Shown: positions 1-64,000 of the stretch, piece after piece
How positions within the stretch are numbered: position 1 is the stretch's first letter
Layout: the number at the start of each line of letters is the position of its first letter
Assembly (NCBI GenBank): GCA_963843145.1
Contig: CAWJJC010000020.1
Span: 1 to 64,000 of the forward strand
DNA: 64,000 nucleotides
Origin: an uncultured delta proteobacterium
GTDB taxonomy: Bacteria; Desulfobacterota; RBG-13-43-22
Direction: 5' to 3'
Program-made: the position numbers and the translations under genes
Notes under the pieces: generated by a model
What the model saw: only the letters and a program-made list of their open reading frames with translations
Told to the model about the DNA's origin: nothing
The model's database searches: none

Positions 1-105
1 AATCTGCGGAGAGCCTCCTTCAAAGGCGGGGGGTTGCAGCCCCCCTTGGAAGGGGCGTCATGGGAGCGCATTCGCGATATGAGCTACGAGAACCGGGGAG
101 GATGA
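1..105 (+). CDS. 3' end of a VapB-type antitoxin (cut by window start)
   Basis: Frame 1 reads NLRRASFKGGGLQPPLEGASWERIRDMSYENRGG*; its TGA overlaps the ATG of a PIN-toxin remnant (ATGA). Confidence 0.6.
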   Translation, partial: NLRRASFKGGGLQPPLEGASWERIRDMSYENRGG

Positions 106-230
106 TCGCTGTCGAGACGAATATCCTGGTCTATGCCCACCGGGCAGACTCCCCCTGGCTGGAATCACCGGAACTCGTATTGCTCAGTGAATTCGAGCAT
201 TATTGGACGGCACTGAAACCAACCCTTTAA
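102..230 (+). pseudogene. vapC: VapC/PIN toxin remnant, internally deleted and truncated (42 aa)
   Basis: MIAVETNILVYAHRADSPW is a typical PIN start (catalytic D appears as E); it is joined directly to LESPELVLLSE and an early TAA. Confidence 0.65.
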
Positions 231-670
231 GACCCAAAATGCACCAGATCCTGCCCAAGGAAAAAAGCCGGCGCGACGAAATCGTTTTCAATTCCCTTTC
301 GGCTGTGGGGTTGTGGGAAGCGTTAAAAGACCGCCTGGATCAGTCCGCCCTCACCCTGACCCTGGAACAGCAGCAACGCCTCTGCATGGCCCGGATCCTG
401 GCCCTGGAGTCCCGCATTGTTCTAATGGACGAACCCTGCTCGGCCCTGGACCCCATGGCCACGGAAAAAATCGAAAGCCTGATGCTGGAGCTCAAGGAAA
501 AGTACACCATCGTCATCGTCACCCACAATATGCAACAGGCCGCCCGCATCTCCGACGAATCCGGGTTTATGCTCCTGGGCGAACTGATCGAGTTCGGGAC
601 CACCGGCCAGATCTTCACCAAGCCCCGGGATGAAAGAACAAATGATTATATTACCGGGAGATATGGATAA
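231..670 (+). pseudogene. pstB: C-terminal half of a PstB paralog lacking Walker A
   Basis: LMDEPCSALDP, IVTHNMQQAAR and YITGRYG present; signature reads LTLEQQQRL rather than LSGGQQQRL; N-terminus missing. Confidence 0.75.
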
Positions 671-725
671 CAAAATTGAGGCCTCCCAACCAAAAGGGCG
701 AACAACCATAAATATCAACCGGCGA

Positions 726-1385
726 TCAATTTTGTTTTTGTTGCTGGTGTTTGACCACTTTCCCCTCGATCATGTAAATCACGTGTTCGGAGATGTTGGT
801 AGCCAGATCGGCGGTCCGTTCCAGATTGTGGGCGATTTTCAGGAGGTGCAAGGCCCTCTCGATCGTCTTCGGATCGGCGATCATGTAGGTAATCAGTTCT
901 CGCAAAATCTGGGAGGCCAAACCGTCCACAATATCGTCCCGTTCGCAGACGCTGACCGCCAGGTCCGGATCTTCATGGACAAAGGCATTGACGGCGTCTC
1001 GCAGCATGCCGCTAGCCGCCTCAGCCATCCGGGGCAGGTCCAGCAAAGGTTTGACCAAAGGTTGGGTGATAAGGAAAAGGCCGTTTTCGGCGCTGTTGGC
1101 GGCGTGGTCGGCAATCCTTTCCAGGTCATTGTTGATTTTGAGACTCATCAAGATGGTCCGCAATTCTTTGGCCTTGGGACTGAATTGGGCGATCATCGTC
1201 GTACAGAGGTCATCGATCAGGATTTCCGTCTCATTGGCCCTTTTTTCACTTTTTTCGATGACCTGAAGGAACAAATCCCGGTCGCTTCTTAACAGCCCGC
1301 CGATGCTGTCGTCGATCATTTTTTCCACCAGGAGGGCGTATCCGATCAAGGTCTTCCTGAGCCCGGCAATTTCCTTTTCCAACAT
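726..1385 (-). CDS. phoU: Phosphate signalling protein PhoU
   Basis: Two PhoU repeats (DLERIADHA, NLERTADLATNISE); follows pstB. Confidence 0.93.
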   Translation of the reverse strand: MLEKEIAGLRKTLIGYALLVEKMIDDSIGGLLRSDRDLFLQVIEKSEKRANETEILIDDLCTTMIAQFSPKAKELRTILMSLKINNDLERIADHAANSAENGLFLITQPLVKPLLDLPRMAEAASGMLRDAVNAFVHEDPDLAVSVCERDDIVDGLASQILRELITYMIADPKTIERALHLLKIAHNLERTADLATNISEHVIYMIEGKVVKHQQQKQN

Positions 1386-1396
1386 AGTTCCCCCGA

Positions 1397-2164
1397 TCAA
1401 CCAAATTTTCCGGTTAAATATTCTTCCGTCCGCTTGTCCTTGGGAACGGTGAACATCGTTTTCGTCAATCCGTGTTCAATTAATTCCCCGAGGTAGATAA
1501 AAGCCGTATAATCGGACACCCGGGCCGCCTGGCCCATGTTGTGGGTGACTAAGAGCATGGTGACGGTTTCTTTCAGGTCCGCGATCAAGGCTTCTATATG
1601 GGAGGTCGATTTCGGATCCAGGGCGGAAGTCGGTTCATCCAGTAACAGAATCTCCGGATTCATGGCCAGGGCCCGGGCGATACACAGCCTTTGTTGCTGG
1701 CCTCCGGACAAAAAGGTTCCCTTGCGATGCAGGAAATCCTTGACCTCGTTCCACAAGGCGGCCTGCTGGAGTGATCGTTCCACGATCTCCTCGGTTTCCT
1801 TTCGGCTGAGCCGAATTCCATTCAATTTATAACCGGCAATGACATTTTCATAAATGCTCATGGTGGGAAAGGGGTTCGGTTTTTGAAAGACCATGCCGAT
1901 TTTTCTTCGAAGCACGATCGGTTCCATGGCGTAGATATCTCTATCCCGCAGATAGATCTTGCCTTGGATGTTAGAACCGGGGATCAACTCGTGCATCCGG
2001 TTAATGCAGCGGATGATCGTAGTTTTGCCGCAACCCGAAGGCCCCATCAGAGCGGTGACCTTATTGTCGCCGATGGCTAGGGAGACGTCCTTCAGGACGC
2101 GGTTATCGCCATAACCGGCGGAAAAATGTTCAATGCGTAAGACGTTTAAAGTTGGATCTTCCAT
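1397..2164 (-). CDS. pstB: Phosphate ABC transporter ATPase
   Basis: [37 protein letters not shown]. Confidence 0.96.
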
Positions 2165-2991
2165 CTTTTTGAGACTTTCCGGGCGATCAGATTAAACACC
2201 AAAACCAGGCTGACCAGGATAAAAGACGCCCCCCAGGCCAATCGGTGGAATTCCGGATAAGGGCTGGTGGCATAATAAAAAATGATATGGGGCAGCGACT
2301 CCATGGGCTTAAAAAGATTCCAGTTTAGGAAGGGATTGCCAAAGGAGGTGAAGAGCAGCGGAGCGGTTTCCCCGGTGATCCGGGCGATACCGAGTAAAAT
2401 ACCGGTCACGATGCCGCTGAGGCCGGACGGTATAATCACCTTTAAAATGGTCCGGTGATAAGGCACTCCCAGGGCCAGGGAGGCCTCCTTCAGATGATAG
2501 GGAATCAGCTTTAGCGTCTCTTCCGTGGACTTGATGATTACGGGAATCATCATCATGCTCAAGGCGATACCCCCGGAAAAAACCGAGAAGCTCCTGAAGG
2601 GACGAACGATCCAGGTATAGGCGATGATGCCGATGACGATCGAGGGGGTGCCTTGCAGGATTTCGACACACAGTTTTACCGTTCGCGAGAGGAAGCCCTC
2701 CCGATTTTCCGAGAGGTAGATTCCCGAGGCGATCCCCACGGGCACGGAGAAAAGGCTGGAGAGTATAATCAGAACGAAGGTGCCCACAATAGCGTTAAAA
2801 ACCCCGCCCCCGATTTCTCCCATGGGCCGGGGAACCTCGGTGAGGAAGGCCCAATTGATAGAGCTGATCCCGTTTTTCCCGATATAGAAAAGGATCAGCA
2901 GCATGGGCGAGATGGAAAGAAAAGAGAGGAGGATAATAGACCCTTTGAAACAATTATTTTTGAAAATGCGCCAGGCCGTGTTCGCTTCCAT
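2146..2991 (-). CDS. pstA: Phosphate ABC transporter permease PstA
   Basis: [22 protein letters not shown]; operon position. Confidence 0.93.
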
Positions 2992-3909
2992 CAGGTGACT
3001 TCCCTCTCGGCGGCGATGCTGACTTTTTTGATAACGTAGTTGCCGATGAGATTGACCACCATGGTGACCAGAAACAGCACCAGGGCGATGTTGATCAAGG
3101 AGGAGACGTAAATCTCCAGGGTGGCCTCGGTAAATTCATTGGCAATGACACTGGCCATGGTATTGGCCGGATCAAAGATACTGTGAGGAATACTGTTCCG
3201 ATTGCCGATGAGCATGGTCACGGCCATGGTCTCTCCCAGGGCCCTTCCCAGGGAAAGCAGGATACCGGCGATGATCCCGGAGCGGGCATAAGGCAGGATG
3301 ATCCTCTTAACGACCTCATAGCGGGTGGCCCCGAGAGAATAGGCGGCTTCCTTGAGATCGGCCGGGGCCAGGGCGATAACCTCCCGGCCGATAGAGGCGG
3401 CATAGGGGATGACCATAATGGCCAGGATGAGGGAAGAGGACAACAATCCCGACCCCCTCGGCCAGGACACCCATCTTGATCTCTATGGCCCTGACGATAG
3501 GGATAAGCACAAACAAACCCCAAAACCCGTAGATCACCGAGGGGATGCCGGCTAAAACCTCAATGGAACTCTTCAGGAAAGAGGAGAGGGCCCCTTCTTT
3601 GTAATATTCGCCGAGTAAAATGGAGATCGCGGTGGAAAAAGGTATGGAGATGAGCAGGGCCAGGAAAGAGGTCGCCAAGGTCCCCACCAAAAAGGGAAGG
3701 GCCCCGAACTTACTGGTCACCGGATCCCAGAGACGTCCGCTAAGAAAGGAAAGACCGAAGACCTTAATCGACGGCCAGGCCCGAATCAGCAAGGTGAGGA
3801 AGATACCCAGGAGCAGGGCGACGATTAAATAGGCGAAAAAGGACAAAAAAGTTGAAAACCGCTGTTCCGATTTGTCGATGACCCAGGTGTTGTTTTCCGT
3901 TTCTAGCAT
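2991..3909 (-). CDS. pstC: Phosphate ABC transporter permease PstC (frameshift near 3460, probably an error)
   Basis: ORF 3316..3909 (FGALPFLVGT, IPSVIYGFWG) and ORF 2991..3470 (RALGETMAV) join into one PstC. Confidence 0.9.
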
Positions 3910-4026
3910 ACCAACCGAATCGTTTTTAAGGATCTATAAAAAATAATCCAAGGGGTCAAGGATTCGAGGAGTCAATCCCGCTGAAGCAAGATCGAACCCC
4001 GGAACCCTCGACCCCAATTTTTGTCT

Positions 4027-4068
4027 TAAACCCCCTTGCCCGGGGCGGGCACCCCGAAGCATGAAAAT
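4027..4068 (+). repeat. Dispersed ~41-bp repeat TAA(A/C)CCCC..GGGCGGGCACCCCGAAGCATGAAAAT
   Basis: Close copies at 11806-11847 and 11867-11906; degenerate copy near 7957-7993. Confidence 0.7.
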
Positions 4069-4139
4069 ATGCTTTAAAGGGATCGAGTCGGCTCGTCATT
4101 CCTCTATGTTGAAAAGCAAGTCTTTTATAGAGGTTTTTT

Positions 4140-4528
4140 TTAAATTTATCCCTTCTCCTGGACGACCGCCTGGGTGGCATCCTGAGTGGCATACTGAGAC
4201 CACCTGTGGAGAACCCAGGTGGTCGTCCAGGAGAAGGCCAGGTTTTTTTGCCCTTCTCGATAGATACCCTCTGTTTGAGGGAAAATCGACGAGAAGTGCG
4301 ATCTTTTCGTTAACCGACATCCGGGGAAAGAGCGGCACCAATCTTACTAATCAATCTTCTATTAGCAGACATACCCCTGGATGGATAGCTGCAGCTCCTT
4401 GATTATATTATAAACGTGGGCACGAAGTCTGGACTAGTGCAGACATCGATGAAACCTGAGCTGCAGGAATGACAGATCGTTGCCCACAAAACGACTTATA
4501 AGACTGGTGTTACCCCCGTTCCCGGGTT
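4140..4528 (-). ncRNA. Putative bridge/seekRNA of the IS1111-type element
   Basis: Stem/internal loop at 4416-4487 shows GTCATTCCT and GTCCAGAC, matching the left and right junctions; further hairpins near 4318-4383, 4253-4296 and 4151-4237; RNA ends unknown. Confidence 0.75.
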
Positions 4529-5599
4529 TTACTGAATCACTCCCGGAACATAGTCCACTTGGTTCTTTAACACATAACGAATGCGGTTGAGCAGTCTCCG
4601 GGCAATCTTGACAATGGCCTTGGTCTTCTTCATCCGCCGGCAGTACTCATTAAAGGCCAGCAACAATACCGGATCCAGCCGGGCGGCCGTCCAGGCGGCT
4701 TCGATGAGTACGTCCCGTAGTTGGGCGTTTCGCCGAAAGGTCAGGCCGCCGATATGCTCGGTTTCTCCGCTGACGTGAATGTCGGGGATGAGCCCCACGT
4801 AACTGGCCAGGTGGTCCAGGTCGCTAAAGCGGGATAGGTCACAAAGCTCGGTGAGCAGGATCATGGACGCTAGCGTACTTAATCCCGGGACGGTTTTTAA
4901 GTGCTCCACACTCTTCCGATACACGGGCTCCCGGGAAAGCAGGATGATGCCCCGGTTTACGGAGGCGATCAGTGACTTGAGCTGCTTTAGTTCTTCTAGA
5001 TAGGCCTGAAAGGCCAGATGGCCGCTGGCCCGCTCCATCTGGATCTGTTCGAGCTGGTTAAGAAACTTTTGGGACCACCGACTACGAACGACTTCTTCGG
5101 GCTGATCCAGCCCGTAGAAGAACAGAAAGGACTTGATTTGATTCTTACACCGGGTTTGCTTCCGCACCAAACTTTGCCGGATTCGGACCAGGCTGCGATC
5201 TTCCAACTGGGGTCGGGTCGGAACGTAGATCCCTTTCAGTTCCCCGCTCCGCAGATGCCGGGCCAGCTTGCGGCAGTCGATCCGATCCCGTTTGGTGGTG
5301 CGCTCTTTATTCGTCGTCGGGACATCAGCCGGATGGACCACGATACAGTTGACCCCCTTTTCCTGAAGCTGATTGTGGGTCCAGAAGCCGCTAAAACCGG
5401 CTTCATAGGCCGAATAATAGTTCGCCCCGGGAAAATTCCGTTTCAGATAATGGGCCAATTTGTCCGCTTCGGGAGGCTGGGTAAACTTTTTATGCTCGCA
5501 TTGTTCCGAAAAAATGCTCACGCTCCAGTTCTTTTTATGGACATCCAGTCCCACGTAAATCGATTGACCCGAAAAATCCAATTTGTTAACCTGTTCCAT
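4529..5599 (-). CDS. IS110-family DEDD transposase/recombinase
   Basis: GLDVHK, YEAG, KRDRID (DEDD), C-terminal YVGLIP..HVSGE serine motif, IARRLL. Confidence 0.95.
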   Translation of the reverse strand: MEQVNKLDFSGQSIYVGLDVHKKNWSVSIFSEQCEHKKFTQPPEADKLAHYLKRNFPGANYYSAYEAGFSGFWTHNQLQEKGVNCIVVHPADVPTTNKERTTKRDRIDCRKLARHLRSGELKGIYVPTRPQLEDRSLVRIRQSLVRKQTRCKNQIKSFLFFYGLDQPEEVVRSRWSQKFLNQLEQIQMERASGHLAFQAYLEELKQLKSLIASVNRGIILLSREPVYRKSVEHLKTVPGLSTLASMILLTELCDLSRFSDLDHLASYVGLIPDIHVSGETEHIGGLTFRRNAQLRDVLIEAAWTAARLDPVLLLAFNEYCRRMKKTKAIVKIARRLLNRIRYVLKNQVDYVPGVIQ

Positions 5600-5686
5600 A
5601 GCAAGTCTCCTTTCGGTTGTTTTTTTGTCTGGCACCAAAAGTATAACCGAAAACTCAAGACTTGCCTTTCTATTTCAACATAAGGT

Positions 5687-5767
5687 CTGGACAAGCGAAG
5701 CGCGATCCGGAATCCAGCCTCGGATAAGCTTCGGAGGTCCTGGATACCGGATCAAGTCCGGTATGAC
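5687..5767. repeat. REP-like palindrome, right part (left arm GTCATTC at 4095-4101)
   Basis: ATCCGGAATCCAG...CTGGATACCGGATCAAGTCCGGTATGAC; intact relative at 8016-8132. Confidence 0.8.
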
Positions 5768-5823
5768 TACCTAGGGAAAAGGCCTAAAAAGCGGTGATCA
5801 ATTCTATTTTCGTATTAAATCCC

Positions 5824-6871
5824 CTATTTTAAGACCGGTTTGCCGTTATAGGTCATCGAGTGGACCAGTTTATCCGCTTTGGCAAAGGCGTCCTTGGAAA
5901 GGGGGGCATAATGCAAGGGCTTCGGCATATTTCTGACCGTCGGTAATGACCCATTTTATTAATTTGGCCAGGGTTTCCGCTTTCTCCAGGGTCTTCCCAC
6001 CATAATTTTGCTCTTTGTAGAAGATCAGGTAGGTGAAACCGGCGATGGGGTAACCATCCTGGGCATCGGTATCCGTCAAGGAGATGTGCATATCCTCCGG
6101 CAATTTGGTGTTGGCCGCCAGACTGGTCGATTTAATGGTCGGTTCGATGAATTTTCCGGCCTTATTTTTCAAGGCGGCGGCCGGCATATTGTTTTGCAGG
6201 GTGTAGATGAGTTCCACGTAGCCAAGAGAGCCGGGGATCTGCTTGATCAGTCCGGCTACTCCGGGATTGCCTTTGCCCCCGAGTCCCACCGGCCAGTTCA
6301 GAGAGGTCCCCATACCGACCTTTTCTTTCCATTCGGCACTGACTTTGCTCAAGTAATCGCTGAAGATATTGGTCGTGCCGCTGCCGTCGGAACGATGGGC
6401 CACGGTTATGGCCAGGTCCGGAAGATGCACCCCCGGATTTAAGGCCGTCACCCGCGGGTCGTTCCATTTCTTAATCTTTCCCAGAAAGATATCGGCGATC
6501 ACCTCCGGCGCGAACTTCAGTTTGGGATTGTCGGGCAGATTATAAGAAATGACCACTGAACCGAGGCAGGTGGGGACATGAACGATCGGGGCCCCGGCCC
6601 CTTTCAACTGGTCCTCGGTCATGAAGGCGTCCGTGCCGCCGAAGTCCACCACCTTGCTGCTGAGCTGCTTAATGCCTCCACCGGAACCGATTCCCTGATA
6701 ATTGATTTTAACCTTGTACTCCTGGAAGTATTCGTAGAACATTTTTGAATAAAGGGGTTGGGGAAAGGTGGCTCCCGCACCCAACAATTCCATATCGGCC
6801 GCCCCGGCGGCCGTCCCTAACCCCAAGATCACCAAACCAACCAATAAAAATAATTTACCAATGAATTTCAT
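5824..6871 (-). CDS. pstS: Phosphate-binding protein PstS (frameshift near C-terminus)
   Basis: Signal peptide, GAGATFP, GSGGG, RSDGSGTT, GGKGNPGV. Confidence 0.95.
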
Positions 6872-6904
6872 TACCTTCTCCTCCTTAAGAATTTTTGATT
6901 TTAG

Positions 6905-6958
6905 ATCATGCTCTTTCTCTGTTAAGGAGGTGCAACTTCCAGGTTAATTTTATGTTAC
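6905..6958 (-). promoter_or_regulatory. Pho-box-like promoter of pstS
   Basis: Minus strand GTAAC-n6-TTAAC-n6-GTTGC-n6-TTAAC-n10-CATGAT. Confidence 0.75.
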
Positions 6959-7183
6959 ATCTCTCTTCGAGGGACGACTCCTTTGGGAGTCGGCCCTTCA
7001 CCATGGGGGAAGTTGGGCGGAAAGCGGGGGGGCCTTACCTTACTTATATGAACCGTGGGGTGGATAGCCTGGGGATCTTTGGGGGATTTTTACGGTGCCG
7101 GGACCTTTCTTCAACAGCCAGAGCGTTGCCTCGCCGAACAGACAATATATCAACCAATCGAGTCCTTACCGCCCCTTCGCATT

Positions 7184-7936
7184 TCAAACGCCGTGCAAGC
7201 GGCCATCCAGCCAGCGTATCACCTCCCGGTAATCCGCCGCCCCATTGGACCCGGGGGCATACTGAAAAATTGGCCTTCCGAATGCCGGGGCTTCGGCCAA
7301 CGAAACGCTCTCCCGTACCAGGGGGGCCACCTTGCCCGGGAATAGCGATTCCAATTTCTCCATGATCTCCCGGTGGATTATTCTTCGGGGATGCGCCCGG
7401 CAGGGGATCACCGCCCCGATTTCCAGGAGACGATTGTCCTGCTGGACGGCGGCGACGGTTTGCAGGATCTGCTGGATCGCGTTCAGCCCCAAGTAATGGA
7501 CTTCCACGGGGACCAGGACAAAATGGGAAGTCCGCAAGGCCCCCAGGGTCAAGATTTCTTCCCCGGGAGGACAGTCGATGACCACCCGGTCCCAGTCTCC
7601 CGGTGTCCTTTCCAAACTTCTTCGCAGCAATTCCAGACCGAGTGCCCCGCTGAAACGCCGGCGGGCCTCCACTAATCCCGGCCCGGAAGGGACCAGATAC
7701 AATTCGGGCATCACGGTTTCAATCACCGGCAGCGCGTTGGAGGCGGACAAGGCCTGCAATAGCCCCTCGCCGTCATTGGAAACCCCCAGAGACAGGCCCG
7801 CACTGCCCTGGGGATCATTGTCTATCAACAAAACCCGCTGTCCCTTTTCCGCCCACCCGGCGGCCAGGCTGACCGCGGTGGTCGTCTTGCCTACGCCCCC
7901 TTTGTGGTTCATTACAGAAAAGATTAAGGATTTCAT
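7184..7936 (-). CDS. ParA/Soj-family ATPase
   Basis: KGGVGKTT, IDNDPQGS, IDCPP, LAEAPAFG. Confidence 0.9.
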   Translation of the reverse strand: MKSLIFSVMNHKGGVGKTTTAVSLAAGWAEKGQRVLLIDNDPQGSAGLSLGVSNDGEGLLQALSASNALPVIETVMPELYLVPSGPGLVEARRRFSGALGLELLRRSLERTPGDWDRVVIDCPPGEEILTLGALRTSHFVLVPVEVHYLGLNAIQQILQTVAAVQQDNRLLEIGAVIPCRAHPRRIIHREIMEKLESLFPGKVAPLVRESVSLAEAPAFGRPIFQYAPGSNGAADYREVIRWLDGRLHGV

Positions 7937-8015
7937 AAAGGCCTCCTTTTAGACACCCGGGCATAAGGTGGGCACCCACAAAGCACGAGAATAATAGTTA
8001 GCCAGGAGCAAGGTC

Positions 8016-8132
8016 GTCATTCCGGCGGAAGCCCTTCGACAGACCCAGGGCCTTGGGCTTTGTCGAATGGCCGGAATCCAGAGCCACTTAAGCTTCAATA
8101 TGCCCTGGATCCCGGATCAAGTCCGGGATGAC
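8016..8132. repeat. REP-like palindrome GTCATTCCGG...CCGGGATGAC
   Basis: Nested inverted repeats; same family as the IS target. Confidence 0.75.
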
Positions 8133-8221
8133 TGCAAAAAACAAAGGGCTAAAGCGGTATTCGCCTTTATTACCATACTAAACATTCAATGTTGGAAGTT
8201 CGATGTTCGATGTTCGTTCTG

Positions 8222-11211
8222 TTATTCTCGTATTAGCTCCCCCGGCTCGATTAACAATGGGATTTCCCCGGTCTGGTTTTTGGCCAATGAACGGTCCAAG
8301 AAGGCCCTGGACAGCAGGCCGCCCAACCCGACGGCCAGTAGGTCCACCACCCTGGATAGGAAGCCCGCCGATCCTCCCCCTAAACCGGAGAACAAGAAAG
8401 GGATCAGGGAACCGCCTAATCCCAACCCCAGGGTGGTGCGCAGCATCCGGTTGGGTGGTCGTTCACCGGTCCCTTCGCCCGCCCGGGCCCGGCAGGCATC
8501 GGCGTACAGCAACTGGTTGACCGACAGGCTTTGATGGAACAGACGCCCGGCTTCCCGACCCGTTCCGTATCGTAACAGACCGTACGCCCCAGGCCCTCCG
8601 GCCCCGGCCATCATGGCCAGGCCTTCCGGGATAGTGTCCCCCCACTCCCTTCCGGACAACAGGCCCTTCTCCGGAACGCTGTATTCCTTTTCCATAATCT
8701 CCGGATCCGGAGGATCCATGGCCAGGGAGAGACAGGCCAGGTTGGTCCAGAGCGGCTGCCAGACCCCGGCTTCCCGCCCCATCGATCCGCTGCGAGAGAG
8801 CAGTTCGGAAGCGATATCCACCTGGTTGTTCACCACCAGGAAGCGGATGCTTTTTCTTAAGTTCTCGTAAAAGGACCGCCCGTCGGCGATAGCCGCCGGC
8901 ACTTTGCGGATGTCGTCATCCTCAAGAACCAAGTCGGCAGTGTGGCGAGCCAGATCGGCCCCTTCCCTCCCCATAGCCATCCCGACATCCGCCACCTTGA
9001 GGGCCAGGACATCATTGAAACCGTCTCCCACCATGGCCACTTTCAGTCCGGCGCTCTGGTAGGCCTGAATAATTTCCAGCTTCTGAGTGGGGCTGAGACG
9101 GGCGAAAATATGGGCCCGGGTCGCTACCCCCATCAAGCTGGCGCGGTTCAACCCTTTCAGGTTCAAGGAATCCAGGATAACCAGCGGCTCTTCCCCGCTC
9201 AAACTCAGCTCCTGCCCGATATGGTTGGCGGTCAGGTTCTGGTCGCCGGTGATCACGGTGGTGCGTATGCCGGCCCGCTGCAGTTCGGCGATCATTTCCC
9301 TCGCCCCGGGCCTGATGGGGTCCGCCAGTCCCACCAATCCGGACCAGACCAGACTGCCCGATTCCGGATGATCCAAATCACGTTTCTTAACCCGGCCCCA
9401 GTAAAAAGCTACCCCCAGGACCCGGAGACCCTGACCGGCCATCCGGGAATTCTCCAGTTCGATACGCTCCCGGTCCTCCTCCTCCAGGTTCAGCGTTTCC
9501 CCGTCCTGGAAGCGGAAACGGCACCTTTCCAGGACTTCCAGCGGGCTGCCCTTGACCACCGTCAGCTTCCTTTCCTCATCCCAACGGTGAATCGTCATCA
9601 TCAAAGGGGTTTTTTCGCGGCGGTGGCGGATATCCAGTAGGGGGTGTTCGCTGCGCAGGGAGGCCACCGGCAGGCCGGCGTCCTCCGCCAGGACGATCAA
9701 GGCCTTTTCGGTGGACGAACCTTCCAAGGACCGCGGTCCGGCGGTTTCCACCAGGACCTCGTTACACAGGGTCGTGCAGGTAATCAGCCAGGAAATATCC
9801 CGAGTCCCTTAACAGGGCGAATTCCCGCCCGTCGCCATGCCAGGAATCTCCCCCGGGAAACCAGCACCCGTTTCCCTCCGGCCTGCATTTCGGCCGCGGT
9901 CATCCGGTTGCGGGTCAACGTCCCGGTTTTATCGAAACAGACCACCTGGATCGAGGCCAGGTTGGCCAGCACGCGCAGGCGGTGGACCAGGATGCGTTTT
10001 TTACGGAGTTCCACGTGCCCCAGGGCAAAAGCGCTCAAGGCCAGGGTGGAGATTCCGGAGGGGATGGTCGCGGCAATCAAAGCCAGGGTGTCGCGCATGA
10101 TCCGGACCAGACCGAAGCCGCGCAGCAACGAAAGCAGCGCATAGGCGAATGAAGCGCCCAGGGCCAGCCGAAAGAAATGGTAGGTTATTTTTTTGATCTC
10201 TCCGGCCGCTACGGCCTCCGGGGGAAACACCGCGCCTAAATACTGCTGCAGGCGGCCCAGGACCGTATGCGTCCCGATGGCCACCACCACCGCCCGCCCG
10301 CGGCCTTCCGCTACCAGGGTGCCCCGATAAATCATATTCCGCCGCTGGGGAATGGGCCGGTCTCCCCCTTTGAGGGCACTGGGGAACTTGTGCTCCGGGA
10401 GGCTTTCCCCGGTCAAGGCGGCCTCGTTCAGGCTCAAATGGTGCGCCTCGATCAGGCGGGCATCGGCCGGGATCCGCGATCCCACCTGCAGATCCAGCAG
10501 GTCCCCGGGGACCACCTTTCCGAATTCAATCTCCCGGACCGATCCATCCCGCACGACCCGGGCCTGGAGCACCACCCGGTGGCTGACCCGCTTCAGGCTT
10601 TTTTCAGCCCGGCTTTCGATGACCGTGCCCACGGCGATGTTGGCCAGGGCCACCCCCAGGGTCAGCAGACCGTCGAACACCCGACCGGCGATGATAGAAA
10701 AACCGGAAGCCCCGGCGATGAGCAGGATGGGCCAGGACAGGCTCTGCCCTTTGAGGATGTCGAACAGGGTCCTCCGGGACAATATAGGCAGCGCATTTTC
10801 CCCATAACGAACGGTCCGGGCCTCCGCTTCTATTGCGGACAATCCCATGGTCTCCGAGGTATCCAGCCGCCGGATGACCTCTTCGACTCCCAGCAGATGC
10901 CAGGAATCCGAACCGGCCTCCGGTTGAACCGGTTCCCCGACCGCTCCGGCATGGCCGGAATCCCGGGAGACGCCCTGGCCCGGTGAATAGCGGCCTACCA
11001 GGCGTTCCAGGCTTTCTATCAGGCCCTTTACTGATTGGGGCGATTGGTAGTGAATCAGGGCGGTCCCGGTCAACGGATTGGCAACCACCCGGATGATCCC
11101 AGCCTTTCCTTTGATCCCGGTTTCCAGAAAGCGGGCCAACGTTTCGGACCCCCGGAGGCCGGTGAGCTGAAACCGTATCCTTCCCTTTAGTTGGTGCACC
11201 ACCCGGATCAT
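8222..11211 (-). CDS. HMA2-fused P2-type ATPase with degenerate ion-binding sites (frameshift near 9780)
   Basis: N-terminal VVHQLKGRIRF, TGES, DKTGT, GDGFND; TM4 reads PSGI instead of PEGL. Confidence 0.85.
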
Positions 11212-11492
11212 TGTCCCCTTGCCTGTTTTCGCAAATAGTCCTAAATGATCAGGACCCATAAACCGGAAATTCGGATTTTGAGTTTCTAACCAAAACTTCA
11301 ATAATTTTTGGTTAGTATTATCCCCCAAAAATAATCAAAAAAGCAACGCCTTCCCGGCCAAGGATTATTTTTTTTCACCAAAATGTAACCTGCCGGAAAT
11401 CAAATCTATTCATAAACTATGCCATACTTTCTGTCGACAACAATGATATCCACTTTAAACGACCTGAACCATAAGGGGTACAGGGGGAGAAA

Positions 11493-11693
11493 ATGAATCT
11501 AAAGGAAATGAAACCGACGGACAAAAAGACAAACCACCTGATTTATTCCGGTCCTTCCGGGCCGGCCTACGACTCATCAATCTCTAAAACGGAAGATGCC
11601 GCCCTTCATCCGGCCTTCGGCCGGAAAGAAAAGATCTCCCGGCACCCTTTCCCGGAGGATGAGGATTTCCGGGAATACTACCGCCTCCGATAA
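11493..11693 (+). CDS. Small hypothetical protein (66 aa)
   Basis: RBS GGGGAG before ATG; weak 11-bp periodic motif at 11374-11428. Confidence 0.4.
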   Translation: MNLKEMKPTDKKTNHLIYSGPSGPAYDSSISKTEDAALHPAFGRKEKISRHPFPEDEDFREYYRLR

Positions 11694-11805
11694 CTGCCAG
11701 ACTGAGAAGGCGCATTACCTTCGACACTTCGTCCTTTAGGCTCGCTCCCACCCCATTCCGGTAGGGCTGCCGGGAGCCGGCGACCATGAAGCCCCGATTT
11801 CAAAC

Positions 11806-11938
11806 TAACCCTCCATGCCCTGGGCGGGCACCCCGAAGCATTAAAATTCCGAGGATATTCTTGAGTTAACCCCCATCCCCCGGCGGGGCCCCGCGAAGCA
11901 TGAAAACAATCGGGGCGAGTCAACAACTAACCCCATGG
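11806..11938 (+). repeat. Short tandem array of the GGGCACCCCGAAGCATGAAAA repeat
   Basis: Units begin TAACCC at about 11806, 11867 and 11928 (~61-bp period); third unit truncated. Confidence 0.6.
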
Positions 11939-12064
11939 ATAATTGGATCAAGTGTTAATTAAAGTTAATGAGTGGTGTCAGATTTTATTTACATATTATT
12001 TTCATGAACATCTACTCTCACCCGCGAAAAGGGCGATCAACATTAAATTCTTCCGGCCCCTGTT

Positions 12065-12118
12065 TTTACCTTAAAATCATTGGATCGACATAATTCCGCC
12101 ATATTCCCGGGGGTATAA
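12065..12118 (+). promoter_or_regulatory. Pho-box-like promoter of the methyltransferase-PSD-glycosyltransferase-phoH operon
   Basis: TTTAC-n6-ATCAT-n6-GACAT-n6-GCCAT-n10-TATAAT; ATG follows 9 nt later, so probably leaderless. Confidence 0.75.
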
Positions 12119-12127
12119 TGCCCCCAT

Positions 12128-12833
12128 ATGTTGTACCGAGTCAAAACCAGCCCTCAAGTAATAGACAGCTCGGCCTTCAGCCTCTCCCCCGATCTGATTC
12201 AACGCATATTAAAAAGGGCCAAACCGCTGGGGCACCATTCCCGGCCGGGCAACGCCAACCTGGGATTCGGGTTCCTTTATTACGGTCTGGTCCGGGCCGT
12301 TCGTCCCAAACACATCCTGGTCATCGGCTCCGGACACGGCTTCTCCGTGGTCTGCTTGGCCCTGGGTCTGAAGGATAACGGGCAGGGGCACGTTTCCTTT
12401 ATCGATCCCTCTTATTCCTTGATGAAGAACGGGCCTTTTCACACGGTCGGCGGCCAGTCGAAATGGAATAATCCACAGAAGGTGAAAGATCATTTCGCCC
12501 GCTTCGGGGTCGATCGCTGGATAACCCACTACAAGCTGCGCAGCGATCAATTCTTTCCTGAATATTCTCAGCTGACAATTGCCGCCTATTGATCTGGCCT
12601 TTATCGACGGCAATCATGCCTACCAGGCCGTCCGCTACGATTTCCTGCAAACCGCCGGGAGGGCGCGAAAAAACAGCTACCTCTTCCTGCATGACACCAA
12701 CATCTACGTGCGGGAGATTTTGGGCCATGCCGGGGTCAAACGTTTCCTCCAGGAATTGAAAAATGAGCCCGATTTTTTTGAAGTGCCTCGACTTTCCTTT
12801 TTCATCCGGAGTTGCCCTGATCCGGCTTCTTAA
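12128..12833 (+). CDS. Class I SAM-dependent methyltransferase (Methyltransf_24-like, frameshifted)
   Basis: VIGSGHGFS motif I; IDLAFIDGNHAY and FLHD in the next frame. Confidence 0.75.
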
Positions 12834-12842
12834 GAAGAAAAC

Positions 12843-13538
12843 ATGGAAACCCGAACCTGGGTCATTATCGGCGCAGCCCTCCTGCTCCTGATTGTGGCCT
12901 ATCTCTACTGGCGCTATATCTGGTTCTTCCGCAACCCCGGCCGGGCGCCCCATGGATCGGGTCTGGTCAGCCCGGCCGACGGGCGGGTGGTCTATGTCCA
13001 GGAAGTCGGTCCTCGGGAAAAGATCATCGCCATAAAAAAAGGGGCCTCCGCCAGCATCAATGATATCTGCCGTCAGGACCTGGCCTGCCCTAAAATACAC
13101 ATCGGCATCTTTATGAGCCCTTTTAATGTTCACTACAACCGGGCCCCGCTTTCCGGAGAAATCAAATTCATCCACCATTATCCCGCCGACCCGGATAATG
13201 TCCAGATGCTGCCCATGCATTGGCGCTCCCTGTTCCGACGGACCGATTATACCCGAAATTCCCTGCATCTACTGCAAAACGAACGGACCGTGACCTGCAT
13301 CGAGGGGATCTATCGGGAACTGCGCTTGCCCTGTTATGTCGTTCAGATAGCCGGAAAGCGTGTCCGGGGCATCGAAAGTCATTTTAAACCCGGGCAACAG
13401 GTGACCGCGGGAGAGATATTCGGGATGATTCGGATCGGGTCGCAAGTGGATGTCGTGGTTCCGCGGGCGACGGGGCTGAAGATCCGGGTTCGAACCGGTG
13501 ACCGGGTCCGGGCCGGGGAAACCCTGTTAATCGAATAG
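12843..13538 (+). CDS. psd: Phosphatidylserine decarboxylase-family protein
   Basis: N-terminal TM, FFRNP, SPADG, IFMSPFNVHYNRAP, NER, GMIRIGSQVD autocleavage-type motif. Confidence 0.8.
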   Translation: METRTWVIIGAALLLLIVAYLYWRYIWFFRNPGRAPHGSGLVSPADGRVVYVQEVGPREKIIAIKKGASASINDICRQDLACPKIHIGIFMSPFNVHYNRAPLSGEIKFIHHYPADPDNVQMLPMHWRSLFRRTDYTRNSLHLLQNERTVTCIEGIYRELRLPCYVVQIAGKRVRGIESHFKPGQQVTAGEIFGMIRIGSQVDVVVPRATGLKIRVRTGDRVRAGETLLIE

Positions 13539-13575
13539 TTAAGAATTTTTCAAATTCTTAAAGGAGTTGACTGCC

Positions 13576-16039
13576 ATGGAAGCCCAAACCGTAAAAATCG
13601 ATATGCACCTCCACTCCAAGTATTCCCGCAACCCTTCCACCTGGATCCTGAAAAAGATCGGCTGCCCGGAAAGTTTTTCCGAGCCCCTGCGCCTTTATCA
13701 AATGGCCCGGCAGCAAGGGCTGACCCATGTCACCATCACCGACCACAATCAACTGGCTGGGTCTCTGGATATCGCCCATCTGCCCACACCTTTATCAGCG
13801 AGGAAGTCACCACCTATTTTCCGGAAGACCGCTGCAAACTCCATGTCCTGGTTTACCGAATCGATGAGGCCATCCACCGGGAAATACAGACCCTCCGGGA
13901 GAATGTCTTTGATCTGGTTCCCTATCTCCGTTCCCGGGGAATCTTTCACGTGCTGGCCCACCCTCTTTTCGGGGTCAATGAACGGCTGACCCTCCGTCAT
14001 TTCGAACAATGTCTGTTGCTGTTCAATTATTTCGAGCTGAACGGGGCCCGGGACGGGCAACTCAATATCCTCTTGCAAGAACTCCTTTCCCGCCTCCGCA
14101 AGGTTGACCTGGAAAAGCTGGCCGACCGGTATAACTTAGCCCCCTACGGAGACCGGCCCTGGGAAAAGCACCTGACCGGGGGCTCCGACGATCACAGCAC
14201 CCTGTCCCTCGGGCGGCAATACACGGAGGTGCCCGGGGCCCGGACGCTGAATGACTTTTTTCAGGGTCTGGAGCAGGGGCGGTCCGTCGTCGCCGGAGAG
14301 GCTTCCTCCCCGGCCTCGCTGGCTCGCACCCTATACAGCATTGCCTACCAATTTTACTGCCACAAGTTCAAGCTGGACAAGTATCTCCATAAAGACCTGC
14401 TCCTGCGCCTGTTGCACCGTTTTCTCCATTCACCGCAGCAGGGGGAATCCCGGCTGGTCTCCAAGGTCTACGACCTGTTCCAGGTCCACCTGCGGTCCTC
14501 CAAAACCCAGCAAACCCTGCAGTCCCTCCCGGATTACCTGCGTTTCGAAATCTATAAGCTGCTGGCCGGCGACCCGGCCTTGAAACAATTCCTGAAGAAT
14601 GGCGATGATCAAACCCGGCCGCTGGAGGAAAAGTGGTTTTCCCTGGTCAACCGCATTTCCAACCGCATTCTTTTCCAGATCGGAAACGTCCTCTTGGATA
14701 ACCTGTCCCGAGGGAATGTCTTCGGCTTTTTCCAGGCCGTCGGTTCCGCCGGTTCGCTTTATTTCCTCCTGGCCCCCTATTTCATCGCTTTTTCCCATTT
14801 CGCCCAGGACCGGCAACTGGCCGGAGAGATCAGCCGATCCTGTCCCCTCGGCCCCCCGACCGCACCAAACGCCCGGCGCCTGCGGATCGCCCATTTTACC
14901 GATACCTTTTATCAGGTCAACGGGGTGGCGCTGACCCTCCAGCAACAGGTGGCCATGGCCAAAAAAAACAACAAGCGGCTCACGGTCATCACCTGTGACT
15001 GGATCGACGAACAGGACACTGAACCGGAAATCAAAAAATTTCGCCCTGTCGGATCCTACGACCTGACCGAGTACCCGGAATTCAAACTTCATTTTCCGCC
15101 TTTCCTGGAAATGCTGCAGTACTGTTACCAGGAACAATTTACCGCCATCCACACGGCCACCCCGGGTCCGGTCGGGCTGGCGGCTTTGGCGATCGCCCGC
15201 ATCCTGAAGCTGCCCTGTTACAGCACCTACCACACCTCCATCCCGCAGTACGCCCGCTACCTGACCGAGGACCCCAATATCGAAGATCTCCCTGGAAATA
15301 TATCTGCTGGTATTATGACCAAATGGACCGGGTCTATGTCCCCTCCCAAAGCACCCAGCAGGAATTGATCGGAAAAGGCCTGGCCGCTGAAAAAATTCAA
15401 CTCTTCGCCCGGGGCATCGATACGCAGCGGTTCCATCCGGACAAGCGGAACGGATTTTTTGAGGCCCGCTTCTCCGTCCGGCCGGGCTTTAAGCTCCTCT
15501 ACGTGGGCCGGGTCTCCAAAGAAAAAAACCTCCGGGTCTTGGGCGAGGCCTATAAGCGACTCTGGCGCCGCCGGAAAGACCTGCAACTCATTATTGTGGG
15601 GGACGGACCTTATTGGAAAGAATTTCAAGATTGGATGAGTGATACCCCCTGTCTGTTTACCGGATATTTAGACGGGGAGGACCTGACGGCGGCCTATGCC
15701 TCGGCCGATCTGTTCATTTTCCCCAGCAGTACGGATACCTTCGGGAATGTCATTCTGGAGGCCCAGGCCTCGGGATTGCCGGTCATTGTGACTGACCAGG
15801 GCGGGCCTCAAGAAAACATTCTGTCCGGGGAAACGGGGCTGATCGTCCCCGCGGATGATCCCCAGGCCCTCGTCGACGCCGTGGAAAACCTGGTTGCCGA
15901 TCCCCTGCGACTGAAACGCATGGGACAGGCGGCGAGGCAGTTTTTGGAGGACCGCTCCTTTGAGAAGGCTTTCCAGGAAACTTGGGAAATGTACCGCCAC
16001 CCGCTCCACCCCGGGCAGAGTCCTGGCCAGGCCGTATGA
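13576..16039 (+). CDS. PHP-domain plus GT4 glycosyltransferase fusion (two frameshifts)
   Basis: DMHLHSKYS, ITDHN, GGSDDH; HFTDTF..NGV, YVGRVSKEKN, DTFGNVILEAQASGLPV. Confidence 0.85.
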
Positions 16040-16100
16040 ATCTGGAATGACCGTCCAAGACAAACGCCAAAAAACGATTTCCTATTCAAAGGAACCCACA

Positions 16101-17399
16101 ATGTCCAACCTCTATATTTTAGACACCAACGTTTTGCTGCACGATCCGAACGCCCTATTTGCCTTTCAGGAAAACGAAGTCATTATTCCGCTGGCCGTCG
16201 TGGAGGAGATCGACAACCAGAAAAAAAGGCAGGACGAAATCGGCCGAAATGCCCGGGTGGTCTCCCGAAAATCGGATGCCCTGCGGGCCCATGGCAATCT
16301 GGCGGAGGGATTACCCCTGCCTACGGGCGGGCGACTGCGCATCGAGTTAAACCATCAGGATGGGCACAGCCTTCCGGCCGCCCTGGACACCCAGAAATTC
16401 GACAATCGCATCCTGGCCGTGGCGCATTATTTCAACCGCCGCCAGGAAGGCGGGACGGTCCTGGTGACCAAGGATTTGAACCTGCGGATCAAAGCCGACG
16501 TACTGGGGATTCAGGCTGAGGATTATCAGTCGGAAACGGTCAATTATCAGCGACTGTATACCGGGGCCGGGGAACGGAACCTGAACGCCGAGGAACTCAA
16601 CCGCTTCTACCGGGAAGGCCGGGTGAAGGTCTCCGATCCCGGCGCCGCCTTGCCCCATCAGTTTTTCATCCTCCGCAGTCAAGACAGCCCCTCCCAGTCC
16701 GCCCTGGCCCGGCATTTCCGGGACACTCTCCTGCCCCTGTCCCACGGAGAGACCACCAATTGGGGCATCAAGGCCTTGAACAAAGAGCAAAAATTCGCCC
16801 TGGAGCTGTTGTTGCACGATCCGATCAAGGTGGTCACTCTGGTAGGCAAGGCCGGCACCGGCAAGACCCTGCTGGCCCTGGCCGTGGGACTGGAAAAAGT
16901 AATCGAGCAAATCAATTTACCCGGCTGTTGATTACCCGTCCGGTCATCCCCATGGGACAGGACATCGGCTACCTCCCCGGTTCCAAGGAAGAAAAGCTGC
17001 GCCCCTGGATGCAGCCCATTTTCGACAATCTGGAGTTTCTCTCCAATAGCGCCTCCCAGCCCTCGGCGGTGGTGGAGGATTTACTGGAACGGGGCCTGAT
17101 CGAAATGGAGGCGCTGACTTACATCCGCGGCCGCAGTATACCCCGGCAGTTCATCATCTGCGACGAGGCCCAAAAACTTTCCCCCACATGATCAAGACCC
17201 TCATCACCCGGGTCGGCCGGGGACCAAGATCGTCTTCACCGGGGACCCGGTTCAGATGGACCATCCCTACCTGGACGCCAACAGCAACGGATTGAGCTAC
17301 CTGGTGGAAAAGCTGAAAGGCGAAGAGATCACCGGTCACGTGACCTTGGTCAAAGGAGAAAGGTCCCAAGTGGCCGAGCTGGGGGCCCGGTTGTTGTAA
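16101..17399 (+). CDS. phoH: PIN-PhoH (PhoH2) protein (frameshifted)
   Basis: [13 protein letters not shown] domain; [23 protein letters not shown]. Confidence 0.9.
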
Positions 17400-18069
17400 C
17401 AAATCGTTATCGGATTACCGCTTTACCAGGCCCCAGTTCGCCTTCCTCTGAAGCCGCAGAAGATTCTTCATTTGTTTGCAAAAAATTCATCGATTCATCA
17501 CTGATTATTACACAACCCTGCTACATATTCCCTGACTGAAGACCGAAAACCAGGCAGTTGCTCCTGGTTTATGGCTATCCGCCGGATCTGGAGGAATGTA
17601 TCATCACGGAATTTGACGAAAGAATTCGAAACTATTTTGAGTCGAAAGACGTGGGAAAGGGGTCATTGAGGTGAAAAACCGTTGGGGCGAGTTGGAAAAT
17701 TCCCGCTGAAAGACCCTATCCGCATTCTTTGCCTGGATACCCGGCAAAAGGCCAGTTATATTATTATTTAACGGGGATCACCATGCACTCCCGGATAACT
17801 TTCCGGAAGGCCGGTGAAATGCTCAGGGCCTTCCCGATCGATCTTATTTTTTCCCAACGGCAAGGCCTGGTCCTCTACCGTGGCCATTTTATCACGGAGA
17901 TTCCCCAACCTCTTCGGGAAAAAGTCCGGGCTTTTCTGCCGGAAGAAGAACAACGAGCCGCCTGAAGAGGTTCAACCAACAATATAAAGTGGTGGGGAGG
18001 CCATTCTGGTAGCTGAGGATGAGGAGGTCGTTCGGTCCTTCGTTGAGGAAATCTGATGCGCCATGCTCT

Positions 18070-18327
18070 TTAATTGATCGGAACTGGTGCGGAGGTGTTC
18101 CATGACTTGAAGAACAGGTCGGAGACGCTGCGGGCCATCCATAAGGAGAAAGCCAGGGCGCCCAGGGTAATGATCGTACCCGCTATCAAAAACCAGGTAA
18201 ACAGCTCCTGGAATTCCTTGTTCAAATCATTGACGTAGATGCCCGAGCCAATGACCCCGCCCCACTCGTTAAACCCTTTGACATAGGAAAGATCGGCGAG
18301 ATCGGGGTCTCGGCTGCGGTAAAACAA
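18070..18327 (-). pseudogene. Remnant of a Cache-domain chemoreceptor or sensor
   Basis: LSYVKGFNEWGGVIGSGIYVND (sCache_2 C-terminus) plus a TM helix; both ends missing. Confidence 0.6.
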
Positions 18328-18409
18328 ATAGTTTTTTCATTCCCTTACCTCATTCAAACTTCAAAAAATATCCTATAGACTCGAAATAAGGCTGAACAAT
18401 CCCCGGCCT

Positions 18410-20292
18410 TCAGGCCGCGTTGGCGGTTTGAAGGCTTTCGGCCTTTTCCGCCCCGCGAGGCCGAGGGGGGTGATCGGCCGGATCGGGTGTCTGTTGATGG
18501 CTCAAGAAAAAGTCGGCGCCCGCTTTTCCCAGGTATTTTTCCAGGACCACCGGATTGGTCTTGGCCAGGTCCACCAGAATCAATCCGTCCACCACCCGGC
18601 TAAATTGGGGGTCGATATTGAAGCCCAATAACTTTCCCCCAGTTTCAAGTACTGCTTCAAAAGAATAGGGATGCCTTTCTGATCCGCTTCCAGTTCGGCG
18701 ATCCAATCCGATACCTCGGCCGCATCCCGGATCATGGAAGCCACCGCTTGGTCCATCCAGCCCTTGCGGAGGTCCTGCCGGTAGGGACGTTTGGCCTTGA
18801 CCCAGCGGGCCAGCTCCGGCCGATAGTTCTGCTCCCGCAAGAATTTGATCAGCAGGGTTTTGGAAACGCGCCGGTAGTCGTCGCTGATGCTCACCGGCCC
18901 GAAGAGAAAGCGGTAACGGGGGTAGCGGACCACATACTGCCCGATGCCTTTCCAGAGCAGCATCAGGGTACTGAAGGCCTTTTGGTATTCCCGGCGGATG
19001 AAGGATCGCCCCAATTCCAGGGCGGGATGAATCTGCAGGAAGAAGTCGTTGTGAAACGTAAACAGGGAGGTGGTGTAAAGCCCTTTCTTCCCGTAGCGGC
19101 TTAAAATCAAATCCGTGGGCCCCAGACGGTAAGACCCCACTACTTCAAAGGTCTTCTTCTGCCAAAGAATCAGGTGGTGATAATGCGAGTCAAAAAGGTC
19201 CAGGTCGATGGATTTCCGGTCCCCTCCCCGGCCTCCCGGAAAGTGATTTCCCTCAACCGGCCCACTTCCCTTAAAACATAAGGGATCTGAGAGGCCCGGG
19301 CCCAGAAAACTGCGTAGTTTTCCTGTTCCAGGAGGATCTGAGCATCGGGCAAATTGCAGACTTCTTCCATCAGGAAATTCTTTACGGTAGGAACGACCAG
19401 GGGCTTCCAGGCCCGTCTTCGCTTCACCCGCTGCTTTTCTGCACTATTTTGGTTCACAGGCAGACGCTTACCCAGCAGATAAGTTCGCTGCCGGAGATAA
19501 TCAATCAGGTCCCGGTCGTTTGGAAAACGCTCGATCTTTTTGAAGGGGATCGGCTGACCGATCTTCATCTCAATCCGGGAATCCATTTTGTTCAGGAGCC
19601 CGTGGGACAGCAGGGCCGTCCGGAGCAGTGGGTGGATCAACCCTAGGAGATGAAACCAGGCGCTGTTCCTTCCCTGAAAATATACCGGGACCACTGTGGC
19701 CCTGGTTTTCCTGATCAGGCCGGCCACCAGGTCCCCCCACTCTGGGTCGGTAATGGATTTATTTTTCAAACTCCAGTGAGCCACCTCCCCGGCCGGGAAA
19801 ATCCCCAATAGATTTCCGTTTTTCAACCAGTCGAGGGATTCACGCAGCCCTTTCAGGTTCTTCCAGGCCGATTCTTTTCGTCCAAAGGGGTCCACAAAAA
19901 TCAGGTGATCCCGTACCTCCGGATCCGTTCCAAAAGATAATTGGCCAGGATCTTCTCATCCGGCCGGACCTTGAGGAGCAGATCGGCCAGGACGAGGCCT
20001 TCGATGCCTTCAAAGGGATGGTTGGCGACTACCACAACCGGTCCCCGACGGGACAGATGGCCCGGTCAAGCTCGGATATTTGGTAGCCAATGCGCAGTTG
20101 GGCCAGCGAACGCTCGAAAAAGGACCGGTCGTCCGATCCCCCGGCCACCTGGTCGTACATCCTGTTCAGGCGGGGAAAGGACAGCGCCCTTTCCAGAGAG
20201 GCCTCGATCAGAGGAAAAAATTTGCGGGGCCAGGGGCGATTGAACTGAAAATCTAATTTAAAGGGGAGGACTTCCGACTCTGTTGCTTCCAT
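18410..20292 (-). CDS. Acyltransferase plus GNAT N-acyltransferase fusion, OlsF-like amino-lipid synthase (several frameshifts)
   Basis: VVANHP and IFPAGEV (PlsC-like); GRLREITFREAGEG, GSYRLG, ELGRSF, LFGPVSIS, PILLKQY (OlsB-like). Confidence 0.8.
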
Positions 20293-20339
20293 GACCTACC
20301 TCCTTTTTTTTAAGGTTTACAGCCAGTTTCTGGAAAAGG

Positions 20340-20393
20340 ATTTTAACGGAACTGCGTGGCAATTTGATGGTGCGGAGGTGAAAATTAGATAAC
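20340..20393 (-). promoter_or_regulatory. Pho-box-like promoter of the OlsF-like gene
   Basis: Minus strand GTTAT-n6-TTCAC-n6-ACCAT-n6-GCCAC-n10-TAAAAT. Confidence 0.65.
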
Positions 20394-20424
20394 TTATTAA
20401 TATTTTGTTATTTTTGAAGAATAT

Positions 20425-20478
20425 TTAACGAAATCGATAGATTTCCTTCATCAAACTGTCACATTCCTACTATATCTT
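20425..20478 (+). promoter_or_regulatory. Pho-box-like promoter of the Zn-ribbon/HMA2 genes
   Basis: TTAAC-n6-GATAG-n6-TTCAT-n6-GTCAC-n10-TATCTT. Confidence 0.65.
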
Positions 20479-20484
20479 GGGGTC

Positions 20485-20774
20485 ATGGTTGATAACGATA
20501 CTACTCCGATTCGATGTCCCCACTGCGAGTCCGAGGCTATCTATCGCGATGGCAAGACCTGGAACAAGAAACAGCGTTACTTCCGCCGGGCCTGCAGCCG
20601 GCAATTCCTCCCCGATCCGGAAAGGGTATCGATGAAAAAGAAACCGACCTGCCCGGCATGCGGCCGGCCCATGACGTTTATCGCCGTTATCCCCGGGTGA
20701 TCCGGTTCCGTTGTTCCGGCTATCCCGACTGCCGCCACTATCTCAAAATGTCTCTCAAAGGAGGAATGTGTACA
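20485..20774 (+). CDS. Double zinc-ribbon protein (InsA-like plus topoisomerase C4-like; frameshift near 20672)
   Basis: CPHCES..YRDGK...QRY..AC; CPACGRPM; RCSGYPDC; second part runs in frame into the HMA2 gene. Confidence 0.55.
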
Positions 20775-21146
20775 ATGAGCTACTACGTCCATCAAGTTCC
20801 TGGCCGACTGCGTATCAAATCGCCCTCGATTAAGAATAACCAGACGGAAGCGGTGGTGGTGGAAAATCTTTTGAAGGATATGGAAGGTATTAAATCCACC
20901 TCGGTCAGTACCTTGACCGGCAGCGTGGTTGTAAACGATGACTCTCGGATGGTCAGCGATCAAATGATCATCTCCCGATTGACCGACCTGGGACATTTTA
21001 AGCCGGCCCAGGCCAAAACCAACGACGAATATATCCAGGGGGCCTTTTCCACTGCCGGAGAGATCGTCTGGAAGGCCTTCTTCGGCTCCTTTGTCGATGT
21101 CGCCCTGGCCGGCACGCCGATATCCTTTGTCTCCGTTTTGATGTAG
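20775..21146 (+). CDS. HMA2-domain protein
   Basis: RBS GGAGG; MSYYVHQVPGRLRIK, TLTGSVVV, hydrophobic C-terminus. Confidence 0.75.
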   Translation: MSYYVHQVPGRLRIKSPSIKNNQTEAVVVENLLKDMEGIKSTSVSTLTGSVVVNDDSRMVSDQMIISRLTDLGHFKPAQAKTNDEYIQGAFSTAGEIVWKAFFGSFVDVALAGTPISFVSVLM

Positions 21147-21211
21147 CCTTCCACCCAAGCTCTTTTCTTGTCTCGACCCTCCTTCATGCCCCGGTATCCG
21201 GGGCATCTTTT

Positions 21212-21523
21212 TTAAGGGGACCCTTCCAGATCTTGTTCAAACGGCCCTTCTTCGCCGGACTGTCTTTTTTTCTTAAAATAATTATTGGACTTGGGTCTCC
21301 CGGCCTTGGCAGACGCCCAGTGGTAAAATACCGGCAAAGGCGGTGATCCAGCCAATTCCTTGATAATCCTGTTCACATCCCGGTCCGATTCTTTCCCGGC
21401 GTTGACCTTCAAAATCTGCGGGCAATCACGGCAAACCTCATAACTCAAATGCGATAGGGCCCTTTCCTGTCGCTTCCGGCAGGTGCCGACCTTCATCGTG
21501 GCTTTTAGTCTTTTACAAAACAT
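21212..21523 (-). CDS. Cys-rich hypothetical protein
   Basis: RBS GAGG; FCKRL..TC..RQ...CRDC; upstream TTCAT-n6-GTAAC-n10-TAAATT (21562-21593). Confidence 0.55.
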   Translation of the reverse strand: MFCKRLKATMKVGTCRKRQERALSHLSYEVCRDCPQILKVNAGKESDRDVNRIIKELAGSPPLPVFYHWASAKAGRPKSNNYFKKKRQSGEEGPFEQDLEGSP

Positions 21524-21650
21524 GGGTGCCTCACCTTCCTGAAATTGATTAATCTGATTCGAATTTATCCGGGAAGCGTTACAGGAATATGAAGGTCTGG
21601 TTTTTTTAAGGCTTCATTGGCGATATGATCGCAAAAAGTTTCCCCGGGCT

Positions 21651-21749
21651 GTCATTGCGAGGAGTGACGCGACGAAGCAATCCCCAATAATTGGCTCGTT
21701 GCCAAGGTGGCGCTTGCTTCCCCCGGATCGAGTCCGGGGTCGTCATGAC
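21651..21749. repeat. REP/RPE-like palindrome GTCATTGCGAG...GCAATC...CATGAC
   Basis: Half copies at about 24351-24399 and 28094-28127. Confidence 0.65.
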
Positions 21750-21955
21750 GGTTTCTTCGCCTTTCTACGAAACTACCATTTATTATTTCAATCAGGAGGA
21801 CATTTGCTGGCCTAATCAGACCAAAACCGGTGAGTAGATAATGGTTTGTTAACCCAAACGTCATCCTAGCCGGCGTCTCCCGTTTCGGGCTCGGCCAACT
21901 CTTCAGAAAGCTTATCGAAAATTGAATTCCCCTTCTGGGGATCATTTCCTTCCGT

Positions 21956-22009
21956 GTAATTGAATTTTTATCAGCCGGTCATCCTCCCGTTACATTCCTC
22001 CGGTATGGT
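21956..22009 (+). promoter_or_regulatory. Pho-box-like promoter upstream of the metallophosphoesterase
   Basis: GTAAT-n6-TTTAT-n6-GTCAT-n6-GTTAC-n10-TATGGT; nearly identical to 24874-24927. Confidence 0.75.
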
Positions 22010-22244
22010 ACTCCCAATCGTTCGGGTCACCAGGGTGATCCAGACTTTATCCCCTCGGCTTTAAAAATATCTTCTCAAAACAAAACGATCCGCAGGGAAG
22101 CGTGAAGGAGGTGAGGCTTTTCGCGAAACGACACCCCACGGGTAAGACAGGTTTTCCTGTCCAAGGACACTAAATTGTTTACGAGAACGTTTAGTAGAAC
22201 AGACAACATCCTAAAATTTAAAAGAAATTTGAAAGGAAAATAAG

Positions 22245-24126
22245 ATGAAAAGAATACTTTGTTCCAAAACATTGTTGGCCCTGCTGTTCGCGATTATCAT
22301 CGCGGTAGGGTCGACATCCGCAGAAGCGGGCTCATTACAAAAAATTACAGCGGGATCGGCTTCCGGAGAACCCTGGAGTTTCGGTGTCATCTCGGACACT
22401 CAGTGGACCATAGCAGACGACGGCAAGAATCCGAATACCTGCGCCGCCGACATCATCAAGCAGGTGGATCAGCAGTTCATCGCCCAAGGCGTTAAACTCG
22501 TCGTTCACGTCGGCGACATGGTGGACTCGGGCAGCCAGATCAATGACTACACCCGGGCGCTCTACGCCCAGGACCTTTACAATGCGGGCATCGGCTTTTA
22601 CCCCCTGCGCGGCAACCACGAGGCCGCCAACGGAACCTACTTGGACTCCGGCACGGATTATATACATGCCTACCCGCAGATCGTCCCCGGGCCCCACGCC
22701 GGTGTGAATAATAGCACCCCGGGCGATATCACCACGGCCCTCATCCCTTCCGCCGACCTGGACCCCATCACTGGCAATCCACCGGCGGACAAGACCAAAC
22801 AAAAAACGTTCAAGGTGGGCAGCAACTTCTCCGCACCCGACAGCGTCAACGCTTACACCGGCGGCGTCTCCTACGCCTTCGACTATAAAAACGTGACCTT
22901 CATGCTGCTCGACCAGTTTAAATCTCCCGACTACTATACCAGCTACATCCCCGATCAGCAGCCGTGGATCGAAAGCACCCTCTCCGGCCGTCCGGCCAAC
23001 ACCCACGCCTTCGCCTTTACCCACAAGAACATCCTGGGCGGCAACCACAAGGACAATATGTTCGGGGGAAACGCTACCAGACGATCCCGGTGACGGCTAT
23101 GGGCTTGACCCCAGCACGGTGATTACCAACACCCCAGGCCTTACTGTTGGTGGCAAGCAGGCGGCCATGAACACCTTCCTTGACTCGATGCAGGCCAATA
23201 ACGTCAAGTACGTGATCTCCGGCCACGATCACCACCATTACAATTCCGTGGTTACGAGCCCCGATGGACTGAGCAAGGTTCATCAGCTCATCACCCAGTC
23301 CGACAGCTCTAAGTTCTACACCCCGGGTACACCCGTTTCAGCCAACGACGTGCCGGTTGAGCAGGACCTTGCCCGGATTGGCTATTACATCTTCACCGTG
23401 GACGGTCCCCGTGTGACCATCGACTACTATGCCGACGACCACGGCAACTGGCAGTCGGACGCGAAATTTCCCAATTACAACTTAGACCTCGTCAACTTCC
23501 CCCTCGGGACTACCCCTGCCCTCCACTTTGTCAAGCGGTCCACCACAGGCTACAGCTTGAATGGTAAAGAAAACCTTGTTGCCCAAGGCGCCTCCTACGC
23601 CATGACCGACGACACCACCGTTGCCGCCCATATGGAACGCGGGTTTGTCGGCACCTCCATGGCCATCCTCGACGGCACGAATGGCAGCACCGCCACGACC
23701 AACTACGGGAAGGTGAACGAAAAAGCTGTCAATACCGGGTGGGCTCCTAAGAATTACGGGACGCGGAGGAAATGTGATGATCCCGAAAGCGACATTCTGA
23801 CCCTCTGGGGCATGGCCGACCTCGGCACCGAGCAGACCGATACCTTTGTCCTCTCCATGAGCTACGATCATCATCGCTTGCTCCCGGTTCAATTCGGACA
23901 CGGCTTGTTAGGCCTGGCCACCCCGGATGAAAAAGGCAACTGGGTTAACGCCGTGGATATGAATTTTGGTGACGGCAGCGTCAAAAAATTTGTCCTCGGC
24001 CCTTATAACTCGAGCTATGGTCTCGGCACCTATGGTATCGACCTGAAAAAGCACACGGCCTGGGCGGTCATTAACTACGATGGCGATTTCGCCGTAGCCG
24101 GCTTTAGACACTTCGGGAAAAGATAA
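22245..24126 (+). CDS. Secreted calcineurin-like metallophosphoesterase (frameshift near 23075)
   Basis: Signal peptide; SDTQW, VGDMVD, RGNHE, THK, SGHDH. Confidence 0.85.
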
Positions 24127-24224
24127 CCCGGGAGAACGGATTGACAGAGAGTTTGTCGATCGGTACGGCCCTTGGTAGAAAGGGTCTCTAAATTGTAGAA
24201 ATAGCCTTCAGAGGCTCTAAAACG

Positions 24225-24254
24225 AGGAAACCCGCGAGACCCGCGGGTTTCCTC
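24225..24254. terminator. Hairpin, probable terminator
   Basis: GAGGAAACCCGCG-AGAC-CCGCGGGTTTCCTC. Confidence 0.5.
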
Positions 24255-24453
24255 AATTAAATACAAGCGGAAGAACCTGCCTCAGCCATTCGTCCTTTCC
24301 ATAACTTTTGACTTTCCTGGACATAGAATGTAATATTCAACGGAAATAAAGGCAATCCCGCGCAGGGGATTGCTATGTCGATTTACTCCTCGCAATGACC
24401 GGTTTTGCGGGGTCATCAATGCGCCCAGAGAGGTTGAGAAAGGGAGGTTTGAT

Positions 24454-24804
24454 ATGATCAATCAATGGCTGGCTGAAGTAAAGAAAAAAGCGGACCCCAA
24501 GGGCCTGGGGATGATCCTGGTCCATAATGGGATCGTTCGGGCTACCTCTAAACAGGGCCATCCGGTGCGTGGGATGAACCTTTCCTATGATGAGGAGAAG
24601 CTCAAAACCGTCGTCTCCGAACAAAAAAAGAAAGACGGCATCTTGGATATCAAGGTTTGGATCAACCGGGGAGACCTGAAGGTGGGGGACGACATCATGC
24701 TGCTCCTGGTCGCCGGGCGATTCCGGATGGACGTGCTCCCGGTTTTTGAATCGCTGCTATTTGCCATCAAACAGGAAATCGTCAGTGAGCGGGAGATTGC
24801 CTGA
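24454..24804 (+). CDS. moaE: MoaE-family protein
   Basis: GMILVHNGIVR, GDLKVGDDIM..VAGRFR; RBS GGGAGG. Confidence 0.85.
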   Translation: MINQWLAEVKKKADPKGLGMILVHNGIVRATSKQGHPVRGMNLSYDEEKLKTVVSEQKKKDGILDIKVWINRGDLKVGDDIMLLLVAGRFRMDVLPVFESLLFAIKQEIVSEREIA

Positions 24805-24873
24805 GATTAGGGCTTGACCACCCTTTCAGCCAACGGGCCTTTCCCCAACCGGGCCAATCGTTTAACCACCCGT

Positions 24874-24927
24874 GTAATCGAATTTTTATTTGCCGGTCAT
24901 CCTCCCGCCACATTCTTCCTCTATAGT
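24874..24927 (+). promoter_or_regulatory. Pho-box-like promoter (duplicate of 21956-22009)
   Basis: GTAAT-n6-TTTAT-n6-GTCAT-n6-GCCAC-n10-TATAGT. Confidence 0.75.
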
Positions 24928-24987
24928 ATTCGCAAAACTCCGGGTAACCGCATCTCAATAAACCATAAACCTCAGGAGAGTAGGAAG

Positions 24988-25191
24988 ATGGAAAAGAAAC
25001 TTCTTGATTTAAGAAGGTATGGTATGGTCTTTTGCCCTCGTTGTTACGGCCAAGGCTATATAGAAGACCCGAGGCTTCAATGTTGTCCGGTGTGCCAAGG
25101 GTTTGGGTTGATCAAGAACTCCGTGCCTGCCGGTCCCCAAAGTCCCATCGCTTCCAGCGAGGCTTGTGTTCCCAGAAATTCCTTGGGATAA
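24988..25191 (+). CDS. Small DnaJ-type zinc-finger protein (67 aa)
   Basis: CPRCYGQG and CPVCQGFG; RBS AGGAG. Confidence 0.6.
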   Translation: MEKKLLDLRRYGMVFCPRCYGQGYIEDPRLQCCPVCQGFGLIKNSVPAGPQSPIASSEACVPRNSLG

Positions 25192-25201
25192 GGGTTCCAG
25201 C

Positions 25202-25489
25202 TTATTTGGCTTGCGATTCCTCGCCGGGTACCCGTCCCAGATCTACGTCTCTCTTAATATAGGCCTCAAAATCCTTTTCGACCGGGGCGTATCGTTCCTC
25301 CATTAACGGCGACGACATGATAAAATCAGCGCTGGCCCGGTTACAGGCGATCGGCACGTTGTAAAGGACCGCGATCCGCAACAAGGCCTTCACGTCCACG
25401 TCGTGGGGATGCGGTTGCATGGGGTCCCATAAAAATATGACCAGATCGATTAGCCCATCTGTAATCATGGCGCCTAATTGCTGATCGCC
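25202..25489 (-). pseudogene. mgsA: Methylglyoxal synthase, C-terminal part
   Basis: GDQQLGA, FLWDPMQPHPHDVDVKALLR, ACNRASADF. Confidence 0.9.
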
Positions 25490-25560
25490 GCTGCTTGGCA
25501 GCACAATCCGTTAAGAGATAAGTTCAGGCTATCCGAACACATTAAAGAGGAGGATAGCCG

Positions 25561-25927
25561 ATGAACGATCCTGCAATAGAAAATACCCCGACCTTAGAAT
25601 CCGTTCAAGAGCAGTTTGAAGCCTGGCGCCTCAGCCGAACCAAGCGGGAACCGATTCCCGAGACACTATGGGAAGCGGCGGTCCAAATTATGCCTGGTTC
25701 ACCCCCGGACTCACGTTTGCCGGATTTTACGACTTTCCTTCCCGGATCTTAAAAGGCGTCTTTCCACCGCCCAGACGACCCCCGTCCGCTTCACGGAACT
25801 TGATTTAAGCTGCTTTACCGGACCCTGGCAGATCGAGTGCGAGCGACCCGACGGGGCCCGGTTCCGGTTTTCAGGCCAGGGGCAGCCCCCGGCCCTGGAA
25901 CCGTTACTGCGGGAATTCTGGTCATGA
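25561..25927 (+). CDS. IS66 accessory TnpA-like protein (frameshift near 25685)
   Basis: FEAWRLSR..REPIPETLWEAAV; IECERPDGARFR. Confidence 0.7.
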
Positions 25928-26316
25928 TCCAACTCACTCCCCAGATGCGCCTGCTGGTGGCCGCGGAGCCAGTGGACTTTCGGAAAGGCATCGATGGGCT
26001 GTGCGCCGTGTGCCGGCAGCAACTGGATCAGGATCCCTTTTCCGGCACGCTGTTTGTCTTCGTGAACCGGTCCCGCCAGGCGATCCGTCTGCTGGGCTAC
26101 GATGGCCAAGGCTACTGGCTTTGCCACAAGCGGCTGTCCCGGGGACGGTTCGTCTGGAACTTTCAGCGGACCGAAGGGCGGGTCCGGGAACTGGCGGTCC
26201 GACAGCTTCAGCTGCTTTTGTGGAACGCCGATCCCTTAAAGCTATCCGCCGCCGAAGACTTCCGCCGGCTTCCAAAAAAAATGAACGGGCCTGAAAAAAG
26301 TACTGGCCACGGGTAA
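25924..26316 (+). CDS. tnpB: IS66 accessory protein TnpB
   Basis: PVDFRKGIDGL, DPFSGTLFVFVNR, YDGQGYWLCHKRLSRGRF. Confidence 0.92.
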   Translation: MIQLTPQMRLLVAAEPVDFRKGIDGLCAVCRQQLDQDPFSGTLFVFVNRSRQAIRLLGYDGQGYWLCHKRLSRGRFVWNFQRTEGRVRELAVRQLQLLLWNADPLKLSAAEDFRRLPKKMNGPEKSTGHG

Positions 26317-26364
26317 AAATATCTGCTATAGGATCTGCAACGCTTCCTTAGAAAGGAGACCGCT

Positions 26365-27213
26365 TTGCAGATCTGTGGTCGAGCCTTCAGTGAGACGGAC
26401 CTCTCTTGGATTCGGGATCAGGTTAAAAACCGGCCTGATCTGAACCGGGTGCAATTATCCCGTCTGTTTTGTCTTCAGAGCGGCTGGTTCAAACTGGACG
26501 GCGGCTTCAAGGAGATGAGCTGCCGGGTGGCGCTGCTGCGTTTGGAGCGTGCGGGGCTGATCCGGCTGCCGGCGCCCAAGAATAAAATGGCCCCCGTCGG
26601 AAAGGTTCTGCGGACCCCCCAGGGAGAACCCCAGACCGGTATTGAACTCGACACCGGCCGAGTTGAACTGGCCCTTTCGCCGGTGGAGCGTGCGACCTCC
26701 CCCCTCTGGAACGAACTCATCGACCGCTACCATTATCTGGGCTATTGCCGTACGGGCGGCGCCCAGATGCGCTTCTTTGTCCGGGCCTCCGGCCGGTTGG
26801 TCGCCTTGTTGGGTTTTTCCGCCGCCGCCTGGCGGGTGGCTCCCCGAGAGGCCTTTATCGGCTGGACCGATCCAAAGCGCCAACAACAACTCCACCGGGT
26901 GGTGGATAACAGCCGCTTTTTAATCCTGCCCTGGGTCCGAGGCCAGAACCTGGCCTCCCGGATCTTGGGCCTGGCAGCCCGTAAACTGGCCGATTATTGG
27001 CAACAGCGCTACCGGTATCGGCCGGTCTTGTTGGAAACCTTTGTGGAAAAAAACCGGTTTACCGGCACCTGTTACCGGGCGGCCAACTGGATCTGTGTGG
27101 GCCAGACCCTGGGCCGGGGCAAGTGGGACCGAACCAATGCCCATGATCAGCCGGTCAAGACCATCTGGCTCTACCCCCTGCACCGCCGGTTCCGGGAGGT
27201 CTTATGCGGGTAA
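26365..27213 (+). CDS. DUF4338 / DruA-like protein
   Basis: YHYLGY, FIGW, DNSRFLILPWV..NLASRIL, LLETFV, GTCYRAANW..VG.T.GRG; RBS AGGAG. Confidence 0.85.
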   Translation: MQICGRAFSETDLSWIRDQVKNRPDLNRVQLSRLFCLQSGWFKLDGGFKEMSCRVALLRLERAGLIRLPAPKNKMAPVGKVLRTPQGEPQTGIELDTGRVELALSPVERATSPLWNELIDRYHYLGYCRTGGAQMRFFVRASGRLVALLGFSAAAWRVAPREAFIGWTDPKRQQQLHRVVDNSRFLILPWVRGQNLASRILGLAARKLADYWQQRYRYRPVLLETFVEKNRFTGTCYRAANWICVGQTLGRGKWDRTNAHDQPVKTIWLYPLHRRFREVLCG

Positions 27214-27749
27214 AACGCAAGACCAAGAGAACCCCTTTAACGGCCCTGCAGGAACGGATCAAAAAACGCCAACTGGCGGAAGAAGACTGGGCCGTACTGG
27301 AAGGCTTAACGGTTACGGTGGAGCGTCTCAGCCTGGCCCTGGAGGAAAAAGACGCCTCCCTGGGCAAGCTGGCCAAATACCTGCTGGGGGCGCCGACGGA
27401 AACCCAGCATAATGTGCTGGGCAAGGAACGTCCACCGACCCCGAAAGAACCGGAAGCCAAGCCTAAAAACAAAGGGCATGGCCGCAACGGGGCGGCGACC
27501 TATACCGGCGGCGCCCGAGTCACCCTGGACCATCCCAGCTTGAAAGCGGAGGACCATTGTCCCGGCTGCGAACAGGGGAAACTCTACGAACTGGCTCAAC
27601 CGGCCGTCTTCGTCCAGGTGATCGGCGATGCGCCGCTGAAGGCCACGGTCTATGAACGGACCCGCTTGCGCTGCAATCTCTGCGGCGAAGTTTTTACTCC
27701 CGAGTTGCCGCCCGAGGTCGGGGAGCAGAAGTATACCGATTCGGCCACG
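27204..27749 (+). pseudogene. tnpC: IS66 transposase TnpC, 5' fragment
   Basis: LLGAPTE, KGHGRNGA, CPGC, LRCNLCGEVFT; ends before the catalytic core. Confidence 0.8.
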
Positions 27750-27964
27750 GCCACCAAAGGTCCTGATTTCAACCTCACTATCTGATAATCCACTTCTTCG
27801 TCGCCCAATTTCGACTGGAGCGCCTCCTCGATCAACCTCCCCGTCGTTCCGGTGCAGACCAGCTTGTGTTTGACCAAGGACCGGTAATTGTATTCAAACC
27901 ATTCGATCAAATCCTTCTTACGGTTATCGTGCGCCACCAGCGCGATATTTTTGTTCTTCTCCAT
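27750..27964 (-). pseudogene. mgsA: Methylglyoxal synthase, N-terminal part
   Basis: IALVAHDNRK, CTGTTG, LKSGPL. Confidence 0.9.
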
Positions 27965-28301
27965 GCGATCTCCTTCGTTGTACGCCTTTCGGCAAAACCA
28001 TCAGGGATGATGCCATGCCTCAGTTAAGATAACCAGGCCCCGTTACCGTTTGAAGGCGGATTTCAAGCGGTTTGATATAAAAACGACCTATGGGGGATTG
28101 CTTTGTCGCTTCTCTCCTCGCCATGACAGACTGGGGGATTTTTTTGAGAGGTATCCGGTTTTAAGGAGAGGGGGAATCTTTATTCAGCAGGACCCTTTCC
28201 CGTATATATTCTTTATTGGTAATATATACTTTACAATAAATCCACTTGACTTGGATAATTCCTGTAATTATATCCATTTTGAACGATTTAAGGAGAAACC
28301 G

Positions 28302-28648
28302 ATGGAGCGTTTCCTCAAGGTCATGAAGTCCCTTTCCGATCCCAATCGGGTGAAGATCCTCAAGATGCTGGAACAGCGAAACCTCTGCGTCTGTGAGCTC
28401 CAGGCGGCCCTCGGCCTGGCGCAACCGACCGTTTCTAAGCACCTGAAGACGCTGGAGGAGGCCGGATTGGTAACTTTTTTCAAGGAGGGCCTGTGGGCAA
28501 TTACCGGTTGACGGAAGGCCGGGACAGCCCTTATGCCGCTACCCTGCTGGGGATCCTGAGGCACTGGCTGACCGATGACCCGGAAATCGCCGATTTGGTG
28601 AAGAAGCGCCTCCCTTTTATTCATCGAGAAGAGGTTTGTAAAAAATAG
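28302..28648 (+). CDS. ArsR/SmtB-family regulator (frameshift near 28500)
   Basis: KSLSDPNRVKIL, LCVCEL, QPTVSKHLK. Confidence 0.88.
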
Positions 28649-28666
28649 AACCTCAAAAGGAGATCA

Positions 28667-30028
28667 ATGATGAGACTGCTGATCATTGGCGGGAGCGATG
28701 CCGGGATAAGCGCGGCTATCCGAGCCCGGGAAATGGATCCATCTATTTCAGTCGTGGTAGTACTCCGCGATGCCTATCCCAACTACAGCATTTGCGGCAT
28801 CCCTTTCTTTATCAGTGGCGAAACGGCCGATTGGACGAATCTGGCCCACCGGTCTCTGGGGGAGCTAGAGGAAACCGGTATCGAAATTAGAAGCAACACC
28901 CATGCCCTGCGACTGAACCCGGAATCCAAAGAAGTACTCGTAGGCAATTCGTCCGGTCGTTCGGAATCGATGAAATACGATCGATTGATCTTGGCTACCG
29001 GCGCCCAACCCGTCGTCCCTTCCCTGGAAGGATTGAGTCAACCCGGAGTTTTCCAAATCCGCTGGATGGAGGACGCCCTGGCCCTGGCCCGCTTTATTGA
29101 CCAAAGAAAGCCCCGTCGGGCGGCCATTGTCGGCGCGGGGTATATCGGTCTCGAAATGGCCGATGCCTTGACCAAGTTGGGGATTGAAGTTAACCTGATC
29201 CAACGTTCCTCGCAGGTCCTGAAAACACTGGCCCCGGAGTTAGGTGAAGCGGTCAAGAGTGAATTGGAGCGGCACGGGGTTCGTGTTTTGACCGGTCGAC
29301 CCCCGGAAAGCATTCAGAGAAACGGCGATACATTGCGGGTTCTAGGACCGGAGGGCTTGGCTGTGGAAGCGGACCTGGTGTTGGTGGTGACAGGCGTCCG
29401 GCCGCAAGCCGCCCTGGCAGTGGATGCCGGAATCGCTACCGGAATCCAAAACGCCATAAAGGTTAACCGCCGGATGCAGACCAGCCTGACGGATGTCTTT
29501 GCCGCCGGAGATTGCGTCGAAACCTGGCATCGTCTTTTGGAGACCTTTGTTTATCTGCCCCTGGGTACGACTGCCTACAAACAGGGACGGGTAGCCGGTG
29601 AGAACGCCGCGGGGGGGCAAGCGGTCTTTGCCGGGAGTCTGGGGACCCAGGTCGTCAAGATATTTGATCTGGTGGCCGCCCGGACCGGTCTCTTGCACCA
29701 GGAGGCCCTGGAGGCCGGGTTCCAACCGCTTTCAATAAAAAAAGAGCTCTGGGACCACAAGGCCTATTATCCCGGTGCCAAAAAATTGATCGTCCATCTG
29801 ACCGGGGACCAGGAAAGCGGACGATTACTGGGGGCCCAAATTTTGGGGCCTTATGGGGCCGAGATTTCAAAACGGATCGATATCCTGGCCGCAGGGCTCT
29901 ATGCCGGCCTAAACGTCCAGGATCTGCCGGAGATGGATCTCAGTTATACGCCGCCCCTCTCAAGCCCCTGGGATCCGGTCCAAATGGCCGCCTTGTCCTG
30001 GCTGGATGAGAAGGCTATAATACAATAA
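28667..30028 (+). CDS. CoA-disulfide reductase / NADH oxidase-like flavoprotein
   Basis: GGSDAG, YSICGIP, GAGYIGLE, AAGDC, DLSYTPP. Confidence 0.88.
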   Translation: MMRLLIIGGSDAGISAAIRAREMDPSISVVVVLRDAYPNYSICGIPFFISGETADWTNLAHRSLGELEETGIEIRSNTHALRLNPESKEVLVGNSSGRSESMKYDRLILATGAQPVVPSLEGLSQPGVFQIRWMEDALALARFIDQRKPRRAAIVGAGYIGLEMADALTKLGIEVNLIQRSSQVLKTLAPELGEAVKSELERHGVRVLTGRPPESIQRNGDTLRVLGPEGLAVEADLVLVVTGVRPQAALAVDAGIATGIQNAIKVNRRMQTSLTDVFAAGDCVETWHRLLETFVYLPLGTTAYKQGRVAGENAAGGQAVFAGSLGTQVVKIFDLVAARTGLLHQEALEAGFQPLSIKKELWDHKAYYPGAKKLIVHLTGDQESGRLLGAQILGPYGAEISKRIDILAAGLYAGLNVQDLPEMDLSYTPPLSSPWDPVQMAALSWLDEKAIIQ

Positions 30029-30164
30029 AAGATGTTCGTAGGCAGGTAATGAATTAAATAGATGGCATTTTCCTTTTAAGGGCTTATGATTTATCAATAG
30101 GATAAAAATCCTTCCTTACCCCTCCCAAGCAGGCCTTAAACAGAAACTCGAAGATAAACCAGCC

Positions 30165-30803
30165 ATGCATCTGTCATACGTTCTCCTGCTCAGTATTGCC
30201 GCGGGCCTCGATTCCCTCTTTGCCGGCGTGGCCTATGGGCTCAAGAGTATCCAAATGCCCTTGCGCTCTTTGGCTGTCGTGGGGCTGATTACTGCTTTGG
30301 GAACCACCCTGTCCATGGTTGGTGCGCATCTATTAGGGAAGTTTATTGACAGCCGGTTCACCCTGGCGGCCGGCGCCTCCCTGCTGGTAGCTATCGGTCT
30401 GTTTAATCTGCTGAAGGTGTATCTCACCCACGGGGCTGCGCCCAGGGAAACCAACCGCACCGACAGGGCGCGCCGACTCATTTTCTCAATTGGCGGCCTG
30501 GTGATCAGCATCATGGCCAAACCGGAAACCGCTGACCTCGACGACTCGCAATCCATCAGCCTGGGTGAAGCGGTCCTTTTAAGTCTCGCGCTGGGTGTAG
30601 ACAACATGGTGGTTACGTTCGCCGCTCATCTGGCCAGCAGCCTGCCCCTGTACACGCCGCTCCTCATGGGTGGCATCCAGATGTCCTTCGTCAAACTCGG
30701 GGACTATGGAGCTCAGCACCTCCTATCCAGCCGTCTCAAGAATAGCCTCCCTTACCTGGCCGGCTGGATTTTCATTGCCTTGGGTTTGTCGCGATTGGTC
30801 TAG
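30165..30803 (+). CDS. YtaF/MntP-family membrane protein
   Basis: GLDSLFAGVAYG and ALGVDN repeats; multi-TM. Confidence 0.75.
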   Translation: MHLSYVLLLSIAAGLDSLFAGVAYGLKSIQMPLRSLAVVGLITALGTTLSMVGAHLLGKFIDSRFTLAAGASLLVAIGLFNLLKVYLTHGAAPRETNRTDRARRLIFSIGGLVISIMAKPETADLDDSQSISLGEAVLLSLALGVDNMVVTFAAHLASSLPLYTPLLMGGIQMSFVKLGDYGAQHLLSSRLKNSLPYLAGWIFIALGLSRLV

Positions 30804-30848
30804 GCTCAGTTTTTTAATCGAATATTTTTTAGAAAGGGGACGAGTTGT

Positions 30849-32049
30849 TCAGCCTCGCAGCATCTGGGCCTTGTCGGTCAGTTCCCAGGGTAGCCCGATG
30901 TCCATGCGGCCCACATGGCCGTAGGCCGCCAGCTTGCGGTAAAAGCCACCTTTGACCACGGACGGCTGGTAGCGGAGGTTGAATTGTTTGATGATCCCGG
31001 CCAGACGGAAATCAAAATGGTTCTTGATCAGGCCGGAAATTTCTTTGTCCGGAATGGTGCCGGTGCCGAAGGTTTCCACCTCGATGCTGGCCGGCCGGGG
31101 CAGACCGATGGTGTAGGTGAGCTGCACTTCACACTCCCGGGCCAGTCCGGCGGCCACCACGTTTTTGGCCGCGTAGCGGGCCGCGTAGGCCCCGATACGG
31201 TCGATCCGCAAGGGGTCCTTGCCGCTCAGAGCCGCGCCGCTATGCCGGGCATATTCTCCGTAGGTGTCGATGGCCGTCTTCCGGCCGGTCAAGCCCGGAA
31301 TGGACGGCCGGTCCGCCGATCAGGAAAGGCCCGTCGGGATTGATGAAAATGCGGGTTCGGTCGTCCGGCTGGATCTCTTCGTCATGAAAAATCTGGTCCA
31401 CCACCGCTTCCCGGATATCGTCGGTCAGCTTCCTTAAATCGGGCCCTCCGGCCTGGGGGGACATTTTTTGGCTGGCGATCACGGTCACACTGTGAATGCG
31501 GGAGGGGTGCCCGCCGCGATATTCCACACCCACCTGGGTCTTGCCGTCCGGAGACAGGTAAGGCAGCACTTTCTGCAGACGGGCCGATGTCAGTTTCCTG
31601 GCCAGTTTATGGGCCAGCCAGAGGGGCAGAGGGATCAGGGCCGCGGTCTGATTACAGGCGAAACCAAAAATGTTCACCTGGTTCTTGATCAGGATGCGGT
31701 CCATCTCCTCTTCCGAAATAGTGGCCTCATTAAAGAAGGTCTGGTCTTTGGGCGGCAGCTCCTTCAGGCTGGTGATGATGCTGCAGGTCTTGGCGTTGAA
31801 GGCCTGGTGCTCATAACCGATCAGGTTCAAGACCTTCCGGGCCACCCCGGGGAAATCCACCGTGGCGCTGGACTCGAACCGGGCGGCGATAAACAGGATG
31901 GCCGTGGCCACGGCGCATTCGGCGATCACCCGGGAAAAAGGATCCTGCTGCAGAAAATGGTCCACAATGGCATCGCTGATCTGGTCGCAGAGTTTGTCGG
32001 GATGCCCTTCGGTGACCGACTCGGACATAAAGACAAAATCCTCTTTCAT
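30849..32049 (-). CDS. metK: Divergent methionine adenosyltransferase paralog (frameshift near 31290)
   Basis: [32 protein letters not shown] present; GAGDQG replaced by IKNQVN. Confidence 0.85.
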
Positions 32050-35000
32050 GGGGTCTCCTTACTCATTTTGATGGTTTCGTTGATCAGCAGGGGGGCCACG
32101 GCCGTCCCGCCGATGACCAGCCCATCGACGAGCCCGACCGGCGAAAGCTGCATAAGAGACCGCAACCCGGGCACGAACAGGGTCGAGACCTGCAACAGCA
32201 CGGAAGCGGCCAGGGCCTGGGTCAACAAGCGGTTGGGCGGCAGCTTTTCCTTGGAAAAGATACTGATATGGTCGGACCGGCAACTGAAGGCATGGAGCAA
32301 CTGGCCGATGCTCAGGCTCATGAACGCCAGGGTATTGGCCTGGGGACCTCGGCCGTAGCGGACCAAGCCGTACCCGTAGGCCGACAGGGCCCCGGCGGAC
32401 AGCACCCCGGATTCGATCATGATTTTTTTAAAATCCTGCCGGCGGATGATCGGCTCTTTCGGGTCCCGGGGCGGTTTGGTGAGCACGTCCGGCTCCGGCA
32501 GTTCCATGGCCAAGGCCAGACCGGGGAAGATGTCCGAGATCAGGTTGATCCAGAGGAGCTGCATGGCATTCAGCGGCTCGCCCAGGCCGACCGCCAGAGA
32601 GCTGAAGACCACGATGATTTCGCTCATGTTGGTAGCCAACAGGAAATGAATGGCCTTGCGGATATTGTTGTAGATGGTCCGGCCCTGCTTGACGGCGATG
32701 ATCATGGTTTCCAGGCGGTCGTCTTCCAGCACCACATCGGCCACCTCCCGAGCCACGTCGGTCCCGGACCTTCCCATGGCTACCCCGATGTCGGCCACTT
32801 TCAGGGCCGGTCCGTCATTGATCCCGTCCCCGGTCATGGCCACCACCCGACCGGCCCGTTGCAGGGCCTGGACGATCTGCAGCTTGTGGGCCGGACTGAC
32901 CCGGGCAAAGACCTGGACCTTCTCGGCCAGGGCCTCCAGCAAGTCCGGCTGCAGACTGTCCAGGTTGCTGGAATCCAGGATCTCCAGGTCCTCCTCGCGG
33001 TTCAGCTTCAAAGATCGGCCTATGGCGTAGGCGGTGGCCGACTGGTCGCCGGTGATCATGACCGTATCAATACCCGCCGTGTGGAACTGGCCGATCAACT
33101 CCTTCACCCCTTCCCGGACCGGATCGCCCATGCCCACCAGGCCGAGCCAGGTGAGGCTCCCGACCGCATCGGGGTCCTCCAGAAAATTCGCTCCGTCCGA
33201 CAGTAGCGCGTAACCCACCGCCAAGACCCGCAGGCCCTTGCCGGCCAGGCGCTCATTCTCCATTTCCAGTTCCAGGCGGTCCTCTTCCGTGAGGGGCATT
33301 CGTTCCCCGTCACGCATCCAGAAATCGCAGAGGGCCACGACCTCCTGGGGGTTCCCCTTAACCGCCGCCACCCGTTGCCCTTCCTCGGCGGTCCGGTGCA
33401 GGGTGATCATGTAGTTTCGGGTTTCCGTACGCAGGGCCGTTTTTTCAACCGGGAACTGTTCCCGGAGACTCTGAATATTGACGCCGGCGGTCAAGGCCAA
33501 TTGAATGAAGGCGTTCTCCGTTGAAGATCCGCTGACCAGCACATTACCGTCCTGGAAGACCGCGAGCCCCTTGCCCTGGACTTCACGAGTTTTTTGCTGG
33601 TACACGTCGGCGTCGGGGATGAGGGAGCTGACTTCGCTTTCATTGCAGAGGACCGAAATATGGATGAGCTGAAGCAACTCCGGCCAGAGGTACGGATTGA
33701 CGACTTCTTCCCCCTGCTTGAACTGATCTTTTTCCAGGTGGATGCGTCGCATCCCCACATTGAGCATGACCACGGACATCCGGTTCAGCGTCAGGGTCCC
33801 GGTCTTGTCCATGCAGATGGTCTGGACCGACCCCAGGGTTTCCACGGCTTCCAGGTGACGGATGAGGACATTGTATTTGCGCATGCGCCGCAGGCCCAGG
33901 CCCAGCGTGGTGGTGGCCACGGTGGGCAATCCTTCCGGGACGGCCGCCACGGCCAGGGAAATGGAGCTCTTCAGCATCTGGAGAAATCCGTAGCCCCGCA
34001 GCAGGCCGATGACAAATACCAGCCCGCAGACCGCCCCGGAAATCAAGACCAGTTGGCTGCCCATGGTATCGAGCTGCCGTTCCATGGGGGTTTCCGGGGT
34101 CTGGGATTCTCCCATCAGGGTCTGGATCCGGCCGATTTCGGTAAACCGGCCCGTGCCCACCACCAGGGCCAATCCCTGCCCTCCGGTCACCAGGGTGCCC
34201 ATATAGGTCATGTTGGTCCGATCCGCCAGCGCCACCTCCATCTGCAGCGAGGCCCCGTCGGACGCCTGCCCAAAGACCACCAGGGTCTCCGTGGTTTTGG
34301 AGACCGGCAGGCTCTCCCCGGTCAATGCGGATTCATCGATGGTCAGGTTATGGGCTTCGATCAGCCGGGCATCGGCGGTTACATAGGTACCCGGACGCAG
34401 CACCAGGATATCCCCCGGAACCACCTCTTCGGCCCTGATTTCTTCGGCCGTCCCGTCCCGGACCACAAGGGCATGGGGCCGGACCAGGGTCTTCAGGGAG
34501 TGAATGGTCTTCTCGGACTGGCTTTCGGTGACATAGCCGATGACGGCATTGATCAACACCACCGAGGCAATGACCACGGCATCGGCGATCCCGGCGGTGG
34601 CCACGGATATCCCGGCCGCCACCCCGAGCAGGGCCACCGGAAGGGATTTGAACTGGTCAATGAAGATGCTGAAGCCCGAGCGAGGTACCGACTCGGGAAG
34701 GACATTGGGGCCGAATTTTTTCAGGCGGGAAAGGGACTCCGACTGGGGCAACCCCAGAGCGGAATGGGAGCCGAGCTGTTCCAGCAGATCATGGGCCGCC
34801 AGGAGATGCCAGGGTTGGGCCGTCTGCTCTTCGGAATGGACGACCAGATTCCGGATCTTCCGACGGCTGGAGGCGGTTTTTTGACCGATAACAGGGGCCA
34901 GGGGATGGCGGGATTTCGCCTCGGCCGGTTCCGTCCGGCGGTTTCCAGACTGTCTTTCCGGAAAAAAAAGGGGATAAAGGCCGGCCTTTCTTTCCCGGCC

Positions 35001-35252
35001 TTCCTTTATCCCGTTGTTTTGCTGAAAATTAAGGACCAGTGTTTGAAGCAGCGCCCCCAGCTCCTCCGGGGTCCGATGACCGTTGAATCGGATGAGTACA
35101 TGGCCGGTCAGAATATTGGCGGAAAAAGAATAGACTTCCCCCTCCTGGTTCAATTGATCCGCCAGATACTGCTTGAGTCCTTCCGAGCGGTAGAGGCCCT
35201 GGACCCGATACCGGACCCGGCCCCGGACCTCCGTATGGATGACTTCGACCAC
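32046..35252 (-). CDS. HMA2-fused P2A (Ca2+/Mn2+-type) P-type ATPase
   Basis: N-terminal IHTEVRGRVRY; TGES, AVPEGLP, DKTGT, TGDGIND, ATNMSE, WINLISD. Confidence 0.92.
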   Translation of the reverse strand: MVEVIHTEVRGRVRYRVQGLYRSEGLKQYLADQLNQEGEVYSFSANILTGHVLIRFNGHRTPEELGALLQTLVLNFQQNNGIKEGRERKAGLYPLFFPERQSGNRRTEPAEAKSRHPLAPVIGQKTASSRRKIRNLVVHSEEQTAQPWHLLAAHDLLEQLGSHSALGLPQSESLSRLKKFGPNVLPESVPRSGFSIFIDQFKSLPVALLGVAAGISVATAGIADAVVIASVVLINAVIGYVTESQSEKTIHSLKTLVRPHALVVRDGTAEEIRAEEVVPGDILVLRPGTYVTADARLIEAHNLTIDESALTGESLPVSKTTETLVVFGQASDGASLQMEVALADRTNMTYMGTLVTGGQGLALVVGTGRFTEIGRIQTLMGESQTPETPMERQLDTMGSQLVLISGAVCGLVFVIGLLRGYGFLQMLKSSISLAVAAVPEGLPTVATTTLGLGLRRMRKYNVLIRHLEAVETLGSVQTICMDKTGTLTLNRMSVVMLNVGMRRIHLEKDQFKQGEEVVNPYLWPELLQLIHISVLCNESEVSSLIPDADVYQQKTREVQGKGLAVFQDGNVLVSGSSTENAFIQLALTAGVNIQSLREQFPVEKTALRTETRNYMITLHRTAEEGQRVAAVKGNPQEVVALCDFWMRDGERMPLTEEDRLELEMENERLAGKGLRVLAVGYALLSDGANFLEDPDAVGSLTWLGLVGMGDPVREGVKELIGQFHTAGIDTVMITGDQSATAYAIGRSLKLNREEDLEILDSSNLDSLQPDLLEALAEKVQVFARVSPAHKLQIVQALQRAGRVVAMTGDGINDGPALKVADIGVAMGRSGTDVAREVADVVLEDDRLETMIIAVKQGRTIYNNIRKAIHFLLATNMSEIIVVFSSLAVGLGEPLNAMQLLWINLISDIFPGLALAMELPEPDVLTKPPRDPKEPIIRRQDFKKIMIESGVLSAGALSAYGYGLVRYGRGPQANTLAFMSLSIGQLLHAFSCRSDHISIFSKEKLPPNRLLTQALAASVLLQVSTLFVPGLRSLMQLSPVGLVDGLVIGGTAVAPLLINETIKMSKETP

Positions 35253-35262
35253 GTGCGGCTAT

Positions 35263-35943
35263 TTAGTTTTTTTTGGCCCGCCCGTGCGGACTGACCTCCG
35301 TAGCGGAAGAGGCCTCGGTCTCCCTGGAGGCGGAGGCCGCCCCGCTCCCCTTGGGCAGGAGGGAAGAGGCCACTTCCTTGACCCCTTCCACCACGCCGAC
35401 CAGCATGTCCTTCACAGACCGGACCGCGGTATTCCCAATGGTGCCGGCGGCCTCGATAGCGCCGCCCACGGCCACCTTGGCCACTTCCTCGACGTTGCCC
35501 CCCACTTCCTTGGTGGCCTCGATCACGCCGTCCACGGCCCGCCGGGCTACCAGGCCTACGTCGGCTCCGATCTCCGCGGCGCCTTTCACGGCCCCCTTGA
35601 CCGTCTGGCTGGCTACCGAAACCAAGTCACCGCCCACGTCGCTGATGCCCATGATCACGCCCTTGGCCACGCTCTTGGTGCTGAGGATCAGGCCCGTGCC
35701 GACTTCCTCCGAAGCCTGGATGGTCCCCTTGACCACATCCTTGGCGACGCTCAGGCTTTCGGTGACCACCGCGCCGCCGGCTCGTAGAGTCGTGGAGACC
35801 GTGTTGCGTACCAGGCTGACGATCTCGGATTCGATTTCATTGATGCCCTTCAGGCTGCTGACCACGCCTTCCTTGACGGAAGTGCCGGCCTTCCCGATGG
35901 TTTCATCCACTTTGGCGCCTGTCTTCTCCTGTTTTTCAGTCAT
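35263..35943 (-). CDS. Ala/Val/Gly-rich protein with 22-aa amphipathic repeats
   Basis: VVKGTIQASEEVGTGLILSTKS / VAKGVIMGISDVGGDLVSVASQ / TVKGAVKGAAEIGADVGLVARR / AVDGVIEATKEVGGNVEEVAKV / AVGGAIEAAGTIGNTAVRSVKD; RBS GGGAG. Confidence 0.8.
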   Translation of the reverse strand: MTEKQEKTGAKVDETIGKAGTSVKEGVVSSLKGINEIESEIVSLVRNTVSTTLRAGGAVVTESLSVAKDVVKGTIQASEEVGTGLILSTKSVAKGVIMGISDVGGDLVSVASQTVKGAVKGAAEIGADVGLVARRAVDGVIEATKEVGGNVEEVAKVAVGGAIEAAGTIGNTAVRSVKDMLVGVVEGVKEVASSLLPKGSGAASASRETEASSATEVSPHGRAKKN

Positions 35944-36022
35944 TACTTTTCTCCCTAAGAAAATAGTGTTGTTTTTTGTTTTAGATAATAAATTGTACTC
36001 GACTAAACTTTATGACTTCACA

Positions 36023-36550
36023 TTAAACCACCATCCCGTTGTCATTTGATTTCTCCGCCGGGGTTCCATTCTCCTTAGGTTTCGATTTCAAAAAAATGTT
36101 TAAGGCGTACCAGAAGGCCGTGTACCAGGCCGGGGCCATGAAGTTGCCGCGGCTGATTTGGTAAATGCCCATGATCAGCAGGGCCCCGAAAGACAGGGTC
36201 CCCACATCCATTTCCCCGCCGGTAAATTTTTTGATCTTATTTTCTACCTGGTTATATGTTTCAGTTACCTGTAGGTAAATATTGGAAGAAGGCGAACCAA
36301 TTTGTTTGGCCTGTCCGTGGAAATAGGTTCGGGCCAGATCTTTCATCATTGCCGGGTCCAGGGAATGCTTGATCAGGATGCTGCCGGTGACGGGATTGGC
36401 CGCCACCTCATGGATATTGGGATACTTCCCCGCCCGGTCCTTCAGGGACTGGAAAAAAGCAACGTCCCCTTTTCTCGATGGGACTCTGATCCGAAACCGC
36501 CCGGAGGTGGTGTGGCTGATATAGGCATCAGAAGGCAAATTGTTGAACAT
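36023..36550 (-). CDS. HMA2-domain membrane protein (FezC-like architecture)
   Basis: HTTSGRFRIRVP, ANPVTGSILI, C-terminal hydrophobic PAWYTAFWYA. Confidence 0.8.
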   Translation of the reverse strand: MFNNLPSDAYISHTTSGRFRIRVPSRKGDVAFFQSLKDRAGKYPNIHEVAANPVTGSILIKHSLDPAMMKDLARTYFHGQAKQIGSPSSNIYLQVTETYNQVENKIKKFTGGEMDVGTLSFGALLIMGIYQISRGNFMAPAWYTAFWYALNIFLKSKPKENGTPAEKSNDNGMVV

Positions 36551-36590
36551 GACAGTTCCCTCCGTCAAAGGCCGGACTAAATTTTTACCT

Positions 36591-36887
36591 TTAATCTTTT
36601 GCTTCAATGGTACCGTCCAGCCCTGTTGCCGCCATGGCTCCGGACCCGGCTTCTTCCAATTCGGCCCTGGTCTCGGCTACCAGGTCCTCCACCACCTCCT
36701 GGGCTTCGGCCGCCACTTCCCGACCTTTCTGGTAAAGCAGAAAACCGCCCTTGATGGCAGCTTTGGCCATAGGCTTGACAACACTGGCCAAAACAGGTAT
36801 GACCACAGGTGCCAGAATGGAAGAACCGATACCAATGGCCAAGCCTGTGACGATATTGCCTTTCAGACCGTTATCAAATAGACCCAT
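36591..36887 (-). CDS. DUF5132-like small membrane protein
   Basis: GLAIGIG (GxxxG) TM, KPMAKAAIKGG, EDLVAETRAE; RBS AGGAG. Confidence 0.8.
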   Translation of the reverse strand: MGLFDNGLKGNIVTGLAIGIGSSILAPVVIPVLASVVKPMAKAAIKGGFLLYQKGREVAAEAQEVVEDLVAETRAELEEAGSGAMAATGLDGTIEAKD

Positions 36888-36995
36888 ATCATCCGCTCCT
36901 TTCTCTTTGAAATAAAAATAATAGCTTTTTTCTATCTACTACAATAACAATTAAATCATTATTTGACTACGCATTTTCAATTTCAGGGAAATTTC

Positions 36996-37703
36996 ATGAA
37001 ACCGATCCCTTTAACAAAACGAATAATCTTTGCCCTGGATGTTGAAACCCCGGAGGAGGCCCGGGCCTGGGTGGAAAAACTGGAAGACTGGGTGAAGTTT
37101 TTTAAAGTCGGGCTCCAGCTTTTTCTGGCCGGCGGGTTCGACATCGTCGACTGGATTTTGCGACGCGGTTCGGAGGTGATGCTGGATCTCAAATTCTTCG
37201 ACGTGCCCCAGACTGTAGCCTCCGCTGTCAAGCAACTGGCCGGCCGGGGGGTATCCTTTACCACCGTCCATGGCAATGACGCCATCCTCCGGGCCGCGGC
37301 CGAAGCCAAACAGGGGGTGAAAATCCTGGCGGTTACTGTTTTGACCAGCCTGGACCAGGGGGACCTGAACGACCTTGGTTTTCAATGCTCCCCTGAAGAT
37401 CTGGTCCTATCCCGGGCCCGACGGGCCCTGCAGGTCGGCTGCGACGGGGTGGTCTCCTCAGGCCTGGAAGCGCCGAGGTTGCGAAAGGAACTAGGGGGAA
37501 ATTTCCTGGTGGTGGTGCCGGGGGTCCGGCCTGTAGAAAACCGAGTCGATGACCAAAAACGGATTGTCACTGTCCGGGACGCCTTTTTGAACGGCGCCGA
37601 CTACGTGGTCATCGGTCGCCCCCTGAAACAAGCCGCCGATCCCCTGGCTCTGGCCGCGGAGATGCAGCAGCAGATTCAGGAAGTGTTGGAGCAGAACGAT
37701 TAG
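36996..37703 (+). CDS. pyrF: Orotidine-5'-phosphate decarboxylase
   Basis: FALD, KVG, DLKFFDVPQTV, VLTS, VPGVRP, DDQKR. Confidence 0.95.
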   Translation: MKPIPLTKRIIFALDVETPEEARAWVEKLEDWVKFFKVGLQLFLAGGFDIVDWILRRGSEVMLDLKFFDVPQTVASAVKQLAGRGVSFTTVHGNDAILRAAAEAKQGVKILAVTVLTSLDQGDLNDLGFQCSPEDLVLSRARRALQVGCDGVVSSGLEAPRLRKELGGNFLVVVPGVRPVENRVDDQKRIVTVRDAFLNGADYVVIGRPLKQAADPLALAAEMQQQIQEVLEQND

Positions 37704-37937
37704 GGTCAGTTCCAGGTTTTTGAGCCCTTGACCAGTGGCTCTTGGCCAGTCATCCGGCCTGGCTCCAGATCGTTACCGATACCGTTGCGGGTAGCCCTGC
37801 GCCAACATTCAATGCAACCTCTTCGCTAAGCGGTGAACCAGATCCCGAACCCGTCACCATACTTAGGATCTGGCCGCCTTTAATATTAAAAATATAGTGG
37901 GGGTACGAATAACGTAAAGGAAAATTCTTATCGAAAA

Positions 37938-39791
37938 TCAACGAATAAATCGGTGGGCGTCTTTTCGCAGTTCGTGGCTCTCCAACACATGAAAAAAACG
38001 GATCGATTTAAGCAACGCCGGTGAAAACTGGCCGATCGGCAGAAAAACAATCTTTTTCCCTTGACGCTCGGCAAAGGTTCGGCAGAAGGATCGGGGTGGT
38101 TGGGCGGCAATATAGGCCACCAGGCGTTCCTCGCTGTAATCGATCCCGGCCAACAGCAGCCTTTCCGGCTTTGAGCGGGCCGCGTTGAAAAACCGATCTT
38201 TCCAAACTTCGAACATCCGCAAGGGGGGATAGCTTAAGACAAAGCCCCCGTACTCACAGCGGGAGATCCCGGGTCCGACCACGTTTTCACCGGCCGGAGT
38301 GGCGTAAAAAGCCATATCCGACTCCTGATCGTGCTCCCCCAGCCAGGTTATCTTCCAGGGAAACCGCTCCGCCTGGTTCTTCGACGATTCATCCTCCTCG
38401 AAAATAAACACCACGGACCCTACCTGGCCCCGGACGGAACTTTCCTCCCGGACATAGATTTTATTTTCCACCAGATGGCGCAGCGTCTCCTTCACGTCCA
38501 ACCCGTCCAAAAGGGAGGTGGTAAACGGAAGCAGCCGGACCTGTTCCTGAGACAAAACCCCTCGGGCCTTCTTCTTAACGTAATCCCCCAGACCTTCCAC
38601 CCGGATGTCTTCGGGGGGATAGGAGCAGATGGCCTCTCCCCGCCAGCGTTTTTTGAACTCCTCCTGTTCGGCCGGGGATGCCCTTTTTTTCGCGGGCACC
38701 GGCACCAGGCGACGGCGAAAAGTCCGGAAGCGCCGATAGAATTGGATCTTTTTCTGATTGATCCGAAGATCCTGGGCGGTCACCTCAATTTCCGGCAATC
38801 GGGACGGGCTTTCCTGGTAAGGGTAAGAGGACCCCCTCTCCCAGACTTCGTAGGAAAAGTCATCGTTGACCGCCCCGCGGGCCGCCACCAGAAGCTGGTA
38901 AAAATCCGGGGTCAAGGTCCCCTGGATAAAGGCATAGTTGCGGGCGAATTTTTTTAAGACGATCAAGGCCGGCTCCCTAATCTTTTCCCGGCTGTTCTTG
39001 TAATGCTGCCTTTGCGCCTCCCCCAGCAGTTCGTCGCGGAGGCGCAGGCGATCCAGATTCCAGAAATCTTCGGGATTGCCGGTCTCCCGGGCCTTGGTTC
39101 GTTTTTCTTCGTATTTTCCTTGTAAAAAGGGCAGCTCTGAAAGGATCTCCCGGCTGGAATCCTCCTTCAGGTTCCCCAACACGACCCCGGAGCGCGTCTC
39201 CCGCCCCAGGGGTTTGGCGGGTTCCAAATCGAGTTGCCTGCGGATTCCCGAGAAATGCCCCAGCCCGCAGACAAGAAGAACCCGTTGGTATTGGCGGCCT
39301 AAGGCCAGGACCTGAGAGGCCATGGTCCGTTCCCGCAGAAGGTCATCGGGAGTCGGGGTCTCACTCCCCCGTTCCTCCCAGTAAACCCGGCAATAGGCTT
39401 CGTAACCGATTTGGGTCAGCGCATAGGAGTCCGGCATGGGGTCCCGAAATAGGGGATAGCCCTCGATATCCCGATCTACAAAAAAAACCGGGAGGGCCTG
39501 CTCTTGTGCCAAGCGAACCGCCTCGATAATCCCATCCACGGGTTCTATAGGCAGATATACCGTTCTTCCGGACTTTTCCGGGTAAACCAGGACCGAGAGG
39601 TAGGGCAGACGACGGACGCCGGCTACTATTTTTTCCTGCAGGGTAGGGGGCAATTCCACTGCCACGGCCGAAGGCCGGAGATCGGTAAAACGCCGGTGAA
39701 CCTCCAGGGCAAATTCCAGCCGGTTGTGCAGGATGGGAACCAGGTGGATGTTCTTAAAGGTGAAAAGGTGGTTTTCGTTAGATGGGGTCAT
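37938..39791 (-). CDS. Conserved hypothetical protein downstream of the AAA+ gene
   Basis: Long intact ORF; AVELP, RERTMA, VCGLGH (TraB/Tiki-like start), ICSYPPED, GEHDQESDMAFY. Confidence 0.75.
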   Translation of the reverse strand: MTPSNENHLFTFKNIHLVPILHNRLEFALEVHRRFTDLRPSAVAVELPPTLQEKIVAGVRRLPYLSVLVYPEKSGRTVYLPIEPVDGIIEAVRLAQEQALPVFFVDRDIEGYPLFRDPMPDSYALTQIGYEAYCRVYWEERGSETPTPDDLLRERTMASQVLALGRQYQRVLLVCGLGHFSGIRRQLDLEPAKPLGRETRSGVVLGNLKEDSSREILSELPFLQGKYEEKRTKARETGNPEDFWNLDRLRLRDELLGEAQRQHYKNSREKIREPALIVLKKFARNYAFIQGTLTPDFYQLLVAARGAVNDDFSYEVWERGSSYPYQESPSRLPEIEVTAQDLRINQKKIQFYRRFRTFRRRLVPVPAKKRASPAEQEEFKKRWRGEAICSYPPEDIRVEGLGDYVKKKARGVLSQEQVRLLPFTTSLLDGLDVKETLRHLVENKIYVREESSVRGQVGSVVFIFEEDESSKNQAERFPWKITWLGEHDQESDMAFYATPAGENVVGPGISRCEYGGFVLSYPPLRMFEVWKDRFFNAARSKPERLLLAGIDYSEERLVAYIAAQPPRSFCRTFAERQGKKIVFLPIGQFSPALLKSIRFFHVLESHELRKDAHRFIR

Positions 39792-39805
39792 CCCTTTTCT
39801 GAGCT

Positions 39806-39943
39806 CAAATTCGAAATTCGAAGCACGAAATCCGAAACAAGCACGAAGGTCCAAAATCCCAATGATCAAAACCAAAACGTTTCGAATTTTGAAATTTGGT
39901 CATTTGAATTTGTTTCGGATTTCGTGCTTCGAATTTCGAATTT
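39806..39943. repeat. Palindromic element built of 7-mer units (CGAAATT/CGAAGCA/CGAAATC)
   Basis: Second copy 58739-58871; half copy about 52208-52264. Confidence 0.75.
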
Positions 39944-39948
39944 AAAGG

Positions 39949-40794
39949 CTAAAGTTGGAAATACATGAGGGCCTTTTCCCCCAGGATCATCTCCACGGCC
40001 ATCCGCAGGGCATAACCAGGGCGTTCTTCGCCGGGGACCCTCCTCAACAGACCATCGGTTTCCAGGATCTTCAGGGCGTAGCGGGCGATATTGATCCCGT
40101 CCCGCACCGTGAAGCGTTCATGAGCCCGGTGGGCTAACTGCAGAAATCGGACTACATAATCCAAGATATCCTCGGGGGCGAAGGGCAGGTTACGCTGGAG
40201 GATCAGCCGTTCCTCGTCCGGCTCGGGAAAGTCGATGAAGATCTGAGGCTGGAGGCGGGAATGAATATATTCCGGCAGTTCATAGGTGCTGGCATCATCG
40301 TTCATGGTGGCGCAAAAACGAAAATTCGGATGGGCCGGCACTTTTAGGCCGGCTACGATCGATTCCACCGTGCGGCGGTTGTCCAGCAAAGGCGCCAAGG
40401 AGGCCCAGGATTTTTCGCTCATCCGGTTGCCCTCATCCAGGATCAATACTCCACCCCGCAGCATGGCCGTCACCACAGGACTGGCCATGTAGCGGATCTT
40501 CCCCTGGTCGGCAATGACCGGGGTGACGACCAGGTCTTCCGGTCGGGTATCCATAGTGGCCTGGAAAAAATAGACCTCCCGGCCTAAGCGACGGGCGGCG
40601 GCGTAGGCCAGGGTGGTTTTGCCCACACCGGGCTTGCCCACAATGCGGGGGTGCAGGGGGAGGTCCTGTTCCTCCACCACCAGCCAGGCGGCCAGCACCT
40701 GGTCAATCAAATCCGGCTGTCCCACCCAGTCCAGGGGAAAAACATCCGGACGGCACAAGTGCAGGGTAACCCCTTCGATAATCACGGTTTCCAT
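39949..40794 (-). CDS. MoxR/CbbQ-like AAA+ ATPase
   Basis: GKPGVGKT, LILDEGNR, CATMN, SRL. Confidence 0.85.
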   Translation of the reverse strand: METVIIEGVTLHLCRPDVFPLDWVGQPDLIDQVLAAWLVVEEQDLPLHPRIVGKPGVGKTTLAYAAARRLGREVYFFQATMDTRPEDLVVTPVIADQGKIRYMASPVVTAMLRGGVLILDEGNRMSEKSWASLAPLLDNRRTVESIVAGLKVPAHPNFRFCATMNDDASTYELPEYIHSRLQPQIFIDFPEPDEERLILQRNLPFAPEDILDYVVRFLQLAHRAHERFTVRDGINIARYALKILETDGLLRRVPGEERPGYALRMAVEMILGEKALMYFQL

Positions 40795-40864
40795 GTATTC
40801 TGAATGTTCCTTTTTACCTTAATCGTTCAATTTCCGGTTATTTCTTTTTCAGGAGAAAGTGGAT

Positions 40865-41290
40865 TTATTCCGACCGGATCCCGTTTAGATAATCCTCCAG
40901 ATTTTTAAAGGGCGCCAGGGCCGAACAGGAATTCCGGGCCACCTCCCAATTGGGTTGGTCGGTGAGCATGGGCTTAAAAAAAGGCCACTGGCGGCAAGGG
41001 GTGGGCTTGACCGGATGGATGGTGCACCGGCCTTCCACGGCAAAATGGCAAAAACCGTCGGTTTCTCGAACGTGAATGTACCTCTGGCCATTCTTCTCCA
41101 GGCAAAAACGGGCTAAAAAATCCTCGACCGGAAGGTCCAAGAATTCGGCGATGCGTTTTTCTTCTTCTTTGTTGAAATAAATTCCCCCCTCACCCCGGCA
41201 ACAGGTTCCGCAGACCTGGCACTCGAAAAGGGCCAGGGCTTTTTCCTGAAGGGTTTCTAACGGTTCTTTCTTTTTCTTGCTGCCTGCCAT
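40865..41290 (-). CDS. YkgJ-family cysteine-cluster protein
   Basis: FECQVCGTCC, CHF..GRCTIHPVKPTPCRQWPF. Confidence 0.88.
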   Translation of the reverse strand: MAGSKKKKEPLETLQEKALALFECQVCGTCCRGEGGIYFNKEEEKRIAEFLDLPVEDFLARFCLEKNGQRYIHVRETDGFCHFAVEGRCTIHPVKPTPCRQWPFFKPMLTDQPNWEVARNSCSALAPFKNLEDYLNGIRSE

Positions 41291-41478
41291 GAATATTCCC
41301 CGGGCGGCTATCGCCGAAGAAGTGGTTAGTTATTGCTAAATCAAAAAAATCTAGCCAAAAATGGAAAATTTTAGGCTGTAATAAAAACCACTGGAACTGA
41401 TTTAAAGATAGCATTTTTTTATTTAGATTTTTACATCCATTGTTAGAGACAAATTCTCAGAACAATGGATGTAAAAAT

Positions 41479-42630
41479 CTAAAACCAGCGGCAATCGGTG
41501 TACAGACCAAAAAAAGGAAAGATGCTTTCCTGGACCGCCCGGACTGTGGCCTTAGCCTCGTAATTGGCCCGTTGCCACTTGGCTTCTTCCTCACGATGCT
41601 CCTCGTCGCGCAGCCACTTTTCGTCGTAGCCCAGGCCGCGAAGGGTCTCCTGGAATGGGGCGGGAAGACTTTCCTGGCCCAGTTCCCGACCCCGCATGAT
41701 CGACCAGGCCAGGGTCCAGGCCCGGGCCACGTTTACCGGGTGATAGCCGCCTCCGCCCAAGGCCACCCAAGGCTTATCCAGCCCCTTGAAAAACCGTACC
41801 GCGTGACAAAACCCCTTGGAGGTCAGACTGAGGTTGGCCAGGGGATCGTTGTAGAAAGTGTCCACACCCAACTGGGTGACGATCACCTCGGGTTGAAAAG
41901 CCTGCAATACCGACGGAACGATCTGGTCAAAGGCCCAGATAAAGATCTGATCGTCGGTCCAGGGGAAAAAGGGCACATTGACCGAATACCCGGTCCCAAC
42001 CCCGGTCCCCATTTCACTCACAAATCCGGTGCTGGGAAAAAGGGTCCGCCCGTTTTGGTGAAAAGACAGGGTCAGGACCCGGTTGGTCCCGTAAAAGGCT
42101 TCCTGCACCCCGTCACCATGGTGGGCGTCAATATCGATATAAGCCACCCGCAGGCCTCGGGAAAGCAAATGAATAATAGCCAGGACCGGATCGTTGAGAT
42201 AACAAAAGCCGGAGGCGGAACTCTTATGGGCGTGGTGCATGCCGCCGGCTATATGGAAAGCGACCGGTCCCTGTCCGGAGGCTACCCATTCCGCGGCCTG
42301 CAGGGCTCCGCCGGCGCAGAACAGCCCCCAATCGAGGACTCCCGGGAAAACCGGATTGTCCCCGGGCCCCAGGCCATAACCGCCCCATTCCGCTTGAAAC
42401 CGGCCGGAGTTGGCTTCCTTCAGGACTTGCAGGTAATCCCAGGAATGAAAGGTCAAGACCTCTTCCTCGGAGGCCTGACGGGCTTCCAGGGTCCGGGTCT
42501 TTTTCCCCCGCAAAAGCCCATAGGCCTCGATCAGTTCAACAGTCAATTTAAGACGTTTGACCTGCAGGGGATGGGTCGGTCCGTAATCAAAGCGTTGATA
42601 GGCGTCGCTGGTTATCAGCAGTGGGGGCAT
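41479..42630 (-). CDS. acuC: Zn-dependent deacetylase, AcuC/HDAC family
   Basis: GGMHHA, GFCYLND, DIDAHHGDG, FPSTG, GGGGY. Confidence 0.9.
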   Translation of the reverse strand: MPPLLITSDAYQRFDYGPTHPLQVKRLKLTVELIEAYGLLRGKKTRTLEARQASEEEVLTFHSWDYLQVLKEANSGRFQAEWGGYGLGPGDNPVFPGVLDWGLFCAGGALQAAEWVASGQGPVAFHIAGGMHHAHKSSASGFCYLNDPVLAIIHLLSRGLRVAYIDIDAHHGDGVQEAFYGTNRVLTLSFHQNGRTLFPSTGFVSEMGTGVGTGYSVNVPFFPWTDDQIFIWAFDQIVPSVLQAFQPEVIVTQLGVDTFYNDPLANLSLTSKGFCHAVRFFKGLDKPWVALGGGGYHPVNVARAWTLAWSIMRGRELGQESLPAPFQETLRGLGYDEKWLRDEEHREEEAKWQRANYEAKATVRAVQESIFPFFGLYTDCRWF

Positions 42631-42648
42631 GGGTATATGGGGGAATCA

Positions 42649-43016
42649 GGAGTCAGTATCCGATTAAACTTTGGTTGTTCGCCCTCTTGGGTGGGTGGCC
42701 ACAAGATAGGGGAGATTAACCTGAAATCGGGCCTCCGTGGCCGTGGGGTCTCGGCGAAAGGGTTTTCCATATTGCTTTTTAGGTTCTAACCCGGCCCTCT
42801 TATTTTTAAATCTTCAGGAGGCAGGGCCAGCCGAGGAGACATCAAAATATTCGGAGTATGGGCCTGCTTTAAATAAAATTAGTAAGTTAGGCCCGGATTC
42901 GAAGTCCGGAGTACCTTTGGAAAACCCTTTCGCCGAGACCCCACGGCCGGACCAGATTGGGGGAGGTACCCACCCAAAAGGGCGAAGCGTCTAAACTTTA
43001 TCCGGATTCTAACTCC
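42649..43016. repeat. Head-to-head pair of an unknown repeat forming a degenerate palindrome
   Basis: Core GGAAAACCCTTTCGCCGAGACCCCACGGCC...ACCCACCCAARAGGGCGAA at 42649-42768 (-) and 42919-43016 (+); third copy 45657-45729 (+). Confidence 0.8.
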
Positions 43017-43041
43017 TCTATTTAAGACTTACATCATTCGA

Positions 43042-44820
43042 TTATCTTTTCAGGCTTTTTTCCATCCTTGCCAGTTCGGATTTTATTCCCTCAGGTACCC
43101 GGTCGCCAAACTGTCCCAGGAACTTCCGGACATCGGCCAATTCCTGGTCCCATTCAGCGGGTTTTACCTCGAAGAGGGCGGCCAACCGGTCCCGGGAGAC
43201 GTCCAAACCCTCGGTATTGAAATTCTTCAGGTCCGGAACCAGGCCGATGGGCGTCTCCCGGGCGCCGACCTGATCCGGGTTCGTAGAGCGGTCAATGGCC
43301 CACTTCAACACCCGGATATTCTCTCCGAATCCGGGCCAGAGGAATTTCCCCTCTTCATCCCGACGGAACCAGTTGATGGAAAAAATCTTGGGAGGATGAG
43401 TCATCCGGGGGCCCATGGCCAGCCAATGCTGAAAATAGTCGGCCATGTTATATCCGCAGAAAGGCAGCATGGCCATGGGGTCTCGCCGCAGGACCCCCTC
43501 CTGGCCGACGGCCGCGGCCGTGGTCTCCGACCCCATCCGGGCGCCGCAAAAAACCCCATGCTCCCAATTGAAGCTTTCATACACCAGGGGCAGCAACTGG
43601 CTCCGTTTACCCCCGAACAGGATGGCGGTTATAGGCACTCCTTTGGGATTGTCGATTTCCGGGGAGACCGTCGGACAATCCTTGATGGAGACGGTGAACC
43701 GGGAATTGGGGTGGTCGACCCTTCCTTCTGAAGCCGGGGTCCAGGTTTTTCCCTTCCAGTCCAGGATATGGGGCGGGACGGCGTCGGTCAGGCCCTCCCA
43801 CCAGGGTTCGTTGGTGTCGGTATTCAGCCCGGTATTGGTAAACAGGACCGGATAAAAATTGCCGGCCTTGAGGGTCCGGATCATGTTGGGGTTGGTTTTC
43901 ATGGAGGTGCCCGGCGCCACCCCGAAAAACCCGGCTTCCGGATTGATGGCGTAAAGCCGGCCGTCCGGGCCGATATTTAACCAGGCAATGTCGTCCCCCA
44001 GAGTCCAGATCTTGTATCCGGGCAGGACCGATTGGAGCATGGCCAGGTTGGTTTTTCCGCAGGCCGAAGGCAGGGCGGCCAGCAGATAATCGATTTTTCC
44101 ATCCGGCGCTTCGATACCGATAATGATCATATGTTCGGCCAGCCAGCCCTCCTGCAGTCCCAGCCAGGAAGCCAGCCGCAGCGAAAAACATTTTTTCCCC
44201 AAAAGGGCGTTACCCCCGTAACCAGAGCCGATGCTCCAAACCAGGCTGTCATTGGGAAAGTGCATGATGAATCGCCGGCTCGGATCAAAATCCCCCACCG
44301 AGTGAAGCCCTTTGACGAAATTTTCCGAGTTTCCGATTTTATCCAACACTCCCCGGTCCATGCGGGTCATAATGCGCATACTGACGGCCACATAGGTCAC
44401 ATCGGTCACCTGCACACAGGCCTTGGCATAGGGGGAATCCGGATGGCCCATCATATAGGGCAGCACGTACATGGTCCGACCGCGCATGCAGCCGTCGGTC
44501 AACCCGGTCAGCATCTTTTTAGCCTCCCCGGGCTCCATCCAGTTATTGTTGGGACCGGCCGTCTCTTTGTCCTTCTGGCAGACGAAGGTCAGTTTTTCGG
44601 TTCGGGCCACGTCAGTGGGATGGCTGAGATGCCAGAAGGCATGGGGCCATTCCTTATGATTCAATTCGCGAAAGATCGGTTGGCCGTTGATTCGCTCCTC
44701 TTTGATCCCGATCTCGACCAGCCGATGGGCTTCCTCCTCGGATCCGTCGCACCAATAAATCTTATCCGGCTTGGTCAGCCGGGCCTGTTCTTCAACCCAC
44801 TTCTCCACATAAGTAGCCAT
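43042..44820 (-). CDS. pckG: Phosphoenolpyruvate carboxykinase (GTP)
   Basis: GSGYGGNALLGKKCF, WLAEHM, PSACGKTN, GDDIAW, INPEAGFFGVAPGT, RRDPMAMLPFCGYN. Confidence 0.96.
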   Translation of the reverse strand: MATYVEKWVEEQARLTKPDKIYWCDGSEEEAHRLVEIGIKEERINGQPIFRELNHKEWPHAFWHLSHPTDVARTEKLTFVCQKDKETAGPNNNWMEPGEAKKMLTGLTDGCMRGRTMYVLPYMMGHPDSPYAKACVQVTDVTYVAVSMRIMTRMDRGVLDKIGNSENFVKGLHSVGDFDPSRRFIMHFPNDSLVWSIGSGYGGNALLGKKCFSLRLASWLGLQEGWLAEHMIIIGIEAPDGKIDYLLAALPSACGKTNLAMLQSVLPGYKIWTLGDDIAWLNIGPDGRLYAINPEAGFFGVAPGTSMKTNPNMIRTLKAGNFYPVLFTNTGLNTDTNEPWWEGLTDAVPPHILDWKGKTWTPASEGRVDHPNSRFTVSIKDCPTVSPEIDNPKGVPITAILFGGKRSQLLPLVYESFNWEHGVFCGARMGSETTAAAVGQEGVLRRDPMAMLPFCGYNMADYFQHWLAMGPRMTHPPKIFSINWFRRDEEGKFLWPGFGENIRVLKWAIDRSTNPDQVGARETPIGLVPDLKNFNTEGLDVSRDRLAALFEVKPAEWDQELADVRKFLGQFGDRVPEGIKSELARMEKSLKR

Positions 44821-44870
44821 GATGATAACCCTTTCTGTTTCCTCAGCTCAATTTGAAATTCTTCAGACGT

Positions 44871-45566
44871 TTACCTGATTTTTTCCAAAAGAATTTGTTT
44901 AAAGGATATAAACTCCTCTTCAGCGATCAAGTCCTGTTTCCGAAGTTTTGTCAATCGATCTAATACATCCAGGGCCTTTTCCTGGAATTCCTTCCGGTTC
45001 AGATCAAAATCCGGGGGAAGCTGTTTCAAGGTAATGTTTAAGTCGGCTTCGGAAAACGGACCTGCCGGCTTGGAATCCCGGGGACCCGTCTGGGTCAGAA
45101 AGTCATCCCAGGCTTTTTGCAGGCCGTCCATTTCCCCCATGGACTCCTTTAGCCGTTGTAAAAGGTGCCTGTTTTCCCGGATAAGTGATATCTTCTCGCT
45201 GGCATTTTTCACCGCCACTTCCAGTTCTTCCAGTTTAAAAGGCTTGCGGATGTAATCATAGGCCCCCCCGCGAATAGCCTGAATGGCTGTATCCAAAGAG
45301 GCATAGCCGGTGATAATGATTACCTCACATTCCGGATAAACAGCTTTTACCTCCTTAAGGACCTGCAATCCATCGGCCCCCGGCAGCATTAAATCCGCAA
45401 TGACCACATCATAGGGCTGGTTTTTGAAATCCCGAATGGCTTCCCGGCCGTTTTTCTGGAGATGGAGCTCTCTTTCGGGCTTTTGCAAAAAATCCCGAAG
45501 CATGGCCCCCAGGATCTCATCGTCCTCGGCGATTAACATCCGGATCTGGCTTTTTGCTATCTCCAT
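44871..45566 (-). CDS. Response regulator with C-terminal coiled coil
   Basis: AEDD, ADLMLP, ITGY, GAYDYIRKPF. Confidence 0.85.
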   Translation of the reverse strand: MEIAKSQIRMLIAEDDEILGAMLRDFLQKPERELHLQKNGREAIRDFKNQPYDVVIADLMLPGADGLQVLKEVKAVYPECEVIIITGYASLDTAIQAIRGGAYDYIRKPFKLEELEVAVKNASEKISLIRENRHLLQRLKESMGEMDGLQKAWDDFLTQTGPRDSKPAGPFSEADLNITLKQLPPDFDLNRKEFQEKALDVLDRLTKLRKQDLIAEEEFISFKQILLEKIR

Positions 45567-45656
45567 GAGCTCAAAGAGTTTCCCTTTCAACCGGTCTATA
45601 ATTTATATAGCATTGCGCTCCTCTCTCTGTCAACAAACCAAGTTTGATATTCTGCG

Positions 45657-45729
45657 GGAAAACCCTTTTGCCGAGACCCGACGGCCTTAACAGAAAAGAG
45701 GGGTACCCACCCAAAAAGGCGAAGCGTCT
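45657..45729 (+). repeat. Third copy of the GGAAAACCCTTTYGCCGAGACCC repeat core
   Basis: Matches 42919-42992 at both ends with a different linker. Confidence 0.75.
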
Positions 45730-45859
45730 TTTTTAAAAGGGTGGGAGAAAAGAACTCTGCTTGTATTCTTTGGCGAGGGAGCGCCTTTTCCTGGAACTAA
45801 TTGGCGCAGGAGACCGCGAAGCGCCTGGTTTTAAATAGATGCCCGAGGACGCAGCGACT

Positions 45860-47986
45860 TTAATTCGAAATTCGGGTGGAAGAACCACTGGGCAAGTCCC
45901 CCATGAATGGCGGGAGACTTCGCAATACCTGCCTGATTTTAACCGCCAGGGCTTCCGGGGTGAAGGGTTTCTCTAAAAAGGCCAGCCCTTCCTCTAAGAC
46001 CCCGTGATGGACGATGGCGTTGTGGGTATACCCCGACATAAATAACACTTTCAGGTCCGGTCGGATCCGGGAGAGCTGACCGGCCAGGTCCCGACCATTC
46101 ATGCCGGGCATAACGATATCGGACAGGAGGAGATTTATCGGGCCGGGATATTGCCTGGCTACGCCCAAGGCCTCTTCTCCATGGCTGGCTTCTAAGACCG
46201 AATACCCCTGCCTCTCCAGGATTTCTCGGATAGGAGTCCTCAACAATTCCTCGTCTTCCACCAATAAGATGGTTTCCGACCCCGGCGGGACCTTTCCGGA
46301 GCCTGCCCCGGCAGAATCAAAAGGAGCGGATCCTTCCGCTTGAGGAAGATAGATTTTAAAGGTCGTTCCTTTACCGACTTCACTATACACCCAGATATAC
46401 CCTCCGGATTGTCTGACGATTCCATAAACGGTCGAAAGGCCCATCCCGCTTCCCTTCCCCCATTCCTTGGTGGTGAAAAAGGGCTCAAAAACGTGGGATT
46501 TGGTCTCCGCGTCCATACCTTTCCCATTGTCGCTGATGGCCAGCAGAGCATAATTACCTACCGGCATGACCGGGTAGCGGCGCGGGCTGGTCTGTCCTAC
46601 AGCCACATTGCTCGTTTCAATGATCAGCTTTCCTCCCGCGGACATGGCGTCCCGAGCATTGATCGCCAAATTGACAATAACCTGCTCCATTTGCCCCCGG
46701 TCACCGGCAATGTTGGTCAGGGTCGGGTCCAGCACGGTTACCAGTTCGACTTCTTCCCTCACCAAGCGCCCTAATATTTTCTCTAAATCAATAATGATGG
46801 CATTTAAGTCCAACACCTTCGGTTCGGCTACCTGTTTGCGGTTCAAGGCCAGGAGTTGCTGGGTTAGATCCGCCGCCTTCTGGGCTGCTTTTTTTATCTC
46901 CCTGACCTGTCGAACAACCCCGGTTTCTCCGACCGGGGGGTTCATCAGGATCAGATCACTATAGCCCATAATGGCCATCAACAGATTGTTGAAATCGTGC
47001 GCCACTCCGCCGGCCATCCGGGCGATGGCTTCCAGTTTCAGGGACTGGTGAAATTGCTCTTCCAGAAATTTCAGCTCCGTGATGTCAATAAAGCTCTCCA
47101 TCAGGCATTTTCGTCCCCCCCAATAAATGGGGGATACTTTCTTGAGAATCGGAACCGTCTGTCGGTTTCCTTTAACCAGCACCTGCTCGGCATTATGAAT
47201 GGATTGGGAAAAATCGATAACCGGGCACCGCCCCTTTTCCATTACGCACATATATTGATTGCAAAAAGACCCGACCACTTCCTCTTTGGAAAGACCGATA
47301 ATCTCCAAGGCCGTCTGATTGGCTTCCAAAATCCGGTAGTTTTTGGTATCCACAATCACTACCCCGGCGTTAATGGAGTCCAGGATAGAAGTCAGCTCCC
47401 TACGGTTTTTTTCCAAGTCCAAGGTGCGCAAGGCGACCTTTTGATCCAGCACTCCTTTCTGATTGGTCAATTTTTGAGAAAGGATTTTGTTATGCAGCAT
47501 ACTGGCAAGTTGTTGGACCCCCAGTTCCGCGAAGCGGGCTTCTTGCGAGGGGATGGCTGTCGCCCGACGGCCCAGTTCCACTAAAACCAGGCCTAATATT
47601 CCGGTCGGGATTACTAAGGGAAAAATTAGAAAAATCCCCTGCGGTTCCTCCAGTGTCTGATGAGAACCGGGTTCCCCGTTCCGGACCGATTCCAGCGCGC
47701 CGGCGATCGCCCCGGACTCCACCAGGCGGGCAAATCGATCCTCCATCCGGATCTTATTGGTTTCAGGTCGTGAGGCCCCGAAACGAAATTCAAAAGACTC
47801 CTGGTCCAGCCAAAAGATGGATACGGTTTGCGCCTCGGGGAAAAGGCGAAAAATTTCCAACCCGTCCGCAATGGTTTTGGCCAGGGGTTCATCCGCCATC
47901 CGGTTACTCGGAAAACGCATCAAGGCTTCCAGAAAGCGATTCCAGGAATTGTGGGCCTCGGTCCCATTGTCATCAATCTTAGCCAT
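45860..47986 (-). CDS. Hybrid sensor histidine kinase (GAF-like, PAS, HisKA, HATPase, REC)
   Basis: AHDFNNLL, NARDAM, FTTK..GSGMGL, C-terminal receiver. Confidence 0.92.
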   Translation of the reverse strand: MAKIDDNGTEAHNSWNRFLEALMRFPSNRMADEPLAKTIADGLEIFRLFPEAQTVSIFWLDQESFEFRFGASRPETNKIRMEDRFARLVESGAIAGALESVRNGEPGSHQTLEEPQGIFLIFPLVIPTGILGLVLVELGRRATAIPSQEARFAELGVQQLASMLHNKILSQKLTNQKGVLDQKVALRTLDLEKNRRELTSILDSINAGVVIVDTKNYRILEANQTALEIIGLSKEEVVGSFCNQYMCVMEKGRCPVIDFSQSIHNAEQVLVKGNRQTVPILKKVSPIYWGGRKCLMESFIDITELKFLEEQFHQSLKLEAIARMAGGVAHDFNNLLMAIMGYSDLILMNPPVGETGVVRQVREIKKAAQKAADLTQQLLALNRKQVAEPKVLDLNAIIIDLEKILGRLVREEVELVTVLDPTLTNIAGDRGQMEQVIVNLAINARDAMSAGGKLIIETSNVAVGQTSPRRYPVMPVGNYALLAISDNGKGMDAETKSHVFEPFFTTKEWGKGSGMGLSTVYGIVRQSGGYIWVYSEVGKGTTFKIYLPQAEGSAPFDSAGAGSGKVPPGSETILLVEDEELLRTPIREILERQGYSVLEASHGEEALGVARQYPGPINLLLSDIVMPGMNGRDLAGQLSRIRPDLKVLFMSGYTHNAIVHHGVLEEGLAFLEKPFTPEALAVKIRQVLRSLPPFMGDLPSGSSTRISN

Positions 47987-48009
47987 AATCCAAACCTCAA
48001 TCCCCTGGG

Positions 48010-48858
48010 CTAATGGAGCCCCATAATTTTTTTAGCTTCTTCAAACTGTTCCAGAATATGGGGAGTTATTTCGGTAAGCGTATTTGGCGGGAGACCTAAC
48101 ACCTCCCTGGCCTGCTCATTCGGTCGGGGAATCAAATCATCCCCGCCAAATCCCAATTCCAGCGCCCGAGCCAGCGTATCCGCTATATGTACCGCCGCGA
48201 CCAGAGGATCCGGAGGCTCTCCGAACAACCCGGCATGATGCCCGCAAATAGCTTTTTGGATGGCCGGGGGTAAGTTCCAGTTTTCCACCAGCAACAAACC
48301 GCCCTGACTATGATCCATCCCCAGAATATCCATCTCCGATTCCCAGAGTGGCTGTTGGCATTTATTCGCTTGATCCAGGGCTCGGGTAAATTCCTTCTCG
48401 GCGAATTCGAAAAAAACCAATTTCCCAATATCATGAAGGACACCGGCCACAAATAGATTTTCCACATTCGCTAGGCGGCAGGCCTGCCCGATTAGCCGGG
48501 TGGCAATTCCTACGCCTATGGAATGGGCCCAAAAATCCCCCGGCCGAAAATCGAACGCCGAATCCTGTTTGGAAAAAAGATCCAGGACGGAAGTAGCCAG
48601 CACCAGATTACGTACCTCGTCAAAACCCAATACCACCACCGCCCGGGAAATCGTCTCGACCTGTCCGGGAAAACCATAGAGCACTGAATTGGCCAACCGC
48701 AAAACCCGGGAGGCGGAAGCCGGATCGGACGATACTATTTGTGAAACGGCCTGGGCCGTGGACCAGGGATCGGCCAGGACTTCGGAGAGCGCCAGGTAAA
48801 CGGTCGGCAAGGTCGGAAGATCCCGGATATTTTCAATAATTTTTTCTATGACCCTCAT
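48010..48858 (-). CDS. HDOD-domain protein
   Basis: LPTLP, DPASASRVLRLANS, FWAHS, LHDIGK. Confidence 0.9.
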   Translation of the reverse strand: MRVIEKIIENIRDLPTLPTVYLALSEVLADPWSTAQAVSQIVSSDPASASRVLRLANSVLYGFPGQVETISRAVVVLGFDEVRNLVLATSVLDLFSKQDSAFDFRPGDFWAHSIGVGIATRLIGQACRLANVENLFVAGVLHDIGKLVFFEFAEKEFTRALDQANKCQQPLWESEMDILGMDHSQGGLLLVENWNLPPAIQKAICGHHAGLFGEPPDPLVAAVHIADTLARALELGFGGDDLIPRPNEQAREVLGLPPNTLTEITPHILEQFEEAKKIMGLH

Positions 48859-48860
48859 GG

Positions 48861-49190
48861 TTAGAGAAACTTTTGAATGACCCTTTTTACGGCCAGTTGG
48901 AAAACTTCTTTTTCCAGGCTAGTGGTCGGTTCCCATTTCAATCGCCAGTTCACCCGAGTTAACGCCCGATCTAATAATTCAGGGCTCACTTTTGTCTCTT
49001 TTTCCGGGAACCTTTCCTCTTTGACCTTCACGGTCTTGCAGCCCCAGGTCTTCAATACCTTCAGGTGCCGCGGTAGAAGTTCAACCCCCCGAGGCAACAA
49101 GGTCTGTCCGAACTGATTTAAAACCGGTTCGGCCAGAATTAACCCGGGTTCAACAGCCTTTAGTTCATTAAGTTGCAAGACCATGTCCAT
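48861..49190 (-). CDS. Hypothetical protein of the HDOD operon
   Basis: GLILAEPVLNQFGQTLLPRG resembles the N-terminus of HD-GYP proteins. Confidence 0.65.
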   Translation of the reverse strand: MDMVLQLNELKAVEPGLILAEPVLNQFGQTLLPRGVELLPRHLKVLKTWGCKTVKVKEERFPEKETKVSPELLDRALTRVNWRLKWEPTTSLEKEVFQLAVKRVIQKFL

Positions 49191-49419
49191 TTTCTTTCAA
49201 TCCGTTATTTATTGGAGATTCGTTGGCTTGCAGGGGGTAATCTGCCTCCCTGAAGATCGATATTCTTATCGACCAGTCCGCCCTAAAACTTAAATTGACG
49301 CTAAACCGCACTAAAAACCATACAATATTTGGAGAGATTAATAGTTCCTGGCAAGATAGAATATTTTATCTTATTGAAATAACGTGAAATACTAAATTAA
49401 TGGCGGGCCGATTCCCGAA

Positions 49420-49435
49420 CGGCATCTTATTTGCT
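49420..49435 (+). promoter_or_regulatory. Candidate sigma-54 promoter
   Basis: CGGCAT-CTTAT-TTGCT with correct -24/-12 spacing upstream of the FN3 gene. Confidence 0.55.
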
Positions 49436-49473
49436 TGATACTGGGGAAAAATATCTATTGTTTTCAATAGGGA

Positions 49474-49896
49474 TTGGAGTTTTTCCTGAAGCCGGAAATA
49501 GTAAGATCTCCCCATTGTTCGGAACAGAAACGGGTTAACCTGACCATCGGTTTGATTTCTTTTCTATTAGTTTCAATTTTCCTTATACTTACGTGTCCCT
49601 TGGGAAAGGCCATGGCCGCCGACATAACCCTGGCCTGGGATCAGAATTCGGACCCCGACCTGGCCGGGTATAAGCTGTACCTTGGTAACTCCTCCCGAAA
49701 TTATACCCATACCATTGATCTGGGACTGACCACTCAGTATACGATCAGAAACCTGATCGATGGAACCGTCTATTTTTTTACTTTAACGGCTTACAATCAG
49801 AAAGGATTCGAGAGCAGTTTTTCCAACGAAGTGCGTTACCCATATATTGAATATACGCAGAAGATCTTTCTTCCTATGGTCCTCAACGGGAGCTAA
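49474..49896 (+). CDS. Secreted fibronectin type III domain protein
   Basis: TLAWD.NSDPDLAGYKLY, YFFTLTAYN, ESSFSNEV; C-terminal IFLPMV tail. Confidence 0.8.
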   Translation: MEFFLKPEIVRSPHCSEQKRVNLTIGLISFLLVSIFLILTCPLGKAMAADITLAWDQNSDPDLAGYKLYLGNSSRNYTHTIDLGLTTQYTIRNLIDGTVYFFTLTAYNQKGFESSFSNEVRYPYIEYTQKIFLPMVLNGS

Positions 49897-49974
49897 TCCG
49901 CTTTTTTGACTTCCCGGCCAACGAGAGAAGCTGTTCGAATTCCCCCGCCTTTACCTAAAAGGATTCGGCCTTTG

Positions 49975-50469
49975 CTACAACCGGCCGAATAGATCCCGGT
50001 ACTTCCGGCACTGGTCAAATTTCAAGTAAGGAATAACCCCGGCGGTTTCCGCATCGCTCAGAGGAATGAACTTGCCTTTGGCCTTCAGGCAGACCTGTCC
50101 CTGGTAAAGGAGTTCGCCCTCGCTGAAGGCGATCCGCCCCGCATCCTTGACCAGGCGGCAGACAATTTCGATCTCCTCTTCCACCGGGACAGGGGCGAGG
50201 TATTTGACGGTCAACTCCCCGGTTACATAAAAAACATGCTTTCCCCCGAACACTGTGGCCGCCCAGCCCATGGTTTCATCCAGCAGACCGGCCAGCACTC
50301 CGCCATGCGCCGTATTCAGGTAGCCGTTCATATGGCGCGGCAACTTCAGCCTTGTCCGGATCGTGTCCCCCTCTACAAAAAACCGGGTCCGGACCCCGCA
50401 GGCGTTTTCATCACCGCATAAAAAGCAGCCCGAGGAATGGGGCAGGTATTCTCGTTCTTCCAATTTCAT
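49975..50469 (-). CDS. PaaI-family thioesterase
   Basis: CFLCG, AHGGVLAGLLDETMG. Confidence 0.88.
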   Translation of the reverse strand: MKLEEREYLPHSSGCFLCGDENACGVRTRFFVEGDTIRTRLKLPRHMNGYLNTAHGGVLAGLLDETMGWAATVFGGKHVFYVTGELTVKYLAPVPVEEEIEIVCRLVKDAGRIAFSEGELLYQGQVCLKAKGKFIPLSDAETAGVIPYLKFDQCRKYRDLFGRL

Positions 50470-50595
50470 TTCAGCCTCTCTGAAGCTCCGTATCGTCCTG
50501 GGTGACGATCCGGAGAGATTAGTAGTGAAACCGCGACAGCCCTCGATGACCCCGCAAAAAGTCTCGCTGGGACTTTTTGCGAAACCATCAGCCCT

Positions 50596-51333
50596 TTACT
50601 CGCTGTAATTTTTTATTTTTCGGGAACCCAGGATAAAAAAGAGCACGGCGTAGCCGATCATCACCAGAATGGCCGTCATCCCCTGTTCATCCAGAACCGG
50701 TTTCCGGATCAGGATATTGGTGTGCGTTAGGGGCAGGCAGAGAATAAGGTATTGCAGCAACTTGGGCATCCGGTCCAGGGGGAAAAAAGTCCCGCTGAAA
50801 AAGACCATGGGCAGGATGAAAAAATTGGCATAGGTGGAGGTGTCCTCATGGGTCTTGGTCAACATGCCGATGAGTACGCCCATATTGGCAAAGAGGAAAC
50901 AATTCAACAGGAGAGTAAAAAGAAAAAGCCAGGAAAGGTGGAACCCGGCACCCGCCACCAGCCCGACCAGGATAATCATCAGCGAAGCAAACAGCCCCCG
51001 GACCATGCCGGCCAATACATAGCCGGCCATGATGGAAGTGGGGGCGATGGGGGCCTGGATCAGGACCTGAAAGGTTTTGAAATAAACCCGGCTCAAGTTG
51101 AGCCCGCTGGCCACCCAATTATAGGAATTGTTCATGGAACTCATGGCCACCAGCCCGGGCAGCAGGAAACCCAGGTAGGTCCCGCCCGGGACCTGCACGC
51201 TGCGTCCCAGACCCAACCCGAAGGCCAGCAGATACAGCAGGGGCACCATCATGGAAGTAAAAATATAGCCCAGACGAAAAAGTTTCTTCTTGAACTGGAT
51301 CATTTCCCGAAGAAAAACCGGATACCAGTTCAT
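50596..51333 (-). CDS. ABC-2 permease
   Basis: Y..FLLPGLVA, FFSGTFFP, PLTH. Confidence 0.88.
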   Translation of the reverse strand: MNWYPVFLREMIQFKKKLFRLGYIFTSMMVPLLYLLAFGLGLGRSVQVPGGTYLGFLLPGLVAMSSMNNSYNWVASGLNLSRVYFKTFQVLIQAPIAPTSIMAGYVLAGMVRGLFASLMIILVGLVAGAGFHLSWLFLFTLLLNCFLFANMGVLIGMLTKTHEDTSTYANFFILPMVFFSGTFFPLDRMPKLLQYLILCLPLTHTNILIRKPVLDEQGMTAILVMIGYAVLFFILGSRKIKNYSE

Positions 51334-52166
51334 TGCTCGATTCGCCCCCCGGTCAGCTTCACAAAGACGTCCTCCAGGTTGGACTTGCGCATGGTGACCT
51401 CGGTCTCGACTTCCCGCAATTGGCACTGGGCATCTTCCCGGCTGGCGCACATCCGATAAACCCGACTGCCGTCCCGGTCCGCATATTCCACCACGTATTC
51501 TCCGACCATCTTTTTCAGGTTGTCCGGGGTGTCCAGGGCGATCAATTTCCCTTGGGAAAGGATGCCGACCCGATCACTCAGGGCCTCGGCCTCTTCGATG
51601 TAATGGGTCGTCAGTAAAATCGTCCCTCCCTGGGCCTTGATCCGCCGGATCATGTTCCAGATCTCCCGGCGCACCTGGGGGTCCAACCCGATGGTGGGCT
51701 CATCCAGAAAAAGGACTTTCGGCCGGGCCAGGACGGCCCGGGCGATCAGCAGGCGCCGCTGCATACCCCCCGAAAAGGTCAGGATATTATCGTATCGCCG
51801 CTCCCAAAGACCGACCGAACGGAGCTGCTCCTCGATCTTGGATTCCAGGCCTGGAATATGGTGCAGGAGTCCGTAAAGACGCAAGTTGTCAAAGGCGGAC
51901 ATCTCCCGGTCCAGATTGTTTTCCTGGGGAACCACGGCGATGCGTTTTTTAATTTCCAGGGGATCTCCGACCACGTCAATCCCATCCAGGAGGGCGCGGC
52001 CGGCCGTTGGTTTGACCAGGGTGGTCAGGATCTTGATGGTGGTGCTTTTCCCGGCCCCATTCGGTCCCAGAAGTCCGAAAATTTCATTCGTTTCGATTCG
52101 AAACGAAAGGCCCTCGATCGCCTTGATTTTTCCGTACTCTTTGGTCAGATGTTCCAGTTCGATCAT
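51330..52166 (-). CDS. ABC transporter ATP-binding protein (DrrA/NodI-like)
   Basis: GPNGAGKS, FSGGMQRR, LDEPT, TTHY. Confidence 0.92.
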   Translation of the reverse strand: MIELEHLTKEYGKIKAIEGLSFRIETNEIFGLLGPNGAGKSTTIKILTTLVKPTAGRALLDGIDVVGDPLEIKKRIAVVPQENNLDREMSAFDNLRLYGLLHHIPGLESKIEEQLRSVGLWERRYDNILTFSGGMQRRLLIARAVLARPKVLFLDEPTIGLDPQVRREIWNMIRRIKAQGGTILLTTHYIEEAEALSDRVGILSQGKLIALDTPDNLKKMVGEYVVEYADRDGSRVYRMCASREDAQCQLREVETEVTMRKSNLEDVFVKLTGGRIEQ

Positions 52167-52273
52167 GAGCAAACAATTCTCTTGACAAGCCGTTTCATTT
52201 GGCTTTCATTTGGATTTCGAGTATTTGTATTTGTTTCGGATTTCGAGCTTCGAATTTCGAATTTGTGGTCGTT

Positions 52274-52555
52274 ATGTCCACCATCCGCCAAACCATCATC
52301 TCACTGCTTCAAGGCCAGGATTTATCCGCCAGGGAGATTTCCCAGATCGTCGGGATTCGGGAAAAAGAAGTCTACGATCATCTGACCCATATCGCCCGGT
52401 CGGCGGCCGTAAAAGGAAAATTAATCGTCCTACCGGCCTCCTGCCGACGCTGTGGTTTTATCTTCAAGAAACGCGACCGTCTAACCGCCCCCGGCAAATG
52501 TTTTCTTTGCCACAGCGAGTCCATCAGTCCGCCCCGTTTTGCTATCCACGACTAA
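52274..52555 (+). CDS. HTH plus Zn-ribbon transcriptional regulator
   Basis: SAREISQIVGIREKEVYDHL, CRRCGF, C..CHSE. Confidence 0.8.
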   Translation: MSTIRQTIISLLQGQDLSAREISQIVGIREKEVYDHLTHIARSAAVKGKLIVLPASCRRCGFIFKKRDRLTAPGKCFLCHSESISPPRFAIHD

Positions 52556-52640
52556 AAAATCCCCTCCAACCGACCCTTACCAGGGAATGGCCATTTACGA
52601 GAACTCCCCCCTTTGGAAAAAAAGGGCCAGAGGGGATTTT

Positions 52641-53411
52641 TTAGGATTGAACCTTCAAAACCCCGGTAGCCCGGTACCGTCCGGCGACATGAATCGGGAA
52701 CCGTTGGCCTAAAACCCTTTGATGGGTCCGACGGGCCAGTTCGGGATGATTGTTATGCTCCGAAAGATGGGCCAGGCAAACCCACTGCATCCGGTTGGTA
52801 GCCGATCCTTTCAGCACCCCGGCCGCCTCTTGGTTGGAAAGATGCCCGCCCAATCCGCGAATCCTTTGTTTTAGATATTCCGGATACGGGCCCTGCTCTA
52901 ACATCTCCGGATCAAAGTTGCTTTCCAGAAAAATCGCGTCCAGGGAAGCGATAACGGTTTCCAGTCCCTGAAAAAGGTGCCCCAGATCGGTAAGAATCCC
53001 CAAGCGTCTTTGGCGGGTTTCCACCACAAAAGCCACGCCGTCAGCCCCATCGTGAGGGGTGGGGATGGTCTGAACGGATACGCTTCCAAAAGAAATCCCA
53101 TCCCCGGCCTGAAAAGAACGGACCTCCGACAACCGGCCCAGTCGAAGCGTTTTCCCGGCAGCCAGGGTCCGGGGGGTGATGTAGAGCGGTATCCCGTATT
53201 TCCGCTGATAGATGCCGGCGCAGCGAAGATGATCCGCATGATCGTGGGAGATAATCAAGGCATCCACTTTCCGAATGTCCTTTCCCAGAGCGGCCAGCCT
53301 CTGTTCCGCCTGGATGCCGCTGATGCCGGCGTCAAAAAGCAGTCTGACCCCTTCGGCCTCCACGTAGATGCAATTTCCGTTGCTGCCCGATTGTAACGAG
53401 ATAGCTATCAT
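52641..53411 (-). CDS. MBL-fold hydrolase (YycJ-like)
   Basis: SGSNGN, SHDHADH, TDLG, LESN, GHLSN, HLSEHNN. Confidence 0.9.
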   Translation of the reverse strand: MIAISLQSGSNGNCIYVEAEGVRLLFDAGISGIQAEQRLAALGKDIRKVDALIISHDHADHLRCAGIYQRKYGIPLYITPRTLAAGKTLRLGRLSEVRSFQAGDGISFGSVSVQTIPTPHDGADGVAFVVETRQRRLGILTDLGHLFQGLETVIASLDAIFLESNFDPEMLEQGPYPEYLKQRIRGLGGHLSNQEAAGVLKGSATNRMQWVCLAHLSEHNNHPELARRTHQRVLGQRFPIHVAGRYRATGVLKVQS

Positions 53412-53587
53412 TCTTTATCCTCCGGGGTGCCCCTTTTCCTCCTGGCGGTTATAAATACATAATAAATCATGAGCAGGGGTAAAAAAGCCAGTCCCACTTC
53501 AAAGTTGCCTTTAAAAAAGTAATAGGTGCTGATTCCCACGATCAAGAGAACCAGTACGATTTGAATGATCGCCGCGATTTTAGTCAT
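53408..53587 (-). CDS. Small two-TM membrane protein (59 aa; absent from the ORF track)
   Basis: MTKIAAIIQIVLVLLIVGISTYYFFKGNFEVGLAFLPLLMIYYVFITARRKRGTPEDKE*; stop overlaps the MBL start (ATGA). Confidence 0.65.
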   Translation of the reverse strand: MTKIAAIIQIVLVLLIVGISTYYFFKGNFEVGLAFLPLLMIYYVFITARRKRGTPEDKE

Positions 53588-53691
53588 TTATTTCTTCAGC
53601 CTTCACTATCTATCTATTTACGAAAAGAAAATCTACCCTCTCACCCTTAAGGAATTAGTACCTCCCATGTCAAGGCAAATCTGGAATAATT

Positions 53692-53908
53692 TGTCGAATC
53701 GCCTCGACATTCGTGTCTTCTTATATCTATTCAAAATCTAAAGATAAATAGATTATTTTCGAAAACCTGGCCCCTAAATCTTTTGAGACGCCTAATAATT
53801 TCGACAAAATCGTCGAACACGAAAAAAAATCAATATCCTTACTAATCGTAAATATAATGTAATTTTATACAGTTATACATAATCAGGGAACTTGGCACGA
53901 GACTTGAA
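53692..53908 (+). promoter_or_regulatory. Sigma-54 promoter with upstream palindromic activator sites
   Basis: TGGCACG-AGAC-TTGAA at 53893-53908; TGTCGA-n6-TCGACA (53692-53709) and TTCGAC-n6-GTCGAA (53800-53817). Confidence 0.6.
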
Positions 53909-53959
53909 TTATACTTTGGACAAAACCTGACTCAAAAAAAATTAAAGGAGGAAAATATC

Positions 53960-54529
53960 ATGTTAGATAAAAGTAGATTGAAAGTATGGATGGTAGGTGG
54001 GGCTCTCTTGGCCATGTCCGGTTTAGCGATCGCCGCCGGTCCCGGATTCGGCTGGGGGAACAATTTCAACTGCCCTGGTGGGTTTGATCAGTTGAACCTG
54101 ACCGCAGACCAGAATACCAAGCTGAACGACGTGCGGGAGAAAACCTGGAAGGAAACGGTTACCCTGCGAAATCAGATGCAGACCAAACGGTTGGAACTTC
54201 AGACTCTGTGGAGCAACCCGAATCCCGACAAGGACAAGGTCCTGGCCAAGCAGAAGGAACTTAACGACCTGCGGAATACACTCCAGGCCAAGATGACCGA
54301 TTCTCGGCTGGAAGCCCGGAAGGTTCTAACCCCTGAACAGGCCGCTCAGGTGGCCGGCAGCGGCCCGGGCCTGGGTTTCGGTGGCGGCGGAATGCGCCGT
54401 TTCGGCCGAGTGGGGAACGGATACTGTGGCGGTCCCGGCTTCGGTCCCGGCGGCGCTGGATTCGGTCCCGGTAGAGGCCCCGGCAGGGTGCCTGGACAAG
54501 GCTTCGGCCCCGGCGGCAGCCGGTTATAA
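53960..54529 (+). CDS. Spy/CpxP/ZraP-family periplasmic protein with Gly-rich tail
   Basis: Signal peptide, LNLTADQ and VLTPEQ (LTxxQ), GPGFG repeats. Confidence 0.85.
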   Translation: MLDKSRLKVWMVGGALLAMSGLAIAAGPGFGWGNNFNCPGGFDQLNLTADQNTKLNDVREKTWKETVTLRNQMQTKRLELQTLWSNPNPDKDKVLAKQKELNDLRNTLQAKMTDSRLEARKVLTPEQAAQVAGSGPGLGFGGGGMRRFGRVGNGYCGGPGFGPGGAGFGPGRGPGRVPGQGFGPGGSRL

Positions 54530-54645
54530 TATAGACTTCCTCTCCTTCCCCTCCTCCCGGGAGGTATGGAGCAACCCTCCATACCTCCTTTCCTTTTTCA
54601 TGATTAATCATTGACAGCTTATCCGGGAGCCGTTACATATAGGGC

Positions 54646-55776
54646 ATGTCTTTGGCCCTTGATCCGACCCCATCAAAGCCCGAATCCGTCCCGGTCTATC
54701 CCTTTACGGCGATCGTCGGTCAGGAGAAGATGAAATTAGGGCTCTTGCTGACCCTGATCCACCCCCGGATCGGAGGTCTGTTGATCCGGGGCCAGCGAGG
54801 CACAGCCAAATCAACGGCCGTTCGCGGGTTGATCAACCTGCTCCCCCCCGTGGAATTGGTGGCCGATTGTCCTTTTCGCTGCCCTCTTCGAGACCCGGAA
54901 GAGATGTGCGAGCTTTGCCGTCAGCGGCTGGCGAAGGGGGAAACCCTACCCGGCGTCAGCGCCCCCTTTGGGCTGGTCAACCTGCCCCTGGGGACCTCGG
55001 AAGACCGCTTGATCGGGGCCTTGGACTTTGAAGCCGCCCTGTCCAAGGGAGAACGCCGTTTTGAACCAGGGCTCTTGGCCCGGGCCAACCGCTCTATTCT
55101 TTATGTGGATGAAGTCAACCTGCTCGAAGATCACCTGGTGGATTTGCTGCTGGATGTGGCCGCCCTGGGAGTCAATTACGTGGAGCGGGAGGGGATTTCC
55201 TTCAGCCATCCCAGCCGCTTCATCCTGATCGGCACCATGAATCCGGAAGAAGGGGACCTGCGCCCCCAGTTGTTGGACCGCTTCGGTCTCTGCCTGGACG
55301 TGCGGGGCAGCTCCGATTTAAAGGAACGGATTGATGTCGCCCACCGCCGCCTAGCCTTCGAGTCCGATCCGGTTGGTTTTCTCGAAGACTGGTCCGGCCA
55401 GGAAAAAGATCTCGCCCAAAAGATCATTCAAGCCCGCCGGGATTTAGACCAAATCCGGACTCCCCAGCGCATCTGGGAAATGGCGGCCCGCTTATCGCTA
55501 AGCTATGGGGTGGAAGGTCATCGCAGCGATTTAACCATGATCAAGGCTGCCCAGGCCATCAGCGCCTTCCGGGGAGGGACCGAGGTCACCCCTCCGGATC
55601 TGCTGAAAGCTGCTGAACTGGCTCTGCCTCACCGCTTGAAAAACCAGGACCTTAATCAGCCCCGACTGGAACCCGGTCAAATCCAAAAGATCCTCGAGGA
55701 ACTGGAAGCCGCTCAGGAAGAGCCGCCGGCCGCCCCGTCCTCCGGCGAATTAAAAAAAAAGCCCCTGGCCTATTAG
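54646..55776 (+). CDS. Mg/Co chelatase subunit I-like AAA+ ATPase
   Basis: YPFTAIVGQ, GQRGTAKST, LYVDEVNLL, NPEEGDLRPQLLDRFG. Confidence 0.92.
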   Translation: MSLALDPTPSKPESVPVYPFTAIVGQEKMKLGLLLTLIHPRIGGLLIRGQRGTAKSTAVRGLINLLPPVELVADCPFRCPLRDPEEMCELCRQRLAKGETLPGVSAPFGLVNLPLGTSEDRLIGALDFEAALSKGERRFEPGLLARANRSILYVDEVNLLEDHLVDLLLDVAALGVNYVEREGISFSHPSRFILIGTMNPEEGDLRPQLLDRFGLCLDVRGSSDLKERIDVAHRRLAFESDPVGFLEDWSGQEKDLAQKIIQARRDLDQIRTPQRIWEMAARLSLSYGVEGHRSDLTMIKAAQAISAFRGGTEVTPPDLLKAAELALPHRLKNQDLNQPRLEPGQIQKILEELEAAQEEPPAAPSSGELKKKPLAY

Positions 55777-56604
55777 ACCCCCCTCCTCTTTCAGTCCCTC
55801 TCCCACTTGAAAGCACCCGGATACCAGATCCCTCCATCCCTTTGGCGGAATTGATCCGGCTCGCCTCCCCAGGCCGAAGAAAGACTTTCCCCTCCATGAG
55901 GAACGAAGGCCGGGTGGTTGGAAGCGGCCCTTTTTCCGGGACATCGTTGACGGAGACGGCCTTTCTTTCAACGGTGAAATCCGCCTGCGGCCGTTCGGGT
56001 TTTGACCGGGCTCAGAGACCGCTTCGCTTTATCCGGGACGACTTACGGCGGAAAATAAAAAAGAAAAAAGGCGGTTATTCGATAGTTTTTGTGGTGGATG
56101 CCAGTTCATCCATGGGAGTGCATGGACGAATGTCTCTGGTCAAGGACCTGTTGAACGCCTACCTCAAGGAGAGCTATCTGCGGCGGGACCGGGTGGCCCT
56201 GGTGGCCTTCCGCCATCAACAGTCTCAGGTGATTCAGCCCTTCACCGGAAATCTGGGACGGGTCCGACTACTCCCTCCGAATGCTGCCGATGGGTGGAAA
56301 GACGCCCCTGGCAGAGGGTCTGCGCCTGGGCTTCCGGGCCCTGGCCCAGGAACGATTTAAATACCCCCGATTCGGTCAGGTCCTGGTGCTGGTCTCCGAC
56401 GGAAAACCTAATCTAAGTTTTTCCGGCTTGGACCCGGTGGATGAGGCCCTTTTGACGGCCTCCTGGCTGCGCCGGAATGGCATTGCCTTCGTCTTCATCG
56501 ATACGGAGCCCAACCCCCTGGCCTTTGGTTACGGACCGGCCATCGCCCGAAAGGCCGGGGGAACCTATCGCACCCTGGTGGATCTTCTTAGAAAGCCCGG
56601 CTAA
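55752..56604 (+). CDS. Chelatase subunit D-like linker and VWA domain in the -1 frame (second frameshift near 56275)
   Basis: -1 frame is open from the A9G run; VVDASSSM MIDAS, RDRVALVAFR, GGKTPLA, VSDG. Confidence 0.75.
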
Positions 56605-56636
56605 ACAATTTTGCCCCCCCAGATTCAAAATGCTCG

Positions 56637-56849
56637 TTAAGCGGCCAAAGTTTCAAAAGATAACCGCAAAGGCTCCAATCGGGTCAATGCGAGATTCAAT
56701 TTTTCAAACCCGATAACCTGACCGTTCTTGTCTTTCATTAGAATTACTTCTTCCCCGGTTTCTTCAGAAATATATTCATCCTGGGGATTACCGAACCAGA
56801 CCGTCAAGGTGTTCGCTGTTTGGTCATAGTAGACGTTCACTTGGGCCAT
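56637..56849 (-). CDS. DUF2283-like small protein
   Basis: VYYDQTANTL.V.F, D.NGQVIGFE; RBS GGAG. Confidence 0.75.
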   Translation of the reverse strand: MAQVNVYYDQTANTLTVWFGNPQDEYISEETGEEVILMKDKNGQVIGFEKLNLALTRLEPLRLSFETLAA

Positions 56850-57029
56850 ATTTTATCTCCTTCTCGAAATCCTAAGGGGGTTACCACTTCAAAAATCAAA
56901 CCCGAGTATGAAGGCAGGTCGCTCATTACGGTTAAGTATATCAAATTTTAACAATAATGGGGCAAGATTAATTGACATTAAGAATGATTCTAGTAAGATA
57001 TGAAAATACCAAGGAGGGGAATAAATTCT

Positions 57030-57596
57030 ATGTCACCAGGTATTTCACGTGACCAGGCCTTGGATCTAATTCATCAACACCTCAAGAATCCCAATATGAT
57101 CAAACACTGCCTGGCTTCCGAAGCCGTTCTCGGCGCCCTGGCGGACCGCCTGGGGGAAGACCGGGAAAAGTGGTCTCTGGCCGGATTGCTCCACGATCTG
57201 GATGTGGAGCTGACCCAGGCCGACCTAGCCGTACATGGGATGGAAGCGGTCCGGATACTGGAGAGTAATGGAGTGGACCCGGAAATCGTTCAGGCCGTCA
57301 AGCTTCATAATGAGTTGGCCTGCGGAGAAAAAAGATGCGCTGTTTTTCACCACGCCCTGGCCGCCGGGGAGACGATCACCGGGTTGATCACGGCTACCGC
57401 CCTGGTCTATCCGGACAAAAAATTGGCCTCGGTCAAATCCAAGTCCATTGTGAAGCGGATGAAAGAAAAGGCCTTCGCGGCTTCGGTCAACCGGGATATT
57501 ATCCGAGAGTGCGAGGTGATCGGAATCCCCCTGCCGGAATTTGCCGAAATCGCCCTCCGCGCCATGCAATCGATCAGCCAAGACCTGGACTTGTAA
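57030..57596 (+). CDS. HDIG-domain metal-dependent hydrolase
   Basis: KHCLASE, GLLHDLD, KRMKEKAFAASVNR. Confidence 0.85.
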   Translation: MSPGISRDQALDLIHQHLKNPNMIKHCLASEAVLGALADRLGEDREKWSLAGLLHDLDVELTQADLAVHGMEAVRILESNGVDPEIVQAVKLHNELACGEKRCAVFHHALAAGETITGLITATALVYPDKKLASVKSKSIVKRMKEKAFAASVNRDIIRECEVIGIPLPEFAEIALRAMQSISQDLDL

Positions 57597-57647
57597 GCGG
57601 AGATAATCCTTGACCTTTCAGGAAGGGTGGTCTACCTTAATCGACCT

Positions 57648-57989
57648 ATGCATGAAATGTCCATCGCCCAAAGTATCATCGATATTGTTCAGCAGGAGAT
57701 GGTCCGCCACCAGGTATCCAAGGTCTCGGTGATTCGCCTGGTGGTGGGGGAATTTACCGCCGTAGTTCCGGACAGTCTCACCTTTTGTTTCGAACTGATC
57801 ACCAAGGACACCCCCTTGGAAGGGGTTAAGGTAGAACTGGAGCAGGTGCCCCTGACCGGCCGGTGCCGGGCCTGCGGGAAAGAATTCCCCATCGTTGACT
57901 ATCGATTCGTTTGCCCGGAGTGCCAGTCCATTGAGGTCGAGCCTGTTTCCGGGAAAGAGTTGTTTATCAAAGAAATTGAAGCGGAATAG
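57648..57989 (+). CDS. hypA: Hydrogenase nickel metallochaperone HypA
   Basis: MHEMSIA, CRACG, CPEC, GKEL. Confidence 0.95.
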   Translation: MHEMSIAQSIIDIVQQEMVRHQVSKVSVIRLVVGEFTAVVPDSLTFCFELITKDTPLEGVKVELEQVPLTGRCRACGKEFPIVDYRFVCPECQSIEVEPVSGKELFIKEIEAE

Positions 57990-58005
57990 CCAAATGGAGT
58001 AAATA

Positions 58006-58665
58006 ATGAAAGTGCCGGTAGTGCGCAATATTCTGGAGGCCAACGAGCAATTGGCTCAGGAAAACAAGACCCGGTTTCAGGAAAAAGGGTTACTGGTTCT
58101 GAACCTGATGAGCTCCCCAGGGGCGGGGAAAACCACCCTTCTGGAACGGACGGTCGAGGCCCTGAAGGACAAAATACGGATCGCGGTCATCGAAGGGGAT
58201 ATTCAATCTACCTATGACGCGGAAAAAATCGCTCAGCACGGAGTTCCCGCAGTCCAGATCAACACCGACGGGGCCTGTCACCTGGACAGCCGGATGATCC
58301 AACAGGCCTTGAAGGAGATAGACCTCTCCAGCCTGGATCTCCTGGTAGTGGAAAACGTGGGCAACCTGGTCTGCCCGGCGGAATTCGACGTGGGCGAAGA
58401 TTACAAGGTGATGATCCTGAGCGTCACCGAAGGGGACGACAAGCCGCTCAAGTATCCCCTCATGTTCAGCAAGTCCAGCGTCCTCTTGGTCAACAAAATC
58501 GACTTGCTTCCCTACATCAATACCAGCGTGGAGAAAATCCGCCAGGTCTCCCTGGAAATAAATCCTCAATTGGATATCTTTGAAGTGTCCTGCCAGACGG
58601 GAACGGGTCTGGAGTCCTGGTTCAACTGGATCTTGAAGCGGGTGCCGCACTATAAAAGCGCGTAG
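58006..58665 (+). CDS. hypB: Hydrogenase nickel incorporation GTPase HypB
   Basis: SSPGAGKT, CHLD, ENVGNLVCP, KPLKYP, NKID. Confidence 0.96.
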   Translation: MKVPVVRNILEANEQLAQENKTRFQEKGLLVLNLMSSPGAGKTTLLERTVEALKDKIRIAVIEGDIQSTYDAEKIAQHGVPAVQINTDGACHLDSRMIQQALKEIDLSSLDLLVVENVGNLVCPAEFDVGEDYKVMILSVTEGDDKPLKYPLMFSKSSVLLVNKIDLLPYINTSVEKIRQVSLEINPQLDIFEVSCQTGTGLESWFNWILKRVPHYKSA

Positions 58666-58738
58666 CGCCTGGCGCGGAACGCGGAGCGACAATCCCAGAC
58701 TAAAATTTAGAATTGGGGGTCGCCATACCCTTTAAACC

Positions 58739-58871
58739 CGAAATTCGAAGCACGAAATCCGAAACAATCTCAAAGGTCCAAAATTCAAATGACCAAAACA
58801 AAGACGTTTCGAGTTTCGAAATTTGATCATTTGAATTTGTTTCGGATTTCGGATTTCGTGCTTCGGATTTA
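58739..58871. repeat. Heptamer-unit palindromic element (copy 2)
   Basis: CGAAATTCGAAGCACGAAATCCGAAACAA...TTGTTTCGGATTTCG..TGCTTCG. Confidence 0.75.
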
Positions 58872-58946
58872 AGGGGTTTAGCTCTTACCGAATTATTCCA
58901 ATACCGGCCCCTCTGAAGTTGGATTGTCTCACTTGCCTGACTGTCT

Positions 58947-61253
58947 ATGAAAACCCGCTATAAGGTTGTCATACAGGGTATCGTCCAAGGCGTAGGTTTT
59001 CGACCCTTCGTCTACCAGCAGGCCCTGGCCCGCCGCCTGACCGGGTACGTGTCCAATACTTCCCACGGGGTGGATCTGGAGGTGGAAGGAGAAGGACCGG
59101 ACTTGGATGATTTTATCCGGACTCTCCGGCAGGACCCTCCCCCCTTGTCCCGCATTACTTCCCTGGAGTTTCAGCCCCTCCCAGCGCAAGGGGATTCGGG
59201 ATTCACTATCCGGATGAGTCAGGCCCAGGAGACCCGCTCGGCCCTGATCTCCCCGGACGTGGCTGTTTGTCCCGACTGCCTGAGGGAGATGCGAGACCCC
59301 CGGGACCGCCGCTATCGCTACCCCTTCATCAACTGCACCAACTGCGGGCCCCGCTACACCATTATCAAAGATATCCCCTACGACCGGGCCAAGACCACCA
59401 TGGCGGCCTTCACCCTGTGTCCGGAATGCTCCTCCGAGTACCATGATCCCCTGAACCGGCGTTTTCACGCCCAGCCCAATGCCTGCTGGACCTGCGGACC
59501 CCGGGTGCGTCTTCTGGACGGAATGGGCCAGATCATCGAAGGTCAAGATCCCATCGCCGAAACCGCCCGGCTGCTGCGAGAGGGTTGGATCGTGGCCATC
59601 AAAGGCCTGGGAGGGTTTCACCTGGCCGTGGACGCCGTTCAGGAAGAAGCGGTCAGGCGCCTGCGGGCGCGTAAGCACCGGGAGGAGAAACCCCTGGCCC
59701 TGATGAGCCCGGATTTGGACCGGATTAGAGCATTCGCCCGGATTGAAGCGGAAGAGGCGGCCGTGCTGCTCTCCAGGGAACGGCCCATTATCCTCCTCCA
59801 GCAAAATGACCCCAGCCCTATCGCCTCCGCGGTGGCCCCGGGCAATCAGTATTACGGTGTCATGTTGCCCTACGCCCCGCTCCATTATTTGCTGCTGGAT
59901 CACGGATTTCTGGCCCTGGTCATGACCAGCGGCAACCTGTCCGAGGAACCCATCTGCATCGACAATGAAGAGGCCTTCCTCCGGCTCAAGGGGATCGCCG
60001 ATTATTTCCTGGTACACAACCGCGACATTCACCTGCGCAGCGACGACTCCATTGTTCGACAGGTTTCCGGATCGCTGCGCCAACTGCGCCGCTCCCGGGG
60101 CTTCGTTCCCGTGCCCGTCTTCCTGGCGGAACCGCTGGCGCCCGTTTTGGCCTGTGGGGCCGAATTAAAAAACACCGTCTGTCTGACCAAAGATAACCGG
60201 GCCTTTATCAGCCAGCATGTGGGGGACCTGGAGAACCTGGAAACGCTGCATTTTTTCAAGCAGACCATTGAGCATCTCAAACAGATCCTGCAGATCGAAC
60301 CGGAAATTATCGCCTATGACCTCCACCCGGATTACCTCAGCACCCGGTTTGCCCTGGAACAGGAAGGGGTTGAATTAATCGGGGTGCAGCATCATTTCGC
60401 GCATCTGGTGGGCTGTCTGGCCGAACACGGCCTGAATGAAAAGGTGATTGGCTTGATGCTGGACGGCAGCGGGTACGGGCTGGACGGACGGATCTGGGGG
60501 GGCGAGGTCCTGGTGGGCGATTGCGGGTCCTTTGAACGATGCGGTCACTTCGCCTACCTGCCCCTCCCCGGGGGGGCCAGGGCCATCCGGGAACCCTGGC
60601 GCATGGCCGTCAGCTACCTTTACCAGGCCTATGGAGAAGGCCTCTGGGATCTTTCCCTGCCCCTGCTGGAACGAATCGACCGCGCCAAAACCGAGATCTT
60701 GGTACGGATGATCCAAAAGGGGATCAACAGCCCAATGACCTCAAGCTGCGGGCGGCTTTTTGACGGGGTGGCCGCCATCATCGGCTTGCGGGATACCGTG
60801 GCCTTTGAAGGGCAGGCAGCCATGGAACTGGAGATGACTCAAAGCCGAGAAAACGAAGGCTCCTATGATTTCGAGATATTGAAATCAGAGGAAACCATCC
60901 AGATCCTTCCCCAATCCATCATCCGGAGCGTGGTGGACGATGTCCGCCAGGGCGCATCCCAGGAACAAATCAGCCGGCGTTTCCACCGGACGCTGGTGGA
61001 AGTCCTGACCCGGGTTTGCCGAATCCTACGAGAAGAGCGGGGCCTTGAAAAAGTAGCCCTAGGCGGAGGGGTCTTCCAAAATCGAACGCTCCTGACAGAG
61101 ATGGAGGCCCGTCTGTCTGCGGAGGGCTTCCGGGTCTACAGCAAATCCCTGATTCCTTCCAACGACGGAGGAATATCTCTGGGCCAGGCGGTGGCCGCCC
61201 ACTATATGCGGCAAAAAATGAAAGAAAGGACCAAACGTCAATGCCGTTTCTGA
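58947..61253 (+). CDS. hypF: Carbamoyltransferase HypF
   Basis: VQGVGFRPF, NCTNCGPRY, RRFHAQ, KGLGGFH, QHHFAH, NDGGISLGQ. Confidence 0.96.
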   Translation: MKTRYKVVIQGIVQGVGFRPFVYQQALARRLTGYVSNTSHGVDLEVEGEGPDLDDFIRTLRQDPPPLSRITSLEFQPLPAQGDSGFTIRMSQAQETRSALISPDVAVCPDCLREMRDPRDRRYRYPFINCTNCGPRYTIIKDIPYDRAKTTMAAFTLCPECSSEYHDPLNRRFHAQPNACWTCGPRVRLLDGMGQIIEGQDPIAETARLLREGWIVAIKGLGGFHLAVDAVQEEAVRRLRARKHREEKPLALMSPDLDRIRAFARIEAEEAAVLLSRERPIILLQQNDPSPIASAVAPGNQYYGVMLPYAPLHYLLLDHGFLALVMTSGNLSEEPICIDNEEAFLRLKGIADYFLVHNRDIHLRSDDSIVRQVSGSLRQLRRSRGFVPVPVFLAEPLAPVLACGAELKNTVCLTKDNRAFISQHVGDLENLETLHFFKQTIEHLKQILQIEPEIIAYDLHPDYLSTRFALEQEGVELIGVQHHFAHLVGCLAEHGLNEKVIGLMLDGSGYGLDGRIWGGEVLVGDCGSFERCGHFAYLPLPGGARAIREPWRMAVSYLYQAYGEGLWDLSLPLLERIDRAKTEILVRMIQKGINSPMTSSCGRLFDGVAAIIGLRDTVAFEGQAAMELEMTQSRENEGSYDFEILKSEETIQILPQSIIRSVVDDVRQGASQEQISRRFHRTLVEVLTRVCRILREERGLEKVALGGGVFQNRTLLTEMEARLSAEGFRVYSKSLIPSNDGGISLGQAVAAHYMRQKMKERTKRQCRF

Positions 61254-62068
61254 AAGCCAACGGGATTACTATCCACTACGAAATCCACGGCCGGGGGAAT
61301 CCCCTGCTCCTGATCATGGGACTGCGCCGGAACGCCGAATGGTGGTATCGGCAGATTCCGGAACTTTCCCGCCATTTCCGGGTGATCGCCTTTGACAACC
61401 GGGGGGCCGGGCGAACCGACCAGCCCGCCAGGGAATATTCCATTCGCCTCTTTGCCGAAGACACGGCGGCCCTTTTGGACGGTCTGGGGATTCCCCGGGC
61501 ACATATCCTGGGAATTTCCATGGGCGGATACATCGCCCAGGAACTGGCCATCAACTTTCCGGAGAAGGTACACCGGCTGGTGTTGGGCTGCACCGGCTGC
61601 GGAGGCCGACGGGCGGTCCGGATGAGCCCGGAACGAATGGCTAAGTTCACGGCGGTTGAGGGGCTCACCCCGGAGCAAATTCTGCACAAGGACCTGGATA
61701 TCTATTTCTCGGAACGGTTTATTCGGGAAAATCCGGCCAGGATCGAGGAGTTCATCACCATTTCGCTTCGCGACTACCAGCCGGCCGCCGCCTTTCAACG
61801 GCAGTTCGCCGCCTGCCAGGCCCACGATACCGGGGATCGTCTGGATCGTCTGACCGCTCCTACCCTGATCATGACCGGCGACGACGATCCCCTGGTGCCT
61901 CCCCAGAATTCCCGCATTCTTCAGGAGCTGATCCCCCACGCGGAACTGGCTCTTTTCCCAGGCCTCCGGCACTGCTTCTTCATGGAAGCCGACCGAGAAT
62001 TTAATCGCCGGGCGGTAGAATTTCTAGGAAGATTGAACAGATCGACTTTTGGAGAATCTATCATTTAA
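61241..62068 (+). CDS. Alpha/beta hydrolase
   Basis: DNRGAG, GISMGG, GDDD, catalytic His near C-terminus. Confidence 0.9.
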   Translation: MPFLKANGITIHYEIHGRGNPLLLIMGLRRNAEWWYRQIPELSRHFRVIAFDNRGAGRTDQPAREYSIRLFAEDTAALLDGLGIPRAHILGISMGGYIAQELAINFPEKVHRLVLGCTGCGGRRAVRMSPERMAKFTAVEGLTPEQILHKDLDIYFSERFIRENPARIEEFITISLRDYQPAAAFQRQFAACQAHDTGDRLDRLTAPTLIMTGDDDPLVPPQNSRILQELIPHAELALFPGLRHCFFMEADREFNRRAVEFLGRLNRSTFGESII

Positions 62069-62126
62069 AGAAGAGTTTTACCCTGGAAATACCCTAAGAA
62101 AGGCCCGCGGGAAGGGAAGATGTTTC

Positions 62127-62168
62127 AAAACACGAAGGGCACCCGGATAGCGGGGCCCTTCGTGTTTT
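62127..62168. terminator. Bidirectional terminator-like hairpin between convergent genes
   Basis: AAAACACGAAGGG...CCCTTCGTGTTTT. Confidence 0.55.
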
Positions 62169-62188
62169 GAAGCTTTGAACCCGGAGAG

Positions 62189-62504
62189 TTATTTTTTCTT
62201 TTCTTTCCCTTCCTCTTTCTTTTTGGGCTCATCCTTCTTCTTGGCCTCGCCCTTGACCTCGACCTCGGTGGCTTTCATCGTAGTACTGGATGGTCACCTT
62301 CGAACCGACTTTCAGGTCTCCTTGTACTTTGGTGTCCTTATCCCTGGCCAGTTCCCACTTGTCACTGCCCTTCTGCACAACGATCAGGTCGCCCTTCACT
62401 TCCAGTACCGGTCCGGTTACCTGGTAGGTCTTTGGCCCTGCGGCCAGGGCCAAAGAGGAAAATAGAAAGAACACCCCCGCCAAAACAAAGATCATCCGTT
62501 TCAT
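62189..62504 (-). CDS. Small secreted beta-barrel-like protein with Lys/Glu tail (frameshift near 62280)
   Basis: Signal peptide, TYQVTGPVLEV, LKVGSKVTIQY; RBS GGAGG. Confidence 0.7.
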
Positions 62505-62633
62505 ACCGCTTCCTCCTTTTCTGATTTTTTCCGGCTAATGGTAGATAAGAGGGTACTGGGTGTCAATAAAAATTGAATCTAAAAAACGCCGGGCCCCGCT
62601 GTTCCCCAAAGGCCCGGCCTTTTCCTTTCCAGC

Positions 62634-64000
62634 TCAAAGGGTTTTGACAGCCGCCCGGAGAGCCTCCGGGGTTAGCGGCAAGCTCCTCATCCGAATTCCG
62701 GAGGCGGCGAAAACCCCGTTGGCCACGGCCGGTGCGATGGGCGGCAGGCCCGGTTCCCCGACCCCCCCCGGCTTCTTCATCCCCTTGACGAGATGGACTT
62801 CGATCTCCGGAATTTCGCTGAAGCGAAGCAGCGGGTAATCGGAAAAATTGGCCGACTTCACGCCGCCTTTCTCAAAAACCACTTGCTCTTTAAGGGCGGC
62901 GCTCAATCCCATGATGATTCCGCCTTCCATCTGCGCTCTGACGGTGTCCGGATTGATGACCGGTCCGCAGTCAATCGCGCAAACCACCCGGTGCACCCGG
63001 ACAGTACCCTTCTCTTTGTCGACCGAGACCTCGGCCACTTGGGCCACATGGCTGCCAAAGCAGGAGTGGCAGGCGAGACCGCGGGCCTGGCCAATCTTCA
63101 AGGGCTTGCTCCAGCCCGCTTTCTCCGCGGCCATTACCAGAACCCGCCGGAGCTCGGACGATGGGGCCATATGTTCCAGACGAAAATCCAGCGGATCCTT
63201 TCCGGCCGCCAGGGCCAGCTCATCCAGGAAGCATTCCACAGTAAAGGCGTTATGCGTACTCCCGACGGATCGCCAGAAGCCCACCGGGATGGGGAGGTCC
63301 AGGCGGACATATTCCACCCGGAGGTTGGGGACCTGGTAGGGCAGATCAGTGATCCCTTCCACGGCGGCCGGATCGATCCCATTTTGCATCATCTTAGGAA
63401 ATACCCTGGCAAAAATGGAAGGGACGACCACCCGGTGGGACCAGGCTATGATTTTGCCTTGGGCGTCCAGGGCCCCAGCGATTCGACAGCAGTTCCCCGG
63501 GCGAAAAAAATCATAGTGGATATCCTCTTCCCGGGTCCAGATCACTTTCACGGGTTTACCGATCGCCTTGGAGATCGCCACCGCCTCCTCAACCGTATCC
63601 ACCTCGGCCCGCCGGCCGAAGCCGCCGCCCAGATAAGTAGTATGGATATGGACCTTTTTCAGGTCCAGTCCGGAAAGCTTGGCGGCTGTTAATTGGGCGT
63701 TCGTCTGACTCTGGGTGGGCACCCAGACGTCGCAGCGGTCCGGCTGCACCCAGGCGGTGCAGTTCATGGGTTCCATGGTGGCATGGGCGAGATAGGGCAG
63801 CCGATATACGGAATCAACTTTTTTCACTGCCGAAGCCAGGGCTTTTTCGGCGTCCCCGTCATCGCGGGCGACCACTCCGGTCTTTTCTAAGTGGCCCAGC
63901 AGGGCCTTTTCGACAAAGGCATTGTCCAGGTCCGGTTGGGCGCCGCGGTCCCATTCTATTTTCAGGGCAGCCCGGCCGCGACGAGCCGCTTCAAAACTCC
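62634..64000 (-). CDS. Xanthine dehydrogenase-family molybdopterin subunit (IorB-like), cut by window end
   Basis: AHATMEP, GGGFGRR, WRSVG, AQMEGG, GGVGEPG. Confidence 0.9.
   Translation of the reverse strand, partial: SFEAARRGRAALKIEWDRGAQPDLDNAFVEKALLGHLEKTGVVARDDGDAEKALASAVKKVDSVYRLPYLAHATMEPMNCTAWVQPDRCDVWVPTQSQTNAQLTAAKLSGLDLKKVHIHTTYLGGGFGRRAEVDTVEEAVAISKAIGKPVKVIWTREEDIHYDFFRPGNCCRIAGALDAQGKIIAWSHRVVVPSIFARVFPKMMQNGIDPAAVEGITDLPYQVPNLRVEYVRLDLPIPVGFWRSVGSTHNAFTVECFLDELALAAGKDPLDFRLEHMAPSSELRRVLVMAAEKAGWSKPLKIGQARGLACHSCFGSHVAQVAEVSVDKEKGTVRVHRVVCAIDCGPVINPDTVRAQMEGGIIMGLSAALKEQVVFEKGGVKSANFSDYPLLRFSEIPEIEVHLVKGMKKPGGVGEPGLPPIAPAVANGVFAASGIRMRSLPLTPEALRAAVKTL

Follow-up and report, generated by a model that had tools for sequence, protein, structure and literature searches.

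An apparently intact IS1111-type insertion sequence in a REP unit and its predicted target-matching RNA

Positions 4103 to 5688 of the window (the whole 64,000-nt stretch of DNA analysed here, within which all coordinates are given) hold an apparently intact insertion sequence which, judged from its letters, belongs to the IS110 family and the IS1111 type, and which very probably chooses its insertion site by means of an RNA that derives from its non-coding 3' end. The element and its family, the fold of this end, the matches between its loops and the interrupted REP, the covariation of loops and flanks among homologues, and the same target in other copies are all observed. The element is a new example of a mechanism described in 2024 (seekRNA or bridge RNA) and reveals no new one; REP-targeting IS1111 elements with seekRNAs have already been published (PMC11187229). 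It provides a clean, unannotated RNA-guided recombinase example beyond the usual proteobacterial isolates. Together with its homologues, it also provides a ready-made natural reprogramming series, in which different guide pairs, matched by their own REPs, occur on one scaffold. Series of this kind can help to define the freely programmable RNA positions in IS1111-type systems, and it shows elements following the diversification of host REP families.

Element boundaries and transposase

The element carries its transposase on the minus strand and measures 1586 bp by a convention without target duplication; its boundaries were set at 4103 and 5688 because the REP consensus reads GTCATTCC|GGAC. 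On the transposase strand it begins with AGACCTTATGTTGAAA and ends with TTTCAACATAGA, and these ends are common to the second genomic copy and the homologues. The left junction (4095-4114) reads GTCATTCCTCTATGTTGAAA and the right junction (5673-5692) TTTCAACATAAGGTCTGGAC, so that the junction strings of the original prediction are exact at both ends. Perfect subterminal inverted repeats of 10 bp lie at 5673-5682 (TTTCAACATA; left, transposase-proximal, conserved in homologues) and at 4105-4114 (TATGTTGAAA; right, at the RNA end). Outside them, again on the transposase strand, are a 6-nt extension on the left (AGACCT) and a 2-nt extension on the right (GA), the latter being 3 nt (GAA) in six homologues. 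IS1111 inverted repeats are subterminal, usually of 11-13 bp (range 7-17), with asymmetric terminal extensions of 7 or 6 bp on the left and 3 bp on the right (PMC11187229, PMC11208160), and both the repeats and the extensions found here conform to this group. The same is true of the layout, with 89 non-coding nucleotides upstream of the transposase gene and 426 downstream; the proposed architecture of subterminal repeats and an RNA end 3' of tnp is thus the one found.

The transposase gene (4529-5599, minus strand; 356 codons) starts with ATG at 5599, is preceded by GGAG 6 nt upstream and stops at 4529-4531. IS110-family DEDD transposases combine an N-terminal DEDD/RuvC-like domain (PF01548) with a C-terminal Transposase_20 domain (PF02371). 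Both domains exceed their gathering scores in the product (7.5e-15 and 1.6e-17, respectively), and the NCBIfam model NF033542, 'IS110 family RNA-guided transposase', gave 193 bits against a cut-off of 140, which bears out the protein family assigned originally. This IS110-family DEDD recombinase carries the motif GLIPDIHVSG, fitting the C-terminal motif GL-P----S(t)G of the IS1111 group (PMC11187229). Structure matches were distant and pointed to the transposases of ISCro4 and IS621 (E = 0.003 for IS621). In the ISCro4 alignment, the query stretches GLDV, KRDRID and HVSG fall on matching chain stretches; by analogy to the IS621 catalytic residues D11, E60, D102, D105 and S241 (PMC11208158), they would hold the catalytic positions. 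In a comparison with a plasmid collection only, the transposases of the IS1111-type elements IS4321/IS5075 showed 24% identity across residues 17-303 (80%; E ~2e-8). The element had been called intact, which holds for the gene and the RNA scaffold; activity and RNA production are predictions. In IS1111-type elements, the circle junction forms a promoter, and the required RNA co-purifies with the transposase; the joined ends of the present element hold only weak promoter-like hexamers (TTTTCA-18-TGAAAT by script, or TTGCTT-17-TATGTT by eye).

The predicted RNA and its covariation with the flanks

Minus-strand RNA from 4540 to 4096 folds at -168.4 kcal/mol, compared to -123.6 +/- 6.1 kcal/mol in 100 shuffles (z = -7.3). 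From this minimum free energy (MFE) fold we predict a long seekRNA/bridge RNA of ~174 nt (4336-4509, minus strand), closed by CACCAGUCUUA (4499-4509) paired with UAAGAUUGGUG (4336-4346), which would consist of two hairpins of like design. The first, a predicted target-binding hairpin of 72 nt (4416-4487, minus strand), would be the equivalent of the short seekRNA and would hold both guide strands in one internal loop. It folds as originally described: the MFE fold includes the outer stem GUGGGCA/UGCCCAC, and GUCAUUCCU (4465-4473) and GUCCAGAC (4427-4434) are the internal-loop strands flanking a GCAG/CUGC stem. Published seekRNAs come in short forms of 70-100 nt and long forms of 145-170 nt (PMC11187229).

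Homologues were sought in 21 genomes of the same order, including G000, and matches at E <= 1e-40 were found in 7 of them (6 of the 20 others); a search for related loci with the transposase protein alone gave 6 loci. The scaffold of the long RNA is kept across 10 aligned homologues, on which the two-hairpin structure is 90.2% paired, as opposed to 33-41% when slid, with 12 pairs changed on both sides and a covariation score matched by none of 500 shuffles. The outer and inner stems of the first hairpin are 90-97.5% paired in 10 sequences and show compensatory changes. The closing stem is tentative, at 66.7% paired in alignment A2 (5-10/178-183) with a column shift in four rows. An Rfam scan of 3500-6500 (E <= 1) recovered no family; the sole match, a miRNA scoring 19 bits where the gathering score is 230, was rejected as meaningless. 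Cover from RNA libraries was limited to two contigs (runs X19 and X20; small shares): one, from a relative with 93% identity, covers 4239-4703, and the other is an exact 169-nt match inside the gene. They are no evidence of transcription, RNA ends or habitat.

The loop guides match both flanks as the original prediction had said, with a 9-mer on one side and an 8-mer on the other. The 5' guide (4465-4473, minus strand) equals plus-strand GTCATTCC, the REP left half, followed by the first element base. The 3' guide, GUCC-AG-AC (4427-4434, minus strand; predicted from its flank match), joins GUCC, the reverse complement of plus-strand GGAC in the REP right half, to the core AG and to a terminal AC. 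The latter is the complement of GT, the two final bases of the element (plus strand 5685-5686), and mismatches the REP there. All 13 elements listed have an unchanged AGAC, and the 4-7 nt preceding it covary with the flank in homologues. Since handshake guides pair with two donor bases adjoining the core (PMC11208158), the AC may be handshake-like. With the transposase strand as reference, AGGAATGAC is the complement of the 5' guide, and the 3' guide reads in the sense of GTCCAGAC. IS1111-type seekRNAs show this order: encoded 3' of tnp, they have the complement of the top strand first and the match to the bottom strand after it (PMC11187229).

Among the homologues, the guides change together with the flanks. 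Guides GUCAUUCCU/GUCC-AGAC face the flanks GTCC|..|AGGAATGAC in the window, and GUCACCCCU/CGCC face CGCC|..|AGGGGTGAC in locus L012, where the 5' guide goes with GGGGTGAC; in L011, guide GUCAUUCUU goes with flank AAGAATGAC. L020 and L021 share guide CGCG and flank CGCG, L007 pairs CCUC with CCTC, and L013, L018 and L015 each have one G:U-compatible guide-flank difference. Across the 10 homologous elements with both flanks, loop-to-own-flank identity reached 50/60 (left) and 84/90 (right), compared to means of 3.4/6 and 7.1/9 against the flanks of other elements. The summed score was reached in 1 of 20000 permutations, a figure that overstates independence because the homologues are related. 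The check for guide-flank covariation attached to the original prediction was accordingly positive. Three elements lacking one or both flanks were left out of the permutations, namely L016 (contig end, second hairpin internally deleted), L019 (fragment) and L008 (contig start); L004 and L005 (Myroides/Paenimyroides, 46% identity) were excluded from the guide tests.

The second hairpin (4347-4404, minus strand; predicted) has the same layout, and its letters suggest that it is the donor-binding loop. Within its right loop, UAAUAGAAGA (4355-4364), lies AUAGA-AG-A, in which the right end of the element is followed by the core AG and by the base with which the left end starts (8/8 match). In L011, the donor-type loop reads AUAAAAGA and the element end CATAAA; the loop changes with the end. 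The left strand of the second loop differs between homologues, and a bulge of 1-2 nt is needed for it to fit the left end of the element. Nearer the RNA end of the element, a long hairpin (4151-4237, minus strand) with a stem of ~25-27 bp is present in 7 of 7 aligned elements; the A3 consensus has 39 predicted pairs, 31 of them in this hairpin, and 14 of the 39 keep pairing via double changes. Our guess is that it is a terminator or an RNA 3'-end structure. We do not call it a terminator, because a promoter and terminator scan of 3900-5900 yielded two promoter-like sites and one terminator-like site, not above shuffles, and none at this hairpin. The hairpin contains TCCTGGAC, and a role as decoy target was considered and rejected, as the equivalent bases of homologues do not track the guides.

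By analogy with published work on IS1111-type elements and IS621, from which RNA production and protein binding, circle formation and strand-exchange chemistry are taken, the parts would act together as follows. In the first hairpin, GUCAUUCC(U) has the sequence of the plus-strand REP left half and would pair with the opposite strand, and GUCC-AG-AC would pair with GGAC of the plus strand, with the core CT and with the two final bases of the element. The second hairpin, through the joined-end sequence AUAGA-AG-A, would hold the excised circular element, and the DEDD/serine recombinase (5599-4529) would swap strands between circle and REP at GTCATTCC|GGAC.

REP target, other copies and alternative readings

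The interrupted REP unit has its left part at 4027-4102, ending in GCTCGTCATTCC, which precedes GGACAAGCG in uninterrupted REPs, and its right part at 5689-5767, running from GGACAAGCGAAGCGCGATCCGGAATCCAG to CCGGATCAAGTCCGGTATGAC. A 20-nt piece of the REP right half has 19 exact copies in the genome and 36 matches at <=3 mismatches. Two of these matches are the IS-occupied loci, one (C5:53704) is weak and without REP context, and 33 are uninterrupted REPs. In 32 of these 33 the junction reads CATTCC|GGACAAGCG, in the remaining one CGCTCC, and all of them lack a T where CC meets GG. The genome has 42 occurrences of GTCATTCCGGAC, where 0.64 are expected, with GTCATTCC|GGAC as the 12-nt REP core; GTCATTCCTGGAC occurs 0 times in the same genome. 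Element and flanks hence give the REP consensus with no duplication, and the 'CT' is no simple target duplication, contrary to the core duplication first proposed. Removal of the element was also said to restore the palindrome; this is so only if T4103 is counted with the element, as the REP lacks that T. A one-base uncertainty of the core had been flagged, and a correction of one base was indeed needed. By their letters, the guides specify a target that exceeds the REP consensus by one base; given that none of the 42 genomic sites has the guide-specified CT, the target core would be mismatched by one base.

Other copies share the target. The second genomic copy (C6), which is without the RNA end, the right end and the last ~20 codons, is flanked by GTCATTCC on the left and GGACAAGCG on the right, and is 100% identical to the first across 1107 bp. 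A metagenome DNA contig of 1952 nt (run X4) spans 4093-5692 with 52 differences (97% identical) and turns to unrelated sequence directly outside TCGTCATTCC and GGAC. One position and orientation, GTCATTCC...GGAC, is therefore common to three contexts. An empty-site allele of the locus was not found among the metagenome contigs; the one joint across the element, from 4071 to 5689 in X1, with 23 other letters between, was rejected as an empty site and is another REP copy. The genome held no solo RNA copies. The deletion end-point of the second copy (window 4594) was considered as a recombinase pseudo-end, no scheme fitted the junction, and we treat it as an ordinary deletion.

Could a real element carry these loops without using them, its protein alone picking the target, the matches being chance or a carried REP fragment, and the hairpins being terminators or attenuators? 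The matches in the window are short (9 and 8 nt), and in shuffles of the 414-nt NCR of the element, with either strand counted, the left one alone recurs in 113-122 and the right one in 359-406 of 5000 sequences. Jointly, however, they recur in only 6 of 5000 mononucleotide and 5 of 5000 first-order Markov shuffles. They also face each other, in opposite senses, across a single conserved internal loop, exactly these bases change with the flanks in homologues on a scaffold that does not vary, and the mechanism is published for the family (PMC11187229); we regard this explanation as highly improbable. An element that was RNA-guided by descent and is now an inactive relic, fixed between pstS and pstC, is an alternative that we hold to be somewhat unlikely. 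One complete and one truncated copy against 42 unoccupied consensus sites speak against activity, as do guides one base off register with respect to the REP consensus. Conversely, the reading frame is open and has the catalytic-motif stretches, the RNA scaffold is identical to homologues in the conserved columns, the two genomic copies are identical over their shared 1107 bp, and the 97% copy in another context argues for recent movement.

The register of the junction allows two further readings. The original prediction took the target to be a REP variant, GTCATTC-CT-GGAC, with CT as the core that target and element have in common, each in a single copy. Both guides do spell CT/AG, extra A residues occur at this place in 3 of 26 uninterrupted REPs of genome G015 (L050 being exactly LT-AG-RT), and six insertions (L013, L015, L016, L018, L021 and L008) have AG on the right side too. 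Nonetheless, the missing T at all 42 sites and the CATTCC|GGAC of nearly all uninterrupted REPs make such a target unlikely, and the flanks of L012, L014, L020 and X4 form a perfect REP palindrome again only if the extra base is left out. A more speculative possibility, to which we assign a low probability, is that the guides of this clade specify a target one base longer than the REP and that natural insertions record how a mismatched core was resolved. Junctions among homologues show one-base heterogeneity: the donor core is kept on the transposase-proximal side, with the target's own bases opposite, in five insertions (the window, L012, L014, L020 and X4), one extra A is present in six, and one copy has one base fewer. 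This pattern would fit strand-specific exchange, each guide placing one strand, followed by replication or repair. If so, the junctions would be a natural record of where, and in what order, IS1111-type elements cleave the strands, and the rare extra-A REPs of G015 could be excision scars or preferred sites.

Relation to known systems

ISPa11, an IS1111-family element of Pseudomonas aeruginosa, targets REPs and has a seekRNA (Siddiquee et al. 2024; PMC11187229). It shares with the present element the REP target, the subterminal inverted repeats, the long non-coding region 3' of tnp, and a short hairpin RNA (here predicted) in which the complement of the top strand precedes the match to the bottom strand. 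Host phylum, REP and guides differ, and the non-coding end is longer here (426 nt), with the additional conserved 27-bp hairpin. As in ISEc11/ISXne4 (PMC11187229), RNA stems are kept and target-matching bases swapped with the flanks; the present series is, however, larger, comprising at least five left-guide and at least four right-guide variants in 13 elements from a handful of related genomes, and what it follows is the variation within one REP superfamily, not a set of unrelated targets.

IS621 (PMC11208160, PMC11208158) likewise has two internal loops (here predicted), a guide in the sense of left target and core, another that complements core and right target and continues into two handshake bases matching the donor bases beside the core, and CT as the core of the strand treated as top. 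In contrast to IS621, the predicted RNA comes here from the 3' end, CT stands on the strand that does not encode the transposase, the subterminal inverted repeats are long, the left strand of the donor loop fits poorly, and the protein is distantly similar. Finally, ISPpu9 and ISPpu10 of Pseudomonas putida (PMC12288879) also insert into REPs, with AG at both boundaries on the transposase strand, and occur in copies both with and without a downstream RNA module. The downstream Ssr9 module of ISPpu9 is described as a separate, dispensable hitch-hiking unit with its own ends (PMC12288879), whereas the module-less copy here looks like a deletion, because its last ~20 codons and its right end are missing as well.

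The element and its REP target

The element is a member of a described kind, the RNA-guided insertion sequences of IS1111 type. Its transposase gene (4529-5599, minus strand; 356 codons, ATG at 5599, GGAG 6 bases upstream) encodes a protein that matches both PF01548 (DEDD_Tnp_IS110) and PF02371 (Transposase_20), and that scores 193 bits with NCBIfam NF033542, 'IS110 family RNA-guided transposase' (cut-off 140). Among solved structures it comes nearest to the ISCro4 transposase (E 9.6e-6) and the IS621 transposase (E 0.003), both of low similarity, and its GLDV, KRDRID and HVSG stretches align with matching stretches of the solved chain. The protein also contains GLIPDIHVSG, which fits the motif GL-P----S(t)G that PMC11187229 gives for transposases of IS1111 type. 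Perfect 10-bp inverted repeats, TATGTTGAAA (4105-4114) and TTTCAACATA (5673-5682), lie subterminally, and the gene is framed by non-coding spans of 89 nt (left end to ATG) and 426 nt (stop codon to right end).

The sequence on either side of the element belongs to a long REP-like repeat. Across the genome (5.35 Mb, 32 contigs), a 20-nt stretch from the right half of this repeat is found 19 times exactly and 36 times at ≤3 mismatches; of these 36, two mark the IS-occupied loci, one (C5:53704) is without REP context and 33 are uninterrupted. Since 32 of these 33 read CATTCC|GGACAAGCGAAGCGCGATCCGGAATCCAG (the other reads CGCTCC), the element interrupts the 3' arm of a ATTCCGGA/TCCGGAAT stem. The genome has 42 occurrences of the rejoined sequence GTCATTCCGGAC, where 0.64 would be expected of a random 12-mer, and none of GTCATTCCTGGAC, the site as reconstructed in the original prediction; what was inserted is therefore 4103-5688 (1586 bp), with zero duplicated target bases. 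At the core, CT is brought by the element and CC is offered by the REP.

The REP itself (4027-4102 plus 5689-5767, and 33 other loci of this genome) is a composite unit, about 170 nt long, that contains two distinct hairpins and a 5' part that is conserved (...GCACCCCGAAGCATGAAAATAGGCTTTAAA...); it resembles a REPIN/MITE more closely than a simple REP. Sister genomes hold related REP families with altered stems. The element separates pstS (5870-6871) from pstC, is oriented as they are and may affect the pst operon. Just downstream, the pstC-like gene (2991-3909, minus strand) is divided into two overlapping reading frames (3316-3909 and 2991-3470), which suggests a frameshift near 3440-3470, from either a pseudogene or an assembly indel.

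Predicted guide hairpin and covariation with the flanks

Minus-strand RNA 4540-4096 folds at -168.4 kcal/mol, against -123.6 ± 6.1 for shuffles (z = -7.3), and in this predicted fold the hairpin at 4487-4416 takes the form originally drawn, with an outer stem GUGGGCA/UGCCCAC, extended by ACGA/UCGU, and an inner stem GCAG.../...CUGC. The internal loop carries on its two sides a 5' guide, GUCAUUCCU (4465-4473, minus strand), and a 3' guide, GUCCAGAC (4427-4434, minus strand). Within the former, GUCAUUCC equals the plus-strand sequence of the REP left half; within the latter, GUCC is the reverse complement of GGAC in the right half. What is left of the guides (U; AGAC) corresponds to terminal bases of the element itself at each junction, and the AGAC that comes after the variable 3' guide bases is invariant in 13/13 elements. 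For the window alone, shuffling the non-coding region 5000 times gave both matches jointly in 5-6 cases.

Siddiquee et al. (PMC11187229) showed that IS1111-type seekRNAs, the guide RNAs of these elements, are encoded downstream of tnp and carry the complement of the top strand on the 5' side of the match to the bottom strand, that ISPa11 targets REPs, and that relatives have been naturally redirected through swapped matching bases. With the window's plus strand (core CT) taken as top, the first loop also has the IS621 layout (PMC11208158): left-target guide and core, then right-target guide, core and two further bases, these last being complementary to donor bases beside the core (handshake pairing). 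The earlier reading, handshake idea included, is consistent with the literature.

A transposase protein search at E ≤ 1e-40 found matches in 7/21 genomes of the order, that is, in this genome and 6/20 others, as fragments or as full-length relatives of 73-79% identity. A collection scan added two relatives of 56-59% in Syntrophales MAGs and relatives of 46% in Myroides/Paenimyroides. Read on the transposase strand, every close relative is laid out as LT-AG-ACCTTATG(A)TTGAAA ... tnp ... RNA end ... TTTTCAACATAG(A)-xG-RT, LT and RT being the left and right target flanks. An alignment of 10 RNA ends shows stems that are either conserved or compensated: the paired share of cells is 90.2% and falls to 33-41% once partners are slid by 1-3 columns, 12 pairs have changes on both sides, and the covariation score was reached by 0/500 shuffles.

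Guide positions vary among homologues in step with the flanks. The window pairs guides GUCAUUCCU/GUCC with flanks GTCC and AGGAATGAC; L012 has GUCACCCCU/CGCC with CGCC and AGGGGTGAC; L013 and L018 have GUCACCCCU/CACU with CACC (a U:G-compatible difference) and AGGGGTGAC. L014 combines GUCAUUCCU/CACU with CACG (one mismatch), and L015 GUCAUUCCU/CGCC with CACC (G:T-compatible). The 3' guide is CGCG, with flank CGCG, in L020 and L021, and CCUC, with CCTC, in L007; the 5' guide is GUCAUUCUU in L011 (flank AAGAATGAC) and GUCAUUCU in L008 (flank AGAATGAC). Poorer fits are the right flank of L021, which matches only partly, and the degenerate-looking right end of L007. In the 10 elements for which both flanks are present, the guides agree with their own flanks at 50/60 and 84/90 positions, against means of 3.4/6 and 7.1/9 for other elements' flanks. 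The predicted covariation was borne out: the summed own score was reached by 1/20000 flank permutations, which, the elements being kin, is no true probability.

In the Syntrophales MAG carrying L007, the right end reads CAACATG followed by unrelated bases, and about 35 nt beyond lies an intact target copy, ..GCTC-AG-AATGACC. Decayed relatives include L016 (genome G008) and L020-L023 (contig 12 of genome G015); the two contig-12 copies have split transposase frames and intact RNA scaffolds.

Other copies were also found at the predicted target. A second copy in the same genome (contig 6, 86848-87999; L002/L017), 100% identical over 1107 bp, sits in another REP of the same family, with flanks GTCATTCC and GGACAAGCG. 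It is without window 4104-4593, a loss that takes in the entire RNA end, the inverted repeat on the right and the final ~20 codons, and its reading frame continues into the flank. A DNA contig of 1952 nt from metagenome run X4 covers 4093-5692 with 52 differences, and unrelated sequence begins directly outside TCGTCATTCC and GGAC; it thus represents a near-identical element at a different locus, whose flanks agree exactly where the guides read. RNA-library contigs overlap parts of the element or of a relative, and we take them as proof of nothing.

One-base differences at the junctions

Together the two guides spell GTCATTC-CT-GGAC, one base longer than the REP consensus. Five insertions (the window, L012, L014, L020 and the X4 contig) give back a perfect REP palindrome when their flanks are joined, with AG at the transposase-proximal side and the target's own GG at the other. 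Six (L013, L015, L016, L018, L021 and L008) have AG at the right side too, that is, one extra A, and the truncated contig 6 copy has one base fewer, its intact junction being one T short of that in the window copy.

Among uninterrupted REPs of G015, 23/26 are without the extra A and 3/26 have it. Insertions with the extra A may have entered rare variant sites; alternatively, the two strands may be cut at positions set by different guides, with repair or replication giving several outcomes. The assembly, too, may hold indel errors, as the neighbouring pstC reads as frameshifted; the window's own junctions are confirmed by the independent X4 contig. The three G015 variants, L035 (CACC-AA-GGGG), L037 (CACC-AGA-GG) and L050 (CGCC-A-GGGG), have one or two extra A's precisely where related elements insert and may be excision scars or preferred sites.

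Further structures in the RNA end

A long hairpin (4151-4237, 25-27 bp) was found in 7/7 aligned elements. In the alignment covering it, 31/39 pairs of the consensus structure lie inside the hairpin and 14/39 are kept through double changes. It is followed by a plus-strand T run (4245-4251) that is not conserved in relatives.

Downstream of the first hairpin, a second of the same design (4404-4347, minus strand) has stems AAUCAA/UUGAUU (outer) and GCAGCUAUCC/GGGUAUGUCUGC (inner). Its 3' loop strand contains AUAGA-AG-A, made up of the element's right end, AG and the left end's first base, the sequence expected where the element ends join; in L011 the corresponding strand is AUAAAAGA and the element end is CATAAA, and the motif is kept in the relatives of 46-59%. 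The 5' strand (AAGG-nn-CU) varies and needs a 1-2 nt bulge to fit the left end AG-ACCTT, and we therefore grade a donor loop as likely and not established. Most of this hairpin is lost in L016. Pairing of 4499-4509 with 4336-4346 may enclose both hairpins in a predicted RNA of ~174 nt. This form and the first hairpin alone (72 nt) both fit the size classes of IS1111 seekRNAs, which PMC11187229 puts at 145-170 nt (long) and 70-100 nt (short).

Follow-up and report, generated by a model that had tools for sequence, protein, structure and literature searches.

A ferrosome-related operon with a P2A-type ATPase and a MetK paralog suggests an undescribed mode of divalent-metal storage or export

What does a ferrosome-like gene cluster do when its pump is of a different class, and is its ion stored or merely exported? 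The question is raised by five genes on the minus strand (30849-36887) of a 64,000-nucleotide stretch of DNA from an uncultured delta proteobacterium, here called the window. The first-pass annotation described them as a co-oriented, closely spaced operon, and the ORF list and Pfam bear this out. ORF coordinates also confirm the four-nucleotide overlap (ATGA) of the ATPase stop codon with the MetK start codon, through which the MetK paralog is predicted to be translationally coupled to the ATPase. The features of the window are as follows.

36591..36887, minus strand: DUF5132 small membrane protein, 98 aa (Pfam PF17195, 42 bits, cut-off 25)
36023..36607, minus strand: HMA_2 (CoBaHMA) protein with a membrane hairpin (Pfam PF19991, 66.4 bits, profile positions 9-153 of 154)
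35263..35943, minus strand: repeat protein, 226 aa, with 22-residue repeats (no Pfam or NCBIfam family)
32046..35252, minus strand: P-type ATPase of the P2A class, 1068 aa, CoBaHMA domain at the N-terminus (Pfam E1-E2_ATPase, Cation_ATPase_N, Cation_ATPase_C)
31240-32049 (MetK N and M domains) and 30849-31292 (MetK C domain), minus strand: MetK paralog, as two ORFs (Pfam)
8222..11328, minus strand: second CoBaHMA-fused P-type ATPase, split in the assembly (Pfam, translation, tblastn)
20485..21146, plus strand: InsA-type Zn-ribbon protein, then a soluble CoBaHMA protein (Pfam, ORFs)
30165-30803: YtaF/MntP gene, convergent to the operon
5870-6871: PstS

The pump had been read as carrying Ca/Mn-type P2A residues, and these are indeed found. 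The motifs DKTGT, TGES, GDGIND, PEGL, N..E (TM5) and N..SD (TM6) are all present and kept across relatives, and the best solved (PDB) matches are SPCA1 (3.5e-149), LMCA1 (4.6e-143) and SERCA (about 4e-117). All catalytic motifs, PEGL in TM4 and N..(S/T)D in TM6 are common to the operon pump and these three proteins, and the TM5 N..E is presumably as in SERCA. In contrast to them, the operon pump has an additional N-terminal CoBaHMA domain and linker of about 145 aa and a Gln at the position aligned with the acidic residue of SPCA1 TM8, which we take to be E908 in SERCA numbering. It also lies below the NCBIfam equivalog cut-offs, with its best model, the PMR1-type TIGR01522, scoring 618 bits against a cut-off of 798. 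Ion and stoichiometry are uncertain because of this score and the Gln at the presumed E908 position; judged from the sequence, the pumped divalent cation is most likely Ca2+ and possibly Mn2+. FezB, a P1B-6 ATPase, was considered for this gene and ruled out, since PEGL is present, the P1B-6 motifs D[YF]SCA and HNxxT are absent from the ATPase and the best solved matches are those given above.

The N-terminal CoBaHMA domain covers residues about 3-75, bears the signature HTEVRGRVRYR and is followed by a linker of ~70 aa; HMA_2 scores 27.2 bits there in the protein Pfam search (cut-off 30) and 32.6 bits in the six-frame search. In seven fetched loci the same profile also hits the N-terminal regions of ATPases that carry the FezB signature, DYSC[AVG] or DFGCA plus HNxxT, and the pattern H-x3-5-GR-x-R is common to FezB-type and operon pumps. 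By these matches the operon pump carries the same basic N-terminal domain as FezB-type ferrosome pumps.

Homology to ferrosome clusters extends to the small membrane proteins. The DUF5132 protein, the only one in the genome, begins with a Gly-zipper hydrophobic segment (GLAIGIG) followed by a Lys-rich stretch and an acidic helix, and E64 and D68 are invariant among 36 homologues (alignment A1). Comparison of A1 with the small proteins upstream of FezB-type ATPases (A2) by hhalign (probability 94.5%, E 7.5e-8) identifies it, at the level of sequence profiles, as FezA-like. The HMA_2 protein probably starts at ATG 36550 (175 aa) and not at TTG 36607, a placement based on comparison with L001. 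In its alignment (A3) H13, R18 and R20 show little or no variation, and the AF2 model (pLDDT 81.6) comprises a beta0-beta1-alpha-beta-beta-alpha domain, a linker helix and two further helices at 116-133 and 140-156. With its C-terminal two-helix membrane hairpin the protein has the same architecture as FezC; a full-length HMA_2 protein (142.7 bits) also stands beside a FezB-type pump at L095:9239-9802. Thus the likeness to ferrosome clusters noted in the first-pass annotation is one of homology and not mere analogy, and the profile comparisons show the accessory genes to be homologues of the ones found next to FezB-type (P1B-6) pumps.

In D. magneticus, according to the available part of Grant et al. 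(10.1101/2020.01.10.902569), isolated ferrosomes are enriched in FezA, FezB and FezC, and they do not form without fezBC. As described there, fez clusters have three modules in common with the operon, whose homology we tested: a small Gly-zipper/GxxxG membrane protein, an HMA-type protein that has an Arg-rich N-terminal motif and two membrane helices, and a P-type ATPase whose N-terminus bears the same Arg-rich (CoBaHMA) region. The pump core differs, being P2A (PEGL; SPCA1/LMCA1/SERCA-like) in the operon and P1B-6 (D[YF]SCA, HNxxT) in fez clusters. The seven FezB-type loci are flanked by FeoA, DtxR-type and FeoB-associated genes, whereas the operon lacks iron-homeostasis neighbours: no FeoA, FeoB, Fur or DtxR label falls next to the cluster, either in the window or in the Pfam-scanned flanks of L003 and L118, and none of these genes recurs among the inspected neighbour families of 80 related loci. 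Ferrosomes are organelles that can be isolated; a compartment made by the operon is hypothetical.

We surveyed synteny in these 80 loci (PF17195 and PF19991 were counted in 150 ORFs scanned of 174 candidates). DUF5132 and a separate HMA_2 protein each occur in 43 loci; in the cyanobacterial L003, L035 and L050 DUF5132 is fused to the hairpin in one protein. The linkage is kept despite rearrangement in L013, L025, L046, L055, L062 and L064. The operon type is spread over at least seven bacterial phyla; its carriers are mostly non-cyanobacterial and include aerobic nitrifiers, cyanobacteria and, judged from record titles, many anaerobes. Gene order is strongly conserved, and its recurrence in different phyla puts the arrangement far outside what chance would produce; the wide co-occurrence answers the doubt, raised in the first-pass annotation, that the genes might not stand together elsewhere.

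The YtaF/MntP gene lies convergent to the operon as annotated, but it is found in none of the 80 related loci, including L001, and is therefore incidental. Both further HMA2 loci reported nearby were recovered. The second ATPase (8222-11328) has IPSGI at the expected PEGL position, and in L022 an orthologue (tblastn, 47-51% identity) follows immediately downstream of the MetK paralog. The pair of Zn-ribbon and soluble CoBaHMA proteins recurs beside the cluster in relatives, with tblastn matches in 12 and 32 loci, respectively, and soluble HMA_2 proteins of about 123 aa confirmed by Pfam; in the window the Zn-ribbon frame is broken and reads on into the next gene (20485-21146). PhoU is found nearby in 6/80 loci, in four of which the adjoining ABC ATPase is Pfam-confirmed, PstS is present in L005, L007 and L016, and in 5/80 a gene for a Na_Ca_ex exchanger is no more than a few kb away. 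The PhoU and Na_Ca_ex links are confined to a minority of loci, which counts against the reading preferred below; the PhoU/PstS neighbours may be taken as a hint of phosphate. No mineralising factor such as carbonic anhydrase or polyphosphate kinase was recognised within the cluster, which we count against a storage compartment.

A second parallel comes from Microcystis. In the accessible portion of preprint 10.1101/2024.07.07.602159, genes for DUF5132 and CoBaHMA-hairpin proteins border ccyA (calcyanin) and a Ca2+/H+ exchanger gene and are expressed together with them, and ccyA is linked there and in the available part of PMC8890360 to intracellular amorphous CaCO3. DUF5132 and CoBaHMA helical-hairpin proteins next to a Ca2+ transporter, and a CoBaHMA signature made up of basic residues and a conserved His, are thus common to the ccyA neighbourhood as described and to the operon. 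The former has the exchanger and, as its marker, the GlyZip protein calcyanin, while the latter has a CoBaHMA-fused P-type ATPase and a MetK-like enzyme. This context, together with relatedness to SPCA1, LMCA1 and SERCA and the occasional Na_Ca_ex genes, favours Ca2+ or Mn2+ as the ion.

The reading we prefer, tentatively and at somewhat less than even chance, is a Fez-like system that would clear Ca2+ or Mn2+ from the cytoplasm, perhaps to a store enclosed by a membrane. The CoBaHMA domains, with a basic face that probably touches anionic lipids, and the two small membrane proteins would bring the pump together in a specialised patch or vesicle of membrane; the ATP-driven pump would move the cation from the cytoplasm into the space of this patch or vesicle, where it may be stored, perhaps with phosphate. 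Where a lineage possesses it, the amphipathic protein of 22-mer repeats might coat or shape the membrane surface, and the MetK-like enzyme, the least understood step, would probably make or hydrolyse something other than SAM for the system.

The repeat protein, one of two additions to the fez-type set beside the nearly universal MetK-like enzyme, consists of about eight V/G/A/E/K-rich repeats. The annotated 22-residue period is borne out by BLOSUM autocorrelation (1.06 at lag 22, 0.92 at lag 44, at most 0.23 at other lags), while a DNA-level tandem repeat of this period was not found. The amphipathic pattern is strictly 11/3-periodic, with a hydrophobic moment of 1.30 at 98.2 degrees versus 0.15 at 100 degrees. 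In apolipoproteins, perilipins and alpha-synuclein, 11-mer or 22-mer amphipathic repeats follow an 11/3 helical periodicity and form a single unbroken hydrophobic face. The repeat protein has these properties in common with them but matches them neither in sequence nor in fold, so that the comparison, made from general knowledge, concerns mode of action and not membership. Its AF2 model (pLDDT 66.4) is an all-helical helix-turn-helix solenoid that, unlike these proteins, resembles designed repeat proteins only: just two de novo designed proteins match at E <= 0.001, the best being the helical repeat DHR4. Membrane binding is predicted at most, and we regard the protein as a candidate membrane-surface or scaffold protein. 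Homologues occur in just 26/80 loci and are missing from the cyanobacterial loci and from many others, which is likewise counted against the compartment model.

Bacterial P2A pumps are generally ordinary cytoplasmic-membrane Ca2+ exporters, which counts against a compartment. The operon could instead encode a pump in the cytoplasmic membrane that expels Ca2+ (or Mn2+) under the control of regulatory subunits, with no compartment, an explanation that we consider possible if somewhat doubtful. On this view DUF5132 and the HMA_2 hairpin protein would play the part that small single-span regulators have for eukaryotic P2 pumps, with the CoBaHMA domain serving as an autoinhibitory or lipid-sensing module; co-expression of the MetK-like enzyme would reflect a stress that both induces the pump and affects the metabolism of adenosyl groups or phosphate. 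CoBaHMA domains reportedly occur on many membrane proteins and may be just regulatory (Gaschignard and colleagues, 2024). The plasma-membrane pump LMCA1 is among the closest solved relatives, the exchanger links fit general Ca2+ extrusion, and universal stress protein genes are recurrent in the cluster neighbourhood. A regulatory role has also been proposed for CoBaHMA in the available text of 10.64898/2025.12.07.689555. However, with FezB the same three accessory modules are organelle components (10.1101/2020.01.10.902569, in the part available), the co-expressed partner of DUF5132 and CoBaHMA genes in Microcystis is a marker of intracellular carbonate granules (10.1101/2024.07.07.602159, likewise), and an 11/3 amphipathic repeat protein is unexpected for a simple efflux pump.

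The MetK paralog is the most tightly linked and least explained part of the cluster, and it is left unexplained by the compartment model. It lies directly downstream in 47 of 50 related ATPases that have the N-terminal domain and at least 1300 nt of downstream DNA, often with overlapping stop and start codons, and beside none of nine ATPases without an aligned N-terminal region (cut or fragmented ones excluded). The first-pass annotation of a divergent MetK holds as to the MetK N, M and C domains and a clade of its own (SH-aLRT 100), but it had missed a frameshift and the loss of methionine ligands. The gene is split into two ORFs because of one extra base at about 31293, located against L001, a 97%-identical relative, and missing there and in all three related contigs that cover the site. 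Paralogs of relatives score 352-404 bits against TIGR01034 (cut-off 309.4) and share its three-domain fold. They retain H14, D16, K165, R244, K245, K265 and D271, the triphosphate, metal and adenine-ribose residues, whereas E55 is changed to R, Q98 to L/M, D238 to H (51/51) and K269 to R (51/51), the methionine ligand I102 is also replaced and the GAGDQG motif is lost; residue roles follow the accessible parts of PMC1282579 and PMC3853416. A housekeeping metK accompanies the paralog in 11/11 genomes checked, here on contig C21.

These features are consistent with an operon centred on the product of the MetK-like enzyme, which would adenosylate a non-methionine substrate or be a triphosphate-releasing ATPase or tripolyphosphatase, with pump and helpers supplying or removing a cation for this chemistry or handling a (poly)phosphate-cation product. 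We consider this unlikely: L059, L063 and L068 keep pump and helpers with MetK missing, and the neighbourhood offers neither a conserved candidate substrate nor a conserved downstream enzyme. The gene has no counterpart in the seven fez loci examined or in the ccyA neighbourhood as far as the available preprint text describes it (10.1101/2024.07.07.602159), which also counts against the compartment model.

A true ferrosome variant, in which a different P-type class was recruited to move Fe2+ into an iron store, agrees with the homologous accessory modules and the many apparently anaerobic carriers, yet it is highly improbable given the P2A ion-site residues, the missing P1B-6 motifs, the lack, in the neighbourhoods inspected, of the iron genes that flank the fez loci examined, and the aerobic nitrifiers and cyanobacteria among the carriers. 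With a Fez-like Ca2+ or Mn2+ system as the preferred reading, the operon suggests that divalent metal can be stored or exported by a route not yet described.

Five co-oriented genes on the minus strand occupy positions 30849-36887 of the window, as the first-pass annotation had proposed. Open reading frames and Pfam and NCBIfam scans confirm this arrangement, and the predicted four-base overlap between the stop of the ATPase gene and the start of the MetK-like gene is present. The features are as follows.

36591-36887, minus strand: DUF5132 protein of 98 aa (PF17195, 42 bits)
36023-36607, minus strand: HMA_2 protein (PF19991, 66.4 bits, profile positions 9-153 of 154)
35263-35943, minus strand: repeat protein of 226 aa, without a family in Pfam or NCBIfam
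32046-35252, minus strand: P-type ATPase of 1068 aa (NCBIfam Ca2+-pump models and an N-terminal HMA_2 domain)
31240-32049, minus strand: MetK N and M domains (Pfam), first of two open reading frames
30849-31292, minus strand: MetK C domain (Pfam), second of two open reading frames

The MetK paralog of the window is split by one extra base at about position 31293, within the conserved HSGLTGRK motif, relative to L001, a related locus whose ATPase is 97% identical at the amino-acid level and whose MetK paralog is one intact gene of 399 aa. The extra base is also absent from all three covering contigs of two public sequencing runs (one contig in X5 and two in X15, 90-99% alike), and a second ATPase gene (8222-9751 and 9784-11328) and the Zn-ribbon gene at 20485 are likewise broken. 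We therefore consider assembly indels more likely than pseudogenes, and caution is needed with the other gene calls of this genome. The broken frames in these three genes of interest lie at 31293, 9750-9900 and 20680, in an assembly of 32 contigs with 6.9% contamination. Genome-wide there are one DUF5132 gene and five HMA_2 matches, four of them inside the window, while eight Pfam matches correspond to seven P-type ATPase genes. An Rfam scan of 27500-38500 yielded no riboswitch and a single match, a chance miRNA (E 0.3), while promoter and terminator consensus scans gave nothing above shuffled controls. Among public sequencing runs the share of sampled words found in any one run was at most 0.18, and habitat labels attached to shares this small were disregarded; RNA-library contigs that are 90-95% alike span parts of the operon and cannot serve as evidence of transcription in this organism.

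To survey synteny we scanned one genome per species for the ATPase, which gave 598 confirmed relatives, and kept the best 80 of these 598 loci. Neighbours were identified by tblastn with the window proteins, DUF5132 and HMA_2 labels were assigned by a Pfam scan of 150 of 174 candidate open reading frames, and other recurrent neighbours were spotted by single-linkage clustering of open reading frames, which merged the ATPase, MetK, DUF5132 and HMA_2 families. The ATPase aligns from its N-terminus in 59 of the best 80 loci. Fifty of these N-terminally aligned ATPases have at least 1300 nt downstream, and in 47 a MetK paralog follows directly, the exceptions being L059, L063 and L068. The N-terminal region is unaligned in the other 21 loci, 16 of which have at least 1300 nt downstream. 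Seven of the 16 carry MetK, five being cut at the contig start (L034, L042, L044, L070, L072) and two fragmented (L043, L058); the remaining nine start at about query residue 128-196 despite the presence of upstream DNA, and none has MetK.

Thirty-seven loci extend for 1500 nt or more upstream and 4500 nt or more downstream; by tblastn, 33 of these encode DUF5132, 26 the HMA_2 protein, 17 the repeat protein and 34 MetK. By the Pfam scan of 150 of the 174 frames, PF17195 and a separate PF19991 protein each occur in 43 of the best 80 loci. The small genes lie downstream of MetK in L013, L025, L046, L055, L062 and L064, on the same strand in L064, and the linkage thus outlasts rearrangement. Carriers, according to record titles and tree labels, belong to Thermodesulfobacteriota, Nitrospirota, Cyanobacteriota, Pseudomonadota, Acidobacteriota, Candidatus Binatota and Myxococcota. 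The cluster co-occurs across phyla and its conservation is very wide. Of 300 other genomes sampled from the same phylum, 21 contain an open frame of 1010-1176 aa with an HMA_2 match, of which one, G229, was verified as a PEGL pump with a MetK paralog. The MntP/YtaF gene that had been noted as a neighbour was rejected as a cluster member, being absent from all of the best 80 loci, as was pyrF, which is adjacent in L001 only (1 of 80).

Chlorogloeopsis fritschii PCC 6912 carries two MetK paralogs, one in each of its two ATPase-MetK modules, L003 and L118. The latter (G301:C1:1576000-1595000, 8635-13542) combines the ATPase, fused to a CoBaHMA domain (Pfam HMA_2), with the MetK paralog and has no upstream DUF5132 gene; the C-terminus of its ATPase is a separate 106-aa open reading frame, and a CheR-type methyltransferase lies just downstream. 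Cyanobacterial DUF5132 proteins measure 174-211 aa (L003:7267-7839, L012:7343-7966, L035:7438-7962, L050:7183-7818). Those of L003, L035 and L050 show a weak HMA_2 match restricted to the C-terminal membrane-hairpin part of the profile, with the CoBaHMA domain missing, and these DUF5132-hairpin proteins are natural fusions of the membrane parts of both accessory proteins.

The P2A character claimed for the pump is borne out by its motifs. DKTGT, TGES and GDGxND are present, together with PEGL in TM4 and N...D in TM6. Its closest solved relatives are human SPCA1 (3.5e-149), Listeria LMCA1 (4.6e-143) and SERCA (about 4e-117), while it reaches none of three NCBIfam equivalog cut-offs (PMR1-type, 618.3 versus 798.3 bits; SERCA-type, 511.4 versus 703.4; PMCA-type, 392.9 versus 507.05). 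In the alignment with SPCA1 the PEGL glutamate and the TM6 N...D are conserved, whereas TM5 N and E replace S and A, and a TM8 Q replaces D. We take the ion-site residues to correspond to SERCA N768, E771, T799, D800 and E908. In 5 of the best 80 loci (L010, L042, L046, L053, L055) an Na_Ca_ex exchanger is encoded no more than a few kb away. Judged from the ion-site residues and these linked exchanger genes, Ca2+ is our best guess for the transported ion, and Mn2+ is possible. An efflux pump whose activity is regulated by the accessory proteins is one reading of such an arrangement, which we hold to be a tentative possibility.

The own genome and all ten other carriers checked have a housekeeping metK (537-628 bits, TIGR01034) besides the cluster-linked paralog. 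Intact paralogs of relatives score 352-404 bits against the TIGR01034 cut-off of 309.4, so that annotation with this model is expected to call them methionine adenosyltransferase; the split copy of the window, which has the Pfam N, M and C domains, yields 193 and 158 bits. A quick IQ-TREE search on 61 sequences placed 51 paralogs and 10 housekeeping copies on opposite sides of one branch with SH-aLRT 100. Of the alignment columns that are invariant among housekeeping copies, 83 persist in more than 80% of paralogs and 31 differ. Subtracting 3 from the housekeeping reference position gives the inferred E. coli numbering, and this offset agrees with all eleven named residues.

Positions changed in the 51 cluster-linked MetK paralogs (E. 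coli numbering)
E55: R in 44, H in 6, K in 1
Q98: L in 27, M in 7, H in 4, others in the remainder
I102: D, E or K commonest, in 29 of 51
GAGDQG motif: lost; D118 is N in 27, D in 11, H in 5, others in the remainder
D238: H in 51 of 51
K269: R in 51 of 51

The ATP, triphosphate and metal residues His14, Asp16, Asp163, Lys165, Arg244, Lys245, Lys265 and Asp271 are conserved in 42-51 of the 51 paralogs, and K17 and E42 are likewise kept. According to published work, Gln98, Asp238 and Glu55 bind methionine; Gln98 and Lys269 hold its carboxylate, and Ile102 holds its side chain (PMC1282579, PMC3853416). Based on the residue pattern of the 51 paralogs and these published roles, the paralog retains the nucleotide and triphosphate machinery of MetK and not its methionine pocket. 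The acidic ligands of the substrate amino group have turned basic. Although the paralog shares three domains and an above-cut-off score with MetK, every direct methionine ligand is replaced, and we infer a changed substrate or a triphosphate-centred role. A system that is centred as a whole on this MetK-like enzyme, with the pump and small proteins subordinate to it, we regard as quite unlikely.

The third protein of the operon shows the noted 22-residue repeat clearly at the protein level (autocorrelation peaks of 1.06 and 0.92 at lags 22 and 44, respectively); Tandem Repeats Finder detects no 66-nt DNA repeat in the gene, and the repetition is confined to the protein. Over residues 16-200 the hydrophobic moment reaches 1.30 at 98.2 degrees (11 residues per three turns), compared with 0.15 at 100 and 0.26 at 95 degrees. 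Such long-range coherence is a pattern of amphipathic helices that lie on lipid surfaces. The AF2 model from 23 sequences is all-helical (pLDDT 66.4). It comprises seven helices with interruptions of one to four residues between them, and five of the helices measure about 19-22 residues. Foldseek matches to this model at E <= 0.001 are only two de novo designed proteins, the better being a designed helical repeat, and a Protein Atlas search returned unnamed 'hypothetical' clusters only. Of the best 80 loci, 26 encode the repeat protein, and no cyanobacterial locus is among them.

The CoBaHMA domain is defined by an extra β0 strand with a conserved His, basic residues on β1 and β2 and the lack of a CxxC metal site (PMC8890360). 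The AF2 model of the HMA_2 hairpin protein (pLDDT 81.6) comprises an extra β0 strand (residues 10-14), β1 (18-22), a ferredoxin-like core and a two-helix hairpin (116-133 and 140-156). His13, Arg18 and Arg20 are conserved among 27 HMA_2 hairpin sequences, and the protein is cysteine-free. As modelled, the hairpin protein matches the CoBaHMA description. Foldseek with this model returned nothing at E <= 0.001, the weak ferredoxin-like matches being the ATP7B HMA domain (E 0.03) and YbgJK (E 0.02). Complex prediction for the hairpin and DUF5132 families gave a score of 0.05, where 0.32 marks an answer, and is uninformative either way.

We then compared the cluster with the ferrosome (fez) genes. 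In the preprint that describes them, FezB belongs to the P1B-6 ATPases and has D[Y/F]SCA, HNxxT and an Arg-rich N-terminal motif, FezC combines an HMA domain, two membrane helices and an Arg-rich motif, and FezA-like proteins bear GxxxG motifs (10.1101/2020.01.10.902569). In the same-phylum sample HMA_2 also matches the beginning of open frames that are about 700-800 aa long. Twelve such regions were fetched, and seven have ATPases with DYSCA, DYSCV, DYSCG or DFGCA, HNxxT and N-termini of the form H..GR[IL]R[LF]R; FeoA, a DtxR-type repressor and an FeoB-associated protein are among their neighbours. From these motifs and neighbours, rather than from names, we read the seven loci as probable fez clusters. 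CPC-type P1B ATPases with HMA_2 N-termini are paired with FezB-type pumps in the fez-type loci L084, L085 and L091.

Three modules of the window cluster resemble their counterparts there. The pump has an Arg-rich N-terminus, HTEVRGRVRYR versus H..GR[IL]R[LF]R in FezB-type pumps, and HMA_2 matches both, with scores for the window pump that are borderline to the Pfam gathering threshold (27.2 bits by hmmscan, 32.6 in a six-frame search). The protein at 36023-36607, which clears that threshold, has the FezC-type architecture of an HMA domain, two membrane helices and an Arg-rich RFRIRV stretch, and an HMA_2 protein beside a FezB-type pump (L095:9239-9802) matches the whole profile with 142.7 bits. 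The signature is common to the window pump, the hairpin protein (HTTSGRFRIRV) and nearly all related pumps. The DUF5132 protein carries the GxxxG motif of FezA-like proteins as GLAIGIG. Small proteins directly upstream of FezB-type pumps are DUF6110 or weak DUF5132 matches (18-19.5 bits), and hhalign of 36 cluster-type DUF5132 proteins against four of them gave a probability of 94.5% (E 7.5e-8), with a template profile of only four sequences; DUF6110 and DUF5132 may form one grouping. Based on the HMA_2 matches, the shared signature, the hhalign likeness and the hairpin architecture, these three modules are, as judged by sequence comparison, common by descent with fez clusters, while the pump core is not.

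In contrast to FezB, the window pump has PEGL and neither D[Y/F]SCA nor HNxxT, and no open frame above 400 aa with D[YF]SCA exists anywhere in its genome. Iron-homeostasis genes flank the fez loci examined, but FeoA, FeoB, Fur and DtxR were found neither near the cluster of the window nor in those recurrent families of neighbours that were inspected across the 80 loci. For all the accessory likeness, a true iron ferrosome or a variant of one is thus contradicted by pump motifs and neighbours, and we reject it as highly improbable. The ferrosome-like reading of the first-pass annotation is partly supported, in that the accessory system of the cluster is of Fez type, forms a distinct lineage and is joined to a P2A pump. 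In the literature searched, CoBaHMA was not found mentioned in connection with ferrosomes.

Further genes recur around the cluster or lie near it in the window.

8222-11328, minus strand: second CoBaHMA-fused P-type ATPase in two open reading frames, TM4 region IPSGI, not PEGL
20485-21146, plus strand: InsA-type Zn-ribbon and soluble CoBaHMA pair (Pfam, open reading frames)

The second ATPase is orthologous to L022 7034-10009, which there directly follows the MetK paralog, and larger versions of the system may therefore have two pumps, as in some fez clusters; a second P-type ATPase is found in L012, L020, L022, L037 and L059. The InsA-type Zn-ribbon gene is followed by one for a soluble HMA_2 protein of about 123 aa, and by tblastn the former occurs in 12 loci and the latter in 32; the Zn-ribbon frame of the window breaks and runs into the soluble CoBaHMA gene, and the two are separate adjoining genes in relatives such as L007. 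PhoU is present in 6 of the best 80 loci, the adjoining ABC ATPase being confirmed in four, and PstS in L005, L007, L016 and the window (5870-6871). A small DUF3562-like protein, labelled from a Pfam check of L007:13228-13647 only and from the open-reading-frame family in other loci, lies just 3' of the MetK paralog in about eight loci, including L005, L007, L009, L025 and L072.

A Methyltransf_24 protein and a phosphatidylserine decarboxylase (12128-13538, plus strand) are divergent from the second ATPase, and the same pair lies upstream of the cluster at L033:3060-4420 with 55-59% identity; it may indicate a link to lipid metabolism. An AAA_5 (MoxR-like) ATPase beside a 645-aa protein with a faint DUF5682 match (37938-40794, minus strand) was not found as a pair in any of the 80 related loci. 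A protein with a DruA (Druantia) domain, followed by a 193-aa frame without a Pfam family (26365-27785, plus strand), and an IS110-family transposase (4529-5638, minus strand) place mobile or defence DNA within a few kb of the cluster.

For the cluster we favour a Fez-like sequestration system, giving it somewhat less than an even chance. A more specific proposal, which we consider rather doubtful, is that the operon encodes a hitherto unrecognised bacterial Ca2+ (or Mn2+) storage organelle, an evolutionary sister of the ferrosome that was spread by gene transfer and employs a MetK-derived enzyme that makes no SAM. The P1B-6 iron pump would have been exchanged for a P2A pump on a FezA/FezC/CoBaHMA chassis, gene transfer would have carried the operon through at least seven phyla, and the stored phase would probably be Ca-phosphate, polyphosphate or carbonate. 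The MetK-derived enzyme would perform a new ATP-dependent reaction needed by the organelle, for instance producing triphosphate or transferring an adenosyl group to an anionic substrate.

The only links between the operon and the calcyanin system of intracellular carbonate granules are the shared accessory families and one carrier, Chlorogloeopsis fritschii PCC 6912, for which ccyA is reported. One report describes a DUF5132 protein and a CoBaHMA-hairpin protein that flank ccyA and a Ca2+/H+ exchanger in Microcystis and are co-expressed with them (10.1101/2024.07.07.602159). C. fritschii PCC 6912 is reported to show Ca- and P-rich inclusions and no carbonate granules. These links to calcium biomineralisation are leads. 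Our literature search, whose scope stopped short of the full Gaschignard et al. 2024 and the ferrosome supplements, which may bear on priority, found no account of the operon.

To our knowledge, no lipid-bounded metal store of bacteria other than the ferrosome has a known genetic blueprint, and for intracellular carbonate granules we know of a marker gene only to date. Culturable carriers for tests include Chlorogloeopsis fritschii PCC 6912, Nitrosospira sp. Nsp14 and Rivularia sp. UHCC 0363. The MetK paralog is a candidate new enzyme activity concealed in hundreds of genomes. One accessory set, comprising a small Gly-zipper protein, a CoBaHMA hairpin and a CoBaHMA-tagged pump, connects ferrosomes, the ccyA neighbourhood and the present operon; that it accompanies pumps of two P-type classes suggests that the set is a general module by which membranes bearing pumps are built or regulated.
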